Both the position numbers and the translations under genes were made by a program. DNA of 63,776 nucleotides from Eubacteriales bacterium (GTDB lineage Bacteria > Bacillota > Clostridia > Christensenellales > CAG-138), in contig JAVBPK010000068.1 of NCBI GenBank assembly GCA_031549625.1, positions 1 to 63,776 of the forward strand, written 5' to 3'. Below, piece after piece: positions 1-63,776 of the stretch. The first letter of the stretch is position 1, and the number at the start of each line of letters is the position of its first letter. Below the pieces are notes generated by a model. The model did not search any database. It was not told where the DNA came from and saw only the letters and a program-made list of their open reading frames with translations.

Positions 1-197
1 CCTTCCGCATAACCACCGAGATATCCGCGCAGGCGGAAGGACTCCGCACAGTGTGGGTGCGATTCTTCCCCCCGTATACGCGCATCAACGCGCTCGAATC
101 CGATACCGGCTCCAATACCTGGCCGCTTGCCTGCATGGGAATCGGCGCCGTGCTGCTGCTGCTTTGCCGCAGGCGCGCGCGGCGCAAAAGGGAATAA
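1..197 (+). CDS. 3' end of a CDS truncated by the window edge. The C-terminus resembles a Gram-positive cell-wall sorting signal (..LESDTGS-NTWPLACMGIGAVLLLLC-RRRARRKRE*).
   Basis: The frame starting at nt 3 is open to TAA at 195-197. It is absent from the ORF track because it has no in-window start. It has a TG-containing motif, then about 18 hydrophobic residues, then an Arg/Lys tail. Confidence 0.45.
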   Translation, partial: FRITTEISAQAEGLRTVWVRFFPPYTRINALESDTGSNTWPLACMGIGAVLLLLCRRRARRKRE

Positions 198-256
198 AGC
201 AAAAGCCCCCCCCTTTGGTGAGTGACGGGGCAAATAAGAACGCTGTTATACAAAAA

Positions 257-282
257 TCGGCATACGCGCTATGCTGATTTTT
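257..282. terminator. Intrinsic terminator hairpin, possibly bidirectional
   Basis: tcggcata-cgcgc-tatgctga is an 8-bp stem with one G-U pair. It is followed by TTTTT and preceded by AAAAA. Confidence 0.55.
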
Positions 283-571
283 GCTGTTTACCGGCTTATC
301 CAAGCTTTCGCAATCGGTTGCGCGCCGTTGCGTTGCCGCTTGCTTTCATGCGGCCGCAGCCTTTGTCCGGGAGGCTGTTATCCATATACTTACAGGCCAA
401 AGGGAAGGTTTGCCGCCCGTGCGGCCGTCCTCACAAAAAAAGGCGTTTTCTTGGTGCATTTCGCGTAGCCGCGTAGTATAATACAGCAGAATACGTTTTA
501 CGGAAGTTTGGATGAAGGCGGAGGCGGCGCGCCGGTGCGCCATGCTCGCTTTCGCAAAGGAGATACTTCGC

Positions 572-1936
572 ATGAAAATCATAGTTGTGGGCGACGGCAA
601 GGTTGGTTACACGCTGACCCAGCAGCTTTCTCTGGAAGACCATGAGTTGGTGGTTATCGACAACAACCCCGCCGTCCTGCGCGAACTGCAGGAATCGCTC
701 GACGTAGCTATATTGGTGGGCAATGGGGCGAGCGTAGAAATACAGCGCAAGGCGGAGGTGCCCACGGCCGATATACTCATAGCGGCCACCTCTAGGGATG
801 AGGTCAATTTGCTTTGCTGCATGGTGGCGCGCAAGCTTGGCTGCAAAAACACCATCGCCCGCGTGCGAAACCCCGAATACGATCAAAATCTGCGCTTGCT
901 GAAAGAAGAGCTGGCGCTTTCTTTGCATATTAACCCCGAACGTGCCACTGCACGCGAAATATTCCGGCTGCTGCAATTCCCCTCGTTTTTGCAGCGCGAT
1001 TCTTTCGCAAAGGGCCGCGTGGAACTTGTGGAGCTCAAGCTCAAGCCGGGCAATGTGCTCATAGACAAACGGCTTTCCGAAATGAGCTCCATCGGTTTTG
1101 ATAAGCTGCGCGCGCTCATTTGCACGGTAGACCGCGCGGGCGAGGTTACCATACCGGGCGGCCATTTCCGGCTGCGTGAAGGCGATAAAATCACCGTGGC
1201 GGCGGATGCCACCGAGATAGCAAAGCTGCTGAAGGTGCTGCACATCAGCAGCCATGGTACGGAAAGCGCTATGATTATCGGTGGCGGGCGCATAGCGGAA
1301 TACCTGGCGAAGATGCTGCTGGCCGCCCGCGTGCAGGTCACCATAGTGGAACGCAATATCGACCGCTGCAAAGAGCTGTGCGAGCTTTTGCCGGATGCGC
1401 TTGTGCTGCAGGGCGACGGCACACAGCAGGAATTTTTGCTTTCCGAAGGCATAGAATCCACAGACGCGCTCGTTACGCTTACAGGCATAGACGAAGAAAA
1501 CCTCATCGTTTCCATGTTTGGCGACCATATCGGTGTGCCGAAAACCATCACGAAAATCAACCGCACGGAATACGCCGCCGTATTCAAAGACAAGGGAATC
1601 GACACAATCGTGAGTCCCAAATTGCTTACCGCAAACGAGATTATCAGCTATGTGCGCGCCATCGACAATACGTCGGGCGGTTCCGTTGTGACGCTTGCGC
1701 GCATCGTGAACGGCAACGCGGAAGCCATGGAGTTTTTCCTGAACGCGGACGCGCCTTACCTGGGCGTGCCGCTGCACGAACTGACTCTCAAGCCAAACCG
1801 CCTGATCGCGGCCATCATCCGCGCTAAAAAGGTCATCATACCCAAAGGCGGCGACCATATGGAGCGAGGCGACACCGTCATCGTTATCGCGCCCGCGGAA
1901 AGCGCCACGGCGGACATGAAGGACATATTCCGGTAA
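572..1936 (+). CDS. trkA: Potassium uptake protein TrkA (two tandem RCK/NAD-binding units)
   Basis: ATG at 572 follows AAGGAG at 557-562; the track ORF starts further upstream at 512. Two Rossmann-type starts are present: MKIIVVGDGKVG and AMIIGGGRIAEYLA. A trkH partner lies immediately downstream. Confidence 0.9.
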   Translation: MKIIVVGDGKVGYTLTQQLSLEDHELVVIDNNPAVLRELQESLDVAILVGNGASVEIQRKAEVPTADILIAATSRDEVNLLCCMVARKLGCKNTIARVRNPEYDQNLRLLKEELALSLHINPERATAREIFRLLQFPSFLQRDSFAKGRVELVELKLKPGNVLIDKRLSEMSSIGFDKLRALICTVDRAGEVTIPGGHFRLREGDKITVAADATEIAKLLKVLHISSHGTESAMIIGGGRIAEYLAKMLLAARVQVTIVERNIDRCKELCELLPDALVLQGDGTQQEFLLSEGIESTDALVTLTGIDEENLIVSMFGDHIGVPKTITKINRTEYAAVFKDKGIDTIVSPKLLTANEIISYVRAIDNTSGGSVVTLARIVNGNAEAMEFFLNADAPYLGVPLHELTLKPNRLIAAIIRAKKVIIPKGGDHMERGDTVIVIAPAESATADMKDIFR

Positions 1937-1972
1937 GAGAAATAAGCGGAAAGCATACACGAAGGAATACGC

Positions 1973-3424
1973 ATGAACATCCGAACAATCGTTATCTATA
2001 TTGGAAACCTGCTGCTGTGGGAAAGCGTGGCGATGGTGCCCGCGCTGGGTATTGCGTGGTACAACAACGAAAAGGCCGCCGCAAATGCCATAGCGGCCAC
2101 TATTTTTTTGTTGGTTCTCGTCGGGCTGCCGCTTATGCGGCTCAAAAGGCAGAAGACGGGCTTTCAGGCGCGCGAAGGCTTTATTACCGTGGCGCTCGGC
2201 TGGATACTTATCTCGCTTTTTGGCGCGCTGCCCTTCTTTTTAAGCAAAGCGATCCCGAATTACATAGACGCTTTCTTTGAAACCGTTTCCGGCTTCACCA
2301 CCACAGGCGCAAGCATCCTGCAAGAAATCGAAAGCATGCCCCGCGGCTTGCTGTATTGGCGCAGCTTTACGCACTGGGTGGGCGGCATGGGCGTGCTTGT
2401 GCTTGTGCTGGCGTTTTCTTCGCTGGCAAAGGGTGGCGGCGCGCTGCACCTGATGCGCGCGGAAAGCCCGGGCCCTTCCGTGGGCAAGCTCACACCGACT
2501 TTGCGCCAAACAGCCCGCATACTGTACAGCATTTATGTGGTGCTCACGCTCGTGCAAATCGTGCTGCTGCTGCTTGGCGGCATGTCGCTGTTTGATAGCG
2601 CCTGCCATACATTCGGCACGGCGGGCACGGGCGGCTTCAGCGTGAAAAACCTAAGCGTGGGCGCGTATCAAAGCACATACATCGAAATTGTCATCGGCGT
2701 ATTCATGCTGCTGTTTGGCATGAACTTTGCCATGTTCTACCTTTTGCTGCTGCGGCAGTTTGGCGCGGTATGGAAAAATCAGGAATTGCGGCTGTATTTG
2801 GCGCTGGCCGTATTCTTTACGATCATCATTGCGTTTAATATCTGGCCGCAATACGGCAGCTTTTCGCAGGCGCTGCTCAAAAGCTTTTTTCAGGTATCCT
2901 CTATCATCACCACAACGGGTTTCGCAACGGCGGATTTCAACGCATGGCCGCAGCTTGCCCGTTATTCGATTGTGCTGCTCACGTTTTTGGGTGCGTGCGC
3001 CGGTTCCACGGCGGGCGGGCTAAAATCATCCCGCGTGCTCATATTATGGCAGTCGCTGAAAAGTCACATGCATATCATGCTGCGCCCGCGGGCCATACGC
3101 CCCGTTCGCGTGGAAGGCCATACGCTGGAGGAAGAAGTTGTGCGCGGCGTACATTCCTTTTTGGCGGCGTACATGTTTATAGCGCTCATATCCATGCTTC
3201 TGCTTTCCATGGATAATTTCAGCCTGGAAACGACGCTCACGTCCGTCGTTACCGCGCTGGGCAACACAGGCCCGGGTTTGGATATGGTCGGCCCGCGCGG
3301 CAATTTCTTTGCGTTTTCACCGCTTTCCAAGCTGGTGCTCTGCGCGGATATGCTGCTTGGGCGGCTGGAAATATTCCCGCTGTTGCTGCTGTTTTCGCCC
3401 GCCACATGGCGGCGGCAGGCATAG
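1973..3424 (+). CDS. trkH: Potassium uptake membrane protein TrkH/KtrB family
   Basis: 483 aa with many TM segments and repeated pore-loop-like motifs (SGFTTTGAS, SIITTTGFATAD, GNTGPG). It starts 36 nt after trkA. Confidence 0.9.
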   Translation: MNIRTIVIYIGNLLLWESVAMVPALGIAWYNNEKAAANAIAATIFLLVLVGLPLMRLKRQKTGFQAREGFITVALGWILISLFGALPFFLSKAIPNYIDAFFETVSGFTTTGASILQEIESMPRGLLYWRSFTHWVGGMGVLVLVLAFSSLAKGGGALHLMRAESPGPSVGKLTPTLRQTARILYSIYVVLTLVQIVLLLLGGMSLFDSACHTFGTAGTGGFSVKNLSVGAYQSTYIEIVIGVFMLLFGMNFAMFYLLLLRQFGAVWKNQELRLYLALAVFFTIIIAFNIWPQYGSFSQALLKSFFQVSSIITTTGFATADFNAWPQLARYSIVLLTFLGACAGSTAGGLKSSRVLILWQSLKSHMHIMLRPRAIRPVRVEGHTLEEEVVRGVHSFLAAYMFIALISMLLLSMDNFSLETTLTSVVTALGNTGPGLDMVGPRGNFFAFSPLSKLVLCADMLLGRLEIFPLLLLFSPATWRRQA

Positions 3425-3496
3425 CGGCGGCTGCCTTCTGTAATAGCAGCCGCGAAACGCACGCTTTGCGTCGCCGCAACAACGTTCAATTCATAA

Positions 3497-3525
3497 TTGA
3501 CCGCGCATTTTCCCTGTCGTACAAT
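3497..3525 (+). promoter_or_regulatory. Sigma-A type promoter TTGACC-N17-TACAAT
   Basis: -35 at 3497-3502 and -10 at 3520-3525, about 22 nt upstream of the ATG at 3548. Confidence 0.55.
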
Positions 3526-3547
3526 GAACATAGATGGGGGGGCTTTT

Positions 3548-4378
3548 ATGCCGCGAGACTACACAAAAGTGAAGCATTTGGAGCCGATCATTTTCGAAAT
3601 GAAAAAGGCCGGCAGGACAAACGCGCAAATCGGCCTGGAGTTTGGCCTCACAAAAGCGCAGGTAAAAGGCATTGTAAAACGCTTTAACCGCCGGCAAAAC
3701 GCGGACGAATTTGGTGACGACGAATATGCCGAATCCGTTGATGCAGCGGGGGGGCTTTTTGCGGAAGAAGAAACGGAAGAGGCGGCGCAGTACGAAGCGG
3801 AGCCTTTCGAGGAAGAAGAAGCGGAGGCGGCGGCGCAGTACGAAGCGGAGCCTTTCGAGGAAGAAGAAGCGGAAGCGGCGGCGCAGTACGAAGCGGAGCC
3901 TTTCGAGGAAGAAGAAGCCGAAGAGGCGGCGCAGTACGAAGCGGAGCCTTTCGAGGAAGAAGAAGCCGAAGAAATAACGCAATACGAAACCGAAGCGGAC
4001 AGCGACGCGGCGGAAGCAAGCACGAACGCCCAAACAGCCCCGCCCGCAAGCGCCATCAAAACGGCGCCGCTTCCGCGTGACGATGCCGAAACGCGGGAAA
4101 AATTGCTCGCCTCCATATCCGCGGAATTTGGCCCGCATGGCAAATACGCAGCCGCAACCAAAGCGGCCGCGCCCGCCCTAAGCGCCGAACCGCGCCTGAA
4201 GCCACGGCCCGCGGCCTTGCCGGAGCTCGGTGAAATACCAACCGGCCTGCAAACGAAAAAACAAGTGGATGTGGAACTCACGCGCCTTTCTTCCGAAATG
4301 GAGGACTTGGAAAAAGCCCTCAAAGAGATCGATAAAATATGGGCGCGTCTGGAGAAAACGCGTAAAACATTAAAATAG
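3548..4378 (+). CDS. Hypothetical protein with an N-terminal HTH-like segment, an acidic 16-aa tandem repeat region and a C-terminal coiled coil
   Basis: ATG at 3548 follows a G-rich RBS. The N-terminus reads MKKAGRTNAQIGLEFGLTKAQVKGIVKRFNRRQ. The repeats are AAQYEAEPFEEEEAEA. The C-terminus reads ELTRLSSEMEDLEKALKEIDKIWARLEKTRK. Confidence 0.7.
   Translation: MPRDYTKVKHLEPIIFEMKKAGRTNAQIGLEFGLTKAQVKGIVKRFNRRQNADEFGDDEYAESVDAAGGLFAEEETEEAAQYEAEPFEEEEAEAAAQYEAEPFEEEEAEAAAQYEAEPFEEEEAEEAAQYEAEPFEEEEAEEITQYETEADSDAAEASTNAQTAPPASAIKTAPLPRDDAETREKLLASISAEFGPHGKYAAATKAAAPALSAEPRLKPRPAALPELGEIPTGLQTKKQVDVELTRLSSEMEDLEKALKEIDKIWARLEKTRKTLK
3782..3973 (+). repeat. Four near-identical, in-frame, head-to-tail copies of a 48-bp unit, with degenerate half-copies on both sides
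   Basis: Unit gcggcgcagtacgaagcggagcctttcgaggaagaagaagcggaggcg starts at 3782, 3830, 3878 and 3926. Confidence 0.9.
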
Positions 4379-4394
4379 GCGTTTTGGCGTATGA

Positions 4395-4427
4395 GGGGAT
4401 GATGAGCGGCGATCGTACATCATCCCC
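4395..4427 (+). terminator. Intrinsic terminator after the HTH/repeat gene
   Basis: Perfect 10-bp stem ggggatgatg / catcatcccc with a 13-nt loop, followed by a pyrimidine/T-rich tail. Confidence 0.6.
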
Positions 4428-4447
4428 CCTTCTTCATTCTATTTCGA

Positions 4448-4618
4448 CCTAGGTAAACGCTGATGAATGCAGGCGGAGACGTCTTTGCGGTTCTTTATCC
4501 CTCCGGCAGCGTCATCGGAACTTGAAATAGCGCCGCTATTCCTGCGTTCCATCTTCCTTGCCGGAGAAAAAAACTCCTCGCAAATCCGCCACCTTCATTT
4601 AATCAGCGATTACCTAGC
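4448..4618. repeat. Imperfect palindrome of about 170 bp that would fold as a nested rod-like hairpin. It could be a MITE/REP-like element or a structured RNA.
   Basis: The outer arms cctaggtaaacgctgat..ggcgga (4448-4477) and tccgcc..atcagcgattacctag (4585-4617) pair. Inner pairs are tttgcg/cgcaaa, ctccggca/tgccggag, ggaac/gttcc and aatagcg/cgctatt. Confidence 0.6.
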
Positions 4619-4619
4619 A

Positions 4620-4648
4620 TTGACACAGGCGCCCCTAAAAGATATACT
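4620..4648 (+). promoter_or_regulatory. Sigma-A type promoter TTGACA-N17-TATACT
   Basis: -35 at 4620-4625 and -10 at 4643-4648, upstream of the CDS at 4679. Confidence 0.6.
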
Positions 4649-4650
4649 AA

Positions 4651-4667
4651 TTTAGTAAATTACTAAA
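4651..4667. promoter_or_regulatory. Candidate operator: perfect inverted repeat TTTAGTAA-A-TTACTAAA
   Basis: 8-bp arms starting 3 nt after the -10 box, overlapping the expected transcription start. Confidence 0.4.
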
Positions 4668-4678
4668 AGGAGTGCCAT

Positions 4679-5161
4679 ATGTCTATACCAACCCAACTCA
4701 AACACAAGCCGGTGCTTGTTTGCGAAAACTACGAGCAAGTGGACGGCCGCAGCGCGTATGCGTCCGAGGCGAAGGGCCTTTCTTTGGGCCTTGCGCAGTG
4801 GAACGACAGAGGGCGCGTGGACGCGTCCGCCAAGGTTTGGCGGTATACCGGCGAAAAATGGTCGCGCCAAAGCGAGGAGCTGCCGCTGCACCGTGTGCTG
4901 GATTTGGCCATATTGGTTGCGACGGGCCTGCGCTATTTCCAGGAAGAAAGCTATCGCCACCCGCGCCTGTATGATCCGCAAGCGCCTCAATTAGGCCGTA
5001 TCGGCGTGCAGGGCGACGCCATGACGGTATCCGTTTGCGTAGAAAACCCAAATATTGACGAGGACATTGCCCTGCTGCGGGACGCGCTGGCAAAGGACGG
5101 CGAATTGCTGGGCGAGCGCCTGCGCGTGCTCGGCGGGCTGCTGAGGGACATGGGCTGTTAG
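4679..5161 (+). CDS. Conserved hypothetical protein (160 aa, soluble)
   Basis: Strong RBS (AAAAGGAG, 7-nt spacer, ATG). No domain that I can name with confidence. Confidence 0.7.
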   Translation: MSIPTQLKHKPVLVCENYEQVDGRSAYASEAKGLSLGLAQWNDRGRVDASAKVWRYTGEKWSRQSEELPLHRVLDLAILVATGLRYFQEESYRHPRLYDPQAPQLGRIGVQGDAMTVSVCVENPNIDEDIALLRDALAKDGELLGERLRVLGGLLRDMGC

Positions 5162-5178
5162 CGAAAGGCATATTTTGC

Positions 5179-5207
5179 TTGACAAACGCGCTCCGCTTGG
5201 GCATACT
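5179..5207 (+). promoter_or_regulatory. Sigma-A type promoter TTGACA-N17-CATACT for the glyQS leader
   Basis: -35 at 5179-5184 and -10 at 5202-5207. Confidence 0.6.
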
Positions 5208-5209
5208 AT

Positions 5210-5412
5210 CAAGCAAACGCGATATGGCGGGGATGGGAATACGCGCGGCGATTGTTGCAAGAGCGAGCTGGGGAAGGTGCAAGCCCGGCGCAAAACAGCC
5301 GCGTCTGGCAACCCGGAGCCAAGCAATTGAAAGTGGGCGGCATTGCCGCCAAAAAGGGTGGAACCGCGGGCACAAGCTCGTCCCTTTATCAGGGCGGGCT
5401 TTTTTGTTTCCC
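5210..5412 (+). promoter_or_regulatory. T-box riboswitch leader with a glycine (GGC) specifier and a terminator/antiterminator
   Basis: T-box sequence AAGGGTGGAACCGCGGG at 5354-5370. Candidate specifier CTGGCAA has GGC at 5307-5309. Terminator stem at 5376-5399 is followed by TTTTTTGTTT. It lies directly upstream of glyQS. Confidence 0.85.
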
Positions 5413-5499
5413 CAAAACTGGCCCGCATAAACGATATCCGAAAACAGCGATCAGGAAGAGCAACAGGAATTTCATTCAAAATTTGGAGGATTGACCAGC

Positions 5500-6888
5500 A
5501 TGGAAAAGACGATGGACAAAATTGTGGCGCTTTGCAAAAGCCGCGGCTACATCTTCCCCGGTTCGGAAATATACGGCGGGCTCGCGAACTCTTGGGATTA
5601 TGGCCCGCTGGGCGTAGAATTCAAAAACAATGTCAAGCTCGCCTGGTGGAAAAAGTTCGTACAGGAAAGCCCCTACAACGTCGGTATGGATGCCGCTATA
5701 TTGATGAACCCTAAAGTGTGGGTGGCCTCCGGCCATGTCGGCGGGTTTTCGGATCCGCTCATGGACTGCAAAGCATGCAAGTCGCGCTTTCGCGCCGACA
5801 AGCTGATCGAGGACTACGTGGCCGAGCAGCATATCGACAATGTGCGTCCGGACGGCTGGAACAACGCGCAAATGGAAGAATACATCGAAAAGCAAGGCAT
5901 CGCCTGCCCCGATTGCGGCGCAAAGACGTTTACGTCCATCCGCAAGTTCAACCTCATGTTTAAAACATTTCAGGGCGTCACGGAGGATAGCTCCGCGGAA
6001 ATCTACCTGCGCCCCGAAACGGCACAGGGCATATTTGTAAATTTCAAAAACGTGCAGCGCACCACCCGCAAAAAGATCCCCTTTGGCATTGCGCAAATCG
6101 GCAAATCATTCCGCAACGAAATCACGCCGGGCAACTTCATATTCCGCATCCGCGAATTCGAGCAGATGGAGCTGGAATTTTTCTGCGAGCCGGGCACGGA
6201 TCTCGAGTGGTATGAATACTGGAAGGCGTACTGCAAAAACTGGCTGCTCAATCTCGGCCTGAAGGAAGAAAACATCAAAATGCGTGAACACGCCAAGGAA
6301 GAGCTTTCGCACTATTCCAAGGGTACCACGGATATCGAATTCCTCTTCCCCTTTGGCTGGGGCGAGCTGTGGGGCATCGCGGACAGAACCGACTTTGACC
6401 TCAAGCAGCACGCGAGCCATTCCGGCGAAAACATGGAATACGTCGATCCCTTCGACAACGCGAAAAAATACATCCCCTACTGCGTCGAGCCCTCGCTTGG
6501 CGCCGACCGCGTAGCATTGGCCTTCCTGTGTGACGCGTATGATGAGGAGGAGCTGGAAGGCGGCGATATCCGCAACGTGATGCGCCTGCACCCCGCCCTC
6601 GCCCCCTTCAAGGCCGCCGTGCTGCCACTGCAAAAGAAGCTGGGCGAAAAAGCGCAGGAAGTGTATACGCTGCTCAGCTGCAACTGCATGGTAGACTACG
6701 ACGAAACCGGCGCCATCGGCCGCCGCTACCGCAGGCAGGACGAAATCGGCACGCCGCTGTGCATCACCATCGACTTCGACACGATGGAAGATAACACGGT
6801 CACCGTGCGCGACCGCGACACGATGACGCAAATCCGCCTGCCCATCGACGAGCTGCCCGCCTATATACAAAAGCAGCAGGAGTTTTAA
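5500..6888 (+). CDS. glyQS: Glycine--tRNA ligase (class II, single-chain GlyQS)
   Basis: ATG at 5500 lies 9 nt after GGAGGA. N-terminus reads [38 protein letters not shown]. Length is about 462 aa. Confidence 0.95.
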
Positions 6889-6901
6889 TTCACACTTGAC
6901 T

Positions 6902-6947
6902 CAAACGGTATAGCGGGGCGGAAAGCTTTGTTATGCCGTTTGTTTTT
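6902..6947 (+). terminator. Intrinsic terminator after glyQS
   Basis: caaacggtata / tatgccgtttg is an 11-bp stem with one G-U pair, followed by TTTTT. Confidence 0.55.
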
Positions 6948-7068
6948 GTAAGAAATCATGCAAAAGCTCTGCTTTGTGTTATAATAGGTAAACGTATACG
7001 CCGCATAACGGCGGTGTAAGCGGGAATACGCAGGCCTGTATGTTTTTTGTTTTGAAAGGAGCGCGCAT

Positions 7069-7440
7069 ATGCAGTTCAAGATGGTACACAACAATTTCAA
7101 CGTAACAAATCTTGAAAGAAGCCTCGCTTTTTACAAAGAAGCGCTCGGCCTCGCGCCTGTGCGCGAAAAGGCGGCGCCCGACGGCTCGTTCAGGCTGGTG
7201 TTCCTGGGCGACGGCGTGTCCCAGCATCAGCTGGAGCTTACCTGGGTGCGCGAGCATCCGCAAGCATACGACTTGGGCGAAAACGAATTTCATCTCGCCT
7301 TTACCGTAGAAGATTTTCAGGCCGCGCATGCCCTGCATGAAAAAATGGGCTGCATCTGTTATGAAAACCCGGCCATGGGCATCTATTTCATAAACGATCC
7401 CGATAACTACTGGCTGGAGATTATCCCGCAAAACAGGTAG
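7069..7440 (+). CDS. VOC/glyoxalase-fold protein (lactoylglutathione lyase-like)
   Basis: 123 aa. HNNFNVTNLERSLAFYKEALGL and HLAFTVEDF..YFINDPDNYWLEI are typical paired beta-alpha-beta-beta-beta modules. RBS is GAAAGGAG. Confidence 0.8.
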   Translation: MQFKMVHNNFNVTNLERSLAFYKEALGLAPVREKAAPDGSFRLVFLGDGVSQHQLELTWVREHPQAYDLGENEFHLAFTVEDFQAAHALHEKMGCICYENPAMGIYFINDPDNYWLEIIPQNR

Positions 7441-7446
7441 GCAGGC

Positions 7447-8238
7447 ATGCGCATACGAAGCTTTTGGCCCGGTAAGGCGGCGGTAAGCCGTAAAAAATTC
7501 TACGATTCACTTGCGCAGCCCTTCTTCCACAAAGGGAACGAAATCGGCTGCGCGCTCCTGCACGGCTTTACGGGCACGCCCGCCAATATGCGCGTGGTAG
7601 CCGATGCGCTTGCGCAGCAAGACTATACGGTCTACGTACCACGCCTGTGCGGCCATGCCTCCTCCTTAAAAGAGATGGACGCTTGTTCCGCCGAAGACTG
7701 GGAACGCGACGCGTTTGAGGCCTACGACAAACTCAAGCAGGCGGGCTGCGAGCGCATATTCTTCATGGGCCTTTCCATGGGCGCGCTGCTGACGGTATTC
7801 GTGGCAAGCAGCAGGCCATGCGACGGCGTGGTATTGATGAGCATGCCGCTGCGTATGCACAACTATTTGCATAGGGCGAGCAAAGTTTCCCGCGTGATGC
7901 CCTATGTGGTCGCCGAAGAACGGTCGCCCAAATACCAAAACGATTCTTTGCTGCAAGGCTATAACGGAGCTCCCCTCCGGCGCTTGCGCGATTTGGAGCG
8001 AATGGCGCTTTCCGCTCGCGGCCGCCTGGGCTACATTACCTGCCCCGTGCTTATCCTGCAGCCATACAACGATCACCGCGTGGATTTAAGCAGCGTGGAA
8101 ATCACGCGCCATGGCGTAAACAGCAAAGATGTGGAAGTGATCTATTTAGAAAATTCGCCGCACGCGTGCACGGTCGGGCCGGAACGCATGCAAATAGCGG
8201 CGTACTGCCGCGAATTTGTGCGGAGAATAATACGGTAG
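7447..8238 (+). CDS. Alpha/beta hydrolase (carboxylesterase-like)
   Basis: HGFTGTP oxyanion region and GLSMG nucleophile elbow. 263 aa. Confidence 0.8.
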   Translation: MRIRSFWPGKAAVSRKKFYDSLAQPFFHKGNEIGCALLHGFTGTPANMRVVADALAQQDYTVYVPRLCGHASSLKEMDACSAEDWERDAFEAYDKLKQAGCERIFFMGLSMGALLTVFVASSRPCDGVVLMSMPLRMHNYLHRASKVSRVMPYVVAEERSPKYQNDSLLQGYNGAPLRRLRDLERMALSARGRLGYITCPVLILQPYNDHRVDLSSVEITRHGVNSKDVEVIYLENSPHACTVGPERMQIAAYCREFVRRIIR

Positions 8239-8258
8239 TCCGGGTTTAGGAGGTCGAA

Positions 8259-8696
8259 ATGGACGAAAAAATGATGCGAATTGCTCTCGAAGAAGCACAG
8301 GCTGCCTACGCGCTTGGCGAAGTGCCTGTGGGCGCCATCATCGCGCAGGGCGGTCACGTCATCACGCGCGCGCATAACCTGTGCGAGGCAGCCGCCGACG
8401 TAACCGCGCATGCCGAGATGCTTTGCATACGCGAGGCTTCACGCATATTGGGCGGGCGCCTTTCCGGCTGCACGCTGTATTGTACATTGGAGCCCTGCGC
8501 CATGTGTACGGGGGCTATTTTGCTAGCGCGTATCCCGCGCGTGGTGTTTGGCGCGTTTGACAGCCTGGCCGGTTGCTGCGGTTCCGTCATAGATATGACG
8601 GATCACTGGTTTCAAACCAGCACCGAGGCGCTCGGCGGCGTGCTGGAACATGAGTGCGTGGAACTGTTGCAACGCTTTTTCAAGGAACGCCGGTAA
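8259..8696 (+). CDS. tadA: tRNA-specific adenosine deaminase
   Basis: HAE (..TAHAEMLCI..) and PCxxC (LEPCAMCTGAI) zinc motifs. 145 aa. RBS is AGGAGG. Confidence 0.92.
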   Translation: MDEKMMRIALEEAQAAYALGEVPVGAIIAQGGHVITRAHNLCEAAADVTAHAEMLCIREASRILGGRLSGCTLYCTLEPCAMCTGAILLARIPRVVFGAFDSLAGCCGSVIDMTDHWFQTSTEALGGVLEHECVELLQRFFKERR

Positions 8697-8719
8697 ACTG
8701 AAAAAGAGAAACCCGTTCC

Positions 8720-8745
8720 CATGCCGCATGCGGGCATGCGTTTTT
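8720..8745 (+). terminator. Intrinsic terminator after tadA
   Basis: catgccg / cgggcatg stem with one bulge, followed by cgTTTTT. Confidence 0.55.
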
Positions 8746-8904
8746 ATTGCCATCGGCCTGCGCCCTGATTGTTTCGCGGTGTTGTAAAACGGATTGCGGA
8801 ATGCCCGGGCATTCCGGCTATGTGTTTCAAAAGGAAGGCGGGAGGACCGGCCCTCGTTGCGGGGCCTGCGCTGCCATCATCTTCCCAATAAAAGGAGGAA
8901 AAGC

Positions 8905-9342
8905 ATGTTTTGGTTTGGTTCCCTGTTTGAGCTTGCGCTTGCGGCATACCTTTTTATTCTGGCCATTCGCGGCAAGGGCCGCATCATCGAGAATCCATAT
9001 ATCAAAAAGGGCAAAGAGGCCCAGTATAAAAAAATTGCGCGCATTGGCCTTTTCAGCCTCGCGGGCCTGTTGGTGCTGCTTGGCGGCGTCGGCGTGGCCG
9101 CGGGAAATATTTCCCAGGAATCTCCTGCCTGGGATATCATCGGGCCGGCCAACTTTGTAATCAGCATATTGGTGCTGACGGCAATGATGGCATTGTTCCT
9201 TATACTGCGCGCAATGCAGGACAAGGAAAAAAGGAAGAATGTGGGAAAACCGCCCGCGCCCCGCGCCGCTTTCTTCTTTGACGAGGAAGAGCGGGATAAA
9301 GCCGTTCCCGCAGCCAAAACCGCACCCAAACGGAAAAAATAG
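8905..9342 (+). CDS. Small membrane protein (about 3 TM), paralogue 1
   Basis: ATG at 8905 follows AAAGGAGG. It begins MFWFGSLFELALAAYLFILAIRGKG..KKGKEAQYKK. The C-terminal tail reads PPAPRAAFFFDEEE. Confidence 0.75.
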   Translation: MFWFGSLFELALAAYLFILAIRGKGRIIENPYIKKGKEAQYKKIARIGLFSLAGLLVLLGGVGVAAGNISQESPAWDIIGPANFVISILVLTAMMALFLILRAMQDKEKRKNVGKPPAPRAAFFFDEEERDKAVPAAKTAPKRKK

Positions 9343-9494
9343 GTTTATTAACAAATTTAAAACATTGGCCATTCCCCGGCTGTGCCGTTGCTTTTGCGTC
9401 GCCAAAACTGATATAATACGCGAAAAGGCGCTTTCCAGGGGGGCCAGTGAATATGACTGCCGCAATGCGATTGCATGCGGCGGGAAGAGGGATC

Positions 9495-9908
9495 ATGGGG
9501 AATTTTTTCGGCCTGTTTGAGCTGATTATCGGCGTGTATTTGATTTACGGCGCCATCACTGGAAAAGGGCAGTTGTACCGCAACGAGCACGTAAAAAAAG
9601 GCCAGGAAGCGCTGTATAAAAAGCGCGTCCGGCAGATCAGCGCCGTGCTGGGCCCGATCATGCTGGCGGAAGGCGTAATCGACTATATCCTACATGCGCA
9701 GGAAGCGGGCGGGGCTTTGCGCGTGCTTTCCCTCGTGTTGTGGGGGCTGGCGCTCACCGGCATCGGGGTGCTGTTCGTGGTTTCCCTGCGCCTGACAGAC
9801 CGCAGCAAGACCGGCTCGCAAGCAAAACAAACGCAGCAACGGCCTGCCGCGCCTCGCAGCGCCTTTGAATTCGACGACGAAGACGAACCCGACAAAACAA
9901 AAGAGTAA
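9495..9908 (+). CDS. Small membrane protein (about 3 TM), paralogue 2
   Basis: ATG at 9495. It begins MGNFFGLFELIIGVYLIYGAITGKG..KKGQEALYKK. The C-terminal tail reads PAAPRSAFEFDDEDE. It is collinear with the 8905 gene. Confidence 0.75.
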   Translation: MGNFFGLFELIIGVYLIYGAITGKGQLYRNEHVKKGQEALYKKRVRQISAVLGPIMLAEGVIDYILHAQEAGGALRVLSLVLWGLALTGIGVLFVVSLRLTDRSKTGSQAKQTQQRPAAPRSAFEFDDEDEPDKTKE

Positions 9909-10013
9909 CCGCGTTTGCGTTCGCTGCGCTCATGCCGGCAACGGACCGTACCGGTTGCTGCCCGCGAACAAAATATAAAAGAAAGCATCATTGGCATGAA
10001 AGGGGATCTCATC

Positions 10014-11174
10014 ATGAAGCAGCGCACATTACTACGTTGCCTCGCATTTATCCTTTGTTTAATGGCGGCTATGGCCTGCCTTGCGCCCGCAGCGCTGGCG
10101 CTCGAAGCAAAAACCACAAAAAGCACGACGCTCCGCGAAGGCGCGGGAACCGATTCTTCAACCATCAGCAAACTGAAATCCGGCGTTACAGTCACCGTGC
10201 TGGACGCCAAAACAAACCCAAAATGGTGGAAAGTATCCCACGAAGGCAAGGAGGGCTATATCGACAGCGAAACAGTAAAGCTTGTGGAGCAGCCCGCCGA
10301 ACCGGCCACCACCACCCGCAACATCGCCATGCGCGCCGAGCCCAAATCCAACGCAGCTGTGCTCGACGAGCTCAAGATATATTCGCAGGTGGCCGTGCTG
10401 GACAGCAAGAGCCATCAAGGCTGGTGGAAGGTGTTCTATGAAAACCAGGAGGGCTATATTCCCGCAAGCGCGCTGAAAATGGGCGACCTTGCCTCCCTTG
10501 AGCAACGCGGCACAACGGGCGGCACAGAAACCACCCTAAAAGCGCCCGACCCGAACGCCTCCAAGATCACGAAGGCCAAAGGCATCAACAAGGACACCGT
10601 CGGCTGGATCAAAGTGCCAAACACCAACATCGACGATCCTATTTTGTACGGCGCGAATTTCTACTACAACGACCACAACCTCTCCAAAAAGAAGTCGCTG
10701 GAAGGCGTGTACCCGTACAGGAATTCTTTAAGCAAAAACGTAGTAATATTCGGGCACAACCTGCGCGGTTCCAACAGCGGCATGCACCAGCTGCACCACT
10801 TGCAGGAAGTGGCCATGGGCAAGGGCAAATGCCAATATGGCAGCTGCGGACGGGGCCTCTCCCATTCCGACTGGTATAAAACGAGCAGCGGCCGCACGTG
10901 GAGCATATCCATATTCGGCAAAACCCAATGGGAAGTATGGGCCATGTACGAAGTGCCCAGGAATGAGCCCATCGAAACCTTGCGCAACAACTGGAACACA
11001 GGGCCCGCAAGCATGTCAAAATGGATAGACGGGCAGCTCAAGCGCTCCCAGATCAATTTCGGCGTGAGCGTGAGCGATAAAGACCAGATCATGACGCTCA
11101 TCACCTGCGGCACGTACTACGACTCCGCAACGGCGAATTCCCGCCTGTTCACGTTCCTCAAGTGCGTGGGCTAA
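10014..11174 (+). CDS. Secreted protein: signal peptide + 2 SH3b-like repeats + a class B sortase-like domain
   Basis: ATG at 10014. Signal peptide ends ..CLAPAALALE. SH3b-like repeats end ..GYIDSETVK and GYIPASALK. Sortase-like motifs are GWIKVPNTNIDDPILYG, IFGHNLRG, MTLITCG and SRLFTFLK. Confidence 0.75.
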   Translation: MKQRTLLRCLAFILCLMAAMACLAPAALALEAKTTKSTTLREGAGTDSSTISKLKSGVTVTVLDAKTNPKWWKVSHEGKEGYIDSETVKLVEQPAEPATTTRNIAMRAEPKSNAAVLDELKIYSQVAVLDSKSHQGWWKVFYENQEGYIPASALKMGDLASLEQRGTTGGTETTLKAPDPNASKITKAKGINKDTVGWIKVPNTNIDDPILYGANFYYNDHNLSKKKSLEGVYPYRNSLSKNVVIFGHNLRGSNSGMHQLHHLQEVAMGKGKCQYGSCGRGLSHSDWYKTSSGRTWSISIFGKTQWEVWAMYEVPRNEPIETLRNNWNTGPASMSKWIDGQLKRSQINFGVSVSDKDQIMTLITCGTYYDSATANSRLFTFLKCVG

Positions 11175-11225
11175 CGGATTAAAATATCTCTACAAAGCGA
11201 AAGCAATATTTAAGGAGGCACGATC

Positions 11226-12776
11226 ATGAATCTCAAAAAGACAAGCATGCGCATCCTTGCGCTGGCGTTATGCCTGCTGACAGCGTTTGCCGTAGCGGCA
11301 CCCGCCACAGCAGCCCCTATCTCGTACTATGCTGTTATTTCCGCGGACAACACGCCGGTATACGGCAGCAGCACAATGGCCACCGTAATCGGCTACTTCG
11401 CTAAGGACGATGTCATTCCCATCGTGAGCGCTTCGGGCAGCCTGTATCAGGTATACACAAACGGCGCAACGGCTACCAGCGTAGGCTTCATACTGAAGAG
11501 CGCCGTGCCCGGCGTTACAAACACCATCAGAAGCGGCCAGGCAATCGCCTCCATGAAAGCGGCCAACGGCACTGTCATCACAACAGGAACAACGACCACA
11601 ACCGGCACGCCGGGCTACATTACCAACTGTAATTCCGACGTAAACTTCCGCGCCACGGCGAGCGCGAAAGGCAGCTTGCTGGGCACGCTGAACAAGAACG
11701 CAGTTGTCAGCATACTCGGCGAAGAGAGCGGCTTCACAAAGCTCGTCAGCGCCGCGGGCGTCACGGGCTATGTTTCCAAAACCTATGTTAAGGCAGGCAC
11801 CCCGCCCACCAGCGCTTCCACGTCCACATCCACCAGCGCTTCCGGCAGCACGGGCACCATTGTGAACTGCAAGAGCTCCGTAACATTCCGTTCCGGCGCC
11901 AGCACAAAGAGCAAGTCGCTCGGTTCCCTGAAAAAGGGCGCCACTGTGGAAGTGCTTGGTTCCGAAGGCGATTTCTACAAAATCAAATACAACGGTAAAA
12001 CGGGTTATGTCGCAAAGCAGTACCTGTCTGTTGGCGGCAGCGGAAGCTCCAGCGGAAGTTCCGGCGGCTCGAAAGGTTCCGGCGACATCAACGTAACGCC
12101 CGGCGCTTCCAAGCCCAGCGCCACCGTGCAGAATGGCTTTGACGCCGCGAAAAAGCAAAACTCCGAAACCATCGGCTATGTTTACATCGCGGGTTCCAAC
12201 ATCAGCTACCCCATCCTTTTCAACAAGGATACGAACTACTATGACAGCCACAGCATCAGCAAGGCTTCCAGCTCCGCGGGCGCTGTGCATGCCTTCTACA
12301 ATGTTCTGGCGCGCAACAACACCGTTACGGCGCACAACATGCGCGGTTCCAACCAGATGTTCCACCAGCTGAGCCATATCTACGATAAGGCCACAGGCAA
12401 AACGACCTGCCAGACCACCGATAACGGCGGCTGCAAGTCGCCAAACCTCTCCTCCATCAAGGATATCAACGTGGCTTCCAACCGTGTTTGGGAAGTCTAC
12501 CTGAACGGCTACACCCAGTGGGAAGTCTTTGCTTTCTACAAGACAGAAGCAAGCGAGCCCGCCACCACAATCAACTACAACATACAGCACCTTTCGAGCG
12601 CCTCTGATTCTGAGATCACAAACTGGATCAACACGCAGAAGAACCGATCGGCTGTGAAGTTCAATACCAGCGTTACGGCGAAAGATACATTCCTTACGCT
12701 GTACACCTGCGGCACGAACTATGACTATGCCACCGCGCAGTCCCGTATTTACTTCTTCCTGAAGGCAGTGAAATAA
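11226..12776 (+). CDS. Secreted protein: signal peptide + 3 SH3b-like repeats + a class B sortase-like domain (paralogue)
   Basis: RBS is AAGGAGG. Signal peptide ends ..AAPATAAP. Repeats end GYVSKTYVK and GYVAKQYLS. Sortase-like motifs are IGYVYIAGSNISYPILF, TAHNMRG, LTLYTCG and SRIYFFLK. Confidence 0.75.
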   Translation: MNLKKTSMRILALALCLLTAFAVAAPATAAPISYYAVISADNTPVYGSSTMATVIGYFAKDDVIPIVSASGSLYQVYTNGATATSVGFILKSAVPGVTNTIRSGQAIASMKAANGTVITTGTTTTTGTPGYITNCNSDVNFRATASAKGSLLGTLNKNAVVSILGEESGFTKLVSAAGVTGYVSKTYVKAGTPPTSASTSTSTSASGSTGTIVNCKSSVTFRSGASTKSKSLGSLKKGATVEVLGSEGDFYKIKYNGKTGYVAKQYLSVGGSGSSSGSSGGSKGSGDINVTPGASKPSATVQNGFDAAKKQNSETIGYVYIAGSNISYPILFNKDTNYYDSHSISKASSSAGAVHAFYNVLARNNTVTAHNMRGSNQMFHQLSHIYDKATGKTTCQTTDNGGCKSPNLSSIKDINVASNRVWEVYLNGYTQWEVFAFYKTEASEPATTINYNIQHLSSASDSEITNWINTQKNRSAVKFNTSVTAKDTFLTLYTCGTNYDYATAQSRIYFFLKAVK

Positions 12777-12811
12777 AAGGCTATTGCGCGAAAGCTTCAT
12801 GTGAAAAAAGC

Positions 12812-12845
12812 AAAACACCGGAACAGGTTTCGTTCCGGTGTTTTT
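12812..12845. terminator. Bidirectional intrinsic terminator between convergent genes
   Basis: AAAA-caccggaac-aggtttc-gttccggtg-TTTTT, with a perfect 9-bp stem. Confidence 0.8.
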
Positions 12846-12862
12846 GTGTGGTGAGGATTGAA

Positions 12863-13816
12863 TTAGGAGCTTTCGTCCTTCAGCAAATACCCATACCCCT
12901 CCCGCTCCATATCTTCACGCGGAACAAACCGCAGTGCCGCGCCATTGATGCAGTAGCGCAGCCCTCCGCTCTCCCTTGGCCCATCTTCAAACACATGCCC
13001 CAAATGCGCGTTCCCCGCCCTGCTCCGCACCTCCGTGCGCAGCATGCCATGCGAAACATCCGTATGCGCATGCAGCACAAAGGGCTCGATCGGGCGCGTA
13101 AAGCTGGGCCAGCCGCATCCCGCGTTAAACTGGTTTCTGGAAGAAAAAAGCGGCTCCCCTGTGGTAATATCCACATAAATGCCCGCTGTCGCGCCGTTAG
13201 CAAATGGGTGCGAAAAGGGCGGCTCCGTAGCGGCTTGCCGGGTTACGGCATAGGAGAGAGGCGGTAATGTTTGCTTTAGCGTTTCCTCCGCCGGCCGGGG
13301 ATATAGCGCGGGATTTACGCGCGCCGCCGCTGCTTGCCGCATTTTCCAGGCCGGAATGTGGCAATAGCCGCCGGCTCGTTTTTCAAGATAATCCTGGTGA
13401 TAGTCTTCCGCCGGATAAAAAGCGCGCAATGCCTCGCATTCCACCACAACGGGCTTGTCATAGCGTTCCCCCAGCGAGCGCAGCGCCGCCTCGATGACGG
13501 GAGCGTCCGCCTTGTCCGTATAATAAATGCCGGTGCGGTATTGCGTGCCCTCGTCCGCTCCCTGCCCGTTTAGCGTGGTGGGATCGATCGCCTGAAAATA
13601 CAATTCAAGCAAGAAAGCCAGCGGGAGCGCGCTTTCGTCATATTCTACGCGCACCGCCTCCGCGTGGCCGGTGCAGCGCGTGCACACTTCCTCGTATGTG
13701 GGGCTTTTCGTGTGGCCGTTTGCGTAGCCCACCTCCGTATCCTTCACCCCCGCTATGCCGCGCATATAGCGTTCCAAACCCCAAAAACAGCCCCCGGCCA
13801 ATACGATTTCCGCCAT
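12863..13816 (-). CDS. msrAB: Bifunctional peptide-methionine sulfoxide reductase MsrA/MsrB
   Basis: ATG at 13816 follows GGAAGGAGG. MsrA motif is GGCFWG. The MsrB half has CGWPSF and RYCINGAAL. Confidence 0.9.
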   Translation of the reverse strand: MAEIVLAGGCFWGLERYMRGIAGVKDTEVGYANGHTKSPTYEEVCTRCTGHAEAVRVEYDESALPLAFLLELYFQAIDPTTLNGQGADEGTQYRTGIYYTDKADAPVIEAALRSLGERYDKPVVVECEALRAFYPAEDYHQDYLEKRAGGYCHIPAWKMRQAAAARVNPALYPRPAEETLKQTLPPLSYAVTRQAATEPPFSHPFANGATAGIYVDITTGEPLFSSRNQFNAGCGWPSFTRPIEPFVLHAHTDVSHGMLRTEVRSRAGNAHLGHVFEDGPRESGGLRYCINGAALRFVPREDMEREGYGYLLKDESS

Positions 13817-13978
13817 ATCGCCGCCTCCTTCCAAAGCAAAAGGTTTTCCCGGTCGCCCATACAAACAGTATACCCCAAACGCGCTTTCAAAGCACGCTGC
13901 CGCTTGCTTTCAAAAACGATGCGCTATACAATAAAAAGCATTCAGAGTATTTCGCTGGAAAAATGGGGAGGTATACGA

Positions 13979-14923
13979 ATGCAGGTGCGAAAAATGGAAC
14001 AGCACGAGCGCCCTTACGCGCTTGCGCTGGTGCGCGGCGTATTTGACGCGTTCGTGGGCTGTGACTACAGCCAGGAGGGCAAAAACAATTTTTACGCATT
14101 TATCGATAAAGAGCAAACGGATCCGACCCTTCTCTTTTTCGGCTGTTTTATGGGGGATGCGCTCGCGGGCGTACTTGCGGCGCAGGGCAATCATATCAAG
14201 CTGCTGTTTGTAGGCGAGGCGTTTCACAGGCAGGGTGCCGCCCGCGCGCTGTTTGCCGCTTTTCTTGCCGAAGAAGCTGCAGCCTGGGAACGAAAAATTA
14301 CGGTGAACGCTTCCCGCTTTGGCTTGCCTGCCTACAAAAGCTTTGGTTTTTACGCAACGGGGCCGGAGCAAACCGTTGACGGCATGATATTTACGCCCAT
14401 GCGATACGATATAGGCGGCTTTGCTTTGCGCCCATGGGAGCAAGGGGACGCAGAGGCTTTGGCCGCCGCGGCAAACCATGCGGATATAGCGAAAAACCTG
14501 CGTGACCGCTTTCCTTTTCCGTATACGCGTAGCGACGCGGAGGCGTTTCTCGCGCATTGCGAAACGTGCGGCGAGGAAGGATTAAATTACTGCATTGCGG
14601 TGCGCGGCGTACCGGTGGGCGGCGTAGGCGTCATTCCGGGCACAGATGTGTACAGGAAATCCGCCGAAATCGGCTACTGGCTTAATAGTGCGCATTGGGG
14701 AAAGGGCATTATGACGGAGGCGGTAAAGCGCGTTTGCGGGGAAGTGTTTGAACGGTTTGACATCGTGCGGCTGCACGCGGACGTGTTCGCGAGCAATCCC
14801 GCATCATGCCGCGTGCTGCAAAAAGCGGGCTTTGTATGTGAAGGCATAAAGCGCCAAAGCGTATATAAGAACGGCGTGGTGCAGGATGCGCTCACATATG
14901 CGCTGCTGAAGGGCGAGCGCTGA
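13979..14923 (+). CDS. Tandem GNAT-family N-acetyltransferase (second half RimJ/RimL-like)
   Basis: ATG at 13979 follows GGGGAGG; the upstream part of the track ORF overlaps msrAB. Motifs are FHRQGAARALF and LRPWEQGDAEAL..WGKGIMTEA. Confidence 0.75.
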   Translation: MQVRKMEQHERPYALALVRGVFDAFVGCDYSQEGKNNFYAFIDKEQTDPTLLFFGCFMGDALAGVLAAQGNHIKLLFVGEAFHRQGAARALFAAFLAEEAAAWERKITVNASRFGLPAYKSFGFYATGPEQTVDGMIFTPMRYDIGGFALRPWEQGDAEALAAAANHADIAKNLRDRFPFPYTRSDAEAFLAHCETCGEEGLNYCIAVRGVPVGGVGVIPGTDVYRKSAEIGYWLNSAHWGKGIMTEAVKRVCGEVFERFDIVRLHADVFASNPASCRVLQKAGFVCEGIKRQSVYKNGVVQDALTYALLKGER

Positions 14924-14933
14924 AAGGAAACGT

Positions 14934-15779
14934 ATGGAACAAAACAAGCTTGGCATGCTTGCGCTGTGCGCGACGCCCATAGGCAACCTGGAGGACATCA
15001 CGCTGCGCGTGCTCCGTACGCTCCGCGAAGCGGACGAAGTATGGGCGGAGGATACCCGCCGCACGCTCGGGCTGCTTACGCATTATGATATCAAGCAGCG
15101 GCTGGTCAGCTGCCACGAACACAATGAGCGTGAGCGAACGGAGCAGCTTCTGGCGGCTATACGCAGCGGCCGCGTTATCGCGTATTGTTCGGATGCGGGC
15201 ATGCCCGGCATTTCCGACCCGGGTGAGCGGCTCGCGGCTGCCTGCGCGGAACAAGGCCTGCCCGTAAGCGTGCTGCCGGGCGCTTCCGCAGTGCTGACGG
15301 CGGCGGTACTCAGCGGCCTGCCTTGCGCGGCATTCAGTTTTTTCGGCTTTTTACCGCGGGATAAAAAAGAACGGCGTAAACGCATGCAGCGGCTTTGCGC
15401 CGCGGAGGAATTGATTTTGCTGTACGAAAGCCCGCAACGCCTGCCGGATACGCTTAAGGAACTGGCGCGGGAATTGGGCGGCGAACGGCCCGCCGCCGTA
15501 CTGCGCGAGCTGACAAAGCTGCATGAAGAAGCGGCGCGCGGCACCTTGGACGCGCTTGCGCAGCGATTTGCGGAACCGCCGCGCGGCGAGTGCGTAGTAG
15601 CGATAGCGGGGCGCGAAAACGAGCCGAGGCGCGTGGAAGAAAAGCAAGTGGACGAGGCGCTGAAAAAGCTGCTTGCGCAAGGGTTTTCAACCAAGCAAGC
15701 AGCGGTGGCCGTGGCAACGGTATTGGATGTGCAGAAGAATGTCGCGTATGAACGCGCGCTGAACGCCTCTAAATGTTGA
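14934..15779 (+). CDS. rsmI: 16S rRNA (cytidine1402-2'-O)-methyltransferase
   Basis: Motifs TPIGNLEDITLRVLRTLREADEVWAEDTR and SDAGMPGISDPG. 281 aa. Confidence 0.9.
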   Translation: MEQNKLGMLALCATPIGNLEDITLRVLRTLREADEVWAEDTRRTLGLLTHYDIKQRLVSCHEHNERERTEQLLAAIRSGRVIAYCSDAGMPGISDPGERLAAACAEQGLPVSVLPGASAVLTAAVLSGLPCAAFSFFGFLPRDKKERRKRMQRLCAAEELILLYESPQRLPDTLKELARELGGERPAAVLRELTKLHEEAARGTLDALAQRFAEPPRGECVVAIAGRENEPRRVEEKQVDEALKKLLAQGFSTKQAAVAVATVLDVQKNVAYERALNASKC

Positions 15780-16842
15780 CAATCTCTTTGATGGTGATAT
15801 TCAGCGCGTTGTAGTCGTGCGTGAGGTCTATATAGCGTGGTACGGTTTTGCCGTCTTCGATGAGCTGCAGCTTAGGACGCAGGCAGGTGTTTTCAAAGTT
15901 TTCCACCACGATGCCTATGCAGTCGTTGCTCAGCCGCACGCAAGTGCCGACGGGATACGGCGCTACTTTGCGTATAAACGCGTCCACCACAAGCGGGTCA
16001 AAGAGCGTGTTGTAGCCGCTCATGATGTATTCGATGGCGTCTGAGGGCAGCAGCGCGCGGCGGTATGGCCTGTCGGAAACCAGCGCGTCGTATACGTCTA
16101 CCACGGCGATGATGCGGCCAAACAGGTGAATGGCCTCGCCGCTCAGGCCCGCCGGATATCCGTTACCGTTATATTGCTCATGGTGCGTCAGCACGGCGGT
16201 CTTTGCCTCCGGGGGGATGACCTTGCTCGGCGCGAGGTAATTATAGCCGGCCAGACTGTGCCGCTTCACTTCTTCGAATTCTTCCAGCGTAAGCTTGCTT
16301 TCTTTGTTGATTATCCGTTTGTCGATGAAAACTTTCCCCAAATCATGCACAAGCGCGCCCATGGCGAGCTCGTGCAGCGTCTGGCGGCCCATGCCCAGCA
16401 CGGCGCCCAGCATGGTCGATAATACAGCCACATTGATGCTGTGGCTGTAGGTATAATCGTCATACGCGCGGATATCGATGATGTTTACCATGAGATTGCG
16501 GTTGCGCAAAATTTCGTCCACGATATTTGTAACGGTGGAAAGCAAAGCGTCGAAATGATTTTTTGTCTTTTGCAAAGACGCGGTTTCCACTGTGACGAAA
16601 AGCGTGCGCACCTCTTTTTGCGCCTTGCCGCGCAGTTCGTCGCTGATGACGGATTCCAGAAAGATGCTTCTTGAAAGGTCATCGTCGATATAGACGCCTT
16701 GAAAACCGAGCATGCGGACTTTGCCGATGAGCGATGCCGTTAATGTTACACCGCCGCGCAAGAGGACGCGATTGCGGTCAAAGACCAAATCCCGTCCTAA
16801 AATCTGGCCCGGCCGTAAACAATTCGCAGGGACAAAACGCAT
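15769..16842 (-). CDS. HD-GYP domain protein (putative c-di-GMP phosphodiesterase)
   Basis: Motifs HDLGK and HHEQYNGNGYP. It starts 8 nt after the cheA stop, with its RBS overlapping that stop. Its 3' end overlaps the rsmI 3' end by 11 nt. Confidence 0.85.
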   Translation of the reverse strand: MRFVPANCLRPGQILGRDLVFDRNRVLLRGGVTLTASLIGKVRMLGFQGVYIDDDLSRSIFLESVISDELRGKAQKEVRTLFVTVETASLQKTKNHFDALLSTVTNIVDEILRNRNLMVNIIDIRAYDDYTYSHSINVAVLSTMLGAVLGMGRQTLHELAMGALVHDLGKVFIDKRIINKESKLTLEEFEEVKRHSLAGYNYLAPSKVIPPEAKTAVLTHHEQYNGNGYPAGLSGEAIHLFGRIIAVVDVYDALVSDRPYRRALLPSDAIEYIMSGYNTLFDPLVVDAFIRKVAPYPVGTCVRLSNDCIGIVVENFENTCLRPKLQLIEDGKTVPRYIDLTHDYNALNITIKEIVNI

Positions 16843-16850
16843 AGCAACCT

Positions 16851-18845
16851 CTACAACAAGTTGTTAATATCCAAAATAAGGCTGATGCTGCCGTTGCCCA
16901 GTATGGTGCAGCCGGCAATGCCTTTTAGCCATGCTTGTGAGCGTGAGATATAGAAAGGCATGGGCTTGATAACCGTTTGTTGCTCGCCCAGCAGTTTATC
17001 CACAAACAGGCAATATGATTCTTTATCTCCGTCTATCAAGATGAGAATGCCATCCTGAAATCTTGTGACGTTTGTTTCTATATCAAGCAGGTTATGCAGC
17101 TTTACAACCGAATAACAGTCGTCGCGGATGAGTATCATCTCGTTGCCGTCCGGGTCGAGGAACACATCCTCCGCCTTCGGCTTAAACGATTCGCGGATGT
17201 TCAGCAGCGGCACGATAAACACCTGCTCGCCCACCTGCACCTGCATGCCGTCGATGATGGCAAGTGTAAGCGGAATGCGCAGCGTGACAGTCATGCCCTC
17301 GCCCAGCGTGCTGTCCACGGAAATGGAACCGCCCATTTTCTGAATGTTTTTCGTAACAACATCCATGCCGACGCCGCGGCCGGAAAATTCCGTGACGGCG
17401 TCTTTTGTGGAAAAGCCCGCCGAGAATATAAGCGCGTACGCTTCTTTATCGGAAATTTCGGAGGCGGGCTTTTTCACGAGGCCGCGCTCGATGCCTTTGG
17501 CGATGAGCGCTTCTCTATCCAGCCCTTTGCCATCGTCGGAGATGATGATGAGGATATCGCCGCCTGTATTGCGCGCTTCCAATGTGACCTGACCGGTGCG
17601 CTTTTTGCCCATGCTTTCGCGCACGTCCGGCAGTTCGATGCCGTGGTCCATGGAATTGCGGATGATGTGCATCAGCGGGTCGGAAAGGTTGTCGATGACG
17701 TTCTTATCCATTTCCGTGTCTTCGCCGATGATGATGAGGTCGGCCAGCTTATTTGTTTTTTTGCTCATATCGCGCACAATGCGCTCCAGCTTGTGGAACG
17801 TGGCCGAAATCGGAATCATGCGGATGGACATAACGGTGTCCTGCAGCTCGTCCGTCAGCTTACGCAGCTGGCGGGACGCTTTTGAAAAGTTTTCCAAATG
17901 CAGCCCGTCTATATCCGGGTTTTTGGTTACGGTGGTTTCTGTAATGACGATTTCACCAACCAAATCCAGAAGCTTGTCCAGCTTGTCCAAGCGAACGCTC
18001 ATGTAGCTGTACTTTTGCTGCTGGGGCGCGGCTTGCGCGTCCTGCTGCGCCGGTTCGCGCTGTGTACGGCGATCCAAAGGCGTCTGCGACGGGTCGGGCA
18101 GCTCGTCGAGCGTAACGCTTTCCAGCAGGATATTGCCCTTTATCTTGGCCAGCAAGGTGGGCAAATCCGCAGCGGATTCAATAAACATGGTGAAGCCGTT
18201 CGCCACGATCAGGTCATCGGTATTATCCTTGAGCAGATCTTCCGGTACTGTGGCCACGCGTTTGCACAGGGGCTCGATGGATTTTACCACGCCGAAAGCG
18301 CGGATGTTTTCCATCTTGCATTCTTTTTCGAATATGATGGAGCATTTGTAGAAACGCAGCACGCCTTCCGCGCTTGCGGTCGCTTGTTCCGCCTTTTCGG
18401 CGGGCGCCTGTTCCGCGGCCTTTTCAGCTTTTGGCGCGGCGTTTCCTTTCAGCTCGTCATAATAGGCGTGGATGGATTTCTGTAGCTCGGAAGCGTCCGC
18501 GTCGGCCTGCTGGCCCGCCTGCAGCTTTTCCATTTCGGTGCGCAAAAAATCTTCCGCCGAGAACACCATGTCGCACAGCTTGCGGTGGTCGTAAGCGGCG
18601 TCGATATTGTCCCGGATATAGCCAAACAAATCTTCCATGACGTGCGAAAGCTTTGCCAGCTGGTCAAATTCCATCATGGCGGAAGAGCCTTTGATCGTAT
18701 GGAGGATGCGGAAGATGGACGCTACCTGCTCGGCTGTGAAGCGGTCGCTTTTGTCCGCGACCAGCAACAACCCGTCCAACTGCTCAATCAACTGCAGATT
18801 CTCGTAAATATAAATCTCTAAAAGCGAAGTATCGGCTTGCGTCAT
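16851..18845 (-). CDS. cheA: Chemotaxis histidine kinase CheA
   Basis: P1 motif HTIKGSSAMM; HATPase boxes HIIRNSMDHGIE, DDGKGLD and GRGVGMDVV; CheW-like C-terminal domain. Confidence 0.95.
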   Translation of the reverse strand: MTQADTSLLEIYIYENLQLIEQLDGLLLVADKSDRFTAEQVASIFRILHTIKGSSAMMEFDQLAKLSHVMEDLFGYIRDNIDAAYDHRKLCDMVFSAEDFLRTEMEKLQAGQQADADASELQKSIHAYYDELKGNAAPKAEKAAEQAPAEKAEQATASAEGVLRFYKCSIIFEKECKMENIRAFGVVKSIEPLCKRVATVPEDLLKDNTDDLIVANGFTMFIESAADLPTLLAKIKGNILLESVTLDELPDPSQTPLDRRTQREPAQQDAQAAPQQQKYSYMSVRLDKLDKLLDLVGEIVITETTVTKNPDIDGLHLENFSKASRQLRKLTDELQDTVMSIRMIPISATFHKLERIVRDMSKKTNKLADLIIIGEDTEMDKNVIDNLSDPLMHIIRNSMDHGIELPDVRESMGKKRTGQVTLEARNTGGDILIIISDDGKGLDREALIAKGIERGLVKKPASEISDKEAYALIFSAGFSTKDAVTEFSGRGVGMDVVTKNIQKMGGSISVDSTLGEGMTVTLRIPLTLAIIDGMQVQVGEQVFIVPLLNIRESFKPKAEDVFLDPDGNEMILIRDDCYSVVKLHNLLDIETNVTRFQDGILILIDGDKESYCLFVDKLLGEQQTVIKPMPFYISRSQAWLKGIAGCTILGNGSISLILDINNLL

Positions 18846-18911
18846 AGGTTTGCCCCTTTGTCAACGTAAATTTTCCCGCAGAATCTGCGGGTGACGGCCT
18901 GCCCGCGCTGT

Positions 18912-19268
18912 TTAGCCCAAGCTGCTGAGCGCATTGATAATGACGTCTTCTTTGAAGGGCTTTACGATAAATCCTTTGGCTCCGGAAATAATCGCTTCGC
19001 GAACCATACTTTCCTGCCCCATGGCAGAGACCATCACCACGTTTGCCCCGGAATTGACGGCCAGAATCTCTTTGAGGCCCTGCAACCCGTCCTTTTCGGG
19101 CATGGTAATGTCCATCGTAACGATATCGGGCTGAAGCTCTTTGTATTTTTGCACGGCAACCTCGCCGTTCTCCGCTTCGCCTACGACTTCGTACCCATGC
19201 TTCGTAAGCATATTTTTGATCGATACCCGCATAAAGGCGGCATCATCCACGATAAGCACTCTTTTCAT
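18912..19268 (-). CDS. cheY: Chemotaxis response regulator CheY
   Basis: 118-aa REC domain with motifs LIVDDAAFMR, TMDITMP and KPF. Confidence 0.92.
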   Translation of the reverse strand: MKRVLIVDDAAFMRVSIKNMLTKHGYEVVGEAENGEVAVQKYKELQPDIVTMDITMPEKDGLQGLKEILAVNSGANVVMVSAMGQESMVREAIISGAKGFIVKPFKEDVIINALSSLG

Positions 19269-19383
19269 AAAATTATGAAACCTCCTGTGTTATTGCAATA
19301 TATATACCGATTGCTCATTTCCCTTTTTATTATGTATATAGTATCCTAACGGATAAAATATTGCCAGCTCAGTTATTGTAAGC

Positions 19384-19869
19384 TTATATGGTTTTTTCCG
19401 TTTTGGGCCACGCTGTTTTGATGAGCAGCAGGCCGCTTTCGAAATCAAACGTAATGGTGCGTCCCATATTTCCGCCCGTATCTTCGGCGGCCAGCGCTAT
19501 ACCCCTGCTGCGCAGCATGGTGTGGCACATATCCACATTGCGCTGCCCCACCTTCATGATGTCGCTGTCCATGGAGGAGGCGAACATGTGCGCGCCGCCG
19601 GCCATTTTGGCGCTCAGCATGTAGGGGGAGGCGCCCGCCCGCAGCACGCGTTTAAACAGTTCCAGGAATGCGGTGTCGGCGTATTTTGCAAGGTGCTTTT
19701 GTTCCACATCCATGGGCGCGCGCGGCAACATGATGTGTGCCATACCGCCTACTTTGCTTATTTTATCATAAAGCACCAGCCCAACGCAGGAGCCCAGTCC
19801 CAACGTTGTGATGGCGTCTGGCGCTTTCGCGACCGCTAAGTCGGCGATGCCAATGATGGTATTTTGCAT
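19384..19869 (-). CDS. cheD: Chemoreceptor glutamine deamidase CheD
   Basis: Motifs TTLGLGSCVGLVLYD and GGMAHIMLP. TAATG overlap with cheC. Confidence 0.9.
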   Translation of the reverse strand: MQNTIIGIADLAVAKAPDAITTLGLGSCVGLVLYDKISKVGGMAHIMLPRAPMDVEQKHLAKYADTAFLELFKRVLRAGASPYMLSAKMAGGAHMFASSMDSDIMKVGQRNVDMCHTMLRSRGIALAAEDTGGNMGRTITFDFESGLLLIKTAWPKTEKTI

Positions 19870-20501
19870 TACTCAATCCCCATTGTGCGCAGAAGTACGC
19901 TAAAGGAAGCGACATCCGGCACCAGCAGAAAATGGCCGTTTAAACTCTTCTGGTTATCGGAATCGATAAATTCCGTTTCCAGGAACAATATAACATCGCC
20001 GTATTCGCCATAGGTGGCCGCGGGCAGGTTCATAACCGCGCCCGCCATATCGATTACCATTCGCGGGATGGAATTCGCGATGGAAAGCCCTGTCAGCTCG
20101 GCTATGGCGTTCAGGTATGCGCCGGAAAGGATGTTTGAAACCTCTTCCAAAGCGGAGCGCTGCAGTTCGGAAAGCAGCTCGTCGCTTTTTTCGGCTTCGA
20201 GGCCCATGGCTTCCACGATGGAGGAAGAAAGCGCCTGCGCGTCGTCCGCGCTTTGCACGAGCAGAATAAAGCCGCTCAAATCGCCGTTCATTTCCACCAG
20301 CAGGCTGACGACCAGGTTTTCAGGCCCGCCGAGCAGGTCGCTGATATGAGCAAATTCATAGAAACGGACGTTTGGCACACGCAAAGAGATGGGGCGGCCC
20401 AATAAAGTGGATAGCGCTGTCGCCGCATGACTCGCGCCAATATTTTCCATTTCTTTAAAAAAGTCTAAATGCGTCGCATTCAGCTGGTTAAGATTTATCA
20501 T
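19869..20501 (-). CDS. cheC: CheY-P phosphatase CheC
   Basis: Two CheC-type motifs (EMENIGASHAATAL and EEVSNILSGAYLNAI). 210 aa. Confidence 0.88.
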   Translation of the reverse strand: MINLNQLNATHLDFFKEMENIGASHAATALSTLLGRPISLRVPNVRFYEFAHISDLLGGPENLVVSLLVEMNGDLSGFILLVQSADDAQALSSSIVEAMGLEAEKSDELLSELQRSALEEVSNILSGAYLNAIAELTGLSIANSIPRMVIDMAGAVMNLPAATYGEYGDVILFLETEFIDSDNQKSLNGHFLLVPDVASFSVLLRTMGIE

Positions 20502-20589
20502 AGTTGCCTCATTGCTGCCAAACCGCGCGGCCGGCGAAAATATAATAGTATGGCATACGACCGTATATCGACATATTCCAACATATACT

Positions 20590-20616
20590 ATATCGAATTG
20601 ATTACCTAAAAGGTTA
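20590..20616 (-). promoter_or_regulatory. Candidate sigma-28 (FliA/SigD) promoter TAAC-N15-TTCGATAT for the cheC operon
   Basis: On the minus strand: gatTAACcttttaggtaatcaaTTCGATATag, about 85 nt upstream of the cheC ATG. Confidence 0.35.
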
Positions 20617-20773
20617 ATCTTTTTTTAAAATGATACGATAAATTATTAACCGGAATTTGGAGTTTGTAACGGTTTTTGCGGCTTGTTTTTCCGGGATGCG
20701 CCCCAAAAACGCTGCGCGTTAATAATATATTTATAAAGTGAAACGACCCCCCCTTTTTTTTCAGGAGAAAAAT

Positions 20774-22345
20774 ATGAGAATAGACCTTTCCCAGGTACAA
20801 AACAGATTACAGCAACAGCCCATCCTGATAGAACCGCAGCAGCGAACGCCGTTCGAAAAAGGCGACGTCGTGCAGGCTACCGTGATTTCCACAGATGGCG
20901 AAACGGTGCTGTTTAAAAACGAGCAGGGCGGCCTGTTCAAGGCAAAAATGGCGACGGATATGCTGCTTAACCCGCAAGATAAAGTGGAGCTGGTGGTTAC
21001 GGCAAAAAACGAGAGCCAGCTCAGCATGCGAGTAATCACCGTCGATACAAGCGCCGCAAGCGCGCAAAAGGCGTCCGCGCAGACAAACACGCTCCTGAAC
21101 GCGCTGGACGGCGCCCAAATGGAAAGCGCGCGCGCTGCTTTGGCCGCCTTCAAGGAATCGGGCGTAGAGCCCAGCAAGCCACTGCTTACCGCCGTGCTGC
21201 AAATCATGCAGGAAACACAGCTCAGCGCGAAAGAGGCCGTGTTCTTTGCCGCCAATCAAATCGACGTTTCCGAGGAATCCATCCGCGCATTCCAAAGCCT
21301 GCAGCAGGGCGCTTCCACGGGTGAGGCGGTGTTTGAAATAGCGCAGGAAGCCGCTAGCCTTGCCGAGCAGGCGGCCCAGCAGCCCACCCCCCAAACGGAT
21401 GGCGCGCCGTTGCCTGTGCGCAGCCAGCTCGAAGCCGCCATATTGGCACTGAACGGCGGTAAGGGAACAACCGCGCCGCAAACAAACGCAGCGGCACCGC
21501 AAGCGGAGGCGCAGGCGGCCGCAACGCAACCGCAAGCTGAAACAGCCGCCAGAGCGCAGCAGCCCGCGCCGCAAGCCGCGGCTGATCCGCTAGCTCCGCA
21601 GCAAGCACCGCAGCAAGCCCCGCAGCAAGCACCGCAGCAAGCAACAGCGCCGGCGCTTCAAACGCCCGTGTTGCGGCCGGAGGCGGCCGCCATGGCCGGC
21701 GCGCAGGCTCAAACGGGCGCGCAGGAACCCGCGGGGCAAGGGATGCGGGAGATTTCCGCCAAGCTGCTTTCCATGTTTTTAGAAATCGACGCCAGCACGG
21801 ATGGCGCAAAGATAAAGCGAGCCGCCGCCGAAGCGGCTGCGCAGGAGACCACGCTGAAGGACATGCTGCAAAGCGCGGATATCCGCGGCAAAGCCATGGC
21901 GGGCAAGCTGGCGGATGTGGCGGCGCAATCCAAACTGACGCAGGATGTGCAGCGTTTTTATTGCCTGCATATTCCCGTGCATCATCAATCGCATGACACG
22001 GCGGACATGTATATCTACAAAAACAAAAAGCGCGGCAAGGGAATCGACCCGGAAGACACCGCCATATTGATCGGCCTTTCCACGGAGACGATGGGGCGCG
22101 TAGAAAGCCTGATCCGCGTCGAAAAGCGAAATATTTCGCTGAAGTTCGATGTGGAAAGCGAGGAAGCCGTTCCTTATATACGCGAACGCGCGCGCGAACT
22201 TTTTCCCGTGTTGAAGCAATACCAGTATAATCTGGTAGATACAAAGGTGGGCAGGCTGGCCGAGGCCACAACAATAGCTAACGCGGAGGAAACGCTGGCC
22301 ACAGCAATGCGCAAGCCCAAGATATATGTTGATTGTAAAATATGA
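20774..22345 (+). CDS. Flagellar hook-length control (FliK)-like protein
   Basis: ATG at 20774 follows AGGAGA. The central part is rich in Ala/Gln/Pro. The C-terminal part LIGLSTETMGRVESLIRVEKRNISLKFDVESEEAVPYIRERARELFPVLKQYQYNL resembles the FliK C-terminal domain. It is followed by an FlhB C-domain gene. Confidence 0.65.
   Translation: MRIDLSQVQNRLQQQPILIEPQQRTPFEKGDVVQATVISTDGETVLFKNEQGGLFKAKMATDMLLNPQDKVELVVTAKNESQLSMRVITVDTSAASAQKASAQTNTLLNALDGAQMESARAALAAFKESGVEPSKPLLTAVLQIMQETQLSAKEAVFFAANQIDVSEESIRAFQSLQQGASTGEAVFEIAQEAASLAEQAAQQPTPQTDGAPLPVRSQLEAAILALNGGKGTTAPQTNAAAPQAEAQAAATQPQAETAARAQQPAPQAAADPLAPQQAPQQAPQQAPQQATAPALQTPVLRPEAAAMAGAQAQTGAQEPAGQGMREISAKLLSMFLEIDASTDGAKIKRAAAEAAAQETTLKDMLQSADIRGKAMAGKLADVAAQSKLTQDVQRFYCLHIPVHHQSHDTADMYIYKNKKRGKGIDPEDTAILIGLSTETMGRVESLIRVEKRNISLKFDVESEEAVPYIRERARELFPVLKQYQYNLVDTKVGRLAEATTIANAEETLATAMRKPKIYVDCKI
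21593..21640 (+). repeat. Four tandem 12-bp units encoding (APQQ)4 inside the FliK-like gene
   Basis: gctccgcagcaa gcaccgcagcaa gccccgcagcaa gcaccgcagcaa. Confidence 0.85.
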
Positions 22346-22674
22346 TGGATAACGAAAAAGAAAAAATTGAGCGCAAACAGGCAGCCGCGCTGAAATACGA
22401 CGCCGCCCAAAACCGGGCTCCCTATATCGTGGGGCTTGGCCAGGGCGAGGTCGCCGAAAATATGCTTAAGCTGGCTGCCGAAAAGAATATACCCGTCGTG
22501 GAGGACAGGGGACTGGCTGCCGCTCTGCAGCATTTGGGCATTGGCGACGATATTCCCGAAGACCTGTACCAGGTTATCGCGGAAGTGCTGGTATTCGTAT
22601 CCAAACTGGATGGGGACAGGGGAAAACGCTTCAAACTCGACCAGGCGCTGAAGCGCTTTTCGGGCCCGCGGTAA
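22342..22674 (+). CDS. Stand-alone FlhB C-terminal-domain homologue (EscU/YscU/HrcU-family, YlqH-like)
   Basis: The 110-aa protein aligns with FlhB residues just after NPTH: AALKYDAAQNRAPYIVGLGQGEVAE..IPVVEDRGLAAAL..IPEDLYQVIAEVLVFV. ATGA overlap with the upstream gene. Confidence 0.85.
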   Translation: MMDNEKEKIERKQAAALKYDAAQNRAPYIVGLGQGEVAENMLKLAAEKNIPVVEDRGLAAALQHLGIGDDIPEDLYQVIAEVLVFVSKLDGDRGKRFKLDQALKRFSGPR

Positions 22675-22908
22675 ATAAACGCCAAATAATATGAAAATAC
22701 GCGTGTTTTTATGAAAAGGCCGTTACGAAGCGGCTGGAAATGTTTATAAAAAAGAAGAATATGTTTATGCCCACGCGCACATGCGCACAGCCACGCACGA
22801 CTAAGAGAACGGGAGCAATCACGCTTCTTAACGGCATCAGGCACGGATGGCAAACATGTTCGACCGGAACACACGAACCCAGGTTTTGGCAAGAACGCAT
22901 GGATGCGT

Positions 22909-22936
22909 TAAAGTTGTTCCCGATATTTATCGATAT
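22909..22936 (+). promoter_or_regulatory. Candidate sigma-28 promoter TAAA-N16-ATCGATAT upstream of fliD
   Basis: TAAA at 22909-22912 and ATCGATAT at 22929-22936, about 55 nt before the fliD ATG. Confidence 0.45.
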
Positions 22937-22991
22937 TGATAGCAGCGGGAAGAAGGGACTCTATCATGCAGAACAAAAGGAGTGTTGTAAA

Positions 22992-24584
22992 ATGTCACTT
23001 AGCAGCATTAATCGAAATATGTTGCGTTTAACAGGGCTTTCGTCCGGCATGGATACGGAATCCATCGTTACAAGCCTGCTAAACATAGACCAAATGAAGG
23101 TCGACAAACAATTCAAGGTCAAAACCAAGCTGGAGTGGAAGGGCGATGCCTATCGCGATTTCAACTTAAAGCTGCGTAACTTCCGCGAGAAGTATATGAG
23201 CGTTTTGAATCCGCAGGACAACGTGTTTACCGCTTCCGCCTATAATTCTTTCAAGACCAACATGGTAGACAACTCGGAAGCGTTTACCGTTTCCGCGGGC
23301 AGCAACGCCAACGTCGGCTCCATGGTAGTAAACGAAATCACCCAGCTGGCCAGTTCGGCCACGGCGAAAAGCCAGTTTATGTTTACCGGCGGCGCCACGG
23401 CAACGGTTTCGCTGGATACAAAGCTCAAGGACGCGGCCTTTGCTACGGGGCTTGCTTTCGCCAGCAGGCAGGTAGGCACGGAAGTAGATGAAGAGGGCGA
23501 TCCGGTAATGGAGAATTACATCGCTTTTTCCATCAACGGCAAAGAGTTCGAGTTTAAAGAAGATTCCACATTCAACGAAATTGCTACGACGGTCAACCGC
23601 GCCAATGTGGGCGTAAACATGAGCTATAGCAGCCTGTCCAAGGGATTTACGATTACGGCGAAGGATTCCGGCGCGGCTAGCAAAGTGGAAATCACAAATA
23701 TCGCGGGCAACGCGTTTGCGACCACGGCGGGCGCCGCCGCCTTTGGCATAGCCGAAGGCACGACGTACGGCCAGAACGCGAAGCTGAAAATCAACGGCAT
23801 CGATGTAGAGCGCAATTCCAACTCGTTTTCCATCGACGGCATCCAGTATACCCTCAAAAAACAGATGGATCCGGGCAGCGATATCAAATTCAACGTAGAA
23901 CGCGATATCGAGCCGACATTCCAAAAGATTAAGAGCTTTATCGAGGGATACAATCAGCTGATCGCCGACTTGCAAACCGCTTACGAACAAAAGCCGAATC
24001 GCGACTATGCGCCCCTTACAGACAACGAAAAGGACAGCATGACCGAAAAAGAGGCCGAAAAGTGGGAAGCGCTCGCAAAAGAGGGCATGCTCTACCGCGA
24101 CAGCAACATCGGCAATCTGCTTTCCACCATGCGCGGCGCGTTTTACAGCGTGGTAGAGGGCGCGGGCAAAAGCGCGGCGGACATCGGTTTGCGCACATCC
24201 GACAAATACTACGAGGGCGGCAAGATTGTCATAGACGAAACAGCCCTGCGTGAAGCGCTGAACAGCAATCCCGAGCAGGTAAAGGATATCTTTACCAAGC
24301 TGAGCACATCGACAGACAGTGCCACAGCAAGCAAAGAATCAGGCCTCGTGGTTCGCCTCCAAAACGCGCTTAACGGCTATATCAACACCGTCACTGACGT
24401 AACCCTGCAGACAAATTCGCGTCAGGTCACTGCGGCTACAAGCAAGCTGGAGCAGCTGGAAGACTGGATCATTACCCGTGAAAGCGCATATTGGAGAAAA
24501 TTCACGGCCATGGAAACAGCGATGGCTTCGCTGCAAAGCCAAACGTCTTCCCTCGCAGGCCTGCTGAATAACAGCGGCAAATAA
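22992..24584 (+). CDS. fliD: Flagellar filament cap protein FliD
   Basis: ATG at 22992 follows AAAGGAG; the track ORF extends upstream without an RBS. N-terminus reads LTGLSSGMDTESIVTSLLNIDQ. C-terminus reads ..YWRKFTAMETAMASLQSQTSSLAGLL. Confidence 0.92.
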   Translation: MSLSSINRNMLRLTGLSSGMDTESIVTSLLNIDQMKVDKQFKVKTKLEWKGDAYRDFNLKLRNFREKYMSVLNPQDNVFTASAYNSFKTNMVDNSEAFTVSAGSNANVGSMVVNEITQLASSATAKSQFMFTGGATATVSLDTKLKDAAFATGLAFASRQVGTEVDEEGDPVMENYIAFSINGKEFEFKEDSTFNEIATTVNRANVGVNMSYSSLSKGFTITAKDSGAASKVEITNIAGNAFATTAGAAAFGIAEGTTYGQNAKLKINGIDVERNSNSFSIDGIQYTLKKQMDPGSDIKFNVERDIEPTFQKIKSFIEGYNQLIADLQTAYEQKPNRDYAPLTDNEKDSMTEKEAEKWEALAKEGMLYRDSNIGNLLSTMRGAFYSVVEGAGKSAADIGLRTSDKYYEGGKIVIDETALREALNSNPEQVKDIFTKLSTSTDSATASKESGLVVRLQNALNGYINTVTDVTLQTNSRQVTAATSKLEQLEDWIITRESAYWRKFTAMETAMASLQSQTSSLAGLLNNSGK

Positions 24585-24667
24585 TCGCTTTCTTCCCGCC
24601 AGCCGGTTGCCGGCGTTCTAACGCTGGCAGCCTGCCGGGAGTTTCGGGCTAACATTTGGAGGTAAAC

Positions 24668-25072
24668 ATGTACGCAGCATTGGCGAATCCACAACAAAGA
24701 TACAGGCAGCAGGGCGTATTGACGGCCAACCCCGTCGAACTGGTCGTCATGCTTTATGACGGCTGCATCAAGCAGCTAAAAATGAGCGGCTTGGCCATGC
24801 AGGACAAGAATGACGCCAAAATGAACGAATGCCTGGACAAAGCGTATCTGATCGTGATGGAGCTGGTAAACAGCCTCGACCTGCATTTCCCCATCGGGCA
24901 GGAATTGCTGCGCATTTACGATTTCATTTTAAACGAGCTGGTCACGCTAAGCGTCACCCGCGACAGCGCCAAATTGGAAGGCATGCTCAAAATATTGGAA
25001 GATCTCCGCGACGCGTGGAAGATCGTTGCAAAGGAAGGTCCCGGCAGCGCTATGCTTGCCGACGAGGATTAA
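24668..25072 (+). CDS. fliS: Flagellin-specific chaperone FliS
   Basis: ATG at 24668 lies 6 nt after GGAGG. Motif: YRQQGVLTANPVELVVMLYDGCIKQLK. Confidence 0.9.
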   Translation: MYAALANPQQRYRQQGVLTANPVELVVMLYDGCIKQLKMSGLAMQDKNDAKMNECLDKAYLIVMELVNSLDLHFPIGQELLRIYDFILNELVTLSVTRDSAKLEGMLKILEDLRDAWKIVAKEGPGSAMLADED

Positions 25073-25076
25073 AACT

Positions 25077-25532
25077 GTGGATAAGGTCATGCATGAGTTG
25101 GTGAACAACCGCGTACAAAAACTGGAATTGCTCGACCGCATGCTGGACCTCACCCAGCGGGAACGGATGCAGCTTGTTGAAGATGCGGTTGAAGAGCTGG
25201 TGCAAACCACAGAAGAGTGGCACGCGGCGGCCAAAGAGGTCGAAGACCTGGACGATACTTACCGCAACGTGGTAAAGTTCCTCATGCTGCAGGACACGAA
25301 AGAACCGCTCGGCAACTTTGCGCAGGAGTTAAACGATTACGAAAATAAGGCCGGCGAGTTGTTGCGAGAAATACAGCAAGTACAGATGGAATGCAACGCC
25401 ATGGCCGAACGCAAAATGGAACAATACAAAAGCGAATTAAAGGATATACGCAAGTCCAACCAGCGCGCCAGCTCGTATGCAAGCGCATATGGCGTAGTTG
25501 GGGACGGGATATACTTCGACCAAAAGAAATAG
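25077..25532 (+). CDS. Putative flagellar export chaperone (FliT/FlgN-like, assigned from position and helical character)
   Basis: GTG at 25077 lies 8 nt after GAGGA; an alternative ATG is at 25089. The protein is all-helical and acidic. It occupies the B. subtilis fliT position after fliD-fliS. Confidence 0.5.
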   Translation: MDKVMHELVNNRVQKLELLDRMLDLTQRERMQLVEDAVEELVQTTEEWHAAAKEVEDLDDTYRNVVKFLMLQDTKEPLGNFAQELNDYENKAGELLREIQQVQMECNAMAERKMEQYKSELKDIRKSNQRASSYASAYGVVGDGIYFDQKK

Positions 25533-25556
25533 GCGCAAAAACGGGAGTGGCTGGCA

Positions 25557-26009
25557 ATGCGGATTAAGGACATGCCCAAGGTAGCTGTGGATGCGCCCCG
25601 CCTGGTTTCCGTGGAGGAAAAGCGCAGCGGGGATGGCTTTTCGCACCAGTTCCAAAGGCATATGAGCGATGTGCAAACCGCCGAATATGAAGCATATATC
25701 AGCGACCTAACAGAAAAGGTCTTTCGGCAGGGAAAGCTGCTCGGCGAAAAAGTGGATTTCGCAGAATTCCAAAAATACAGGGAATTGATCATGCAGCTTT
25801 TTCACGAAACAGCCAGCAATTCCTACGTATTCAGCAAAACAGACAAGTTTGATTCGCGCGGAAGGCATAAAGTTTTCACTATGATCCGCAATGTGAACAA
25901 GCGGCTCGACGAGCTCGCCAAACTTGTATTGGAAAAAGAAGCGGATAACATTCAGCTGCTCGATATTATGGATGATATTAGAGGCATGCTGGTCGATATG
26001 TTTTTATAA
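25557..26009 (+). CDS. YaaR-like (DUF327) protein
   Basis: 150 aa. The pattern ..EFQKYRELIMQLFHE..FDSRGRHKVFTMIRNVNKRLDELAKLVL.. is typical of the YaaR family as I remember it. Confidence 0.6.
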   Translation: MRIKDMPKVAVDAPRLVSVEEKRSGDGFSHQFQRHMSDVQTAEYEAYISDLTEKVFRQGKLLGEKVDFAEFQKYRELIMQLFHETASNSYVFSKTDKFDSRGRHKVFTMIRNVNKRLDELAKLVLEKEADNIQLLDIMDDIRGMLVDMFL

Positions 26010-26144
26010 AAAATAGCACGGCCCATGTTTGGCGGTATGTTGCGAGGAGACGCAAGCATGCCGCATACGCATGGCAGGGCAAATTCAAACGTGAGTCAAC
26101 TGCAAAAAGGGCGCTGCCCTGTTGGCGCAGTTAGGGGGGTATAC

Positions 26145-26639
26145 ATGAGCATAGATGAACAGTGGGATAACATTGACGATTCGCAACAAAACCGATATCT
26201 GGCCTTTGCTCTTGATGAAGAGGACTATGGCATCGACATCCGCTATGTCACGGAGATCATTGGCGTACAGCCGATTACCCGTTTGCCGGAAGTTCCCAAA
26301 TACATCAAGGGCATTATTAATTTGCGCGGGAAAGTCGTTCCCGTTATCGATATGCGTTTAAAATTCCATAAAGAATCCGTTCCCTACAACGACCGCACTT
26401 GCGTCATCGTTATCGAAGTGCAGGAACTTACGGCAGGCCTCATCGTAGACAGCGTGACAGAAGTGCTTACCATCGAAGGCTTCAGCATCGTGCCGCCGCC
26501 GGAACACAGCAGCATGGGCGTGCAAAACAAGTATATTTCCGGTATTGGCCGTGTTGGGAATGAAATAAAGTTGCTCTTGGACTGTGAAAAAATATTCTAT
26601 GAAGAAGGCTCCCCGGAGGAAACCAGGGAAGTAAAATAG
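26145..26639 (+). CDS. cheW: Chemotaxis coupling protein CheW
   Basis: ATG at 26145 follows AGGGGGG. Motif: YLAFALDEEDYGIDIRYVTEIIG..PKYIKGIINLRGKVVPVIDMR. Confidence 0.9.
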   Translation: MSIDEQWDNIDDSQQNRYLAFALDEEDYGIDIRYVTEIIGVQPITRLPEVPKYIKGIINLRGKVVPVIDMRLKFHKESVPYNDRTCVIVIEVQELTAGLIVDSVTEVLTIEGFSIVPPPEHSSMGVQNKYISGIGRVGNEIKLLLDCEKIFYEEGSPEETREVK

Positions 26640-26654
26640 GAGGCGTCACATACT

Positions 26655-28835
26655 ATGAAATGGTATAGAAACTTAAAGATATCCGGCAAATTAACGTTCG
26701 TATTTGTCATCATCATTATTCTTGCAGCGGCTTTGTGCACGGTGCTTACAGAAAAAATGAAGAGCATGCGCAAAGATTATAACGAAATGATGGAGATATA
26801 TGGAAATTCACAAGGATATGCCGGGGCAATCATGTCCACCTTCCAGGAAGTAAAAAGCTTGTTGGCTATGGTGAACCTCGAAGATAGCCAGGAAATGGCT
26901 ATGGAAGTGAAAACCAAGATGGATGAGGAATTCGACCCTCTCTTGCAAGAAAGTATAGCCGCATATGCGGCCACATGCAAAACGACGGAAGAAACGACGT
27001 CGTTTGAACAGCTCATGCCCAAAATAGAGGCCGCGGTAGCCATGCGTGACCAAGTGCTGGCCTTGGCAATAGCCGGTGACTTTGACGGAAGCAAAGGATT
27101 TTTGCTTTCCCCAGAGAGTGATGCTGCGATGGGTGACTTTGAAAAGCATTTGGATTCCATGCTGGCACTCAACAAAAGGAACGCCGACGCGGCGCTGGCG
27201 GCATCAACAAAAAACATAAGCACGTTTATCACCGTAGCAATCATTGCCATGGTTTCCGTATTGTTGCTCGTCATAGTGTTCCTGATCATCGTATCCCGGG
27301 GCATTACGAACCCGCTGCGCCAGCTTTCCGGCATGGCGGAGAAACTTGCAGAAGGTTGCATCGACGTGCAGTACCAGGGTGAGGTCAGCAAAGACGAAAC
27401 GGGCATTCTCGTACACTCGCTAGAGAACGTGATTGCGTCTATCAAGAGCCTTGTGGCCGACACGGACATGCTCACCGACGCGGCAGCGGCAGGCAAGCTT
27501 TCCGTTCGCGCGGACGCCAACAAACACAAGGGCGAATACAAAAAGATCGTTGAAGGCATCAACGACACGCTGGACGCTATCATCGCGCCCGTGCAACTGG
27601 CCAGCGATGTGCTGCATGATATTTCTTTGGGCAACCTGAACGGGCGCGTGGAAGGGAATTTCCGCGGCGACCACGCCATCCTTCAAAAAGCGGTCAACGA
27701 GACCGTGCAGGAGCTCAATTCCTACATCGGCCAGGTGAAAGACGTGCTGGGTGCCATCGCTACAGGCGACCTCAGCGTGTCCATCAATACGGAATTCCGC
27801 GGCGATTTCTCCGCTCTGAAAGAGGCCATCAACTCCATCGCCCTTTCGCTGAGCAATGTTATGCAAAATATCAACACCGCTTCCGAGCAGGTGGCAGCAG
27901 GCACGAAGCAGGTTTCCGACGGTGCGCAGGCCGTTTCGCAGGGCGCTACGGAGCAGGCCAGCGCTATTGAAGAACTGACCGCCACCATCACCCAAATCGC
28001 GGAACAGGTCAAGCAGACCGCCAGCAATGCGAACGAAACCAACCAGCAGGCGATCATGACTAAGCAGTACGCCGTCGAAGGCAACGAGCTGATGAAGGGC
28101 ATGCAGGGCGCCATGGAAGAAATCAACAGAGCGTCCGCAAATATCTCCCGCATCATCAAGGTTATTGACGATATCGCCTTCCAGACAAACATACTCGCGC
28201 TGAACGCTGCCGTAGAAGCAGCGCGCGCCGGCGTACACGGAAAGGGATTTGCCGTGGTCGCCGAAGAAGTTCGAAACCTCGCTGCAAAGAGCGCGGCAGC
28301 CGCAAAAGAAACAACCGACCTTATCGAGGGTTCCATCAAAAAGGCCGAGGCGGGTACGCAGATCGCCAATGAGACAGCAAAATCGCTCGCCAAGATCGTG
28401 GATTCCGTGGAGACCTCCGTCGCGGTTGTCGGGCAGATCGCCGTGGCTTCCAGCGAACAGGCCACTGGCGTGTCGCAGATCAACAAGGGCATCGAGCAGC
28501 TTTCGCAGGTGGTGCAAGCAAACTCGGCCACTTCTGAAGAAGCTGCCGCCGCCGCCGAAGAGCTTTCCAGCCAGGCCGAGATGCTCAAGCAAATGGTCAG
28601 CCGCTTCCAGACCCGCGGCGAGCAAAGCGTGCGCAACAACGGTGGTATGCGCCAGCTGGCCGCTCCCGCGCATCGCGCCAAGGCTTCCGGCTTGTTCTCC
28701 AATGACGTGGATACAATGGAGTACGATCGCCGCATGAACGCCGATTTTGAGCGCGAGATGGATCGCTATTCCGGCATAGATCATGCCGAAGAAATCAAAA
28801 TCGTATTGAGCGACAATGAATTTGGGAAATATTAA
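26655..28835 (+). CDS. Transmembrane methyl-accepting chemotaxis protein (2 TM, HAMP repeats)
   Basis: TM1 is [17 protein letters not shown] and TM2 is [23 protein letters not shown]. Several HAMP-like units are present. Tip consensus is [35 protein letters not shown]. Confidence 0.93.
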
Positions 28836-28871
28836 TAGAAGACGGCGCATGCCAAACGCTATGTAAACGTT

Positions 28872-28907
28872 TTGAAGGCGCTTGCCTGGTTCGGGAAGCG
28901 CCTTCAA
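28872..28907 (+). terminator. Hairpin after the mcp gene
   Basis: ttgaaggcgctt / aagcgccttcaa forms a perfect 12-bp stem, but the T tract after it is weak. Confidence 0.5.
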
Positions 28908-28993
28908 ATTTGAAGCGGTTCAGCCGGGTTTCCATAATGGGAAAGAGGGAAGGGCGCGGGCGATATTTAACAATCCCAGTCCGTCATTTGGGT

Positions 28994-29019
28994 TAAATTC
29001 GCGGGAAAAGCGCCGATAT
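28994..29019 (+). promoter_or_regulatory. Sigma-28 promoter TAAA-N14-GCCGATAT upstream of cheR
   Basis: Perfect -10 consensus GCCGATAT at 29012-29019, with TAAA at 28994-28997. Confidence 0.6.
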
Positions 29020-29035
29020 ATAATAATAGGGGAAA

Positions 29036-29908
29036 ATGCGCATGTGGGACGATGAAGCTCTAGAGCAAATGCGGGTAGGTGTGGGAAGCGGCATGATTAA
29101 AATAAGTGATGCGGATTTTCAGGTTTTTACCGATTTCTTAAAAAAGAATTTCGGTATTAACATGACGAAAAAACGCACACTTATTGAAGGACGCTTAAAC
29201 AACTATCTTTTGCGCAATGGCTTTTCCGATTACGGCAGTTATTTGCAAATGTTGTTTGAGGACCCAACCGGTTCCGAAGTAAACAATGTTATCAACTATC
29301 TCACCACAAACTATTCCTATTTTATGCGTGAGTGGGATCATTTCGAATATTACCGCGATGTTATACTGCCGGAATTGCGCGACAAGATCGCGAATTTCGA
29401 CCTGCGCGTATGGAGCGCGGGCTGCTCAACCGGCGAAGAACCATACATGCTGGCCATGCTCACCGATGAAGCGCTAGGCACATTGCGCACCGTATGGGAT
29501 AAAAAAATACTAGCTACGGATATTTCCGAAAAAGTCTTGAATCAAGCCCGCAGCGGCATATATGACGCCAGCTCGCTCGAAAAGGTTCCGCCGCTGTGGA
29601 TGAGCAATTATTTCAATAAAATAGATAAAAACCTCTATCAAGTAAAAGAAGCGCTTCGCAAAGAAGTGATCTTCCGGCGCTTCAACCTCATGGAAGAGGT
29701 CTTCCCCTTTAAAAAGAAATTTCACATGATCTTTTGCCGCAATGTGATGATCTACTTCGACGCCGAAACAAAAAGCAAACTCGTGCAAAAGTATTTCGAC
29801 GTGACCGAACCGGGTGGTTATCTCATTGTGGGCCAATCCGAATCCATCGACCGCGCCACAAGCCCATACCAATACGTTGCGCCGTCCATATACCGTAAAA
29901 AGGAATAA
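29036..29908 (+). CDS. cheR: Chemotaxis methyltransferase CheR
   Basis: SAM-binding motif RVWSAGCSTGEEPYMLAM plus a CheR N-terminal helical domain. The start is uncertain: in-frame ATGs at 29042 or 29093 (MIKISDADFQVF..) fit a family-typical N-terminus better. Confidence 0.88.
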   Translation: MRMWDDEALEQMRVGVGSGMIKISDADFQVFTDFLKKNFGINMTKKRTLIEGRLNNYLLRNGFSDYGSYLQMLFEDPTGSEVNNVINYLTTNYSYFMREWDHFEYYRDVILPELRDKIANFDLRVWSAGCSTGEEPYMLAMLTDEALGTLRTVWDKKILATDISEKVLNQARSGIYDASSLEKVPPLWMSNYFNKIDKNLYQVKEALRKEVIFRRFNLMEEVFPFKKKFHMIFCRNVMIYFDAETKSKLVQKYFDVTEPGGYLIVGQSESIDRATSPYQYVAPSIYRKKE

Positions 29909-30039
29909 ACGCACACGCAAAAAGGCATACCCGGCCTTGAGCGGAGCTAGCCGCTAACGGCCGCCGCGGCACAAACAAAACAGTATGGCAGCGCCATTGC
30001 CAAATAGGTAATAGCAAAGCCGGAAAGGCGATACGCTTC

Positions 30040-31080
30040 ATGACGAATAAAAGAATTCGTGTACTCATTGTGGACGATTCCTATTTTATTCGTAGATTCT
30101 TAAGCGAAGCCCTCGCCAAGGATCCAAATTTGGAAGTGGTGGGCGTGGCTTCCGACGCATATGAGGCGCGGGACAAAATCGTAGAATTTGCGCCGGATGT
30201 CATGACGCTCGATATGGACATGCCGCGCATGAGCGGGCTGGAATTTTTACGTCAGCTGATGCCGCAATATCCCTTGCCCGTGCTGGTCGTGAGCGCCGCT
30301 ACAAATATGATGTACGAAGCGATGCAGGCGGGAGCCGTCGATTTCATGGTGAAAACCAATATGGCGGACGAAAGCAGCCGCGATATCTTTATATCCGAAC
30401 TGATTATAAAAATCAAAATTGCATCCATCGCCAAAGTCGGGCAATTCAAGCATACGCAACCGGCTTCCACCTCCCATCCCCATGCCACCGCCAGCTGCCC
30501 TTACATCATCGCGCTGGGGGCCTCTACCGGCGGCACGGAGGCCACAGAAACCATATTGCGTGAATTAAAGCGCGACCTTCCGGGCATTGTGATGGTGCAG
30601 CATATGCCCCCTGTCTTCACGCGGCTGTATGCCGAGCGGCTTAACGACAGCTGCCAGATAGAAGTAAAAGAAGCGCAGGACGGCGACGATGTTTTGCCGG
30701 GCCGCGCCCTCCTCGCCCCGGGTGACTATCAGATGCAGGTCGTCAAGCGCGGCAATGGCTTTAAAGTAAAGGTGTATCAGGCTGAAAAAGTAAGCGGACA
30801 TTGCCCGTCCGTCGATGTGCTGTTCTCTTCCGTGGCAAAGGCTGCCGGTAAAGATTCGCTGGGCATTCTCCTCACAGGCATGGGCGCCGACGGTGCCAAA
30901 GGATTGCTTGAAATGTGTGAAGCGGGTGCCATGACCATTGGCCAAAATCAGGAAACCTGCGTGGTGTACGGCATGCCGATGGTGGCAAAAAATATCGGTG
31001 CGGTGGTACACGAGCTGCCTCTCACACAAATCGCGCGCAAAGTGTATTATTGGAATTCAACCATAAAATCTCGCAGTTAG
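30040..31080 (+). CDS. cheB: Chemotaxis methylesterase/deamidase CheB
   Basis: REC domain (RVLIVDDS and TLDMDMP) plus esterase domain (GASTGG, HMPPVFT, GMGADG). Confidence 0.93.
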   Translation: MTNKRIRVLIVDDSYFIRRFLSEALAKDPNLEVVGVASDAYEARDKIVEFAPDVMTLDMDMPRMSGLEFLRQLMPQYPLPVLVVSAATNMMYEAMQAGAVDFMVKTNMADESSRDIFISELIIKIKIASIAKVGQFKHTQPASTSHPHATASCPYIIALGASTGGTEATETILRELKRDLPGIVMVQHMPPVFTRLYAERLNDSCQIEVKEAQDGDDVLPGRALLAPGDYQMQVVKRGNGFKVKVYQAEKVSGHCPSVDVLFSSVAKAAGKDSLGILLTGMGADGAKGLLEMCEAGAMTIGQNQETCVVYGMPMVAKNIGAVVHELPLTQIARKVYYWNSTIKSRS

Positions 31081-31111
31081 GCCGTGAAGGTCTGTAACAG
31101 GAAAGCAAGGG

Positions 31112-31140
31112 GCTGCCGATAGGCAGCTTTTGTTTGTTTT
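31112..31140 (+). terminator. Intrinsic terminator after cheB
   Basis: gctgcc-gata-ggcagc followed by TTTTGTTTGTTTT. Confidence 0.7.
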
Positions 31141-31367
31141 GGCCGGGTTGCTGTTGCAGGTGCTTTGGTGTTTTGCCCGCCGGTGCGGCGCAGCGCAGCG
31201 GTGGATGCAGAAAAACGCCGTGTGGTTCCCGCAAGTCGGGGTAGGACAAATACCGTTAAGGCATGCAATGCTTAAAGCAATGGATGTGCGCGTCCACATT
31301 TAAATTGGGAAAAAATCCTTTTTTAAACGCAAAAATAATGGCCCCCATTATGTAACATTTATTACCA

Positions 31368-31393
31368 TAAAACCAAGTATTTTCAAGCGATAT
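31368..31393 (+). promoter_or_regulatory. Candidate sigma-28 promoter TAAA-N14-AGCGATAT upstream of slt-flgB
   Basis: TAAA at 31368-31371 and AGCGATAT at 31386-31393. Confidence 0.35.
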
Positions 31394-31481
31394 AACTGCC
31401 GCTGCATTCGACTCAAACACAGCATATGTGACTCGATTTTTCAAAAAACACTATATATTGCGTATTTTTTGAATAAATTTG

Positions 31482-31511
31482 TTGAATAACCAAGGGGGTG
31501 TATGGTATATT
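31482..31511 (+). promoter_or_regulatory. Candidate sigma-A promoter TTGAAT-N18-TATATT with an upstream TG (extended -10)
   Basis: -35 at 31482-31487 and tgGTATATT at 31503-31511, about 25 nt before the slt ATG. Confidence 0.4.
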
Positions 31512-31536
31512 AAAACGAGGAATAAGGATGTGAAGC

Positions 31537-32172
31537 ATGGGGTATATTGAGGAGATTTCTGCACAACGGCCTAGCGTGCTGCAGAGCCGGGCACATGGAG
31601 CGAGCAACGCAAGCCCGGCAAACCTGTTTGACAGTATGCTGCAGCAAGCGCAGGCAAACTTGGCCGATGAATCGTTTGAAACGGTAGCCTATTTGGTGAG
31701 TGGTTCCGAGCTGCCGCAGTTGGTGCGCGAAAACAGCAAACCAACGAGTTATGACGACATCATCCAGCAAGCGGCAAACGAGTATAATCTGGAGGTCAAC
31801 CTCATCAAAGCGGTCATTCAGGTAGAATCGAGCTTCAAGCGTTATGCCGTTTCCGATGCGGGCGCGCGCGGGCTCATGCAGCTCATGCCGGATACCGCAG
31901 CCGGCCTTGGCGTGCGAGATTCCTTTGACCCTCGGCAAAACATCATGGGCGGCGCTGCGTATTTGCGCCGGCAGCTGGACGAATTTGGCGATATCCGGCT
32001 GGCGCTTGCGGCATACAACACCGGCCCAAACAGGATAAAAGACTTGGATATTTCCGACGCGGACGACACCAAAGAATACAGGCGGATTACCCAGCGGGTA
32101 CGCAACTATGTAGAAGGCGTGCTCCGGTATTACGGCGAATACAACGCCGGAGAAACGCATCCGAGCGTCTAA
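31537..32172 (+). CDS. Lytic transglycosylase (SLT domain) with no signal peptide; first gene of the flgB unit
   Basis: Motifs VIQVESSF (catalytic Glu), GLMQLMPDTA and AAYNTGPNR. The N-terminal approximately 75 aa are hydrophilic. Confidence 0.85.
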   Translation: MGYIEEISAQRPSVLQSRAHGASNASPANLFDSMLQQAQANLADESFETVAYLVSGSELPQLVRENSKPTSYDDIIQQAANEYNLEVNLIKAVIQVESSFKRYAVSDAGARGLMQLMPDTAAGLGVRDSFDPRQNIMGGAAYLRRQLDEFGDIRLALAAYNTGPNRIKDLDISDADDTKEYRRITQRVRNYVEGVLRYYGEYNAGETHPSV

Positions 32173-32219
32173 ACAGCAAAGCTGCCGCGCAAGCAGCGGC
32201 AAGCAGGAGGTGTGCGCAG

Positions 32220-32624
32220 TTGTTTGAAAATGTTTTTAATACGGCGGGCGTTATGCGCAAAGGGCTTGATGCCGCCGTCCTACGCAACGAAGTCATCAAC
32301 AACAACATAGCCAATGCGGAAACGCCGGGCTTTAAAAGTTCCGCCGTCGAATTTGAAACGTTGTTTCGCAATGCTCTGCAAAATGGGGGCTTCGATGTGA
32401 AAAAGACGCGCGAAAAGCATAGAGAGTTCGAAGATTCTTTCGATGATGTGAACGCGGTGATCTTTCAAAACAATACCACGACCATGCGCATGGACGGCAA
32501 CAACGTAGATATTGATTTCCAAAACGCTGAGCTGGCGAAAAACCAGCTGTACTACAACGCGTTGGTCGAAAAGCTCAACAGTGAATACAGACGGCTTCGT
32601 ATGGCCATTCGTGAAGGGAGTTAA
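32220..32624 (+). CDS. flgB: Flagellar basal-body rod protein FlgB
   Basis: TTG start 9 nt after GGAGG. Motifs: NNIANAETPGFK and C-terminal ..YYNALVEKLNSEYRRLRMAI. Confidence 0.9.
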   Translation: MFENVFNTAGVMRKGLDAAVLRNEVINNNIANAETPGFKSSAVEFETLFRNALQNGGFDVKKTREKHREFEDSFDDVNAVIFQNNTTTMRMDGNNVDIDFQNAELAKNQLYYNALVEKLNSEYRRLRMAIREGS

Positions 32625-32629
32625 TCAAC

Positions 32630-33088
32630 ATGGCATTTTTAAAAACGCTTGATATCGCCGCTTCTGGCATGACGGCGCAACGCATGCGGATGGATACCAT
32701 CACCCAAAACATCGCAAACGCCACCACAACGCGCACAGCCGAAGGGGAGCCATACCGCCGCCGCGTTGTGATTATGGCCGAAAAGGGCGGCACGCCTTTT
32801 TCAGCGTATTTCAGCAATGCCATGGCGGAGCGTAATGTGCGTGGGTTTTCTTCCGGCGAACGCGGCGTAAAGGTCAGCGGCATCGCTACCGACATGACAG
32901 ACTTCCGTTTAGAATACGACCCGAGCCACCCCGATGCCGATGAAGAGGGCTATGTGAAATATCCCAACGTGGACGAAGTGGTGGAAATGGTCGACATGAT
33001 GGCCGCCACCCGCGCATTTGAGGCCAATGTAACCGCTTTTAACGCCACAAAGAGTATGGCGCTAAAAGCGTTTGAAATAGGCAGATAA
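32630..33088 (+). CDS. flgC: Flagellar basal-body rod protein FlgC
   Basis: Motifs ASGMTAQRMRMDTITQNIANATTTRT and VEMVDMMAATRAFEANV. Confidence 0.93.
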   Translation: MAFLKTLDIAASGMTAQRMRMDTITQNIANATTTRTAEGEPYRRRVVIMAEKGGTPFSAYFSNAMAERNVRGFSSGERGVKVSGIATDMTDFRLEYDPSHPDADEEGYVKYPNVDEVVEMVDMMAATRAFEANVTAFNATKSMALKAFEIGR

Positions 33089-33116
33089 CCTCCAGCCAGA
33101 AAGTGAGGAATGACAC

Positions 33117-33422
33117 ATGAACAGCATCAGCCCCATCCCGCCGCTCGAAGCGCTTTCGCCGGTACTATCGGCAGATCAAAGAAAAGAAGCGCGCGTGGAA
33201 GGCAAGGAGTTTTCCAACATACTGGCCGAAGCCATCCACAATGCCGCGCAAACCGACATGCAAGATGAAAACGGCATGGTCGCGCTTTTGTCCGGCGCGG
33301 ATGTCGAACCGCATGAAACGATGATCGAATCGGTCAACGCGGAATTGGCGCTTAACTTAGCCATCCAAATCCGCAACAAAGTGATCGACGCGTACAACGA
33401 AGTGCTGCGTATGCAGATTTAA
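33117..33422 (+). CDS. fliE: Flagellar hook-basal body complex protein FliE
   Basis: 101 aa. Motifs FSNILAEAI and C-terminal LALNLAIQIRNKVIDAYNEVLRMQI. Confidence 0.9.
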   Translation: MNSISPIPPLEALSPVLSADQRKEARVEGKEFSNILAEAIHNAAQTDMQDENGMVALLSGADVEPHETMIESVNAELALNLAIQIRNKVIDAYNEVLRMQI

Positions 33423-33427
33423 TGTCA

Positions 33428-33563
33428 GCCGGGGCAACCCGGCGCATTTTATGCAGGCGGGAAGCGCCTGCCATATGACGGATATGCGCGCGCACAGGGC
33501 TTTTTGCCCTCTGCGGGGCACACGAAATAGACGCATTGCGCGCCGGCAAAAGGGCCGGTGCGC
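33428..33563 (+). other. Cluster of four stable hairpins in the fliE-fliO spacer; the first could act as a terminator
   Basis: gccgggg-caa-cccggc (33428-33443), gcaggcg-ggaa-cgcctgc (33453-33471), cagggc-ttttt-gccctctg (33495-33513), gcgcgccggc-aaaagg-gccggtgcgc (33538-33563). Confidence 0.5.
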
Positions 33564-33663
33564 ATCTGTGCATAAAAATGGGCGTCTGTTATAAGCCCCG
33601 TTTGTATGCCGCATTTTTCCAAACGTGACGGTTTATCAGCGTTATTTTTAGGGAGGATTGACG

Positions 33664-34605
33664 ATGCCGAGCACAACGCCGGACCAGGCGGGCGCATTAC
33701 TTAACAGCACATGGGGCAACCAACCGAGCGGCATAGGCTCCATATTTGGCTTGCTCGCCATGTTGGCGCTCGTGCTTGTGGCGGCCTGGCTTACTACCCG
33801 CTTTGTGGCCACCCGTGGCCGCGGCTTGGCAAAAGGCCGGTTTATCCAGGTGAAAGAGCACTTTTACATCAGCAAGGATAAAAGCGTGCTGCTGCTTGAA
33901 GTAGGCGGTAAGTATTTTCTCGTGGGCGCTACCAATCAATCCATGCAGCTGCTGGGCACTCTGGAAAAGGGGGAACTGCGCTTTGCTTCATCTGCGAATG
34001 AAGACGCGGCGGCCCCGCGTTCCGGCGTGCAGGGCCTTTTTCAGGGCGTATTCGCGTCGATACAGGCCATGAGGAACGCGCCGAAAGAATTGCAAAAAGC
34101 GCGTAAGGCCGCAACCGCCCTACAAGAACAATCGGTAGAATCCAAACAGAACATAAGCGCCTCGATGCCGGAAAAAGAAGAAATTATTGCCCCGGCTACC
34201 AAAACGCAAGCAGAGCAAAAAGAAAAACCCGCGCCGGCGCTTACATTGCTGGACAGCGGCAAGGCCAAGGGCGACAAAGGAAAAAATGGATTTTTTCCTT
34301 GGCCCAAACAGGAAAAGCCCGCTGAACCGGAAAAAACAGAAGAAGAGAGAAAAACGGAGACCGCGTTTGCGGCATACCTGGCGGAATCCGATGGCTTGCT
34401 CCCGCTGCTTCCGGACGATGCCGAAGCGCAAGCCGTTATAGTCGAGCTGACCACCGATGTCCAAAAAGAAAAAGAGCGGCGCGGCCCGCGCAAGCAAGAG
34501 AAGCAGGCCGCGGAAGACGACGAGATTGACCAAATGATGCAGGCCATCGAAGAACGGAGGATTCGTCTGCAGAACAAGCGCGGGAAAGACGAAGATAAGC
34601 GATGA
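33664..34605 (+). CDS. fliO: Flagellar biosynthesis protein FliO (FliZ-like) with a long charged C-terminal extension
   Basis: ATG at 33664 lies 7 nt after AGGGAGG. It has a single TM (IFGLLAMLALVLVAAWL) and the FliO core GRFIQVKEHFYISKDKSVLLLEVGGKYFLVGATNQSMQLLG. The remaining approximately 190 aa are rich in Lys/Glu/Ala/Pro. Confidence 0.8.
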   Translation: MPSTTPDQAGALLNSTWGNQPSGIGSIFGLLAMLALVLVAAWLTTRFVATRGRGLAKGRFIQVKEHFYISKDKSVLLLEVGGKYFLVGATNQSMQLLGTLEKGELRFASSANEDAAAPRSGVQGLFQGVFASIQAMRNAPKELQKARKAATALQEQSVESKQNISASMPEKEEIIAPATKTQAEQKEKPAPALTLLDSGKAKGDKGKNGFFPWPKQEKPAEPEKTEEERKTETAFAAYLAESDGLLPLLPDDAEAQAVIVELTTDVQKEKERRGPRKQEKQAAEDDEIDQMMQAIEERRIRLQNKRGKDEDKR

Positions 34606-35390
34606 ACAAACGCAGGCAGCGCAAACGCGCAAACCGCAAAAAGATTATACTGCTGCTCGTTGTGCTTGCGGCCGTTTTCCTGTTTACGGCGTGCGACAGC
34701 TTATCAAGCGCGGCCGAAAGCGGGGATGCCGTGGCGGGCTTGCTAAGCAACCGTTCCGAAAGCGTTAACATTCTCCTGCTGCTCACCATACTATCGCTGC
34801 TGCCCAGCATACTCATCATGCTCACATGCTTCACGCGCATCGTGATCGTGCTTTCGCTGGTGCGCAACGGCATGGGCGTGCAGCAAATGCCGCCAAATCA
34901 GGTATTGATCGGGCTTGCGCTGTTCCTTACGTTTTTTGTGATGAGCCCGGTCATTACGGAAGTGAAGGAAGTGGCTTACGAACCGTATATCGCTGAAGAA
35001 ATCGATGCGGGCGAAGCCATTGAACGCGGCATGCAACCCATCCGCACATACATGATAAAGCAAACGTACCAGGAGGACCTCGCATTTTTTACAAATGTAT
35101 CCCAGGCCCATGCGGAAGAACCGCTTGTGATAGAGAGCTACGACGATATTCCGACAAGCGCGCTTATTCCAGCCTATATCACGAGCGAAATCAAGCAGGG
35201 CTTTAAGATCGGGTTTTACATTTACATTCCCTTCATCGTAATCGACATGATCGTGGCAAGCACGCTCATGGCGATGGGCATGATGATGTTGCCGCCGGTG
35301 GTTATCTCATTGCCGTTTAAGATATTGCTATTCGTGCTGGTAGATGGCTGGATGCTCACCATCAAAACGCTGCTGAGCTCATTCCGCTGA
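34602..35390 (+). CDS. fliP: Flagellar export apparatus protein FliP
   Basis: ATGA overlap with fliO. Motifs: LLLLTILSLLPSILIMLTCFTRIVIVLSLVRNGMG and MMMLPPVVISLPFKILLFVLVDGW. Confidence 0.95.
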   Translation: MNKRRQRKRANRKKIILLLVVLAAVFLFTACDSLSSAAESGDAVAGLLSNRSESVNILLLLTILSLLPSILIMLTCFTRIVIVLSLVRNGMGVQQMPPNQVLIGLALFLTFFVMSPVITEVKEVAYEPYIAEEIDAGEAIERGMQPIRTYMIKQTYQEDLAFFTNVSQAHAEEPLVIESYDDIPTSALIPAYITSEIKQGFKIGFYIYIPFIVIDMIVASTLMAMGMMMLPPVVISLPFKILLFVLVDGWMLTIKTLLSSFR

Positions 35391-35458
35391 CGAAGCCGGT
35401 GCGGTTAAAGCAAGCCGCACCGGCCAATGCGACCAAAGTAAAAAGTAAGGAGGTTGCC

Positions 35459-35731
35459 ATGTCACAGGTTGAAATTATAAAAGTAATGCAAGACGCCGTT
35501 ATGACGATCATGGTTGTGTCCGCGCCCATGCTTATCATCGGCATGGTCGTTGGCGTCATTATTTCGATCTTTCAGGCGACCACCCAAATCAACGAGCAAA
35601 CGCTGGCGTTCGTGCCAAAGATCATCGCGATATTGCTCGCGCTGCTAATATTCGGCGGCTGGATGGTCACGTACCTTGTGGAATTCACCGGCCGCATATA
35701 CAGCTATGCGGTGCCGGGCCTCATTCCATAA
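35459..35731 (+). CDS. fliQ: Flagellar export apparatus protein FliQ
   Basis: ATG at 35459 follows AAGGAGG. Motif: FQATTQINEQTLAFVPKI. About 90 aa. Confidence 0.93.
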   Translation: MSQVEIIKVMQDAVMTIMVVSAPMLIIGMVVGVIISIFQATTQINEQTLAFVPKIIAILLALLIFGGWMVTYLVEFTGRIYSYAVPGLIP

Positions 35732-35737
35732 AGCCGC

Positions 35738-36529
35738 ATGGAGCGGGTGCTTGAAAACGTCATATTGCGCTTAGACGTATTCGTGCTGATGTTCATTCGT
35801 GTGACAGCGCTCGTAATGACTTCCCCGCTTTTTGGCCGCAGGAACATTCCGAATATCGCGAAGATCGGCTTGTGCGTCAGCCTGACGTACATCGTGTTTG
35901 CAAGCAGGCTCAGCCTGCCGGCGATAGAAATCCGCGGCATATGGGAATTCGCCATGCTGTGCGTGCTGGAACTGCTGTTTGGTGTAATCATCGGCTACGT
36001 GGTCTCCGTGTTTTTCACGCTGGTGCAAACGGCGGGCTACGTAATCGATATGCAGATGGGCTTCGGCATGGTCAACGTGTTTGACGTGCAAAACAACATC
36101 AGCGTGCCGATCACGGGCAATTTCCTATACTTGATGCTCACGCTGCTGTTTTTCGCGGTGAACGCGCACCACCAGCTGATATATATATTGATGTCTACGT
36201 TTGACAAGGTGCCCGTGGGGCATGTGGCGGTGAATCCGCAGCTGGGCATAGCGGCGCTGGAAGTGTTTGTGCTTTCGTTTCTGATGGCTGTGAATGTGGC
36301 CATGCCGTTTATTGCGTCGGGCTTGCTGGGCGAAGTGGTGCTTGGGTTTATCGTGCGCACCACGCCGCAAATGAACGTATTTGTCGTGGGGATACCGCTG
36401 AAGATACTGCTTGGCTTTTTGATGCTGTTGCTGATATTGCCGGTGTATGCACGGTATTCCGAGACGATTTTTCAGCAAATGTTTCAAGCGATTGACTACA
36501 TGCTGCTGGGATTGGCGGGAACAGGATGA
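35738..36529 (+). CDS. fliR: Flagellar export apparatus protein FliR
   Basis: 263 aa, polytopic. It lies between fliQ and flhB. Motif: VLELLFGVIIGYVVSVFFTLVQTAGYVIDMQMGFGM. Confidence 0.92.
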   Translation: MERVLENVILRLDVFVLMFIRVTALVMTSPLFGRRNIPNIAKIGLCVSLTYIVFASRLSLPAIEIRGIWEFAMLCVLELLFGVIIGYVVSVFFTLVQTAGYVIDMQMGFGMVNVFDVQNNISVPITGNFLYLMLTLLFFAVNAHHQLIYILMSTFDKVPVGHVAVNPQLGIAALEVFVLSFLMAVNVAMPFIASGLLGEVVLGFIVRTTPQMNVFVVGIPLKILLGFLMLLLILPVYARYSETIFQQMFQAIDYMLLGLAGTG

Positions 36530-37626
36530 GCCCACAACAGTCATCGGGTGAAAAAACCGAAAAAGCAACCCCTAAAAAGCGCAGAGACGCGCGGGAGAAG
36601 GGGCAAATCGTTAAAAGTGCGGATTTGGTTGTGGCACTTTCGATGGCGGTACTCTTTGGCGGGCTGCTGGCGTTTGGCGGCGGTATCGTAAACAATACCA
36701 AGCTGATGATGGTGGAAATGTTCACCATGCCCATCCCCGAGCAGCTTACGAAGGCCGCGCTGGGCGCGCTGACATTGCGGCTGCTCACACGCTTTATCCT
36801 CATAATCGCCCCCATACTGGGGACGGCGCTGCTGGGTGGCGTTGTATTCAATGTATTGCAGTCGGGCTTTATGTTTACGCCAAAGGCGATGGCGCCCAAA
36901 TTTTCCCGCGTGAGCCCGCTGGAAGGATTTAAACGGATATTTTCCAAACGCACGCTGATTGAACTGGTCAAGTCGATCATAAAGATCACGGTGCTGGTTA
37001 CGGTAGCCTACTCCAGCTACAAGCAGCAGTTGCAGAGCATGCCGGGCATGATGACGGCGGATATAAGCATCGGTTCCCTGAACGTGACGGTACGCGCGAT
37101 CGTGGACATCATATTTGGCGTAAGCTTCAAGCTGGTTTTGGCGCTGGTGGTCATGGCGCCGTTCGATCTTTTCTTCCAGTGGTGGAAGCACGAAAAGGAC
37201 CTGATGATGACCAAGCAGGAAGTGAAGGACGAGTACAAGCTGACAGAGGGCGACCCGCAAATAAAGGGACGCATCCGCCAGAAGCAGCGCCAAATGAGCG
37301 CCATGCGCATGATGCAGGCTGTGGCCGGCGCGGACGTGGTTATCACAAACCCTACGCACTACGCTATCGCGCTTACGTATAACGAGGAAAGAAACAGAGC
37401 GCCTGTGGTTGTGGCAAAGGGCCGGGATTATCTGGCAAAAAAGATCAAGGACGAGGCCGACAAGTACAGCGTGCCCAAAATAGAAAACAGGCCGCTCGCC
37501 CAATATTTATACTTTTACTGCGATATTGGCGACGAGGTGCCGGAAGAGATGTATAAGGCAGTGGCAGAAATTCTCGCGTATATTTACAAATTGCGGCATG
37601 ATACGGGAAGGCAGGGGGTGAGATAA
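36526..37626 (+). CDS. flhB: Flagellar export switch protein FlhB (full length)
   Basis: N-terminus reads GEKTEKATPKKRRDAREKGQIVKS. NPTH autocleavage site in VVITNPTHYAIAL. Confidence 0.95.
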   Translation: MSPQQSSGEKTEKATPKKRRDAREKGQIVKSADLVVALSMAVLFGGLLAFGGGIVNNTKLMMVEMFTMPIPEQLTKAALGALTLRLLTRFILIIAPILGTALLGGVVFNVLQSGFMFTPKAMAPKFSRVSPLEGFKRIFSKRTLIELVKSIIKITVLVTVAYSSYKQQLQSMPGMMTADISIGSLNVTVRAIVDIIFGVSFKLVLALVVMAPFDLFFQWWKHEKDLMMTKQEVKDEYKLTEGDPQIKGRIRQKQRQMSAMRMMQAVAGADVVITNPTHYAIALTYNEERNRAPVVVAKGRDYLAKKIKDEADKYSVPKIENRPLAQYLYFYCDIGDEVPEEMYKAVAEILAYIYKLRHDTGRQGVR

Positions 37627-39678
37627 TTGAAACTGAAGTTTGCGGATATCATGGTGGCGGCACTGGTGCTTGCCATTGTCATGCTCATCATCGTGCCGCT
37701 TTCCGCAGGATTGCTGGATATTTTGCTTATCGTAAATATCGCGCTTTCCCTGATGATTTTGCTGATGTCGCTCTATATCAAGGATACGCTGGAGCTCTCC
37801 ATATTTCCGACGTTGCTGTTGTTGCTCACGTTGTTCCGCCTTGCGCTGAATATCAACTCCACGCGCCTCATACTCGGCAACGGCGGTGAGGCCGGCAGCG
37901 TTATCAAAACGTTCGGCAGCTTTGTGGTCGGCAGCAATCTGGTTGTCGGGTTCATCATATTCTTAATCATCGTGCTCTTGCAGTTCATTGTCATCACAAA
38001 GGGCTCCGAGCGCGTGGCGGAGGTCGCGGCGCGTTTCACATTGGACGCCATGCCCGGCAAACAGATGGCGATCGACGCGGACTTAAACACGGGCGTTATC
38101 ACGGAAGTGGAAGCGCGTGAACGCCGCGGCGTTATCCAGCGGCAATCCGACTTTTACGGCGCTATGGACGGCGCATCCAAGTTCGTAAAGGGTGACGCCA
38201 TATTGGGCATCATCATCACGGTCATCAACATCGTCGGCGGCATGATTATCGGCGCCACCGGCATCGGCGGCGGCCCGCAGATGGAAATGAACAAAGTGGT
38301 GGAAGTGTACATGCTGGCCACCGTGGGCGACGGCCTTGTCAGCCAGATACCGGCGCTTTTGATTTCCACCGCGTCCGGTATCATCGTAACCCGATCCGCC
38401 AGCACGCAAAGCTTTGGCCCGGATTTAAAAGAGCAGCTGTTCGGCAAGCCGGTGGTGCTTTTTGTGCTGGGCGGCGCGCTGCTGCTGCTGGCGTTGGTGC
38501 CGGGGCTTCCCAAAATCCCACTGCTCACATTCGCCATAGGGTTGCCGACTGTCGCCTATTTAACGATGCGCAAACAAAAGAAAGAAGACGAAAGCGAAGT
38601 GGAGGACACCGCGGCAATGGTGGCGCAGGAGAAGCGCAAGCCCGAAAGCGTTACATCGCTGCTGCAGGTCGACCTCATCGAAATGGAATTTGGCTATGGC
38701 ATCATCTCGCTGGTGGACGCTTCGCAGGGCGGCGACTTACTCGACCGCGTTGTCATGATCCGCAGGCAATGTGCTTTGGATTTGGGCATTATCGTGCCGG
38801 TTGTACGCCTGCGCGATAATATCCAGCTCGGCACAAACGCGTATTCCATCAAGATCAAGGGCCTGGAAGTGGCGCGCGGCGAAGTCATGCTGGATCATTA
38901 CCTGGCTCTGCGTCCGTCGGATGTGGAAACCATGATAGACGGCATCGAAACGGTGGATCCGGCCTTTGGCCTGCCCGCCGTTTGGGTAACGGAAAAAGAC
39001 CGCGAAATGGCGGAGCTGCGCGGTTACACCACCATAGACGCGCCGAGCGTAATCGCTACGCATCTCATGGAAATCATCAAACGGCACGCGAGCGAGCTTC
39101 TGGGCCGCCAGCAGGTGCAGATACTCATCGATAACCTCAAGGCATCGCAACCCGCGCTTGTGGAAGAAGTGGTGCCCAAACTGTTCACAATCGGCGAAAT
39201 TCAAAAAGTGCTGGCAAACCTGCTGCACGAGGGCGTTTCCATTCGCGATATGGGATCCATACTCGAGATACTGGGCGACTATGGCATGACAACGCGGGAT
39301 TTGCAGCTTTTGACGGAATACGTGCGCCAAAACCTCAAACGCGCCATTACGCAGCGCTTTGTGCCGAGTGGCAAAGCGCGTGTTATTACGCTAGATCCGG
39401 CGCTTGAACAAATTATCGCGGAAAACATCCGCCAAACGGAGAGCGGCTCGTATGTGGCCATCGAACCGGTGCAGCTGCAAAAGATACTCGTGAATACGAA
39501 GCGCGTGATCGAGCATTCCGTAAGCATGGGCGTAGCGCCCGTCATTATGACATCGCCGAAGGTTCGCAAGCATTTCAAGCAGATGACGGAACAGCTTGAT
39601 CCGGAGCTCGTCGTGCTTTCCTACAACGAACTCGACAACAACGTAGAAATTTATTCAGACGGGGTGGTGAACTTATAA
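37627..39678 (+). CDS. flhA: Flagellar export gate protein FlhA
   Basis: TTG start directly after the flhB stop. Motifs: SIFPTLLLLLTLFRLALNINSTRLIL and GAMDGASKFVKGDAI. 683 aa. Confidence 0.95.
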   Translation: MKLKFADIMVAALVLAIVMLIIVPLSAGLLDILLIVNIALSLMILLMSLYIKDTLELSIFPTLLLLLTLFRLALNINSTRLILGNGGEAGSVIKTFGSFVVGSNLVVGFIIFLIIVLLQFIVITKGSERVAEVAARFTLDAMPGKQMAIDADLNTGVITEVEARERRGVIQRQSDFYGAMDGASKFVKGDAILGIIITVINIVGGMIIGATGIGGGPQMEMNKVVEVYMLATVGDGLVSQIPALLISTASGIIVTRSASTQSFGPDLKEQLFGKPVVLFVLGGALLLLALVPGLPKIPLLTFAIGLPTVAYLTMRKQKKEDESEVEDTAAMVAQEKRKPESVTSLLQVDLIEMEFGYGIISLVDASQGGDLLDRVVMIRRQCALDLGIIVPVVRLRDNIQLGTNAYSIKIKGLEVARGEVMLDHYLALRPSDVETMIDGIETVDPAFGLPAVWVTEKDREMAELRGYTTIDAPSVIATHLMEIIKRHASELLGRQQVQILIDNLKASQPALVEEVVPKLFTIGEIQKVLANLLHEGVSIRDMGSILEILGDYGMTTRDLQLLTEYVRQNLKRAITQRFVPSGKARVITLDPALEQIIAENIRQTESGSYVAIEPVQLQKILVNTKRVIEHSVSMGVAPVIMTSPKVRKHFKQMTEQLDPELVVLSYNELDNNVEIYSDGVVNL

Positions 39679-39681
39679 CCC

Positions 39682-41124
39682 ATGTTTGTGAAGCGTTATC
39701 TTGCGAACGATATGGCGGAAGCAATGGAAAAGATCCGGCGCGAGCTTGGCTCCGACGCCGTGATACTTAGCCAGCGCACTGTCAGAAAAAAAGGGCTATC
39801 GGGTTTGTTTCAGAAAAAGCTGGTGGAAGTGATGGTGGCTTACGAGCCCGCTCAGGAAAAAGGGCTGCGCATAGATCCGCCGGCGCCCGCCGAGACAGCT
39901 TCGTATACCCGCCAGGAAGAGGCCAGGCAGCCGTTTGTGCCGCGCCCGCAGCAAGCGAGCGCGCAAAGCGCTCAGCCGATTGCCGGCGTATCGCAATACC
40001 AGCAGGCTGCCGCCCAATACTGGCAAAACGCCTCACCGCCCGACACGACGCAACTGATACGCAAGAGCGCCGAGGAAGAGCAACCGCGCGAACCCAAAAT
40101 AGAGGCGCCGGTATTTACGCACCTGCTTTCGTCTGCGGCGGAAAGCCGCAAAGCGGACGCGGTGGAAGCGGCGCTGCACGCGGTGGAAGCACTGGAATTC
40201 TCCACACCCTCCACGGCGGACAATGAGCAGCCCAGCGCGGAAAAAATAGACCAGCTAAACGAAAAGCTGGCGGAACTCAAAGGCGTTGTGCGCAATCTGA
40301 CAAACAGAATAATCACCGCGGAGCGGGACTCTCTGCTGCAATTCGCGCCGTCCGTCATGCGCGTTTATAACGCGCTGCTGGAGCAGGACATGCAGGAAAT
40401 GCTCGCGCGCAGCATAGCGGAACGCGTGCAGCTGCTTTCCGATAAAACGGGCGATACGGCGGAAAGCATCGCAAACAACATGATTCAGGAGATACTGGGC
40501 GACCCGTCGCCGCTTAAAATCAAAAAATACCAGCAAACGGTCGTTATGCTGGTAGGCCCCACGGGTGTCGGCAAGACCACCACGCTCGTCAAGCTGGCGG
40601 GCATGTACGCGGTTGGGCAGGGCCTGAAGGTGGGCTTTATCAATACGGATACCTATCGCGTAGCCGCGCAGGAACAATTGAAAATCTACGCGGAAATCAT
40701 GGATATCCCTTGCTGCACTGTGTATACGCCGGATGAAATCCCCATGGCGCTGTACAATTTATCGGATTGCGACCTGGTTTTAATAGACACTGCCGGCAAG
40801 AGCATGAGCGACAGGCTGTATCATGAAGAGCTTAGCGCCTTTATTGAGGAAAGCGGCGCGGATGAAATCCTGCTGCATGTGAGCGCTTCCATGTCGTACC
40901 AGGCCTGCGCGGACATGATTAAAAATTTTGCGTTTCTGCCGCAATACAAGCTCGTTATCACGAAACTTGACGAAGTGGCGGGCTGCGGCAATGTATTAAA
41001 TATTTCGGCTTGCGCGAAAAAACCGATCGCGTTTTTTACGGTGGGCCAGAACGTTCCCCAAGATATCGAAGTGCCTGACATGCAAATCATCGCAAACAGG
41101 CTCTTGGAAGGCGCAGGTGCATGA
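39682..41124 (+). CDS. flhF: Flagellar SRP-type GTPase FlhF with a long Gln/Ala/Pro-rich N-terminal region
   Basis: Motifs GPTGVGKTTTLVKLA, DTAGKS and TKLDE. Confidence 0.92.
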   Translation: MFVKRYLANDMAEAMEKIRRELGSDAVILSQRTVRKKGLSGLFQKKLVEVMVAYEPAQEKGLRIDPPAPAETASYTRQEEARQPFVPRPQQASAQSAQPIAGVSQYQQAAAQYWQNASPPDTTQLIRKSAEEEQPREPKIEAPVFTHLLSSAAESRKADAVEAALHAVEALEFSTPSTADNEQPSAEKIDQLNEKLAELKGVVRNLTNRIITAERDSLLQFAPSVMRVYNALLEQDMQEMLARSIAERVQLLSDKTGDTAESIANNMIQEILGDPSPLKIKKYQQTVVMLVGPTGVGKTTTLVKLAGMYAVGQGLKVGFINTDTYRVAAQEQLKIYAEIMDIPCCTVYTPDEIPMALYNLSDCDLVLIDTAGKSMSDRLYHEELSAFIEESGADEILLHVSASMSYQACADMIKNFAFLPQYKLVITKLDEVAGCGNVLNISACAKKPIAFFTVGQNVPQDIEVPDMQIIANRLLEGAGA

Positions 41125-41984
41125 TGGAACAGGCACAATCATTACGCGACATCATGAATAAAAAGCGCGATACCAACGTGCAGGTACTCACGGTAACCAG
41201 CGCCAAGGGCGGCGTTGGCAAGTCGTGCGTGGCGCTCAACATGGCCATTGCCATGAACAGGCGCGGCAGGCACACGCTGCTGATCGACATGGACCTCGGC
41301 CTCGCCAATATCGACGTCATGCTGGGCGTCAAAACCAAGCAAAGCCTTTCCAGCGTCATACAGGGCAAGGCAAAAGTGACGGATATCATTGAAACCGGCG
41401 TGGAAGGCGTGAAGTTTATTTCCGGCGGCTCCGGCGTAAACGACCTGATCGACATACCACCCCAGCAACTGCACCGCATCATCAGCAATTTGCTCGGCTT
41501 GCGCGATGTGGCCGATACGCTTATATTCGATACGGGCGCAGGTATTTCCGACTCCATATTGCGGTTGATCGGCGCCAGCCACGCCACCATGCTTGTGACC
41601 ACGCCGGAGCCCACCGCCATCATGGACGCGTACGCGCTTATCAAGCAAGTAAACGCCGAAAAAATGCGGCCCAATATCCAGCTGATACTCAACAAGGCCG
41701 AAAGCGAGCGCGAGGCCTCGGCGGCGCTGGCCGGCTTTATACAAATAGCAGAAAAATATACGGACGTTGAAATCAACAAGCTGGGTTATATTTTACGCGA
41801 CCAGCACATGGTTACTTCGGTGAAACGGCAGGTACCGGTTCTGGTAAGTTATCCCAATTGCATTGCTTCGAATAATATAGAAGTGCTTGCCGATCGATTC
41901 CTAAACTGCGAAAGCCCTGCGAAAAACGGCTTATCCGGGTTTTTTGACAGATTGTTGGGACGTTCGGCGGGTGGATGGATGTGA
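41121..41984 (+). CDS. flhG: MinD/ParA-type ATPase FlhG (YlxH/FleN)
   Basis: Deviant Walker A motif TSAKGGVGKS. ATGA overlap with flhF. Confidence 0.9.
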   Translation: MMEQAQSLRDIMNKKRDTNVQVLTVTSAKGGVGKSCVALNMAIAMNRRGRHTLLIDMDLGLANIDVMLGVKTKQSLSSVIQGKAKVTDIIETGVEGVKFISGGSGVNDLIDIPPQQLHRIISNLLGLRDVADTLIFDTGAGISDSILRLIGASHATMLVTTPEPTAIMDAYALIKQVNAEKMRPNIQLILNKAESEREASAALAGFIQIAEKYTDVEINKLGYILRDQHMVTSVKRQVPVLVSYPNCIASNNIEVLADRFLNCESPAKNGLSGFFDRLLGRSAGGWM

Positions 41985-41990
41985 GGATAT

Positions 41991-42647
41991 ATGAATCTAT
42001 ACGAACAATTACGTGAAGGCGAGACGGTGGAGATGCGGATAGGCGCGATCATCACCAAATCAAAAATCGAACGCATAGACAGCGCAACACATTTCGTCGT
42101 CACACAGCCGACTCATAAGCTGTTGCCGGTGGCTTTTGATTTGGATGAACAAATTGAATTTTTCTTCTTCCGTAACAATGGCGTGTATTCGTTTCGCGCG
42201 GCCTTTTCAGGGCGGGCGATGATGGGCAAAATGCGTGTCTGCGCGTTTACGGCCGTAACAGACATGAAGAAGAGCCAGCGCAGGCTTTCGTTCCGGCTTG
42301 CCGTACCGCTTTCCATGACATTGCGCCGGAAGAGCCAATACAACCAAAGCAAGGCGGTGGAATACCCGGCTTTTACAATCAATATTTCGCAGGAAGGCGC
42401 GTTGTTCAGTTGTCCTTCACGTTTTCCCGTAGGGGCGCGCCTGCTGCTGGAGATCAAGTTCTCGGCTACGGAGCTGTGCATAGTAAACGCGGAGGTGCTG
42501 CGCTGTGAGCTGCCGCTCAACAAGGACGATCCGTATCTCATCGGCGTGAAGTTTGTGAACTTGACAAAGCACGATCAATCGCAGATAGCTAAATTCATAC
42601 TTAATACGCAGATTGACGAACGAAGACGCAAGCAGCTGGAAGACTAA
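41991..42647 (+). CDS. PilZ-domain protein (YcgR/MotI-like c-di-GMP receptor)
   Basis: RxxxR motif in QRRLSFR and (D/N)xSxxG motif in NISQEGALF, after an N-terminal PilZN-like domain. Confidence 0.85.
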   Translation: MNLYEQLREGETVEMRIGAIITKSKIERIDSATHFVVTQPTHKLLPVAFDLDEQIEFFFFRNNGVYSFRAAFSGRAMMGKMRVCAFTAVTDMKKSQRRLSFRLAVPLSMTLRRKSQYNQSKAVEYPAFTINISQEGALFSCPSRFPVGARLLLEIKFSATELCIVNAEVLRCELPLNKDDPYLIGVKFVNLTKHDQSQIAKFILNTQIDERRRKQLED

Positions 42648-42743
42648 GCGGGCGGCGCCATCCGGCAACGTCGCAAAGAGAAGTGCCCTAAGGAGTGACA
42701 TCACCGGCTTTCGGTGATGGGATAATGGACTATAGGAGACGGC

Positions 42744-43502
42744 ATGATTAGCAGCGGGAATGAAAAAGTAGATTCATTATGGGTGGAATATGAACGCGAC
42801 AAGTCGCTGGAAAACCGAAACGAGCTTGTTGTGCAGTATGTCTACCTTGTGAAGAATATTGTATACCGCTTGTTGCCGGTGTATAAGGGGTACAGCAACT
42901 ACGACGATTTGCTCAGCTGCGGCATACTGGGCCTGATCGACGCGATTGACAAGTACGCGCTGAAGCGGGACGTGCGCTTCGAGTACTATGCCACCATGCG
43001 CATCCGCGGTGAGATCATCGACCACATGCGCAGGCAGGATTGGGCGCCAAGCAGCCTGCGCCGCAAGATACAAAGCATCAGCGCCGCGTACAGCGATTTG
43101 GAAAAACTTTTTTCCCGCACGCCTACCGACAAGGAAGTGGCCACGCATTTGGGCATGGAGGAGGAAAAGCTGCAAAAGGTGCTTGAAAAGGCCCATATGT
43201 TTAATGTGCTGCATTTTGAAGAGATGCTCAGCGACGATTGCGCGCTGGAATATACCGTGCAGGACAAAAGTGAAACTTCCGAAGAAAAGCTCGTAAACAA
43301 GGAAATGAAACAGGTGCTGGGTGAGCTGATAGACACGCTGCCGGAGAAGGAACGGCTTGTCGTCAGCCTGTACTATTACGAGGAACTCACATTAAAAGAA
43401 ATTGCGGGAGTTCTTGGCGTTTCCGAGTCGCGCGTGTCACAGATTCATTCCAAGGTGATATTAAAGCTGCGCACGAGAATGCAAACACTGTTTAACGAAT
43501 AG
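42744..43502 (+). CDS. fliA: Flagellar sigma factor FliA/SigD (sigma-28)
   Basis: Motifs LVVQYVYLVKNIVYRL (region 2), RIRGEIIDHMRRQDW and LTLKEIAGVLGVSESRVSQIHSK (region 4). Confidence 0.92.
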   Translation: MISSGNEKVDSLWVEYERDKSLENRNELVVQYVYLVKNIVYRLLPVYKGYSNYDDLLSCGILGLIDAIDKYALKRDVRFEYYATMRIRGEIIDHMRRQDWAPSSLRRKIQSISAAYSDLEKLFSRTPTDKEVATHLGMEEEKLQKVLEKAHMFNVLHFEEMLSDDCALEYTVQDKSETSEEKLVNKEMKQVLGELIDTLPEKERLVVSLYYYEELTLKEIAGVLGVSESRVSQIHSKVILKLRTRMQTLFNE

Positions 43503-43591
43503 CCTACCGCTATGGCGGCATGCCTTGACCCATAAAATTTAGCCGGCGCGTAAGCCGATGCAACGGCGGCACCAAAGAAGGGGAGAGAAAC

Positions 43592-45265
43592 GTGGAAGAA
43601 CGAAGGGAAATGGAGAAAACCGAGGCAACAATTGAAAGGAAGGAATCTCTCGCAAACCAGAGCGGTTTTCCGTATATCATCGATTTTACGGAACAGGGCG
43701 TTTATTTGGAGCTGGCGGACGCGTTGTTGGACGCGCCGCCGGTTTTGCCGGCTTTGGTTGCGTATGATATAAAAAGGCGAGGCATCAGCAGCGTAAATAG
43801 CGGCGAAATGGTGCTGCGCCTGCGCCAGAAGCATTCGCGGTTCCGCCTGGCGGATCCGCAAGAAGAGAAGCAGGTGGATGCCGCGGTTTATGTGACGATC
43901 GAGCGCGGCGCCATGGAAGCGGAGCTCACGATTTTGCCACCCACCAAGGATGGCGCGGCGCTTGCCGCGCAAGATATTTTACGCATGATTCGGGAGTCCT
44001 GGGGTGTGACGCACGGCATAGACGAAGCGCTCGTAACAGAAATGGCAGAGGAAGCTGAGGTCCTGCTGGAGTATTACAAAACAAAAACAATCGCGCATGG
44101 CACACCGCCGGAAAGGGGCGCGGACGCTACCGTCACACTCTTGTTCGGTACGGAGCGCGATTTTAAGCCGACCATGCTCGACGATGGCAGTGTAGACTAT
44201 AAAAAGCTCAATATATTCACGAGCGTTAAAGAGGGAGAGCCCGTCGTGGTGCGCGTACCGCCGCAGATGGGCACGCCGGGCCGCAATGTGCAGGGCGTTG
44301 AAATACCCGCCCTTTTGGGCAATGACCGAAAAATGCTGAAGGGCAAAAATGTGCGCTTTTCCGAAGATGGCAACACCATGTTTGCTGAAAAAGAAGGCCG
44401 CATCGATTTTGTCCGCGATATGGTAGTCGTGTCCGATGTGCTCCAGATTCCCGGCGATGTGGATATGAGCGTGGGCAATATCGACTTTACGGGCGACGTG
44501 CGCATTGGCGGCGGCGTGATCGCCGGGCTTACCGTCAAAGCGGGCGGCAACATCGAAGTAAACGAAACCGTAGAATGCGCGACGCTGATCGCGGGGCGGG
44601 ATATCATACTCAAAAAAGGCATACAGGGTATGGACAAAGGCGTACTAAAGGCCGGCGGCAACATTATTTCGCGCTTTATCGAGCGCTGCAACGTAGAAGC
44701 GGGCGAAAGCGTACACTCCGATTACATCGTCTATTCCAAAGTAGAAGCGGCAAAATCCGTGGTGCTGCGCGGCAAGCGCGGCAGGCTGATCGGCGGTACA
44801 ACATGCGCGGGTAGCGAAGTGATCGCGCGGACTATCGGAACACCAACGGGCGAAAAAACCATACTGGAACTCAGCGCCGCGCCGGAATTACGGGGCGAAC
44901 TAAACGAGCTGATTACCACAGTGGCCAGCACAAAGGCGCAGCTGGATAAAATCGACAGCCTGACCCGCATGTACAAGCACAAAGGCGAAAGCGACGAGCG
45001 TATGGAAATGTGGACAAAACTGCAGGCAGGCAGAGAGCAGCTCAAACTTACATACGAAAAGCAACAAAACGAAGTGGAAGAACTTCGGGAGCGGATCAGA
45101 AAAATGCCAAAGGGCAAGGTGCACATTTATGGCGAAGCGTATCATGATGTGAAGGTAACAATCGATTTTGTGACATACACGTTTAAAGAGACCGTGGTGT
45201 TCACAACAATGAAATATAAAGATGGGGCGATTGTGTTTACGGCATGTGAAACAGGAGAGAGGTGA
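43592..45265 (+). CDS. FapA-like (DUF342) flagellar assembly protein
   Basis: GTG start 6 nt after AAGGGGAG. 557 aa. The central part is a repetitive beta-helix-like G-x-I/V region (GDVDMSVGNIDFTGDVRIGGGVIAGLTVKAGGNIEV..), followed by a C-terminal coiled coil. Confidence 0.7.
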   Translation: MEERREMEKTEATIERKESLANQSGFPYIIDFTEQGVYLELADALLDAPPVLPALVAYDIKRRGISSVNSGEMVLRLRQKHSRFRLADPQEEKQVDAAVYVTIERGAMEAELTILPPTKDGAALAAQDILRMIRESWGVTHGIDEALVTEMAEEAEVLLEYYKTKTIAHGTPPERGADATVTLLFGTERDFKPTMLDDGSVDYKKLNIFTSVKEGEPVVVRVPPQMGTPGRNVQGVEIPALLGNDRKMLKGKNVRFSEDGNTMFAEKEGRIDFVRDMVVVSDVLQIPGDVDMSVGNIDFTGDVRIGGGVIAGLTVKAGGNIEVNETVECATLIAGRDIILKKGIQGMDKGVLKAGGNIISRFIERCNVEAGESVHSDYIVYSKVEAAKSVVLRGKRGRLIGGTTCAGSEVIARTIGTPTGEKTILELSAAPELRGELNELITTVASTKAQLDKIDSLTRMYKHKGESDERMEMWTKLQAGREQLKLTYEKQQNEVEELRERIRKMPKGKVHIYGEAYHDVKVTIDFVTYTFKETVVFTTMKYKDGAIVFTACETGER

Positions 45266-45270
45266 GCGCC

Positions 45271-45597
45271 ATGCCTGTTGATGGATTAGGCCCAAAGGTG
45301 ATGCTGCATAAGGCAACGGAATTTGTAAAAGACGCCACGGCCCAGCAAAGGCGCGGAGAAGTTATGCAAAGCGCCGCAAACCGTGAAATGAAAAACGAGG
45401 CAGAGCGCATGAGCGCGGAAGTGGTCGACGTATACAAGCCGGACGCCGCGCGGGTGCAGCGTGAAAAAGAAAAGAAACAACGCAAAGAGCAGGAACAGCC
45501 GGAAGAACAGGAAGATAGCAAAGAAGCGGGCGCAACGAAAACTACGCCCCTGCCGGAAGTGGCAAACGTCCGAAAAACGATCGACATTTTGGTTTGA
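45271..45597 (+). CDS. Hypothetical small charged protein
   Basis: ATG at 45271 after GGAGAGAGG; the track ORF uses GTG at 45262, which overlaps the fapA stop. The protein is Lys/Glu-rich with no TM. Confidence 0.5.
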   Translation: MPVDGLGPKVMLHKATEFVKDATAQQRRGEVMQSAANREMKNEAERMSAEVVDVYKPDAARVQREKEKKQRKEQEQPEEQEDSKEAGATKTTPLPEVANVRKTIDILV

Positions 45598-45609
45598 TGG
45601 GGTGGGAAT

Positions 45610-46572
45610 ATGGCACCAGGTTATTATTTTTTATTCGCGTTTTTCATATTTACTTTGATTGCGGCGGTCGTGTTTTTGGTGGACAGGCTGAAGCGTTCTC
45701 GCAATACGGATTTAGAGAACTTAATCAAAGATAAAGAAAAGCGCGTATTCAAGCTGTATCAGAACCTGGAGGATTTGATCTCCAGCGTGGAAGAGTACGC
45801 GGAAGAAACCAAGGACGATATGCGCGGTTTTCGCGATGAATCCATGGCGATCCTGCAAAGCATGCAGCGTTTTCAACAGGTCCCGGCTTCAAAGCGGCGC
45901 GAAGCGGCTGAAGCGGCCGCGCCCGCGGCGGCGATCATGACGCCCGTGCCGCAAACCGCGCAGGCGGAATCCCCGCAGGCAGAACCAGCCCCTGCAGATA
46001 AAAAAGAGCCGGTGAAGGAAGCGGCTCAGCCGGCGGCTGCGCAAAAAGAGGCGCCCGCGCCGGCTGCCAAACCAACCCTGACTCCCGCGGCAAAGCAGGC
46101 GGCCACGGCAGGCGCAGCCGCAGCGAGGCCAACCGCCATAAAAGCGGCTGCTGAAAAGAAAGTGCCGCCCCTCAAGCCGGCCAACGCGGCGCAGAAGAGC
46201 AGCTCATCCGCAAAGGCGGGCAAACCGGCGGAAAAACCGGCCCAACCGGCCAACGCGAAACCAAACGAAAAAGAAACCCCGCAGAAAGCGGCCGCGAAAG
46301 CGCCGCAACCGGCGGCAAGGCTCGAAGCGCAGCAGGTACCCAAACCGGCCGCACAGCCAATCATGCAAAAGCTGCCGGAGCAACCGAAGGCCGCGCCAAA
46401 GAGGCCGCCGGAAATAAAACGCCCGCCCGAGGCGGCAAAGGGCAAGTCAAAAGGCAAGGTGGACGACGTGCGCCGCCTGAGCAACCAAGGGCTCGACGAA
46501 GAACAAATAGCGAAAGAACTTGGCCTTTCCAGGGGTGAAGTGTCATTGATTACGGGGATGTTAAAAAAATAA
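45610..46572 (+). CDS. Hypothetical membrane-anchored protein: N-terminal TM, coiled coil, Ala/Pro/Lys low-complexity region and a C-terminal HTH-like segment
   Basis: TM is YYFLFAFFIFTLIAAVVFLV. C-terminus reads DDVRRLSNQGLDEEQIAKELGLSRGEVSLITGMLKK. Confidence 0.6.
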   Translation: MAPGYYFLFAFFIFTLIAAVVFLVDRLKRSRNTDLENLIKDKEKRVFKLYQNLEDLISSVEEYAEETKDDMRGFRDESMAILQSMQRFQQVPASKRREAAEAAAPAAAIMTPVPQTAQAESPQAEPAPADKKEPVKEAAQPAAAQKEAPAPAAKPTLTPAAKQAATAGAAAARPTAIKAAAEKKVPPLKPANAAQKSSSSAKAGKPAEKPAQPANAKPNEKETPQKAAAKAPQPAARLEAQQVPKPAAQPIMQKLPEQPKAAPKRPPEIKRPPEAAKGKSKGKVDDVRRLSNQGLDEEQIAKELGLSRGEVSLITGMLKK

Positions 46573-46589
46573 TAACACCTAATTTTCAT

Positions 46590-46617
46590 TAAAGTGACAC
46601 CCTACAGTTTACGATAT
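46590..46617 (+). promoter_or_regulatory. Candidate sigma-28 promoter TAAA-N16-TACGATAT upstream of the rod genes
   Basis: TAAA at 46590-46593 and TACGATAT at 46610-46617, about 60 nt before the ATG at 46681. Confidence 0.45.
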
Positions 46618-46680
46618 AATAAATAAGCAGTGAAATGCCCATTTTTCATGTTTCATTCGCTGCATAATTTGGAGGACACT

Positions 46681-47448
46681 ATGATAAGAAGCTTGTATCT
46701 GTCCGGCACCCAAATGGTGGTGCAACGCAAGCGCATGGATGTGGTTACAAACAACATAGCAAACGCGGAAACAGCCGGATACAAGGCCGACAGCCTGCTG
46801 TCGCAATCCTTCAAAGATATGATGCTCAGCCGGGTCGGCGATCCGGCCGTGCTCAACATGCGCAAAGAAGTTGGCCCGCTTAACACAGGCGTGCATGTCG
46901 ATGAAGTCATCACGAACTTTGACGTCGGCAGCCTGCAGGAAACGGGCCGCCTGTCTGATGTCGGTTTGGCGTCCGCAGGCTTTTTCGCTATTTCTACGCC
47001 CGCAGGCGAACGATACACGCGCGACGGCAGCTTTCACTTCAACAGTGAGGGCGACCTCATTACGAGCGATGGTTACTACGTGATGGGCGAGGGCAGCGAT
47101 AAAATCAATATCAGCAACGCGGGCGCAGGGTTTACGATCGAGCCAAGCGGCAACATACTAGACGCGGAAGGCAACAATGTCGGCAAACTGCGCGTGGTAA
47201 ATTTCGAAAAACTCGAAGATTTGCGCAAAACAGGGCACAACCTCTTCCTCAACTATTCGGGCCAGCCCGTAGAAGAGGTGGAGGCATACGAGGTGCGTCA
47301 GGGTTACCTCGAGGCGTCCAATGCGCAAATGTCCATAGAAATGGTCAATATGCTGCAATTATACCGCTCTTACGAGACAAGCCAGCGCATGGTGCGCATG
47401 GTGGATGAATCGCTGGCAAAGACGGTAAACGAAGTAGGAAAGGTTTAA
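46681..47448 (+). CDS. Flagellar basal-body rod protein, FlgF/FlgG family (FlhO-like)
   Basis: ATG at 46681 follows GGAGG. Motifs: VVTNNIANAETAGYKAD and C-terminal GYLEASNAQMSIEMVNMLQLYRSYETSQRM. Confidence 0.88.
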   Translation: MIRSLYLSGTQMVVQRKRMDVVTNNIANAETAGYKADSLLSQSFKDMMLSRVGDPAVLNMRKEVGPLNTGVHVDEVITNFDVGSLQETGRLSDVGLASAGFFAISTPAGERYTRDGSFHFNSEGDLITSDGYYVMGEGSDKINISNAGAGFTIEPSGNILDAEGNNVGKLRVVNFEKLEDLRKTGHNLFLNYSGQPVEEVEAYEVRQGYLEASNAQMSIEMVNMLQLYRSYETSQRMVRMVDESLAKTVNEVGKV

Positions 47449-47460
47449 AGGAAAAGCTTT

Positions 47461-48231
47461 ATGTTTCAGGCTTCCTCAACCGGTAAAATGGCGCTTATCG
47501 CGCAACAGCAGCGTATGGATACGGTTGCGAACAATCTGGCAAATGCCAATACCAGCGGCTTTAAAGCCCGCAGCGTAACATTTAAGGATATGTTATATAC
47601 CAAGATGTACCGTCCTGTGGGCACACAGGAGGGCAACCTGCAAAAAGGCACGGGCGTGCTCGTCGCGGCCACGGATCTTCTCATGCGAAACGGCATCCCC
47701 GAAATGACTGGCGCTACGCTGGATTTCTTTCTGGAAGGCGATGGCATGTTCGTGGTGCAGGACGTGGAGGGCAACACGCGCTACACCCGAAACGGCGCGC
47801 TCACCATCTCCGTGGAGGGCAGCTCCTGCTTCCTCGTCACCTCTGAAGGCCACTATGTGCTGGACGAACAAGGCGAAAAGATCGAGTTTCCGGAGGGCGC
47901 AAATATCACGGATGTGGCGGTGGATAACGACGGCAGCCTGCGCGTAGGCAAAGAAGAACCGTTTGCCAAACTGGGACTTCGCTGGTTTCCCAATCCGTAT
48001 GGGCTGGACACCGTAGGCAGCACCTGCTTTGCCGAAAACGCGGCTTCCGGAGAACCAACCGCAGCGCCGGAAAACACAGTCGTGCGTCAGGGCTACCTCG
48101 AAGCGTCCAACGTAGATGTGGCTATGGAAATGGTCAATCTCATCAAAACACAAAGGGCGTTCTCCTTTGCCAGCAGGGCTATAACGACGGCCGACGAAAT
48201 GCAAGCGCTGGCAAATAATATGAGAAATTAA
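47461..48231 (+). CDS. flgG: Flagellar basal-body rod protein FlgG (FlhP-like)
   Basis: Motifs DTVANNLANANTSGFKA and GYLEASNVDVAMEMVNLIKTQRAFSFASRA. Confidence 0.9.
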   Translation: MFQASSTGKMALIAQQQRMDTVANNLANANTSGFKARSVTFKDMLYTKMYRPVGTQEGNLQKGTGVLVAATDLLMRNGIPEMTGATLDFFLEGDGMFVVQDVEGNTRYTRNGALTISVEGSSCFLVTSEGHYVLDEQGEKIEFPEGANITDVAVDNDGSLRVGKEEPFAKLGLRWFPNPYGLDTVGSTCFAENAASGEPTAAPENTVVRQGYLEASNVDVAMEMVNLIKTQRAFSFASRAITTADEMQALANNMRN

Positions 48232-48317
48232 CGCATATTGTTAGACCGCCGCGCATGTGTGGTAAAATATAAAGAGTGAGTTACTGCGTATGCAGTTAAA
48301 ATAGTAGGAGGCAGACC

Positions 48318-48728
48318 ATGGACATACGGCAATGCAAAGAGTGCGGAAAGCTTTTTCAATACGTGACAAAGCCAATTTGCCCGGAATGCCTGGATGAATT
48401 TGACAATATGTTTCTGAAAGTTCGGGACTATATATATAAAAATCCCGATGCAGATATAGCCGAAATCGCCGAAAAAACCGAGGTAAAAGAAAAGAGAATT
48501 CTTGAGTTTTTAAAGGAAGAACGGTTGAGCTTAAGCGATGCCAACGGGGTGCTGTCCTGTGAATCATGTGGAAGGTCCATACCGGCAGGCCGCTTTTGCA
48601 AAGGGTGTAAGGAGTCGCTGAGCAAAGCTCTCCAGCCACCAGCGCCTGTGCAAACCAAACCGGAGCCTATGCTTACATCAAGGCCCTCCGCGCGGATGCA
48701 CATCACGCAAACACATACAAAAAAATAG
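48318..48728 (+). CDS. Flagellar operon zinc-ribbon protein, YvyF-like
   Basis: CKECGKLF..CPEC zinc ribbon followed by a winged-helix-like segment. It occupies the position before flgM, as in the B. subtilis yvyF-flgM-flgN-flgK-flgL operon. Confidence 0.75.
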   Translation: MDIRQCKECGKLFQYVTKPICPECLDEFDNMFLKVRDYIYKNPDADIAEIAEKTEVKEKRILEFLKEERLSLSDANGVLSCESCGRSIPAGRFCKGCKESLSKALQPPAPVQTKPEPMLTSRPSARMHITQTHTKK

Positions 48729-48771
48729 GCAGAAAATGCCAAACAAGCGCCAAAAAAGGAAGTGAAAGAGA

Positions 48772-49047
48772 ATGAGAATCAATTCAATTCCACCACAAGA
48801 CCTCTTGTATCAATACGTACACGTTGACGAGAGGCGCCCCACGGTTAAGCCGACTATGGCTACGGACCGCGTTGAACTCACGGGTGATGCAGTTGCGTTC
48901 TCTTCCGCGCTGCGGGCTGCTAAGGAGCAAATGGAAGCAGGCGGCGTCACCAATCAAAGCCGTGTTGAAGCTATCAAAGCGCAGATTGCGGACAACAGCT
49001 ATTTTGTACCAGGTATTCGCATAGCGGAAAAGATGCTCGGCGAATAA
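48772..49047 (+). CDS. flgM: Anti-sigma-28 factor FlgM
   Basis: 91 aa. C-terminus reads RVEAIKAQIADNSYFVPGIRIAEKML. Confidence 0.85.
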   Translation: MRINSIPPQDLLYQYVHVDERRPTVKPTMATDRVELTGDAVAFSSALRAAKEQMEAGGVTNQSRVEAIKAQIADNSYFVPGIRIAEKMLGE

Positions 49048-49098
49048 CGAAATCAGCGGATACCCCTTTGCAATAGACGGGAAGGAAGGTGCAAATTT

Positions 49099-49602
49099 TT
49101 GCAACTGTTGGTTCGTGCACTCAAAAACGGAATGTCGAAGGAAAAAGAGATTTACTCCAATCTGCTGGCATTGGCGACCGAAAAAAAAGAAGTATTAATC
49201 AAAAACGATATGGCGCGCCTCGACGAAATTCAGCAAATGGAAGGCGAGGCGCTTGAAGCATTGCAAAGCTTGAACACGATGCAAAACGTTACACTCGAAA
49301 AGATCGCGCAGAAAAAGCATCTTTCCGAATCCCCTGATTTAACGGGCATTATCGAGCTGTTGCAGGATGAAAGGGAAAAGGATGAGCTGCGCGTGTTCCA
49401 ACAGGATTTTCAGGCGTTAATCATCGAATTGCAGGAAAAGAATGAACTGAACCAGCGACTGTTAGAAACCCACTTGCAATACACCAGCTTTTGCATAGAA
49501 ATGATGACTCAGGGCGACGCCGTAGGCGATTTGTATGGGAATACGGGACATGTTGCGGATGAGCCCGCACAAAGACGCGGTTTTATAAACCGGGAAGTAT
49601 AG
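49099..49602 (+). CDS. flgN: FlgN-family export chaperone
   Basis: TTG start after GGAAGG. Helical protein with motif EIYSNLLALATEKKEVLIKNDMARLDEI. It lies between flgM and flgK. Confidence 0.7.
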   Translation: MQLLVRALKNGMSKEKEIYSNLLALATEKKEVLIKNDMARLDEIQQMEGEALEALQSLNTMQNVTLEKIAQKKHLSESPDLTGIIELLQDEREKDELRVFQQDFQALIIELQEKNELNQRLLETHLQYTSFCIEMMTQGDAVGDLYGNTGHVADEPAQRRGFINREV

Positions 49603-49610
49603 AGGAAAAC

Positions 49611-51128
49611 ATGGCATCTACTTTCTTTGGACTGGAAATAGCCAAAACAGGCCTGTTTATCAGCCAAAAAAACATGAATTTAACGGGGCACAACATAGCC
49701 AACGCAGACACGGCAGGCTATACCCGCCAACGTATTATATCCGAATCCATCGACCCGAACGCCGGATACATGCATTACGCGCCGGTTGTAAAGGGGCTGG
49801 TTGGCGGCGGCGTTACCGTGCAAACATTGGAGCGCGTGCGCGACAGCTTCATAGACAGGGAGCTGCGCCGGGAATATTCCGACGCAGGCCAATATTCTGT
49901 GCGTGAAGATACGTGGCTGTATGTCGATCAACTGTTCAACGAATTCAATGACTATAGCCTTTCCGCAACCATGCGCGATTTTTTCAACAGCCTGAACGAG
50001 CTTTCCAAGGACGCGGCCAGCGGCGAAATCCGCACACATGTGCAGGCAACGGCCGAATCGCTTTCGCAGGCTATGAATTACTACTACCGCAAGCTGGATG
50101 AAACGCGCGAAACCATGAACGACAACATGGTGGCCACCACAGAGCGCGTAAACGAAATTCTTGCTTCCGTCGCGGAATACAGCAAGCATATTTACGGCTA
50201 TGAGCTGAGCGGCGAAAAGGCAAACGACCTGCGCGACAAGCGCGACGTATTGCTGGACGAGCTGTCGCAGCTGATGGATGTTACCTATTCCGAGGGAACA
50301 GACCGCATATTTACGTTAAGCACCGGCGACGGATTCGCGCTGGTCAAAAACGACGAAGTGCTGCACACCCTGTACGCGGATGATGCTGCAGGCAGCGCGC
50401 CGCTGGTAGAAATCCGCCTGCTCAACCAGGGCGGCGCAGATGTTGGCCCGCTCAATTACAAATCCGGCAAAATGCAGGGTTACCGCCAGATGCGCGACGG
50501 TTCCACGGCCGAGGACTGCGGCATCCCCTACATCATGGAGCAGCTAAACATACTGGCGCGTACCATTGCGCAGGAAATAAACGCGGTGCATGAAACGGCG
50601 TATACCTGCCCGCAGAACGGCGCATCCACAAGCGGCATCAGCCTGTTCTGGAACGGCGATACGGGCAGCGGCGCTGACTACACCGCCGTCACTGCCGAAA
50701 ACTTCCGCTTATCGGATGCTGTGCGCACGGATCCGTGGAAGATTGCCTGTTCCAAAGAAGCCATCACGAGCCTCAATCCGGATATTACATGGAGCAACAA
50801 CGTTAAAATGTTGGAGCTGGTTCAGCTCGTTTCCTCCCCCACGGCGATGGGCGCATACAGCGGCAGCTTTGAAAGCTTTTTGAGCGGCATTGTTGTGAAG
50901 ATCGGCGCGGAAGGCGGCAAGCTGCGCACATTAAACGACAGCCAGTCTTCCGTGGTGCTCAATCTCGAAAACAGGCGCCACGCGATGTCCAGCGTAAATA
51001 TAGACGAAGAGGTCACGTTGCTCGTGCAGTTCCAGCACGCGTATACGGCGAACTCCAGAATGATTACCGCCATAGACGAGGCGCTGGATGTACTTATCAA
51101 CCGTACAGGCATCGTTGGCCGCGGCTAG
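49611..51128 (+). CDS. flgK: Hook-associated protein 1 FlgK
   Basis: N-terminus reads LTGHNIANADTAGYTRQ. C-terminus reads VQFQHAYTANSRMITAIDEALDVLINRTG. Confidence 0.93.
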   Translation: MASTFFGLEIAKTGLFISQKNMNLTGHNIANADTAGYTRQRIISESIDPNAGYMHYAPVVKGLVGGGVTVQTLERVRDSFIDRELRREYSDAGQYSVREDTWLYVDQLFNEFNDYSLSATMRDFFNSLNELSKDAASGEIRTHVQATAESLSQAMNYYYRKLDETRETMNDNMVATTERVNEILASVAEYSKHIYGYELSGEKANDLRDKRDVLLDELSQLMDVTYSEGTDRIFTLSTGDGFALVKNDEVLHTLYADDAAGSAPLVEIRLLNQGGADVGPLNYKSGKMQGYRQMRDGSTAEDCGIPYIMEQLNILARTIAQEINAVHETAYTCPQNGASTSGISLFWNGDTGSGADYTAVTAENFRLSDAVRTDPWKIACSKEAITSLNPDITWSNNVKMLELVQLVSSPTAMGAYSGSFESFLSGIVVKIGAEGGKLRTLNDSQSSVVLNLENRRHAMSSVNIDEEVTLLVQFQHAYTANSRMITAIDEALDVLINRTGIVGRG

Positions 51129-51217
51129 TGTTCGCATTATTTGCGGATAACGGTTTGAATAGCGTGAATTAGGATTACATTAAATATACGATTACCGGGA
51201 ATAGAGGGATTATCAAT

Positions 51218-52198
51218 ATGAATATGCGCATTACCAGCGGTATGATTACCGGCACGTTTCTAAGAAATCTGAACGCGAACGCAAACGCGATGGATAAGTA
51301 TCAAAATCAGCTTCAGACTGGCAGGCGCGTGAAATATCTCTCTGACGATCCGGTAGGCATACTGCAAAGCATGCGCGCCCGCGTAAAAATTTATCGCAGC
51401 GAGCAATACCAGCGCAACCTTGACGACGCAAAGGATTGGCTGTCGCAGGCGGAAACCTGTGCCAACGAATTGAATAAGGTCATCCAGCTAGCGTATGAAA
51501 ACACAGTGCAGATTACGTCCCAAACATACAGCACCATGGACAGGCAAGCTACCGCCCAGCTGATTGGCCAGCTGCGCGACCAAGTGCTGACCATAGCAAA
51601 CAGCCAGGAAAGCGCGCGCTACATATTTGGCGGCTACATGACGACGGATCGCCCCTTTACTCTGGTTGGCGGTAAAATCTGCTACAAAGGCATCGATATG
51701 ACCGATCCGGCAAATGTGGCGGATTTGACAGCGGAAAGCCAGGAATCCATCGAATTCGAGATCGGATTCGGGCTAAAAATGGAAACAACAATCTCCGGCG
51801 CAAAGGTGATGGGTATCGGTGATGAAAACATCTATCACATACTCGACAATCTTTACACCACGCTGAACAATCCGGCTTCCACATTTGACGACATCAGCCA
51901 GTATATTTCCCAGCTGAACGGCGTACCGGGATCTGCCGGCGCGCCTGCCCAAAAAGGCGCGCAGGATAGAATACTAAGCATACTCGCGGATATCGGCGGC
52001 CGCACGAACCGGCTGGATCTGATGGCCAGCCGCTATGCGGATGATATTCTCAACTATACGGAAATCAAATCCCGCGTGGAAGATGCGGATGAGGCAGAGG
52101 CTATCATGGGGCTCAAAATGGCGGAATCCGTATACCTTTCCGCGCTCAGCGCAGGCGCTAAGATCATACAGCCTACGCTTTTGAACTACCTGAATTAG
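51218..52198 (+). CDS. flgL: Hook-associated protein 3 FlgL
   Basis: Flagellin-like N-terminus (MRITSGMITGTFLRNLN..QLQTGRRV) and C-terminus. 326 aa. Confidence 0.9.
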   Translation: MNMRITSGMITGTFLRNLNANANAMDKYQNQLQTGRRVKYLSDDPVGILQSMRARVKIYRSEQYQRNLDDAKDWLSQAETCANELNKVIQLAYENTVQITSQTYSTMDRQATAQLIGQLRDQVLTIANSQESARYIFGGYMTTDRPFTLVGGKICYKGIDMTDPANVADLTAESQESIEFEIGFGLKMETTISGAKVMGIGDENIYHILDNLYTTLNNPASTFDDISQYISQLNGVPGSAGAPAQKGAQDRILSILADIGGRTNRLDLMASRYADDILNYTEIKSRVEDADEAEAIMGLKMAESVYLSALSAGAKIIQPTLLNYLN

Positions 52199-52227
52199 CA
52201 TAAATACAAATTCAAGGAGTGATTGGC

Positions 52228-52821
52228 ATGGATGCCGTAAGAGTGCAAAGTGAGCGCCCTGTGTTGGAGATCACCACGCACAACGCAAAACTGCATATTA
52301 CGCACAGCAAACCGAGGATGCGCATTCGCACCAAGCGCCCAACCATGCACATCGAAAGACAGCAGCCTACATTTAAAATGAACTGGGCAGATGTGCAAAA
52401 GCAAATCAAGGGCAATTTGGGTACGGGCTTTTCGCCTGAGTACAAAAGCCGCATGCGCCAAAAAACATTGGAAGCGATTGGCAAGCTTTCCGTGATGGGG
52501 GATAAAATGGCCCATACTGAAACGGGCCAAACAATACCCATCATACTGAAAGATGAGTTTTTGCACAAACCGATGCCCGAGGTGCAGCTGCAGTCGCTGG
52601 ATCCCGCCACGCCGAAAGTTGAGTGGAACGAAGGCCACTTCTCTATCGAATGGTCAGACTATGTGCTTGAGATCGAATGGGAGGAAGCCGACGCGCCGGA
52701 AATCCAGGTGGAACCGTATTCTGTGGAAGTGCGCATACGCAACGAGCCCGTTGTTCGCTTTAAAATGAATCCGAAAAAAGTAAAAGACCCTGTGGGCAAT
52801 AATGTGGATAAAACAGTATAG
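52228..52821 (+). CDS. YviE-like protein (the conserved gene between flgL and fliW)
   Basis: ATG at 52228 follows AAGGAG. Assigned by synteny with B. subtilis flgL-yviE-fliW-csrA-hag. Confidence 0.6.
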   Translation: MDAVRVQSERPVLEITTHNAKLHITHSKPRMRIRTKRPTMHIERQQPTFKMNWADVQKQIKGNLGTGFSPEYKSRMRQKTLEAIGKLSVMGDKMAHTETGQTIPIILKDEFLHKPMPEVQLQSLDPATPKVEWNEGHFSIEWSDYVLEIEWEEADAPEIQVEPYSVEVRIRNEPVVRFKMNPKKVKDPVGNNVDKTV

Positions 52822-52847
52822 AGCTGGTACAAAGGTGGTAAAATAGC

Positions 52848-53336
52848 ATGATTATCGAAACCGAGCGCTTCGGACAGATAGAACTGCAGGAATGCAGGAT
52901 AATAGAGTTTGCGCATGGGCTTCCCGGGCTTGAAGAGCTCCATAAATACATCATACTGGAGGTCACGGAATCAAAGCCGCTCTATTGGCTGCAATCCATC
53001 GAAAGCAAACATATTTGCCTGCCCGTTATCATCCCGTTTGAATTTATGGAAGATTATTTCATCGAAATCCGCGACTGCGAAATGGAAGAACTAAAACTCG
53101 AGGGAAAAGACGATTTGCTCATCATGAATGTAGTCGTTATCCCCGAAGACATTCGGCAGATGACGGCAAACATGGCCGCGCCGATCGTCGTAAACGCAAA
53201 ACAGGGCATGGGCAAGCAGTTCATAATCGATGCAAAAGACCTCCCCATACGGCTTCCTATTTATGATATGATTATGAACAAGCTGAAGAAAGAGGGGGTG
53301 CAGGCCGATGCTGGTATTGTCGAGAAAGAAGGGTGA
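52848..53336 (+). CDS. fliW: Flagellar assembly factor FliW (CsrA antagonist / flagellin partner)
   Basis: Motif: FGQIELQECRIIEFAHGLPGLEELHKYIIL..PLYWLQS. Confidence 0.9.
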   Translation: MIIETERFGQIELQECRIIEFAHGLPGLEELHKYIILEVTESKPLYWLQSIESKHICLPVIIPFEFMEDYFIEIRDCEMEELKLEGKDDLLIMNVVVIPEDIRQMTANMAAPIVVNAKQGMGKQFIIDAKDLPIRLPIYDMIMNKLKKEGVQADAGIVEKEG

Positions 53337-53574
53337 AAAGCTGGCCATCGGGCCGAATATCACCATCGAAATACTTGGCGTAGAAGGCGACCGCGTCCGC
53401 GTGGGCATCGACGCGCCTAAAGAGGTACGGATATTCCGCAAGGAGCTTTTGGAAGAGACCATCGATATCAATAAGACCGCGCTCAGCACGCCGGTAGTGG
53501 ATTTTTTTGCATCGGGCGGGATAAAGCAAGAAGCGCAGCCAGTCGCACAACCGAATGTATTTAACAAAGAATAA
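53308..53574 (+). CDS. csrA: Carbon storage regulator CsrA (flagellar type with a C-terminal extension)
   Basis: Sequence MLVLSRKKGEKLAIGPNITIEILGVEGDRVRVGIDAPKEVRIFRKEL. Overlaps fliW by 29 nt. Confidence 0.93.
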   Translation: MLVLSRKKGEKLAIGPNITIEILGVEGDRVRVGIDAPKEVRIFRKELLEETIDINKTALSTPVVDFFASGGIKQEAQPVAQPNVFNKE

Positions 53575-53616
53575 GGCGGCGCGGGCGCGCAACACGCCTT
53601 TTTCTTTTTTATTTTT
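53574..53616 (+). terminator. Intrinsic terminator after csrA
   Basis: aaggcg..GC-rich..cgcctt stem followed by TTTCTTTTTTATTTTT. Confidence 0.75.
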
Positions 53617-53704
53617 CAAATGACATATTTTGTAATGTGGAGAAGCGCGTGCAGCGCACAGGTGATTCTTGAACAACTGACTGGTCGATTGTTTGGAGGG
53701 GTAC

Positions 53705-55420
53705 ATGAGGGAAATCATCACAACGGTTCTCGAAAGGTGCGAGGGCTGCAACCGTTGCGTTCGCGTTTGCCCGCTGGAAGAAAGCAATGTGGTTTTTTGT
53801 GACAGCGACGGGCAAATCAAAGTGAAGATCGATTCGGAAAAATGTATTGCATGCGGTGCCTGCCTTGATGTTTGCCAGCATGAGGCGCGTGATTATATCG
53901 ACGACACGGAACGGTTTATGCGCGATCTGAAGTCTGGCGTGAACATTGCCATGCTTGTGGCGCCGGCCATGCGTGCCAATTTTAAAAACGGGGAATCGAT
54001 ACTGGCCTGGCTGCGCAACCAGGGCGTCTCGCTGATAGCCGATGTTTCTTTAGGCGCGGATATCTGCACGTGGGCGCATATACGCTATGTGCAGCAAAAC
54101 CAGCCGGAAACGCTCATTACGCAGCCCTGCCCGGCAATTGTCGGATATATTGAAAAGTACCAGCCTACTCTGCTCGCATCCCTTTCGCCGGTGCATAGCC
54201 CCATGCTTTGCACCGCCGTCTTTATGCGCAGGCATCTTGGTGTGCAAGGCAAAATAGCCGCGTTGTCGCCCTGCATCGCCAAAGCAAACGAATTTGACGA
54301 AACGGGACTCGTGCAATACAATGTCACATTCAAAAAGCTGCAAAAATATATCGAAACAAACGGCGTGCATATTCCGCATGCCGATTTTGTGTTCGACCAT
54401 GTTGATTCGTCCTTGGGCAGTATTTATTCCATGCCGGGTGGCCTGAAAGAAAACGTCGAATTCTACATCGGCAAGGGGCTGCGCGTAGACAAATCAGAGG
54501 GCACCGGCGTCGTGTATAAGCATATAGACGATTTTGCCGCCGAGCGCGCCGGAAACTTACCGGCGATATTCGACGTGCTGAACTGCGCCGAAGGCTGCAA
54601 CGCGGGCACGGGATGCTTGCACAAGCAGTCCCTTTTCGAAATCAATAAAAAAATGGATATCGCCCGCCAAAAGGCGCTGCAAGAGAATCAAAAAACAGAT
54701 AAATACGAGGAAACCGAGCTTTTTAATCTTTTTGATGAACAACTGCAAATGACGGACTATCTCCGCCGCTACACGCCGCAAGCAGTCCATTCCATCTCCT
54801 ATACGCATACGGACGTCGAGAAGGCTATGCAGGATCTTGGCAAAAAAACGCACGCGCAGCGTAATCACAATTGCTACGCTTGTGGCTGCGAAACATGCGA
54901 AAACATGGCTGCGCGCATCGCCAAGGGCATCAATGTGCCGGAAAACTGCATAGAAAAAACGCGCATAAGCATATTGCAGAGCCATGAAGCCTTCTTGCAC
55001 GAACGCCAAAACAGCACCGAAAACTTAAATAGAATTTCCGGTGAAGTGGCCGGTATCAAGCAGCAGTTTGAAGAGGTGCTGGCGGGCGTGCGCGAAGTGG
55101 AAAGCATTATAGAAAGCTACGGAAAAATGGCGGACGTGGTAGACAGCATGGCCATGCAAACACAACTGCTTTCACTAAACGCTTCTGTGGAAGCTGCCCG
55201 CGCCGGTACAGCCGGCAAGGGATTTGCCGTCGTTGCGCAGGCCATACGCGAGCTTGCCTCCAGCGTGCAAACTTCCGTCAATGAAGTGGGCGATACCGGG
55301 TCGCGCGCCAAAAACACCATACAGGCTATCGCCGAAGTCAGCGAAAGCGTAGACGATTCCATACTGCGCGTATCGGACTACGTGAATAAAATAGCGGAAA
55401 TGATGAATATGACCGAGTAG
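53705..55420 (+). CDS. Soluble chemoreceptor: 2x[4Fe-4S] ferredoxin motifs + [FeFe]-hydrogenase-like H-cluster domain + extra Cys cluster + short MCP signalling domain
   Basis: ATG at 53705 lies 6 nt after GGAGG. Motifs in order: [88 protein letters not shown]. No TM segment. Confidence 0.85.
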   Translation: MREIITTVLERCEGCNRCVRVCPLEESNVVFCDSDGQIKVKIDSEKCIACGACLDVCQHEARDYIDDTERFMRDLKSGVNIAMLVAPAMRANFKNGESILAWLRNQGVSLIADVSLGADICTWAHIRYVQQNQPETLITQPCPAIVGYIEKYQPTLLASLSPVHSPMLCTAVFMRRHLGVQGKIAALSPCIAKANEFDETGLVQYNVTFKKLQKYIETNGVHIPHADFVFDHVDSSLGSIYSMPGGLKENVEFYIGKGLRVDKSEGTGVVYKHIDDFAAERAGNLPAIFDVLNCAEGCNAGTGCLHKQSLFEINKKMDIARQKALQENQKTDKYEETELFNLFDEQLQMTDYLRRYTPQAVHSISYTHTDVEKAMQDLGKKTHAQRNHNCYACGCETCENMAARIAKGINVPENCIEKTRISILQSHEAFLHERQNSTENLNRISGEVAGIKQQFEEVLAGVREVESIIESYGKMADVVDSMAMQTQLLSLNASVEAARAGTAGKGFAVVAQAIRELASSVQTSVNEVGDTGSRAKNTIQAIAEVSESVDDSILRVSDYVNKIAEMMNMTE

Positions 55421-55531
55421 TTGCTTTTTACATGAACATGGTGAACGTGCAAAGTTAAAGAGGGGCGCGGGCGTCCCTCCTTTTTGATGCTGAAAGCTTA
55501 TGCGAAAAAGCGGCTGTGTGGCAGAGCCCTC

Positions 55532-55557
55532 AAAAAAAAGACCGGCCAGGCCGGTCT
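55532..55557 (-). terminator. Intrinsic terminator of flagellin gene 1
   Basis: On the minus strand, gaccggcc-t-ggccggtc is followed by TTTTTTTT. Confidence 0.85.
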
Positions 55558-55581
55558 TTACGTGTGTGATGGAAAAAGGGA

Positions 55582-56724
55582 TTATCCCAACAGTTGCAGC
55601 ACGCCCTGCGGAGCGGAGTTGGCCTGCGCCAGCATGGCGGTGGAGGCCTGCGTGAGGATGTTGTTGCGCGTGAAGTTTGTCATTTCCTGCGCCATGTCGA
55701 GGTCTCTGATGCGGCTTTCCGCAGCGGAGAGGTTCTCGGAGGACGTGTCGAGGTTGTTGATCTTGTGGTTCAGCCTGTTTTGCATAGCGCCCAACGAGGC
55801 ACGCTGTGTGGAAACGGCGTTCAAAGCGTCGTTTACGCGGGAGATCGCGTGGCGCGCGTCACGGCCTTCGGCGATGCTCTGGTTGTTCACACCCAGAATG
55901 GTGGAGTCCATGGCGGCGATGTTCAGCTTCAGCTCGTCGCCCTGGTTTGCGCCTGTTTGTATGGTGATGGGCTTGGCTGTCCATGCGACGGTTTTGCTGT
56001 TGATAGCGGCCGTTGCTTTTGTGGCCATCGTTGCCGCGTCTGCGATGTCGGCGTCGGCGGTAAATGTCAGCGCGGAGCCGTCATTCAGCTGCAGGCGCAC
56101 TTCGTCGCCGTTCTTGATATCGAGATTCTTTACTTGTTCGTCGGTAAGCGAGAGCTTGCCAACTACGCCGGATGTGGCGCCTGTGAGCGTGGCGGTAAGC
56201 GTGCCGGAAGCGGCGCTTGCTGCCATGGTGTACGTGTCGCTCGCGACCAGGCCCGTGCCCGCCGTGAAGCCGGCAAGACCGCCCGCGGCTGCTGTGCCGG
56301 AATAAGAACCGTCGATGACGCCCATGTCGTTGAACTTTGTCTTTTTCGCCGTGTCGTCCAGCTCTTTAACGAGCTGCTGGAATTCCGCGTCCAAAGCCGC
56401 ACGGTCTATGCTGGTTTCGTTTGTGTCGGAAGCAGACTGTACGGAGAGTTCACGCATACGCTGGAGAATGTTGTGGCTTTCCTGGAGCGCGCCTTCGGCT
56501 GTCTGAACCAAGGAAATCGCGTCGGAAGAGTTCTTCGAAGCCATTTTCAGGCCGCGGATCTGCGCGCGCATTTTTTCTGAAATGGCCAGGCCGGCAGCGT
56601 CGTCACCTGCGCGGTTTACGCGGTAGCCGCTCGAGAGCTTTTCCATGGATTTCGCCACGGAGTTGGTGTTGATGGTGTACTGGCGGTGGGTATTCATCGC
56701 CATAATGTTGTTGTTGATACGCAT
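55582..56724 (-). CDS. fliC: Flagellin, copy 1 (380 aa)
   Basis: ATG at 56724 follows GGAGGA. N-terminus reads MRINNNIMAMNTHRQYT..GYRVNRAGDDAAGLAISEKMRAQIRGL. C-terminus reads ..MTNFTRNNILTQASTAMLAQANSAPQGVLQLLG. Confidence 0.95.
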   Translation of the reverse strand: MRINNNIMAMNTHRQYTINTNSVAKSMEKLSSGYRVNRAGDDAAGLAISEKMRAQIRGLKMASKNSSDAISLVQTAEGALQESHNILQRMRELSVQSASDTNETSIDRAALDAEFQQLVKELDDTAKKTKFNDMGVIDGSYSGTAAAGGLAGFTAGTGLVASDTYTMAASAASGTLTATLTGATSGVVGKLSLTDEQVKNLDIKNGDEVRLQLNDGSALTFTADADIADAATMATKATAAINSKTVAWTAKPITIQTGANQGDELKLNIAAMDSTILGVNNQSIAEGRDARHAISRVNDALNAVSTQRASLGAMQNRLNHKINNLDTSSENLSAAESRIRDLDMAQEMTNFTRNNILTQASTAMLAQANSAPQGVLQLLG

Positions 56725-56769
56725 TGATAAATTCCTCCATGAATTGTTTATTCGGCATCTTGCCTTTTT
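56725..56769 (-). promoter_or_regulatory. Conserved flagellin leader block: GCCGAATA box (sigma-28 -10-like) plus an AATTC-ATGGAG-GAATT hairpin that presents GGA/SD (candidate CsrA site)
   Basis: Minus strand reads aaaaaggcaagatGCCGAATAaacAATTCatGGAgGAATTtatcaATG. The block recurs upstream of all four flagellin genes. Confidence 0.45.
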
Positions 56770-56902
56770 AGAGTTTGGAATGAACGGCGGTGAAATGCCG
56801 CCAGAAACAAGGTGTTTGCGTGGCTGGTCGGTTAAAAAACGGCTGCCATCCGTGGCGGCCAGCATATTTTAGGGCGCAAGCGCCGAAAAATCGGACAGCT
56901 AT

Positions 56903-56931
56903 CCAGCGCCGCCATTACGCGGCGGCGCCGG
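56903..56931 (-). terminator. Hairpin downstream of flagellin gene 2
   Basis: ccggcgccgcc-gcgtaat-ggcggcgctgg on the minus strand. The T tract follows only after about 15 nt. Confidence 0.45.
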
Positions 56932-56952
56932 ATGAAAGGGAATACCTTGTGC

Positions 56953-58164
56953 TTATTGCAACAGTTGCAGTACGCCCTGCGGAGCCGCGTTGGCCTGCGC
57001 CAGCATGGCCGTAGAAGCCTGCGTGAGGATGTTGTTGCGCGTGAAGTTCGTCATTTCCTGCGCCATGTCGAGGTCTCTTATGCGGCTTTCCGCGGCGGAG
57101 AGGTTCTCAGCGGAGGTGTCGAGGTTGTTGATCTTGTGGTTCAGCCTGTTCTGCAAAGCGCCCAGGCCGGCACGCTGTGTGGAGATCAGGTTCAACGCCG
57201 TGTTTGTGATGGTGATGGCGTCGCGCGCTTCCGCACCCGTCGCGATTGTGTACGGTTTGGCAGCCGCGGTTTTGAGGCCCAGCGCGGTTGCGTTCATGTT
57301 GCCGAGGCTAATCTTCAGCTCGTCGCCCTGGTTTGCGCCTGTCTGGATGGTCAGCGTTTTGCCCGGATCATAGGCTGCAAACGCCACGCCGCCTGCTTTG
57401 AATTCGGCGGTAAGCGCGGCTGCCCAGCCGGTAGCATCATTTGTAGCCGGCGCAAGGTCTTTGCTAAGCTGGTACGTAAAGGAAGAACCGTCGCCGAAAT
57501 TAATGGTGTGTGCGCCGGCTTTGGTGTGATCCGCGGTCAGTGCTACTTTATAGGTGTTTGCGGCAATAGCTGTGTTTGTAGAATCTGTTCCGGCAAATGT
57601 AAAGCCGTTCGCTGCGCTCAACGTGACGGTGACGGCGCCTGCACCCATTTTTTCGCCGCCGCTAAAGAATGTGCTGCCGATCAGAGCCGTGGCAGCAGTG
57701 CCCTTGGAGGCCGCGTTGTCCATGACATTGCCGATTTGGCCATAGCTGCCATCGATAACGCCCATGTCGTTGAACTTCGTCTTTTTCGCCGTGTCGTCCA
57801 GCTCTTTGATGAGCTGCTGGAATTCCGCGTCCAAAGCCGCGCGGTCTATGCTGGTTTCGTTCGTGTCGGAAGCGGACTGTACGGAGAGTTCACGCATACG
57901 CTGGATGATGTTGTGGCTTTCCTGCAGCGCGCCTTCCGCTGTCTGAACCAGGGAAATCGCGTCGGAAGAGTTCTTGGAAGCCATTTTCAGGCCACGGATT
58001 TGAGCGCGCATCTTTTCGGAAATGGCCAGGCCGGCAGCGTCGTCGCCAGCGCGGTTTACGCGGTAGCCGCTCGAGAGCTTTTCCATGGACTTCGCCACGG
58101 AGTTGGTGTTGATGGTGTACTGGCGGTGCGTGTTCATCGCCATAATGTTGTTGTTGATACGCAT
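56953..58164 (-). CDS. fliC: Flagellin, copy 2 (403 aa, distinct central domain)
   Basis: ATG at 58164. The termini match copy 1 and the central part is unrelated (..GQIGNVMDNAASKGTAATALIGSTFFSGGEKMGAGAVTVTLSAANGFTFAG..). Confidence 0.95.
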   Translation of the reverse strand: MRINNNIMAMNTHRQYTINTNSVAKSMEKLSSGYRVNRAGDDAAGLAISEKMRAQIRGLKMASKNSSDAISLVQTAEGALQESHNIIQRMRELSVQSASDTNETSIDRAALDAEFQQLIKELDDTAKKTKFNDMGVIDGSYGQIGNVMDNAASKGTAATALIGSTFFSGGEKMGAGAVTVTLSAANGFTFAGTDSTNTAIAANTYKVALTADHTKAGAHTINFGDGSSFTYQLSKDLAPATNDATGWAAALTAEFKAGGVAFAAYDPGKTLTIQTGANQGDELKISLGNMNATALGLKTAAAKPYTIATGAEARDAITITNTALNLISTQRAGLGALQNRLNHKINNLDTSAENLSAAESRIRDLDMAQEMTNFTRNNILTQASTAMLAQANAAPQGVLQLLQ

Positions 58165-58210
58165 TGATAAATTCCTCCATGAATTCATTTTTTCGGCATC
58201 TTGCCTTTTT
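58165..58210 (-). promoter_or_regulatory. Conserved flagellin leader block (GCCGAAAA box + GAATTC-ATGGAG-GAATT hairpin)
   Basis: Minus strand reads aaaaaaggcaagatGCCGAAAAaatgAATTCatGGAgGAATTtatcaATG. Confidence 0.45.
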
Positions 58211-58293
58211 TGTGATGGGAACTAACGACAGGCGTTTTTATCGCTGCCGGAAACTATTTTTACGGGGTTTCACCGTAAAAGCCGCAAATCTAT

Positions 58294-58322
58294 CCAGTGC
58301 CGCTTTTATGCCGCGGCACTGG
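58294..58322 (-). terminator. Hairpin downstream of flagellin gene 3
   Basis: ccagtgccgc-ggcataaaa-gcggcactgg on the minus strand, with a 10-bp stem. Confidence 0.45.
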
Positions 58323-58340
58323 ATGAAAGGGAATATGTAC

Positions 58341-59483
58341 TTATTGTAATAGCTGGAGAACGCCCTGTGGGGCTGCGTTGGCCTGCGCCAGCATGGCGGT
58401 GGAGGCCTGCACGAGAAGATTGTTGCGTGTGAAGTTTGTCATTTCCTGCGCCATGTCGAGGTCTCTTATGCGGCTTTCCGCGGCGGAGAGGTTCTCGGCG
58501 GAGGTGTCGAGGTTGTTGATCTTGTGGTTCAGCCTGTTTTGCAAAGCGCCCAGCGCGGCACGCTGTGTGGAAACGGCATTCAGCGCGTCGTTTGTGCGGG
58601 AGATCGCGTGACGGGCATTGCGTCCCTGCGCGATGTTCTGGGTTTTCACGCCCAGTATGGTGGCGTCCATCGCGGCGATGTTCAGCTTCAGCTCGTCGCC
58701 CTGGTTTGCGCCCGTCTGTATGGTGATGGGCTTACCTGTCCATGTGACGGTTTTGCTGTCGATAGCGGCTGTTGCTTTTGTGGCCATCGTTGCCGCATCC
58801 GCGATATCGGCGTCGGCGGTAAATGTCAGCGCGGAGCCGTCATTCAGCTGTAGGCGCACTTCGTCGCCGTTCTTGATATCGAGATTTTTTACTTGTTCGT
58901 CGGTAAGCGTAAGCTTGCCAACCTCGCCCGCTGTGGCACCGGTAAGTGTGACGGTGAGCACGCCAGATGCAGCAGCCGCTGCCATGGTGTAAACTTCGTC
59001 TTTTACCAGGCCTATGCCCGCCGTAAATCCGACGAGGCCGCCCGCGGCCGCTGTGCCGGAATAAGAGCCGTCGATAACGCCCATGTCGTTGAACTTTGTC
59101 TTTTTCGCCGTGTCGTCCAACTCTTTGATGAGCTGCTGGAATTCCGCATCCAAAGCCGCGCGGTCTATGCTGGTTTCGTTTGTGTCAGAAGCGGACTGCA
59201 CGGAGAGTTCGCGCATGCGTTGAAGCACGTTGTGGCTTTCCTGCAGCGCGCCTTCGGCTGTTTGAATCAAGGAAATAGCGTCGGAAGAGTTTTTGGAAGC
59301 CATCCGAAGTCCGCGGATTTGTGCGCGCATTTTTTCGGAAATGGCCAAGCCGGCTGCATCGTCACCCGCACGGTTTACACGGTAGCCACTCGAGAGCTTT
59401 TCCATGGATTTTGACACGGAAACGGTGTTGATGGTGTACTGACGGTGGGTATTGATCGCCATGATGTTGTTGTTGATACGCAT
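58341..59483 (-). CDS. fliC: Flagellin, copy 3 (380 aa, collinear with copy 1)
   Basis: The track ORF begins at MRINNN. The central domain is the same type as copy 1, with scattered substitutions. Confidence 0.95.
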   Translation of the reverse strand: MRINNNIMAINTHRQYTINTVSVSKSMEKLSSGYRVNRAGDDAAGLAISEKMRAQIRGLRMASKNSSDAISLIQTAEGALQESHNVLQRMRELSVQSASDTNETSIDRAALDAEFQQLIKELDDTAKKTKFNDMGVIDGSYSGTAAAGGLVGFTAGIGLVKDEVYTMAAAAASGVLTVTLTGATAGEVGKLTLTDEQVKNLDIKNGDEVRLQLNDGSALTFTADADIADAATMATKATAAIDSKTVTWTGKPITIQTGANQGDELKLNIAAMDATILGVKTQNIAQGRNARHAISRTNDALNAVSTQRAALGALQNRLNHKINNLDTSAENLSAAESRIRDLDMAQEMTNFTRNNLLVQASTAMLAQANAAPQGVLQLLQ

Positions 59484-59528
59484 TTTTCAATTCCTCCATG
59501 AATTGTTTATTCGGCATCTTGCCTTTTT
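59484..59528 (-). promoter_or_regulatory. Conserved flagellin leader block. Here the GCCGAATA box has a TAAA exactly 15 nt upstream.
   Basis: Minus strand reads aaTAAAataaaaaggcaagatGCCGAATAaaCAATTCatGGAgGAATTGaaaaATG. Confidence 0.5.
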
Positions 59529-59659
59529 ATTTTATTGTGAAGTTTGACGGCAAATGCTGCCGCCGGCAGGTTTGAAGCCAAAAGGCTTCGCTACACTTGC
59601 CATGGCAAACCATGGCGGAAACATATCTTACAGCGCCGCTGTAAAAAACAAGGGATCAC

Positions 59660-59685
59660 GCGGCGCCGTGCTCCTCCAGCGCCGC
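59660..59685 (-). terminator. Hairpin downstream of flagellin gene 4
   Basis: gcggcgc..gcgccgc stem on the minus strand, followed after 11 nt by TTTTTT. Confidence 0.45.
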
Positions 59686-59708
59686 ATGAGGGGTAAAACG
59701 CAAACTAC

Positions 59709-60890
59709 TTATTGCAGTAGTTGTAACACGCCCTGTGGGGCCGCGTTGGCCTGCGCCAGCATAGCGGTGGAGGCCTGCACGAGAATGTTATTCCGAGTGA
59801 ATGTCGTCATTTCCTGCGCCATGTCGAGGTCTCTTATGCGGCTTTCCGCAGCGGAGAGGTTCTCGGCGGAGGTGTCGAGGTTGTTGATCTTATGATTCAA
59901 CCTGTTTTGCAAGGCGCCCAGCGTGGCACGCTGTGTGGAAACGGCGTTGAGAGCATCGTTTGTGCGGGAAAGCGCGTGGCGCGCGTCGCGGCCCTGCGCG
60001 ATGGACGATTTGTTAACGCCCAGTATTGTTGCGTCCATGGCGGCGATGTTCACTTGCAGCTCGTCGCCCTGGTTTGCGCCCGTCTGTATGGTAATGGGCT
60101 TGCCCGTCCATACGATGTCGTCGGTGTCGTTGCCATCCATGGCCGCATTCACGTCTGCGGCCAGCGTTGTGACGTCCGTGATATCGCTCTGCGCCACGAA
60201 GCGCAGCGCGCTGCCGTCATTGAGCTGCAGGCGGACGTCGTCGCCCGTTTTGTAGTCCAGCAAACCAATCTGTATGTCGGTAAGCGTGAGGGAACCTACA
60301 ATTGCGCCTGTGCTGTTTTCAAGCGTCAGCAGGAAGTTGCCGTCGGCGTCCGTTCCGCTCGTGAGGGTATAGGTATCTGTCGCTACCATGCCCGTGCTGC
60401 CGACAAACTCCGTTAAGTATGCGGTGCCATTGCCGGCTAAAATGTTTGTCGTGGTGCCGGAACCGGAGTAGGAGCCGTCGATGACGCCCATGTTGTTGAA
60501 TTTTGTTTTGGCGGCGGTATCGTCGAGCTCTTTGATGAGCTGCTGGAATTCCGCATCCAAAGCCGCGCGGTCTATGCTGGTTTCGTTTGTGTCCGACGCG
60601 GATTGCACGGCGAGTTCACGCATGCGCTGGAGTACGTTGTGGCTTTCCTGCAACGCGCCCTCGGCTGTTTGTACCAGGGAAATCGCGTCGGAAGAGTTTT
60701 TGGAAGCCATCCGAAGTCCGCGGATTTGGGCGCGCATTTTTTCGGAGATGGCCAAACCGGCTGCGTCGTCGCCTGCCCTGTTCACACGGTACCCGCTCGA
60801 AAGCTTTTCCATAGACTTCGAAACGGAATTGGTGTTGATGGTGTATTGACGATGGGTATTCATCGCCATGATATTGTTGTTGATACGCAT
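59709..60890 (-). CDS. fliC: Flagellin, copy 4 (393 aa, distinct central domain)
   Basis: ATG at 60890 follows GGAGGA. The termini are conserved. The central part is unique (..GSGTTTNILAGNGTAYLTEFVGSTGMVATDTYTLTSGTDADGNFLLTLENSTG..). Confidence 0.95.
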   Translation of the reverse strand: MRINNNIMAMNTHRQYTINTNSVSKSMEKLSSGYRVNRAGDDAAGLAISEKMRAQIRGLRMASKNSSDAISLVQTAEGALQESHNVLQRMRELAVQSASDTNETSIDRAALDAEFQQLIKELDDTAAKTKFNNMGVIDGSYSGSGTTTNILAGNGTAYLTEFVGSTGMVATDTYTLTSGTDADGNFLLTLENSTGAIVGSLTLTDIQIGLLDYKTGDDVRLQLNDGSALRFVAQSDITDVTTLAADVNAAMDGNDTDDIVWTGKPITIQTGANQGDELQVNIAAMDATILGVNKSSIAQGRDARHALSRTNDALNAVSTQRATLGALQNRLNHKINNLDTSAENLSAAESRIRDLDMAQEMTTFTRNNILVQASTAMLAQANAAPQGVLQLLQ

Positions 60891-60935
60891 ATAGAATGCT
60901 TCCTCCATGAATGTTTTTCGGCCTCATGCCCAAAA
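60891..60935 (-). promoter_or_regulatory. Flagellin 4 leader: a GCCGAAAA box is present, but the AATTC/GAATT hairpin is absent
   Basis: Minus strand reads gggcatgagGCCGAAAAacattcatGGAGGAagcattctatATG. Confidence 0.4.
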
Positions 60936-61497
60936 AGCTACCGGACGATGCATCCTGCATTCTGTTTTCTGGCGATTCCGGCGCTATGGAAACGCGCGAA
61001 AACAGCGTCTAGTTCTTTTTACGTGTTTTCGCCTGAAAACTTTAGCAGAAAATGCATGTTTTTTTCATTTTAGCACCAATGCGCGGCGGTGTACACGAAA
61101 ATAGGCAAAAACAGGGTATTTATGGAAAAATATTTGCAAAAAAGTTGCCGTAATTTTTTGCCGCTTAGCAAAATGGATAAAAAATGTATTTTCCCAGATG
61201 TTTAACCAAAAAGTAAAAAATAACTATATATAGGGATTGGGAAAAATATGCATACTATATATTGCGATCCAGGCAATGCTTATATAAATTAAGGAGAAAA
61301 AGCTCGAATTATTGGCAAATATCGCGAAAAAAGTGTTGAATTACTCTATATTGGGGTATACAATGTATACAACACATAATATTGTGGTGATCATGTGTCC
61401 GGGCATGTTTTTTTCGATTACCCTTTGTACGACCAAGGGTTCTGGAAAAGTATTGCTTCAACCATGACGATGCATGAAGAAATATTAAGAATAACGG

Positions 61498-63102
61498 GTG
61501 GTCATATTGGCGGCTACTATCAAAGACAGCTTTAACAGGTTGGCGGAATATTTCAAGGCTATGGAAAAGGGGCGGCGCACACGTTTGATCGTGTTGGTGG
61601 CGGTGGGCCTTGCGCTTATCGTTGCCGCGTCCGTGTATCTTTCCCAAACAACCTATGCTGTGCTCTATAGCGGCATGCGTCCGGAGGACGCGGGCGAAGT
61701 CATGACACGGCTAAACGAAATGGGCGTAGAAGCGAAAGCCCAGGGCAGCGGCACCATAATGGTGGAAAAAAGCGTGGCTGACAATGTCCGCATGCAGCTC
61801 GCGGGCGATGGGTACCCGAAAAGCGGCTATAACTACGACGTTTCGCAAATGGGCGGTGGCCTTGGCACCACCGACATGGAAAAGAATATGTACCGCCAGT
61901 ACCAGCTGCAGGAATGGCTGCGCAACGCGATCATTCAGCTCGAAAAAGTAGATGATGCTTTCGTGCTTATCAACAACGAAGAACAGGGCGCGTTTGTGCT
62001 GCCTAAAGACGAGAAGCCGGCCACGGCTTCCGTGGTGCTCACACTAAAAGAGGGCCAGACGCTCAACGAAAAAGAAGTAGCCGCCATATACGCGTTGATT
62101 ACAAAAGCCGTGGCGGGCCTGTCCGATACGGAAGTTCGCATCATCGACACCAAAATGAACCTTTACGAGCTCAAGACGGACGATATTGGCAGTACGGAGC
62201 TCATAGACACCCAGCTGCGTTTGCAAACGGACATGCAGAAGACGCTGCAGGAACAGGTATACACGTTGCTTTCACAAGTGTTTGGCAAAGAGGGCGTCAT
62301 AGTCGAGGTACACGTAGAGCTCGATTTCGACAAGGTCAGCACGCAGGATATCGTGTTTGCCCCTCCGGTGGAAGGCCAGACTGAGGGCCTGATCGTCAGC
62401 ATGAAAGAGCTGGCGGAACTCGTCCGCAACGGGACGGAAGGCGATGTGGCGGGCTTTGACCCGAACGGTGTACTGTCCCAGTATCAAGAAATCCAGCAGG
62501 ATGACAACACGCTGTATTCCCAGCTAAGCCGTGAAGCAAACTACGAAATCAACGAGAAGCGCACCCAGATCGAACGGGCAAAGGGCAGTATACGCGACTT
62601 GTCTGTGGCGGTCATACTCGACAGCGTACAGTTTGGCGACAACGAAGAGGATTATCTCAAAAAAGTGAAGAGCATCGTTGCAGGGGCGGTGGGCGTAAAC
62701 GAAGCGCGCGTGCGCGCGGAAATGTTGCCCTTCAAACCGGTCGAAGCAGGCGCAAGTGAGATCGAGAACACCATGCAGCTGCAGCAGCAAATGCAGCAAA
62801 GCATGCAGAAAGCGCAATATATCCGCTTGGCCATACTGCTTGGCACGGGCATCATCATCATGATTATCCTGCTGCTGGTTGTGCGCACATTGCGAAAGCC
62901 GCGCGCGCAGGAAATGGGCGAGGACAGCGAGGGAATTGATCTGCTGGCGGACGAGGACATCGTGCCTTCGCCGGAAGAAGCGCTGGCCATCCTCGAAAAA
63001 GAGGATACGAATTTGGCATCACTGGAAAATTATATTGAAAGCAGCCCGGAATCGGTGGCGCAGCTGTTACGCAACTGGCTATCCGATGAAATAGGCAGGT
63101 GA
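61498..63102 (+). CDS. fliF: Flagellar M-ring protein FliF
   Basis: TM is LIVLVAVGLALIVAASVYL. Motif: YAVLYSGMRPEDAGEVMTRLNEMGV. There is a second TM near the C-terminus. The start is uncertain: GTG at 61498 per the track, or TTG at 61507 five nt after GGGTGG. Confidence 0.9.
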   Translation: MVILAATIKDSFNRLAEYFKAMEKGRRTRLIVLVAVGLALIVAASVYLSQTTYAVLYSGMRPEDAGEVMTRLNEMGVEAKAQGSGTIMVEKSVADNVRMQLAGDGYPKSGYNYDVSQMGGGLGTTDMEKNMYRQYQLQEWLRNAIIQLEKVDDAFVLINNEEQGAFVLPKDEKPATASVVLTLKEGQTLNEKEVAAIYALITKAVAGLSDTEVRIIDTKMNLYELKTDDIGSTELIDTQLRLQTDMQKTLQEQVYTLLSQVFGKEGVIVEVHVELDFDKVSTQDIVFAPPVEGQTEGLIVSMKELAELVRNGTEGDVAGFDPNGVLSQYQEIQQDDNTLYSQLSREANYEINEKRTQIERAKGSIRDLSVAVILDSVQFGDNEEDYLKKVKSIVAGAVGVNEARVRAEMLPFKPVEAGASEIENTMQLQQQMQQSMQKAQYIRLAILLGTGIIIMIILLLVVRTLRKPRAQEMGEDSEGIDLLADEDIVPSPEEALAILEKEDTNLASLENYIESSPESVAQLLRNWLSDEIGR

Positions 63103-63107
63103 GTAAT

Positions 63108-63776
63108 ATGATCGAGACCATGTCGCCCAGAGAAAAAGCAGCGGTGCTCATGATCACACTGGGGAAAAACTACGCGGCGAAGCTGTACCACTTCCTTACC
63201 GACGAAGAAGTGGAACAGCTTACGTTGAATATCACCAGCATGCGCCGCGTAGATCCGGAAACAAAAGAAGAAGTTGTCCGGGAGTTTTACGAAGTCTGCA
63301 TGGCGCAGAAATTCATCTCCGAAGGCGGCATCGACTACGCGAAAGAAATATTGGACAAGGCGTTTGGCGCCGACCGTGCGTCGCAGCTTATCACAAAACT
63401 ATCGTCCGCCCTGCGCGTGCGCCCATTTGATTTCGTTCGCCGTGCGGACAGCACGCAAGTGTATAACTTCCTGCAAAACGAGCATCCGCAAACCATCGCG
63501 CTCATCCTGTCTTACCTCGAAGCCGATCAGGCGGCAAGCGTGCTTGCTTCGCTGCCGCTCGAAAAGCAAACGAGCGTTATCGCTCGTATCGCGAACATGG
63601 GCGTGACATCGGCGGAATACGTAAAAGAAGCGGAGCGCGTGCTAGAAAACAAATTCTCCAGCATGATTATGGGCAACCAAACGCTTGTCGGCGGCATAGA
63701 CAGCCTGGTGCAGATACTCAACTGCGTAGACCGCGGTACGGAGCGGCACCTGCTGGAAAGCCTCGAACAAACCGAC
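63108..63776 (+). CDS. fliG: Flagellar motor switch protein FliG, 5' part (runs off the window end)
   Basis: The frame is open from ATG at 63108 to the window end (223 codons). It is not in the track because there is no stop codon. Motifs: SPREKAAVLMITLG..AAKLYHFLTDEEVEQLTLNI and EHPQTIALILSYLE. Confidence 0.9.
   Translation, partial: MIETMSPREKAAVLMITLGKNYAAKLYHFLTDEEVEQLTLNITSMRRVDPETKEEVVREFYEVCMAQKFISEGGIDYAKEILDKAFGADRASQLITKLSSALRVRPFDFVRRADSTQVYNFLQNEHPQTIALILSYLEADQAASVLASLPLEKQTSVIARIANMGVTSAEYVKEAERVLENKFSSMIMGNQTLVGGIDSLVQILNCVDRGTERHLLESLEQTD

Follow-up and report, generated by a model that had tools for sequence, protein, structure and literature searches.

A putative chemoreceptor with an [FeFe]-hydrogenase-like sensor module and a short signalling hairpin in a flagellar locus of a Christensenellales bacterium

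HydDB sets apart a group C2 of [FeFe] hydrogenases, labelled 'Chemotactic (putative)', whose members are proposed H2 sensors that couple an H-domain protein to the signalling domain of methyl-accepting chemotaxis proteins (MCPs) (Sondergaard, Pedersen and Greening, 2016; PMC5037454). A preliminary description of the gene analyzed here had mentioned a 'chemotactic' sensory subgroup lacking functional characterization; C2 is that subgroup, and our literature search found no functional work on its proteins. The nearest biochemically characterized relative in architecture is TamHydS, a putative sensory [FeFe] hydrogenase of group D (M2e) from Thermoanaerobacter mathranii (PMC8163306; PMC10407848; PMC13104023). 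TamHydS assembles the H-cluster and reacts with H2, yields a defined O2 product, and has an altered affinity for CO (PMC8163306). Among chemoreceptors, the shortest MCP heptad class is 24H (Alexander and Zhulin), exemplified by P. aeruginosa McpA-like receptors and V. cholerae VC1406/VCA0864. H2 taxis itself has been reported only for Methanococcus, as a behavior (PMC3817446).

The gene compared here with these systems sits within a flagellar and chemotaxis locus of a Christensenellales bacterium (contig JAVBPK010000068.1; the window, i.e., the whole stretch of DNA analyzed, is 63,776 nucleotides long). Its reading frame and 571-amino acid translation are as first described (Table 1), and the N-termini of family members begin at the same Met. 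Full-length homologs (n > 100, 47–65% identity) have the same architecture. The window holds a complete set of che genes, with cheA, cheW, and cheC in addition to the cheR, cheB, and cheD already noticed. The gene had been called monocistronic, which is plausible given the terminator-like hairpins on both sides and the convergent orientation of the flagellin genes downstream. However, the stem at 53583 is weak (five pairs), and no sigma-70-like promoter or sigma-D site (TAAA-N15-GCCGATAT) was found in the 130-nt spacer 5' of the gene. It is plausible from the sequence that this upstream hairpin sets the receptor gene apart from the fliW-csrA unit, with read-through possible. A near-perfect sigma-D site occurs at cheR of the same window. 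The 63.8-kb contig has no genes for the H-cluster maturases (hydE/F/G). As first described, the 571-residue protein has no transmembrane segment: its maximum Kyte-Doolittle(19) value is 1.41, compared to 3.48 in the canonical MCP of the window.

Table 1. Coordinates of the receptor gene, its flanking signals, and the predicted features of its product.
Feature	Coordinates	Strand	Basis or remark
Hydrogenase-like soluble chemoreceptor gene	53705..55420	+	Complete, 571 codons + stop
Ribosome-binding site GGAGG	53695..53699	+	5 nt 5' of the ATG at 53705; read in the sequence
Terminator-like hairpin (53583-53599) and T-run	53583..53611	+	3' of the csrA stop (53574)
Terminator-like hairpin (55460-55479; 8 pairs, 6 G-C) and T-run	55460..55485	+	40 nt 3' of the stop codon
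Two ferredoxin-type [4Fe-4S] motifs, residues 9-61	53729..53887	+	Fer4 families (Pfam)
Divergent [FeFe]-hydrogenase H-domain, residues 81-301	53945..54607	+	PF02906, E 1.1e-24
L1 motif T139-Q-P-C142-P	54119..54133	+	Profile alignment to solved hydrogenases
L2 motif S188-P-C190-IAK193-AN-E196	54266..54292	+	Profile alignment and 150 representatives
L3 motif V291-L292-N-C294-AEG-C298-NAGTG	54575..54613	+	Profile alignment and 150 representatives
Cx2Cx4Cx16C motif, residues 390-415 (HydS-type C-terminal [4Fe-4S] site)	54872..54949	+	Family alignment, PF04060
MCP signalling hairpin, residues 416-571	54950..55417	+	PF00015, E 2.7e-19; AF2 secondary structure
Hairpin tip, CheA/CheW-interaction consensus, residues 489-518 (L489...A518, 30 letters)	55169..55258	+	Translation, family alignment

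The two ferredoxin-type motifs, the three H-cluster motifs, and the MCP tip of the preliminary description were all verified in the translation. The cysteines of the N-terminal pair (C12, C15, C18, and C22, followed by a proline, and C47, C50, C53, and C57) are all invariant in the family. The domain that follows scores as Fe_hyd_lg_C (PF02906), with 87.9 bits against a gathering cut-off of 22.1 and a match to profile positions 3–244 of 245. It is strongly divergent (88 bits versus 330–338 bits for the catalytic HydA proteins of related loci) and falls far under the cut-offs of the NCBIfam models for group A (78 versus 406) and group B (122 versus 450). In an alignment with hydrogenases of known structure, the four putative cluster cysteines fall on the H-cluster ligands (C142, C190, C294, and C298 on C300, C355, C499, and C503 of CpI) and are invariant in 150 family representatives sharing 37–57% identity. 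A phmmer alignment to PDB sequences stopped at residue 239; the stretch from L2 to L3 lacks about 40 residues compared with group A, for which reason only the family profile reached L3, and with no more than a low-scoring segment. The AlphaFold (AF2) model (mean pLDDT of 84.6) retrieved only [FeFe] hydrogenases among its top 50 Foldseek matches in the PDB. The best was CbA5H (8zqd, E 5.9e-17), with HydABC, DdH, and CpI also among the top matches and 370–476 aligned columns to these three. Alignments and model together show that the 420-residue N-terminal module has the predicted fold of a sensory [FeFe] hydrogenase of the HydS type, together with every cysteine that ligates metal in such enzymes.

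Conservation extends to the 2Fe pocket. Residues K193 (K358 in CpI), E196 (E361), A86-P87, P166, S188 (M353), L292 (M497), and G297 vary little or not at all in the 150 representatives, which argues for selection on the 2Fe pocket beyond the cubane alone. In group A [FeFe] hydrogenases, K358 is a ligand of the distal CN. The Q-P-C triplet of L1 is near-invariant in the same representatives, and an extra Cys169 near the pocket is invariant in this Q-P-C clade. The proton relay and 2Fe frame of group A are, on the other hand, replaced by Pro141, Ser188, and Leu292 at the positions of the proton-relay C299, M353, and M497, respectively. In the alignment of the representatives to solved enzymes, E279/E282 are not conserved either and the group A proton pathway is absent. 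Comparison with CpI bears out the Pro at the first Cys of TSCCP and the Leu at the Met of the third motif, a pattern first associated with sensory enzymes; yet the sensory hydrogenases characterized so far carry Ala rather than Pro in place of Cys299 (PMC10407848). These substitutions bear on whether the protein could be a catalytically active hydrogenase with a mere coiled-coil tail, a reading compatible with the presence of all four H-cluster ligands and of the K358/E361 equivalents. We regard it as highly improbable in view of the missing group A proton pathway, the invariant L247 that follows Gly-Gly where TamHydS has its relay Glu252, and the very low activity of characterized relatives without C299 (PMC10407848). 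Furthermore, Pfam identifies the tail as a genuine MCP signalling domain, and the module is promiscuously joined to signalling outputs.

The module ends in a cluster motif that abuts the signalling helix. The extra cysteine motif first proposed stands as to C390, C393, and C398, but most relatives have Tyr, Ser, or Phe in place of C395, and the fourth ligand is C415; the four residues of the revised set are invariant in the family. Motifs of the Cx2Cx4Cx16C type have been described at the C-terminus of group C and D proteins (PMC8163306). The FeS model PF04060 matches residues 389–416 with 19.1 bits, slightly below its cut-off of 23, which relatives exceed. In the AF2 model, the signalling helix starts at residue 416, immediately after C415.

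The C-terminus also proved to be the MCP signalling domain it was thought to be (PF00015, residues 452–567, 70.1 bits versus a cut-off of 34.6). The AF2 model predicts a hairpin of two helices, 416–499 (84 residues) and 501–569, equivalent to 12 and 10 heptads. The early estimate of about 70 residues on each side of the tip holds for the C-arm (70) but not for the N-arm, which has about 85 (416–500). The hairpin aligns without gaps to Tsr 344–456 and also aligns to T. maritima receptors. Conservation of its tip (N492, E496, G501, G504, F507, and R515 are invariant in the family) suggests that it binds and controls CheA/CheW. The hairpin could instead feed a Che-like pathway unrelated to motility, or be a dimerization or scaffold element only, so that swimming would not be under its control. 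Its arms are far shorter than those of the canonical MCP of the window, the pathway of the V. cholerae 24H receptors could not be assigned (PMC7534058), and no che or flagellar genes occur near the family gene in any of the 80 related loci. We nonetheless consider this quite improbable, as the consensus of the tip is preserved in full and does not vary, an 87-column stretch of the hairpin that takes in the tip shares 41% identity with the window MCP, and the gene is located inside a flagellar and chemotaxis locus. MCP genes are, moreover, commonly scattered in genomes.

The hairpin had been described as short and devoid of a methylation consensus, and so it is, although its length is comparable to the known 24H class and not unprecedented. 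The strict consensus ([ASTG][ASTG]xx[EQ][EQ]xx[ASTG][ASTG]) has no match in the 571 residues, and the family alignment has no column with a conserved E/Q pair; strict motifs are found in 3 of 47 family members, at scattered positions. A site at +63/+70 is present in a quarter of the longer relatives (11 of 44) and in none of the eight short forms. The arms stop short of the equivalents of Tsr 297/304/493/502. The hairpin thus appears too short for the canonical methylation positions and the receptor is most likely methylation-independent. Known energy-taxis receptors are similarly soluble and methylation-independent, and a redox-sensing role has been proposed for cytoplasmic 24H receptors that carry PAS domains (PMC7534058). 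The N-terminal [4Fe-4S] clusters, which are of the ferredoxin type found in hydrogenase electron-input domains, could bring the module into equilibrium with the ferredoxin/NAD(P)H pool, so that it would report intracellular redox poise rather than H2. The highly divergent H-domain would then hold a plain cubane or use the H-cluster as a redox center only. We find this reading unlikely. Positions in touch with the 2Fe subcluster of catalytic enzymes (K193, E196, A86-P87, and G297) vary no more than the cubane ligands do, and TamHydS does assemble an H-cluster that reacts with H2 (PMC8163306).

The family is present in the genomes of at least 593 species from many phyla. The same 420-residue module is found standalone or fused to PAS-HK-REC-Hpt, GAF-HK, GGDEF, SpoIIE (PP2C), or MCP domains, with PAS present in some of the HK-linked relatives. 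Accession prefixes suggest to us that 58 of the 80 best loci belong to metagenome-assembled genomes from termite guts, an H2-rich habitat. Studies of termite guts reportedly noted MCP-linked H2 sensors already. A study of Clostridium acetogens discarded its C2 matches, which failed the authors' check for the H-domain Fe-S motif (PMC9431212); we suspect, although the paper does not state it, that they were ordinary MCPs matching the MCP part of the C2 references. The discarded matches were considered as an argument against the class and judged irrelevant to the protein described here.

The place in a flagellar locus is not conserved among relatives, a second hydrogenase-like reading frame occurs near the family gene in only 4 of the 80 related loci, and the contexts of two annotated relatives differ completely from each other. 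Synteny gives no functional clue apart from two relatives (L075 and L051) that adjoin bifurcating HydABC operons. Another relative (L081) adjoins the gene of a hybrid-cluster protein (Prismane) and a Crp-type regulator. This neighborhood would suit a sensor of oxidants or inhibitory gases (O2, NO, or CO), in which damage to, or a ligand at, the Fe-S clusters or H-cluster of a strict anaerobe elicits a repellent response. H-clusters and [4Fe-4S] clusters do react with O2 and CO, as illustrated by the O2 product and altered CO affinity of TamHydS. Furthermore, gut-wall habitats have steep counter-gradients of O2 and H2. We consider such a sensor distinctly unlikely: there is no direct evidence for it, the hybrid-cluster neighborhood is limited to one locus and is convergent, and the module is common to proteins in bifurcating-hydrogenase operons, which points to H2.

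Our best explanation, to which we give about an even chance, is a soluble C2 receptor that reads H2, or H2/ferredoxin redox poise, inside the cell and signals to CheA independently of methylation. The choice of H2 or redox as the ligand, and the taxis phenotype, are inferences. H2 would bind at the H-cluster, with a turnover that should be slow because the group A proton relay is missing, and shift the module to another redox state, another conformation, or both. The C-terminal cluster domain would hand this change on to the signalling helix of a receptor that, by analogy with other MCPs, is presumably dimeric. At the tip, the helix would then act through CheW to modify the activity of CheA, and with it flagellar switching by the CheA/W/R/B/C/D system. 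The receptor would signal without CheR/CheB adaptation of its own because its arms end before the canonical methylation positions. As to how the signal crosses the C-terminal cluster, H2 does not reduce the cluster of TamHydS (PMC13104023), which makes a simple electron relay through it doubtful.

Recurrence of the module with varied signalling outputs supports a sensory role, and HydDB assigns the class a putative chemotactic function in H2 sensing (PMC5037454). The H2-rich setting suggested for many carriers, the two relatives beside HydABC operons, the resemblance to TamHydS, and the full che set of the window also speak for our best explanation. Against a role in H2 sensing are the marked divergence of the H-domain and a gene context that varies among relatives and seldom includes hydrogenase or che genes. 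A receptor of 12 + 10 heptads with a bulky 420-residue head might, in addition, fail to fit into arrays of the long membrane MCPs. Nor do we know of any family member, or of an enzyme carrying Pro in place of C299, that has been reported to bind the 2Fe subcluster or respond to H2. The invariant Pro at the relay position, the invariant Cys169, and the lack of a recognizable proton pathway in the Q-P-C clade could also indicate a distinct H-cluster chemistry, either a non-turnover H2-binding site or a 2Fe-free sensor, with a mechanical readout via the C415-capped helix. The methylation-free form of 12 + 10 heptads would then be a non-adapting H2 receptor in cytoplasmic arrays of its own. This more specific proposal strikes us as unlikely.

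To our knowledge, no receptor for H2 taxis has been identified in any organism. The gene adds little beyond one more example of a putative H2-sensor type catalogued ten years ago. If, however, an H-cluster in C2 proteins does control CheA, these receptors would account for the way in which motile anaerobes find their place along H2 gradients, such as those of termite guts and syntrophic aggregates, and would provide a compact, single-polypeptide system for studying signal transmission by sensory hydrogenases such as TmHydS and TamHydS. Were the distinct chemistry of the Q-P-C clade true, the protein would be the first molecular H2 chemoreceptor. At the family level, our analysis documents the Pro in place of C299, the corrected set of ligands for the C-terminal cluster, the C415 helix cap, and the occurrence of short methylation-free forms alongside longer ones, some with a methylation consensus site.

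Compared with characterized sensory hydrogenases, the receptor has the HydS-type features of groups C and D: two N-terminal [4Fe-4S] sites, an H-domain without C299, and the C-terminal Cx2Cx4Cx16C. TamHydS is collinear with it over residues 5–451, including the C-terminal motif, at approximately 23% identity, a value that, like the residue equivalences, is approximate because the TamHydS sequence was reconstructed from a supplementary coding sequence with frame errors. Both proteins share the two N-terminal sites, the short L2-L3 spacing, and the C-terminal site, and both have lost C299 and replaced M353 by Ser and M497 by Leu. They differ at the relay position (Ala137 in TamHydS, Pro141 in the receptor), at the residue right after the conserved Gly-Gly (E252 versus the invariant L247), and at E289 of TamHydS, which aligns with the invariant D290. 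Near-invariant E249/E252 of the family lie 3–6 residues further on, where BLASTP places a two-residue gap; at 23% identity, the alignment there is ambiguous. TamHydS has no output domain; the receptor has the MCP hairpin. TmHydS (group C, M2f) of Thermotoga maritima, set beside the receptor by its published description, likewise combines a sensory-type H-domain without C299, a C-terminal four-cysteine cluster, and a fused signalling domain (PMC8163306). Its substitutions at M353, M497 (PMC8163306), and C299 (PMC10407848) are Gly, Ser, and Ala, in place of Ser, Leu, and Pro in the receptor. The output of TmHydS is a PAS domain, which in M2f proteins of group C (sensu Calusinska/Land) follows the C-terminal cluster; the receptor has no PAS match there and its MCP hairpin begins at 416.

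Among chemoreceptors, the hairpin resembles, by helix lengths alone, the 24H class, which has about 12 heptads per arm and includes soluble receptors with cytoplasmic redox-type sensor domains (PMC7534058). The N-arm also has 12 heptads but the C-arm only about 10, and the sensor is a hydrogenase-like module rather than PAS. The canonical MCP of the window (26655–28835; 4HB-HAMP-HAMP-MCPsignal) has two transmembrane segments, HAMP domains, and arms of about 170–200 residues, whereas the receptor is soluble and its hairpin much shorter. Methylation consensus sites of the canonical MCP, at 435 and 624, lie 86 and 102 residues away from the tip, farther than the receptor hairpin extends. The BLASTP identity between the two hairpins includes the tip and is densest at its consensus, and both receptors presumably use the same CheA/CheW. 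The closest correspondence is with HydDB group C2: the architecture fits the class description exactly, we found no difference from it, and the protein, placed on these grounds, looks like an ordinary member of the group.

The ORF at 53705–55420 (+) translates to 571 residues, and its longest version starts at a TTG (53693). The spacing of a GGAGG ribosome-binding site, together with the Met-Arg N-terminus common to the protein and its homologues in the family alignment, indicates that the ATG at 53705, already chosen in the preliminary description, is the correct start. All motifs quoted there were found in the translation at the same residue positions, and the three proposed domain types (ferredoxin-type, Fe_hyd_lg_C and MCPsignal) matched in Pfam, far above chance level. 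The protein scored far under the cut-offs of the NCBIfam hydrogenase models for group B1 and group A. Its highest 19-residue hydropathy mean (1.41, versus 3.48 in the canonical transmembrane MCP of the window) indicates a soluble protein, consistent with the proposed lack of a TM segment.

Features of the receptor gene, its product (residue numbers) and the surrounding window
Feature	Position	Strand	Remarks
Ribosome-binding site GGAGG	53695–53699	+	5 nt ahead of ATG at 53705
Ferredoxin-type 4Fe-4S families	residues 9–61		Pfam
Fe_hyd_lg_C	residues 81–301		Pfam; E 1.1e-24, 87.9 bits (cut-off 22.1), nearly entire profile
PF04060 'putative Fe-S cluster'	residues 389–416		Pfam; below threshold
MCPsignal	residues 452–567		Pfam; E 2.7e-19, 70.1 bits (cut-off 34.6)
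C121 codon	54065–54067
C169 codon (S-P-M-L-C)	54209–54211
Terminator-like hairpin after csrA	53583–53599		weak
Terminator-like hairpin after receptor gene	55460–55479		8 pairs
HD_5/HD-GYP-type HD-domain protein	15772–16842	-	directly downstream of cheA, same strand
CheA	16854–18845	-	accompanied by CheD, CheC
Sigma-D/FliA-type promoter TAAA-N15-GCCGATAT	28994–29018	+	near-perfect; 42 nt upstream of cheR
PilZ/YcgR-like gene	41991–42644
Flagellin leader regions	56700–56800, 58140–58240, 59460–59560, 60885–60985	-

Aligning a 47-homologue profile with solved hydrogenases paired T-Q-P-C142-P with T-S-C-C-P (H-cluster motif L1), S-P-C190-I-A-K193 with M-P-C-x-x-K (L2) and C294-x-x-G-C298 with C-x-x-G-C (L3). 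The four cysteines proposed as H-cluster ligands thus all align with ligands of solved enzymes. In the numbering of the catalytic reference CpI, assigned by motif identity, they are C300, C355, C499 and C503; K358 and E361 are kept (K193, E196), and the proton relay C299 is replaced by Pro141, M353 by Ser188 and M497 by Leu292. The L2–L3 spacing is about 40 residues shorter than in group A. The 50 top Foldseek PDB matches of an AlphaFold2 model (mean pLDDT 84.6, pTM 0.71) were all [FeFe] hydrogenases, with CbA5H first (E 5.9e-17), then HydABC, DdH and CpI (370–476 aligned columns). We also identified an extra cysteine, C169, three residues past the CpI P324 equivalent. Of the 55 MCP-linked clade representatives, 52 retain it, as do 85 of the remaining 95. 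Another, C121, is invariant solely within the close family. C169 and C121 might stand in for the proton relay or protect the 2Fe site as a ligand.

The C-terminal ligand set had been read as C390-x2-C-x-C-x2-C. This needs correction: C395 is mostly Tyr, Ser or Phe in relatives, and C415 is invariant instead. The family-wide cysteines are C390, C393, C398 and C415 (Cx2Cx4Cx16C), the last lying one residue short of the start of the signalling helix.

More than 120 full-length homologues among the matches listed (47–65% identity, ~565–600 aa) have the identical architecture and are named at source as 'methyl-accepting chemotaxis protein' or 'iron only hydrogenase large subunit-like protein'. When one genome per species was scanned, at least 593 carriers emerged; those among the matches listed belong to Bacillota, Fibrobacterota, Desulfobacterota, Betaproteobacteria, Synergistota, Deferribacterota, Acidobacteriota, Cloacimonadota and Bdellovibrionota. 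Accession prefixes suggest that, of the 80 best loci, 58 come from termite-gut MAGs; one record bears the name 'Candidatus Fibrimonas termitidis'. Searching with the module alone (423 residues) against 50%-identity representatives retrieved 625 proteins at E ≤ 1e-30, and the MCP hairpin is present in 55 of the best 150. Ten of these 150, scanned with Pfam, included histidine-kinase fusions (PAS-HisKA-HATPase-REC-Hpt and GAF-histidine-kinase), GGDEF and SpoIIE/PP2C fusions, and stand-alone forms of ~430–490 aa. Recombination with so many signalling outputs indicates that the module behaves as a sensor domain. Invariant or nearly so across the 150 representatives are Q-P-C, S-P-C, K193, E196, G-G-L247, A86-P87, P166, D290, L292, C294, G297, C298 and the four C-terminal cysteines. 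Positions lining the 2Fe pocket of catalytic enzymes are as strictly kept as the cubane ligands; this conservation is the best available argument, albeit an indirect one, that the protein may bind a complete H-cluster.

The model has long helices at residues 416–499 (84 residues, 12 heptads) and 501–569 (~70 residues, 10 heptads). A gap-free alignment with Tsr 344–456 equates G501 with the Tsr tip G390, so that the hairpin covers Tsr 305–460. The Tsr methylation sites 297, 304, 493 and 502 lie outside this span, and Tsr 311 corresponds to Ser422. The window MCP has the strict methylation consensus at positions 435 and 624 (86 and 102 residues from the tip); the window protein has none, and only 3 of 47 family members have it, at scattered positions. 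MCP-fused representatives form two size classes. The 617–654-aa forms have longer arms, and in 11 of 44 a consensus site lies at a set position, +63 or +70 relative to the tip; it is absent from all eight forms under 600 aa (the 571-aa window protein and two truncated entries included). Thus, methylation heptads are indeed absent, as first described, an observation that extends to the short forms examined; one sensor may exist side by side in an adapting and a non-adapting version. The motif (for example, SAQTEEISSS in the C-arm) starts 70 residues past the tip in long representatives P0136, P0176, P0191, P0194, P0206, P0226 and P0253 and 63 residues past it in P0229, P0236 and P0261. The hairpin and the window MCP share 41% identity in an 87-column BLASTP alignment that includes the tip, with the match densest around the tip consensus. 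This similarity and the invariance of the tip residues within the family make docking to the same CheA/CheW plausible.

The placement beside flagellar and che genes is not conserved: in the 80 related loci, the homologue has no che, csrA, fliW or flagellin gene within reach. Two annotated contexts of relatives bear no relation to each other. At L075 (706–12684), the MCP-linked homologue (2653–4458) lies between hypD/hypE ([NiFe] maturation) and a TamHydS-like operon ordered HATPase, stand-alone 429-aa HydS-like protein, PHP, HydC, HATPase, HydB, HydA. At L051, from a termite-gut relative, the homologue is 2 kb from HydC-HydB-HydA. From these hydrogenase genes we infer that both genomes must mature H-clusters. 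The L075 genome, a termite-gut Clostridiales MAG, encodes a bifurcating hydrogenase and, next to it, two sensory-type modules that differ from each other. Tandem paralogues of the MCP-linked gene occur in Defluviitaleaceae MAGs (L053, 424–3866; L054, 612–4049), and several other MAGs have two copies on separate contigs (e.g., L017/L022, L041/L057, L044/L059). In the 4.6-Mb genome holding representative P0020 (L081, 11948–15248), a hybrid-cluster protein (Prismane) gene lies convergently after the homologue, along with a ferredoxin-like gene and a regulator of the Crp family, surroundings of the nitrosative or oxidative-stress type.

The window is a flagellar and chemotaxis locus that also encodes FliD, FliS, FlgN, CheW, a 4HB-HAMP MCP, CheR, CheB, FlhF, FlhG, a FliA-type sigma factor, rod proteins, FlgK, FlgL and DUF6470. 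FliW and CsrA precede the receptor gene, and four opposite-strand flagellin genes and FliF follow, matching the described position between the csrA terminator and the flagellins. The spacer upstream contains no sigma-70 or sigma-D promoter consensus, and the flanking hairpins make a separate transcript plausible. The cheR promoter is the sole sigma-D match of its quality in the window, with none ahead of the receptor. Right before the MRINNN start of each of the four tandem flagellin genes lies an almost identical 5' leader, AAAAAGGCAAGATGCCGAATAAACAATTCATGGAGGAAT. Translation truly begins at 56724, 58164, 59483 and 60908, and the listed ORFs 55582–56865 and 56953–58188 are therefore over-extended. 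With fliW-csrA adjoining, the leaders look like CsrA-binding or promoter elements. The HD-domain protein is a possible c-di-GMP phosphodiesterase of the che operon. Four window ORFs, all on the + strand, lacked any Pfam hit at E ≤ 1e-5: 20738–22342 (535 aa), 45610–46569 (320 aa), 48318–48725 (136 aa) and 18891–19346 (152 aa).

Domain order, ligands, fold, C415 next to the helix, and the absence of TM segments and methylation sites are the observed basis for a possible mechanism. An H-cluster lacking a proton relay would bind H2 or slowly cleave it heterolytically, which would alter the module's state; the C-terminal cluster domain would couple this change mechanically to the N-arm of the hairpin, and the tip would modulate CheA. 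The C-terminal cluster of TamHydS, a sensory-type hydrogenase of Thermoanaerobacter mathranii, is not reduced under H2, which still causes secondary-structure changes (PMC13104023); by analogy, we favour conformational over electron-relay coupling. Alternatively, the module could sense ferredoxin or redox poise, the signal could be O2, NO or CO, or the output could be something other than motility.

Later papers merely repeat the original description of the putative chemotactic class (HydDB group C2; PMC5037454), and reviews and recent biochemistry cover only PAS-type (TmHydS) and stand-alone (TamHydS) enzymes. Our literature searches turned up no functional work on MCP-linked members, and H2 taxis is reported only in Methanococcus maripaludis, without a receptor (PMC3817446). 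The gene is thus a further example of a known, uncharacterised kind. The preliminary finding is correct, well described and unsurprising to a specialist; its value is the open question it raises. The hairpin, described as unusually short, is unusual but not unprecedented, being comparable to the 24H class, which includes soluble receptors (PMC7534058). The C-terminal motif agrees exactly with the Cx2Cx4Cx16C hallmark described for M2e and M2f hydrogenases, which are putatively sensory (PMC8163306). Equivalences with TamHydS rest on a sequence rebuilt and hand-repaired from the coding sequence in the paper's supplement; on this basis, it is collinear with residues 5–451, C-terminal cysteine motif included (23% identity), and shares the short L2–L3 spacing. 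The M353S/M497L pair reported for TamHydS is also present (PMC8163306). However, TamHydS and the other characterised sensory enzyme have Ala at the C299 position (PMC10407848), where the window protein has Pro, and the TamHydS relay E252 directly follows the conserved Gly-Gly, where the window family has an invariant Leu (L247) in a locally ambiguous pairwise alignment.
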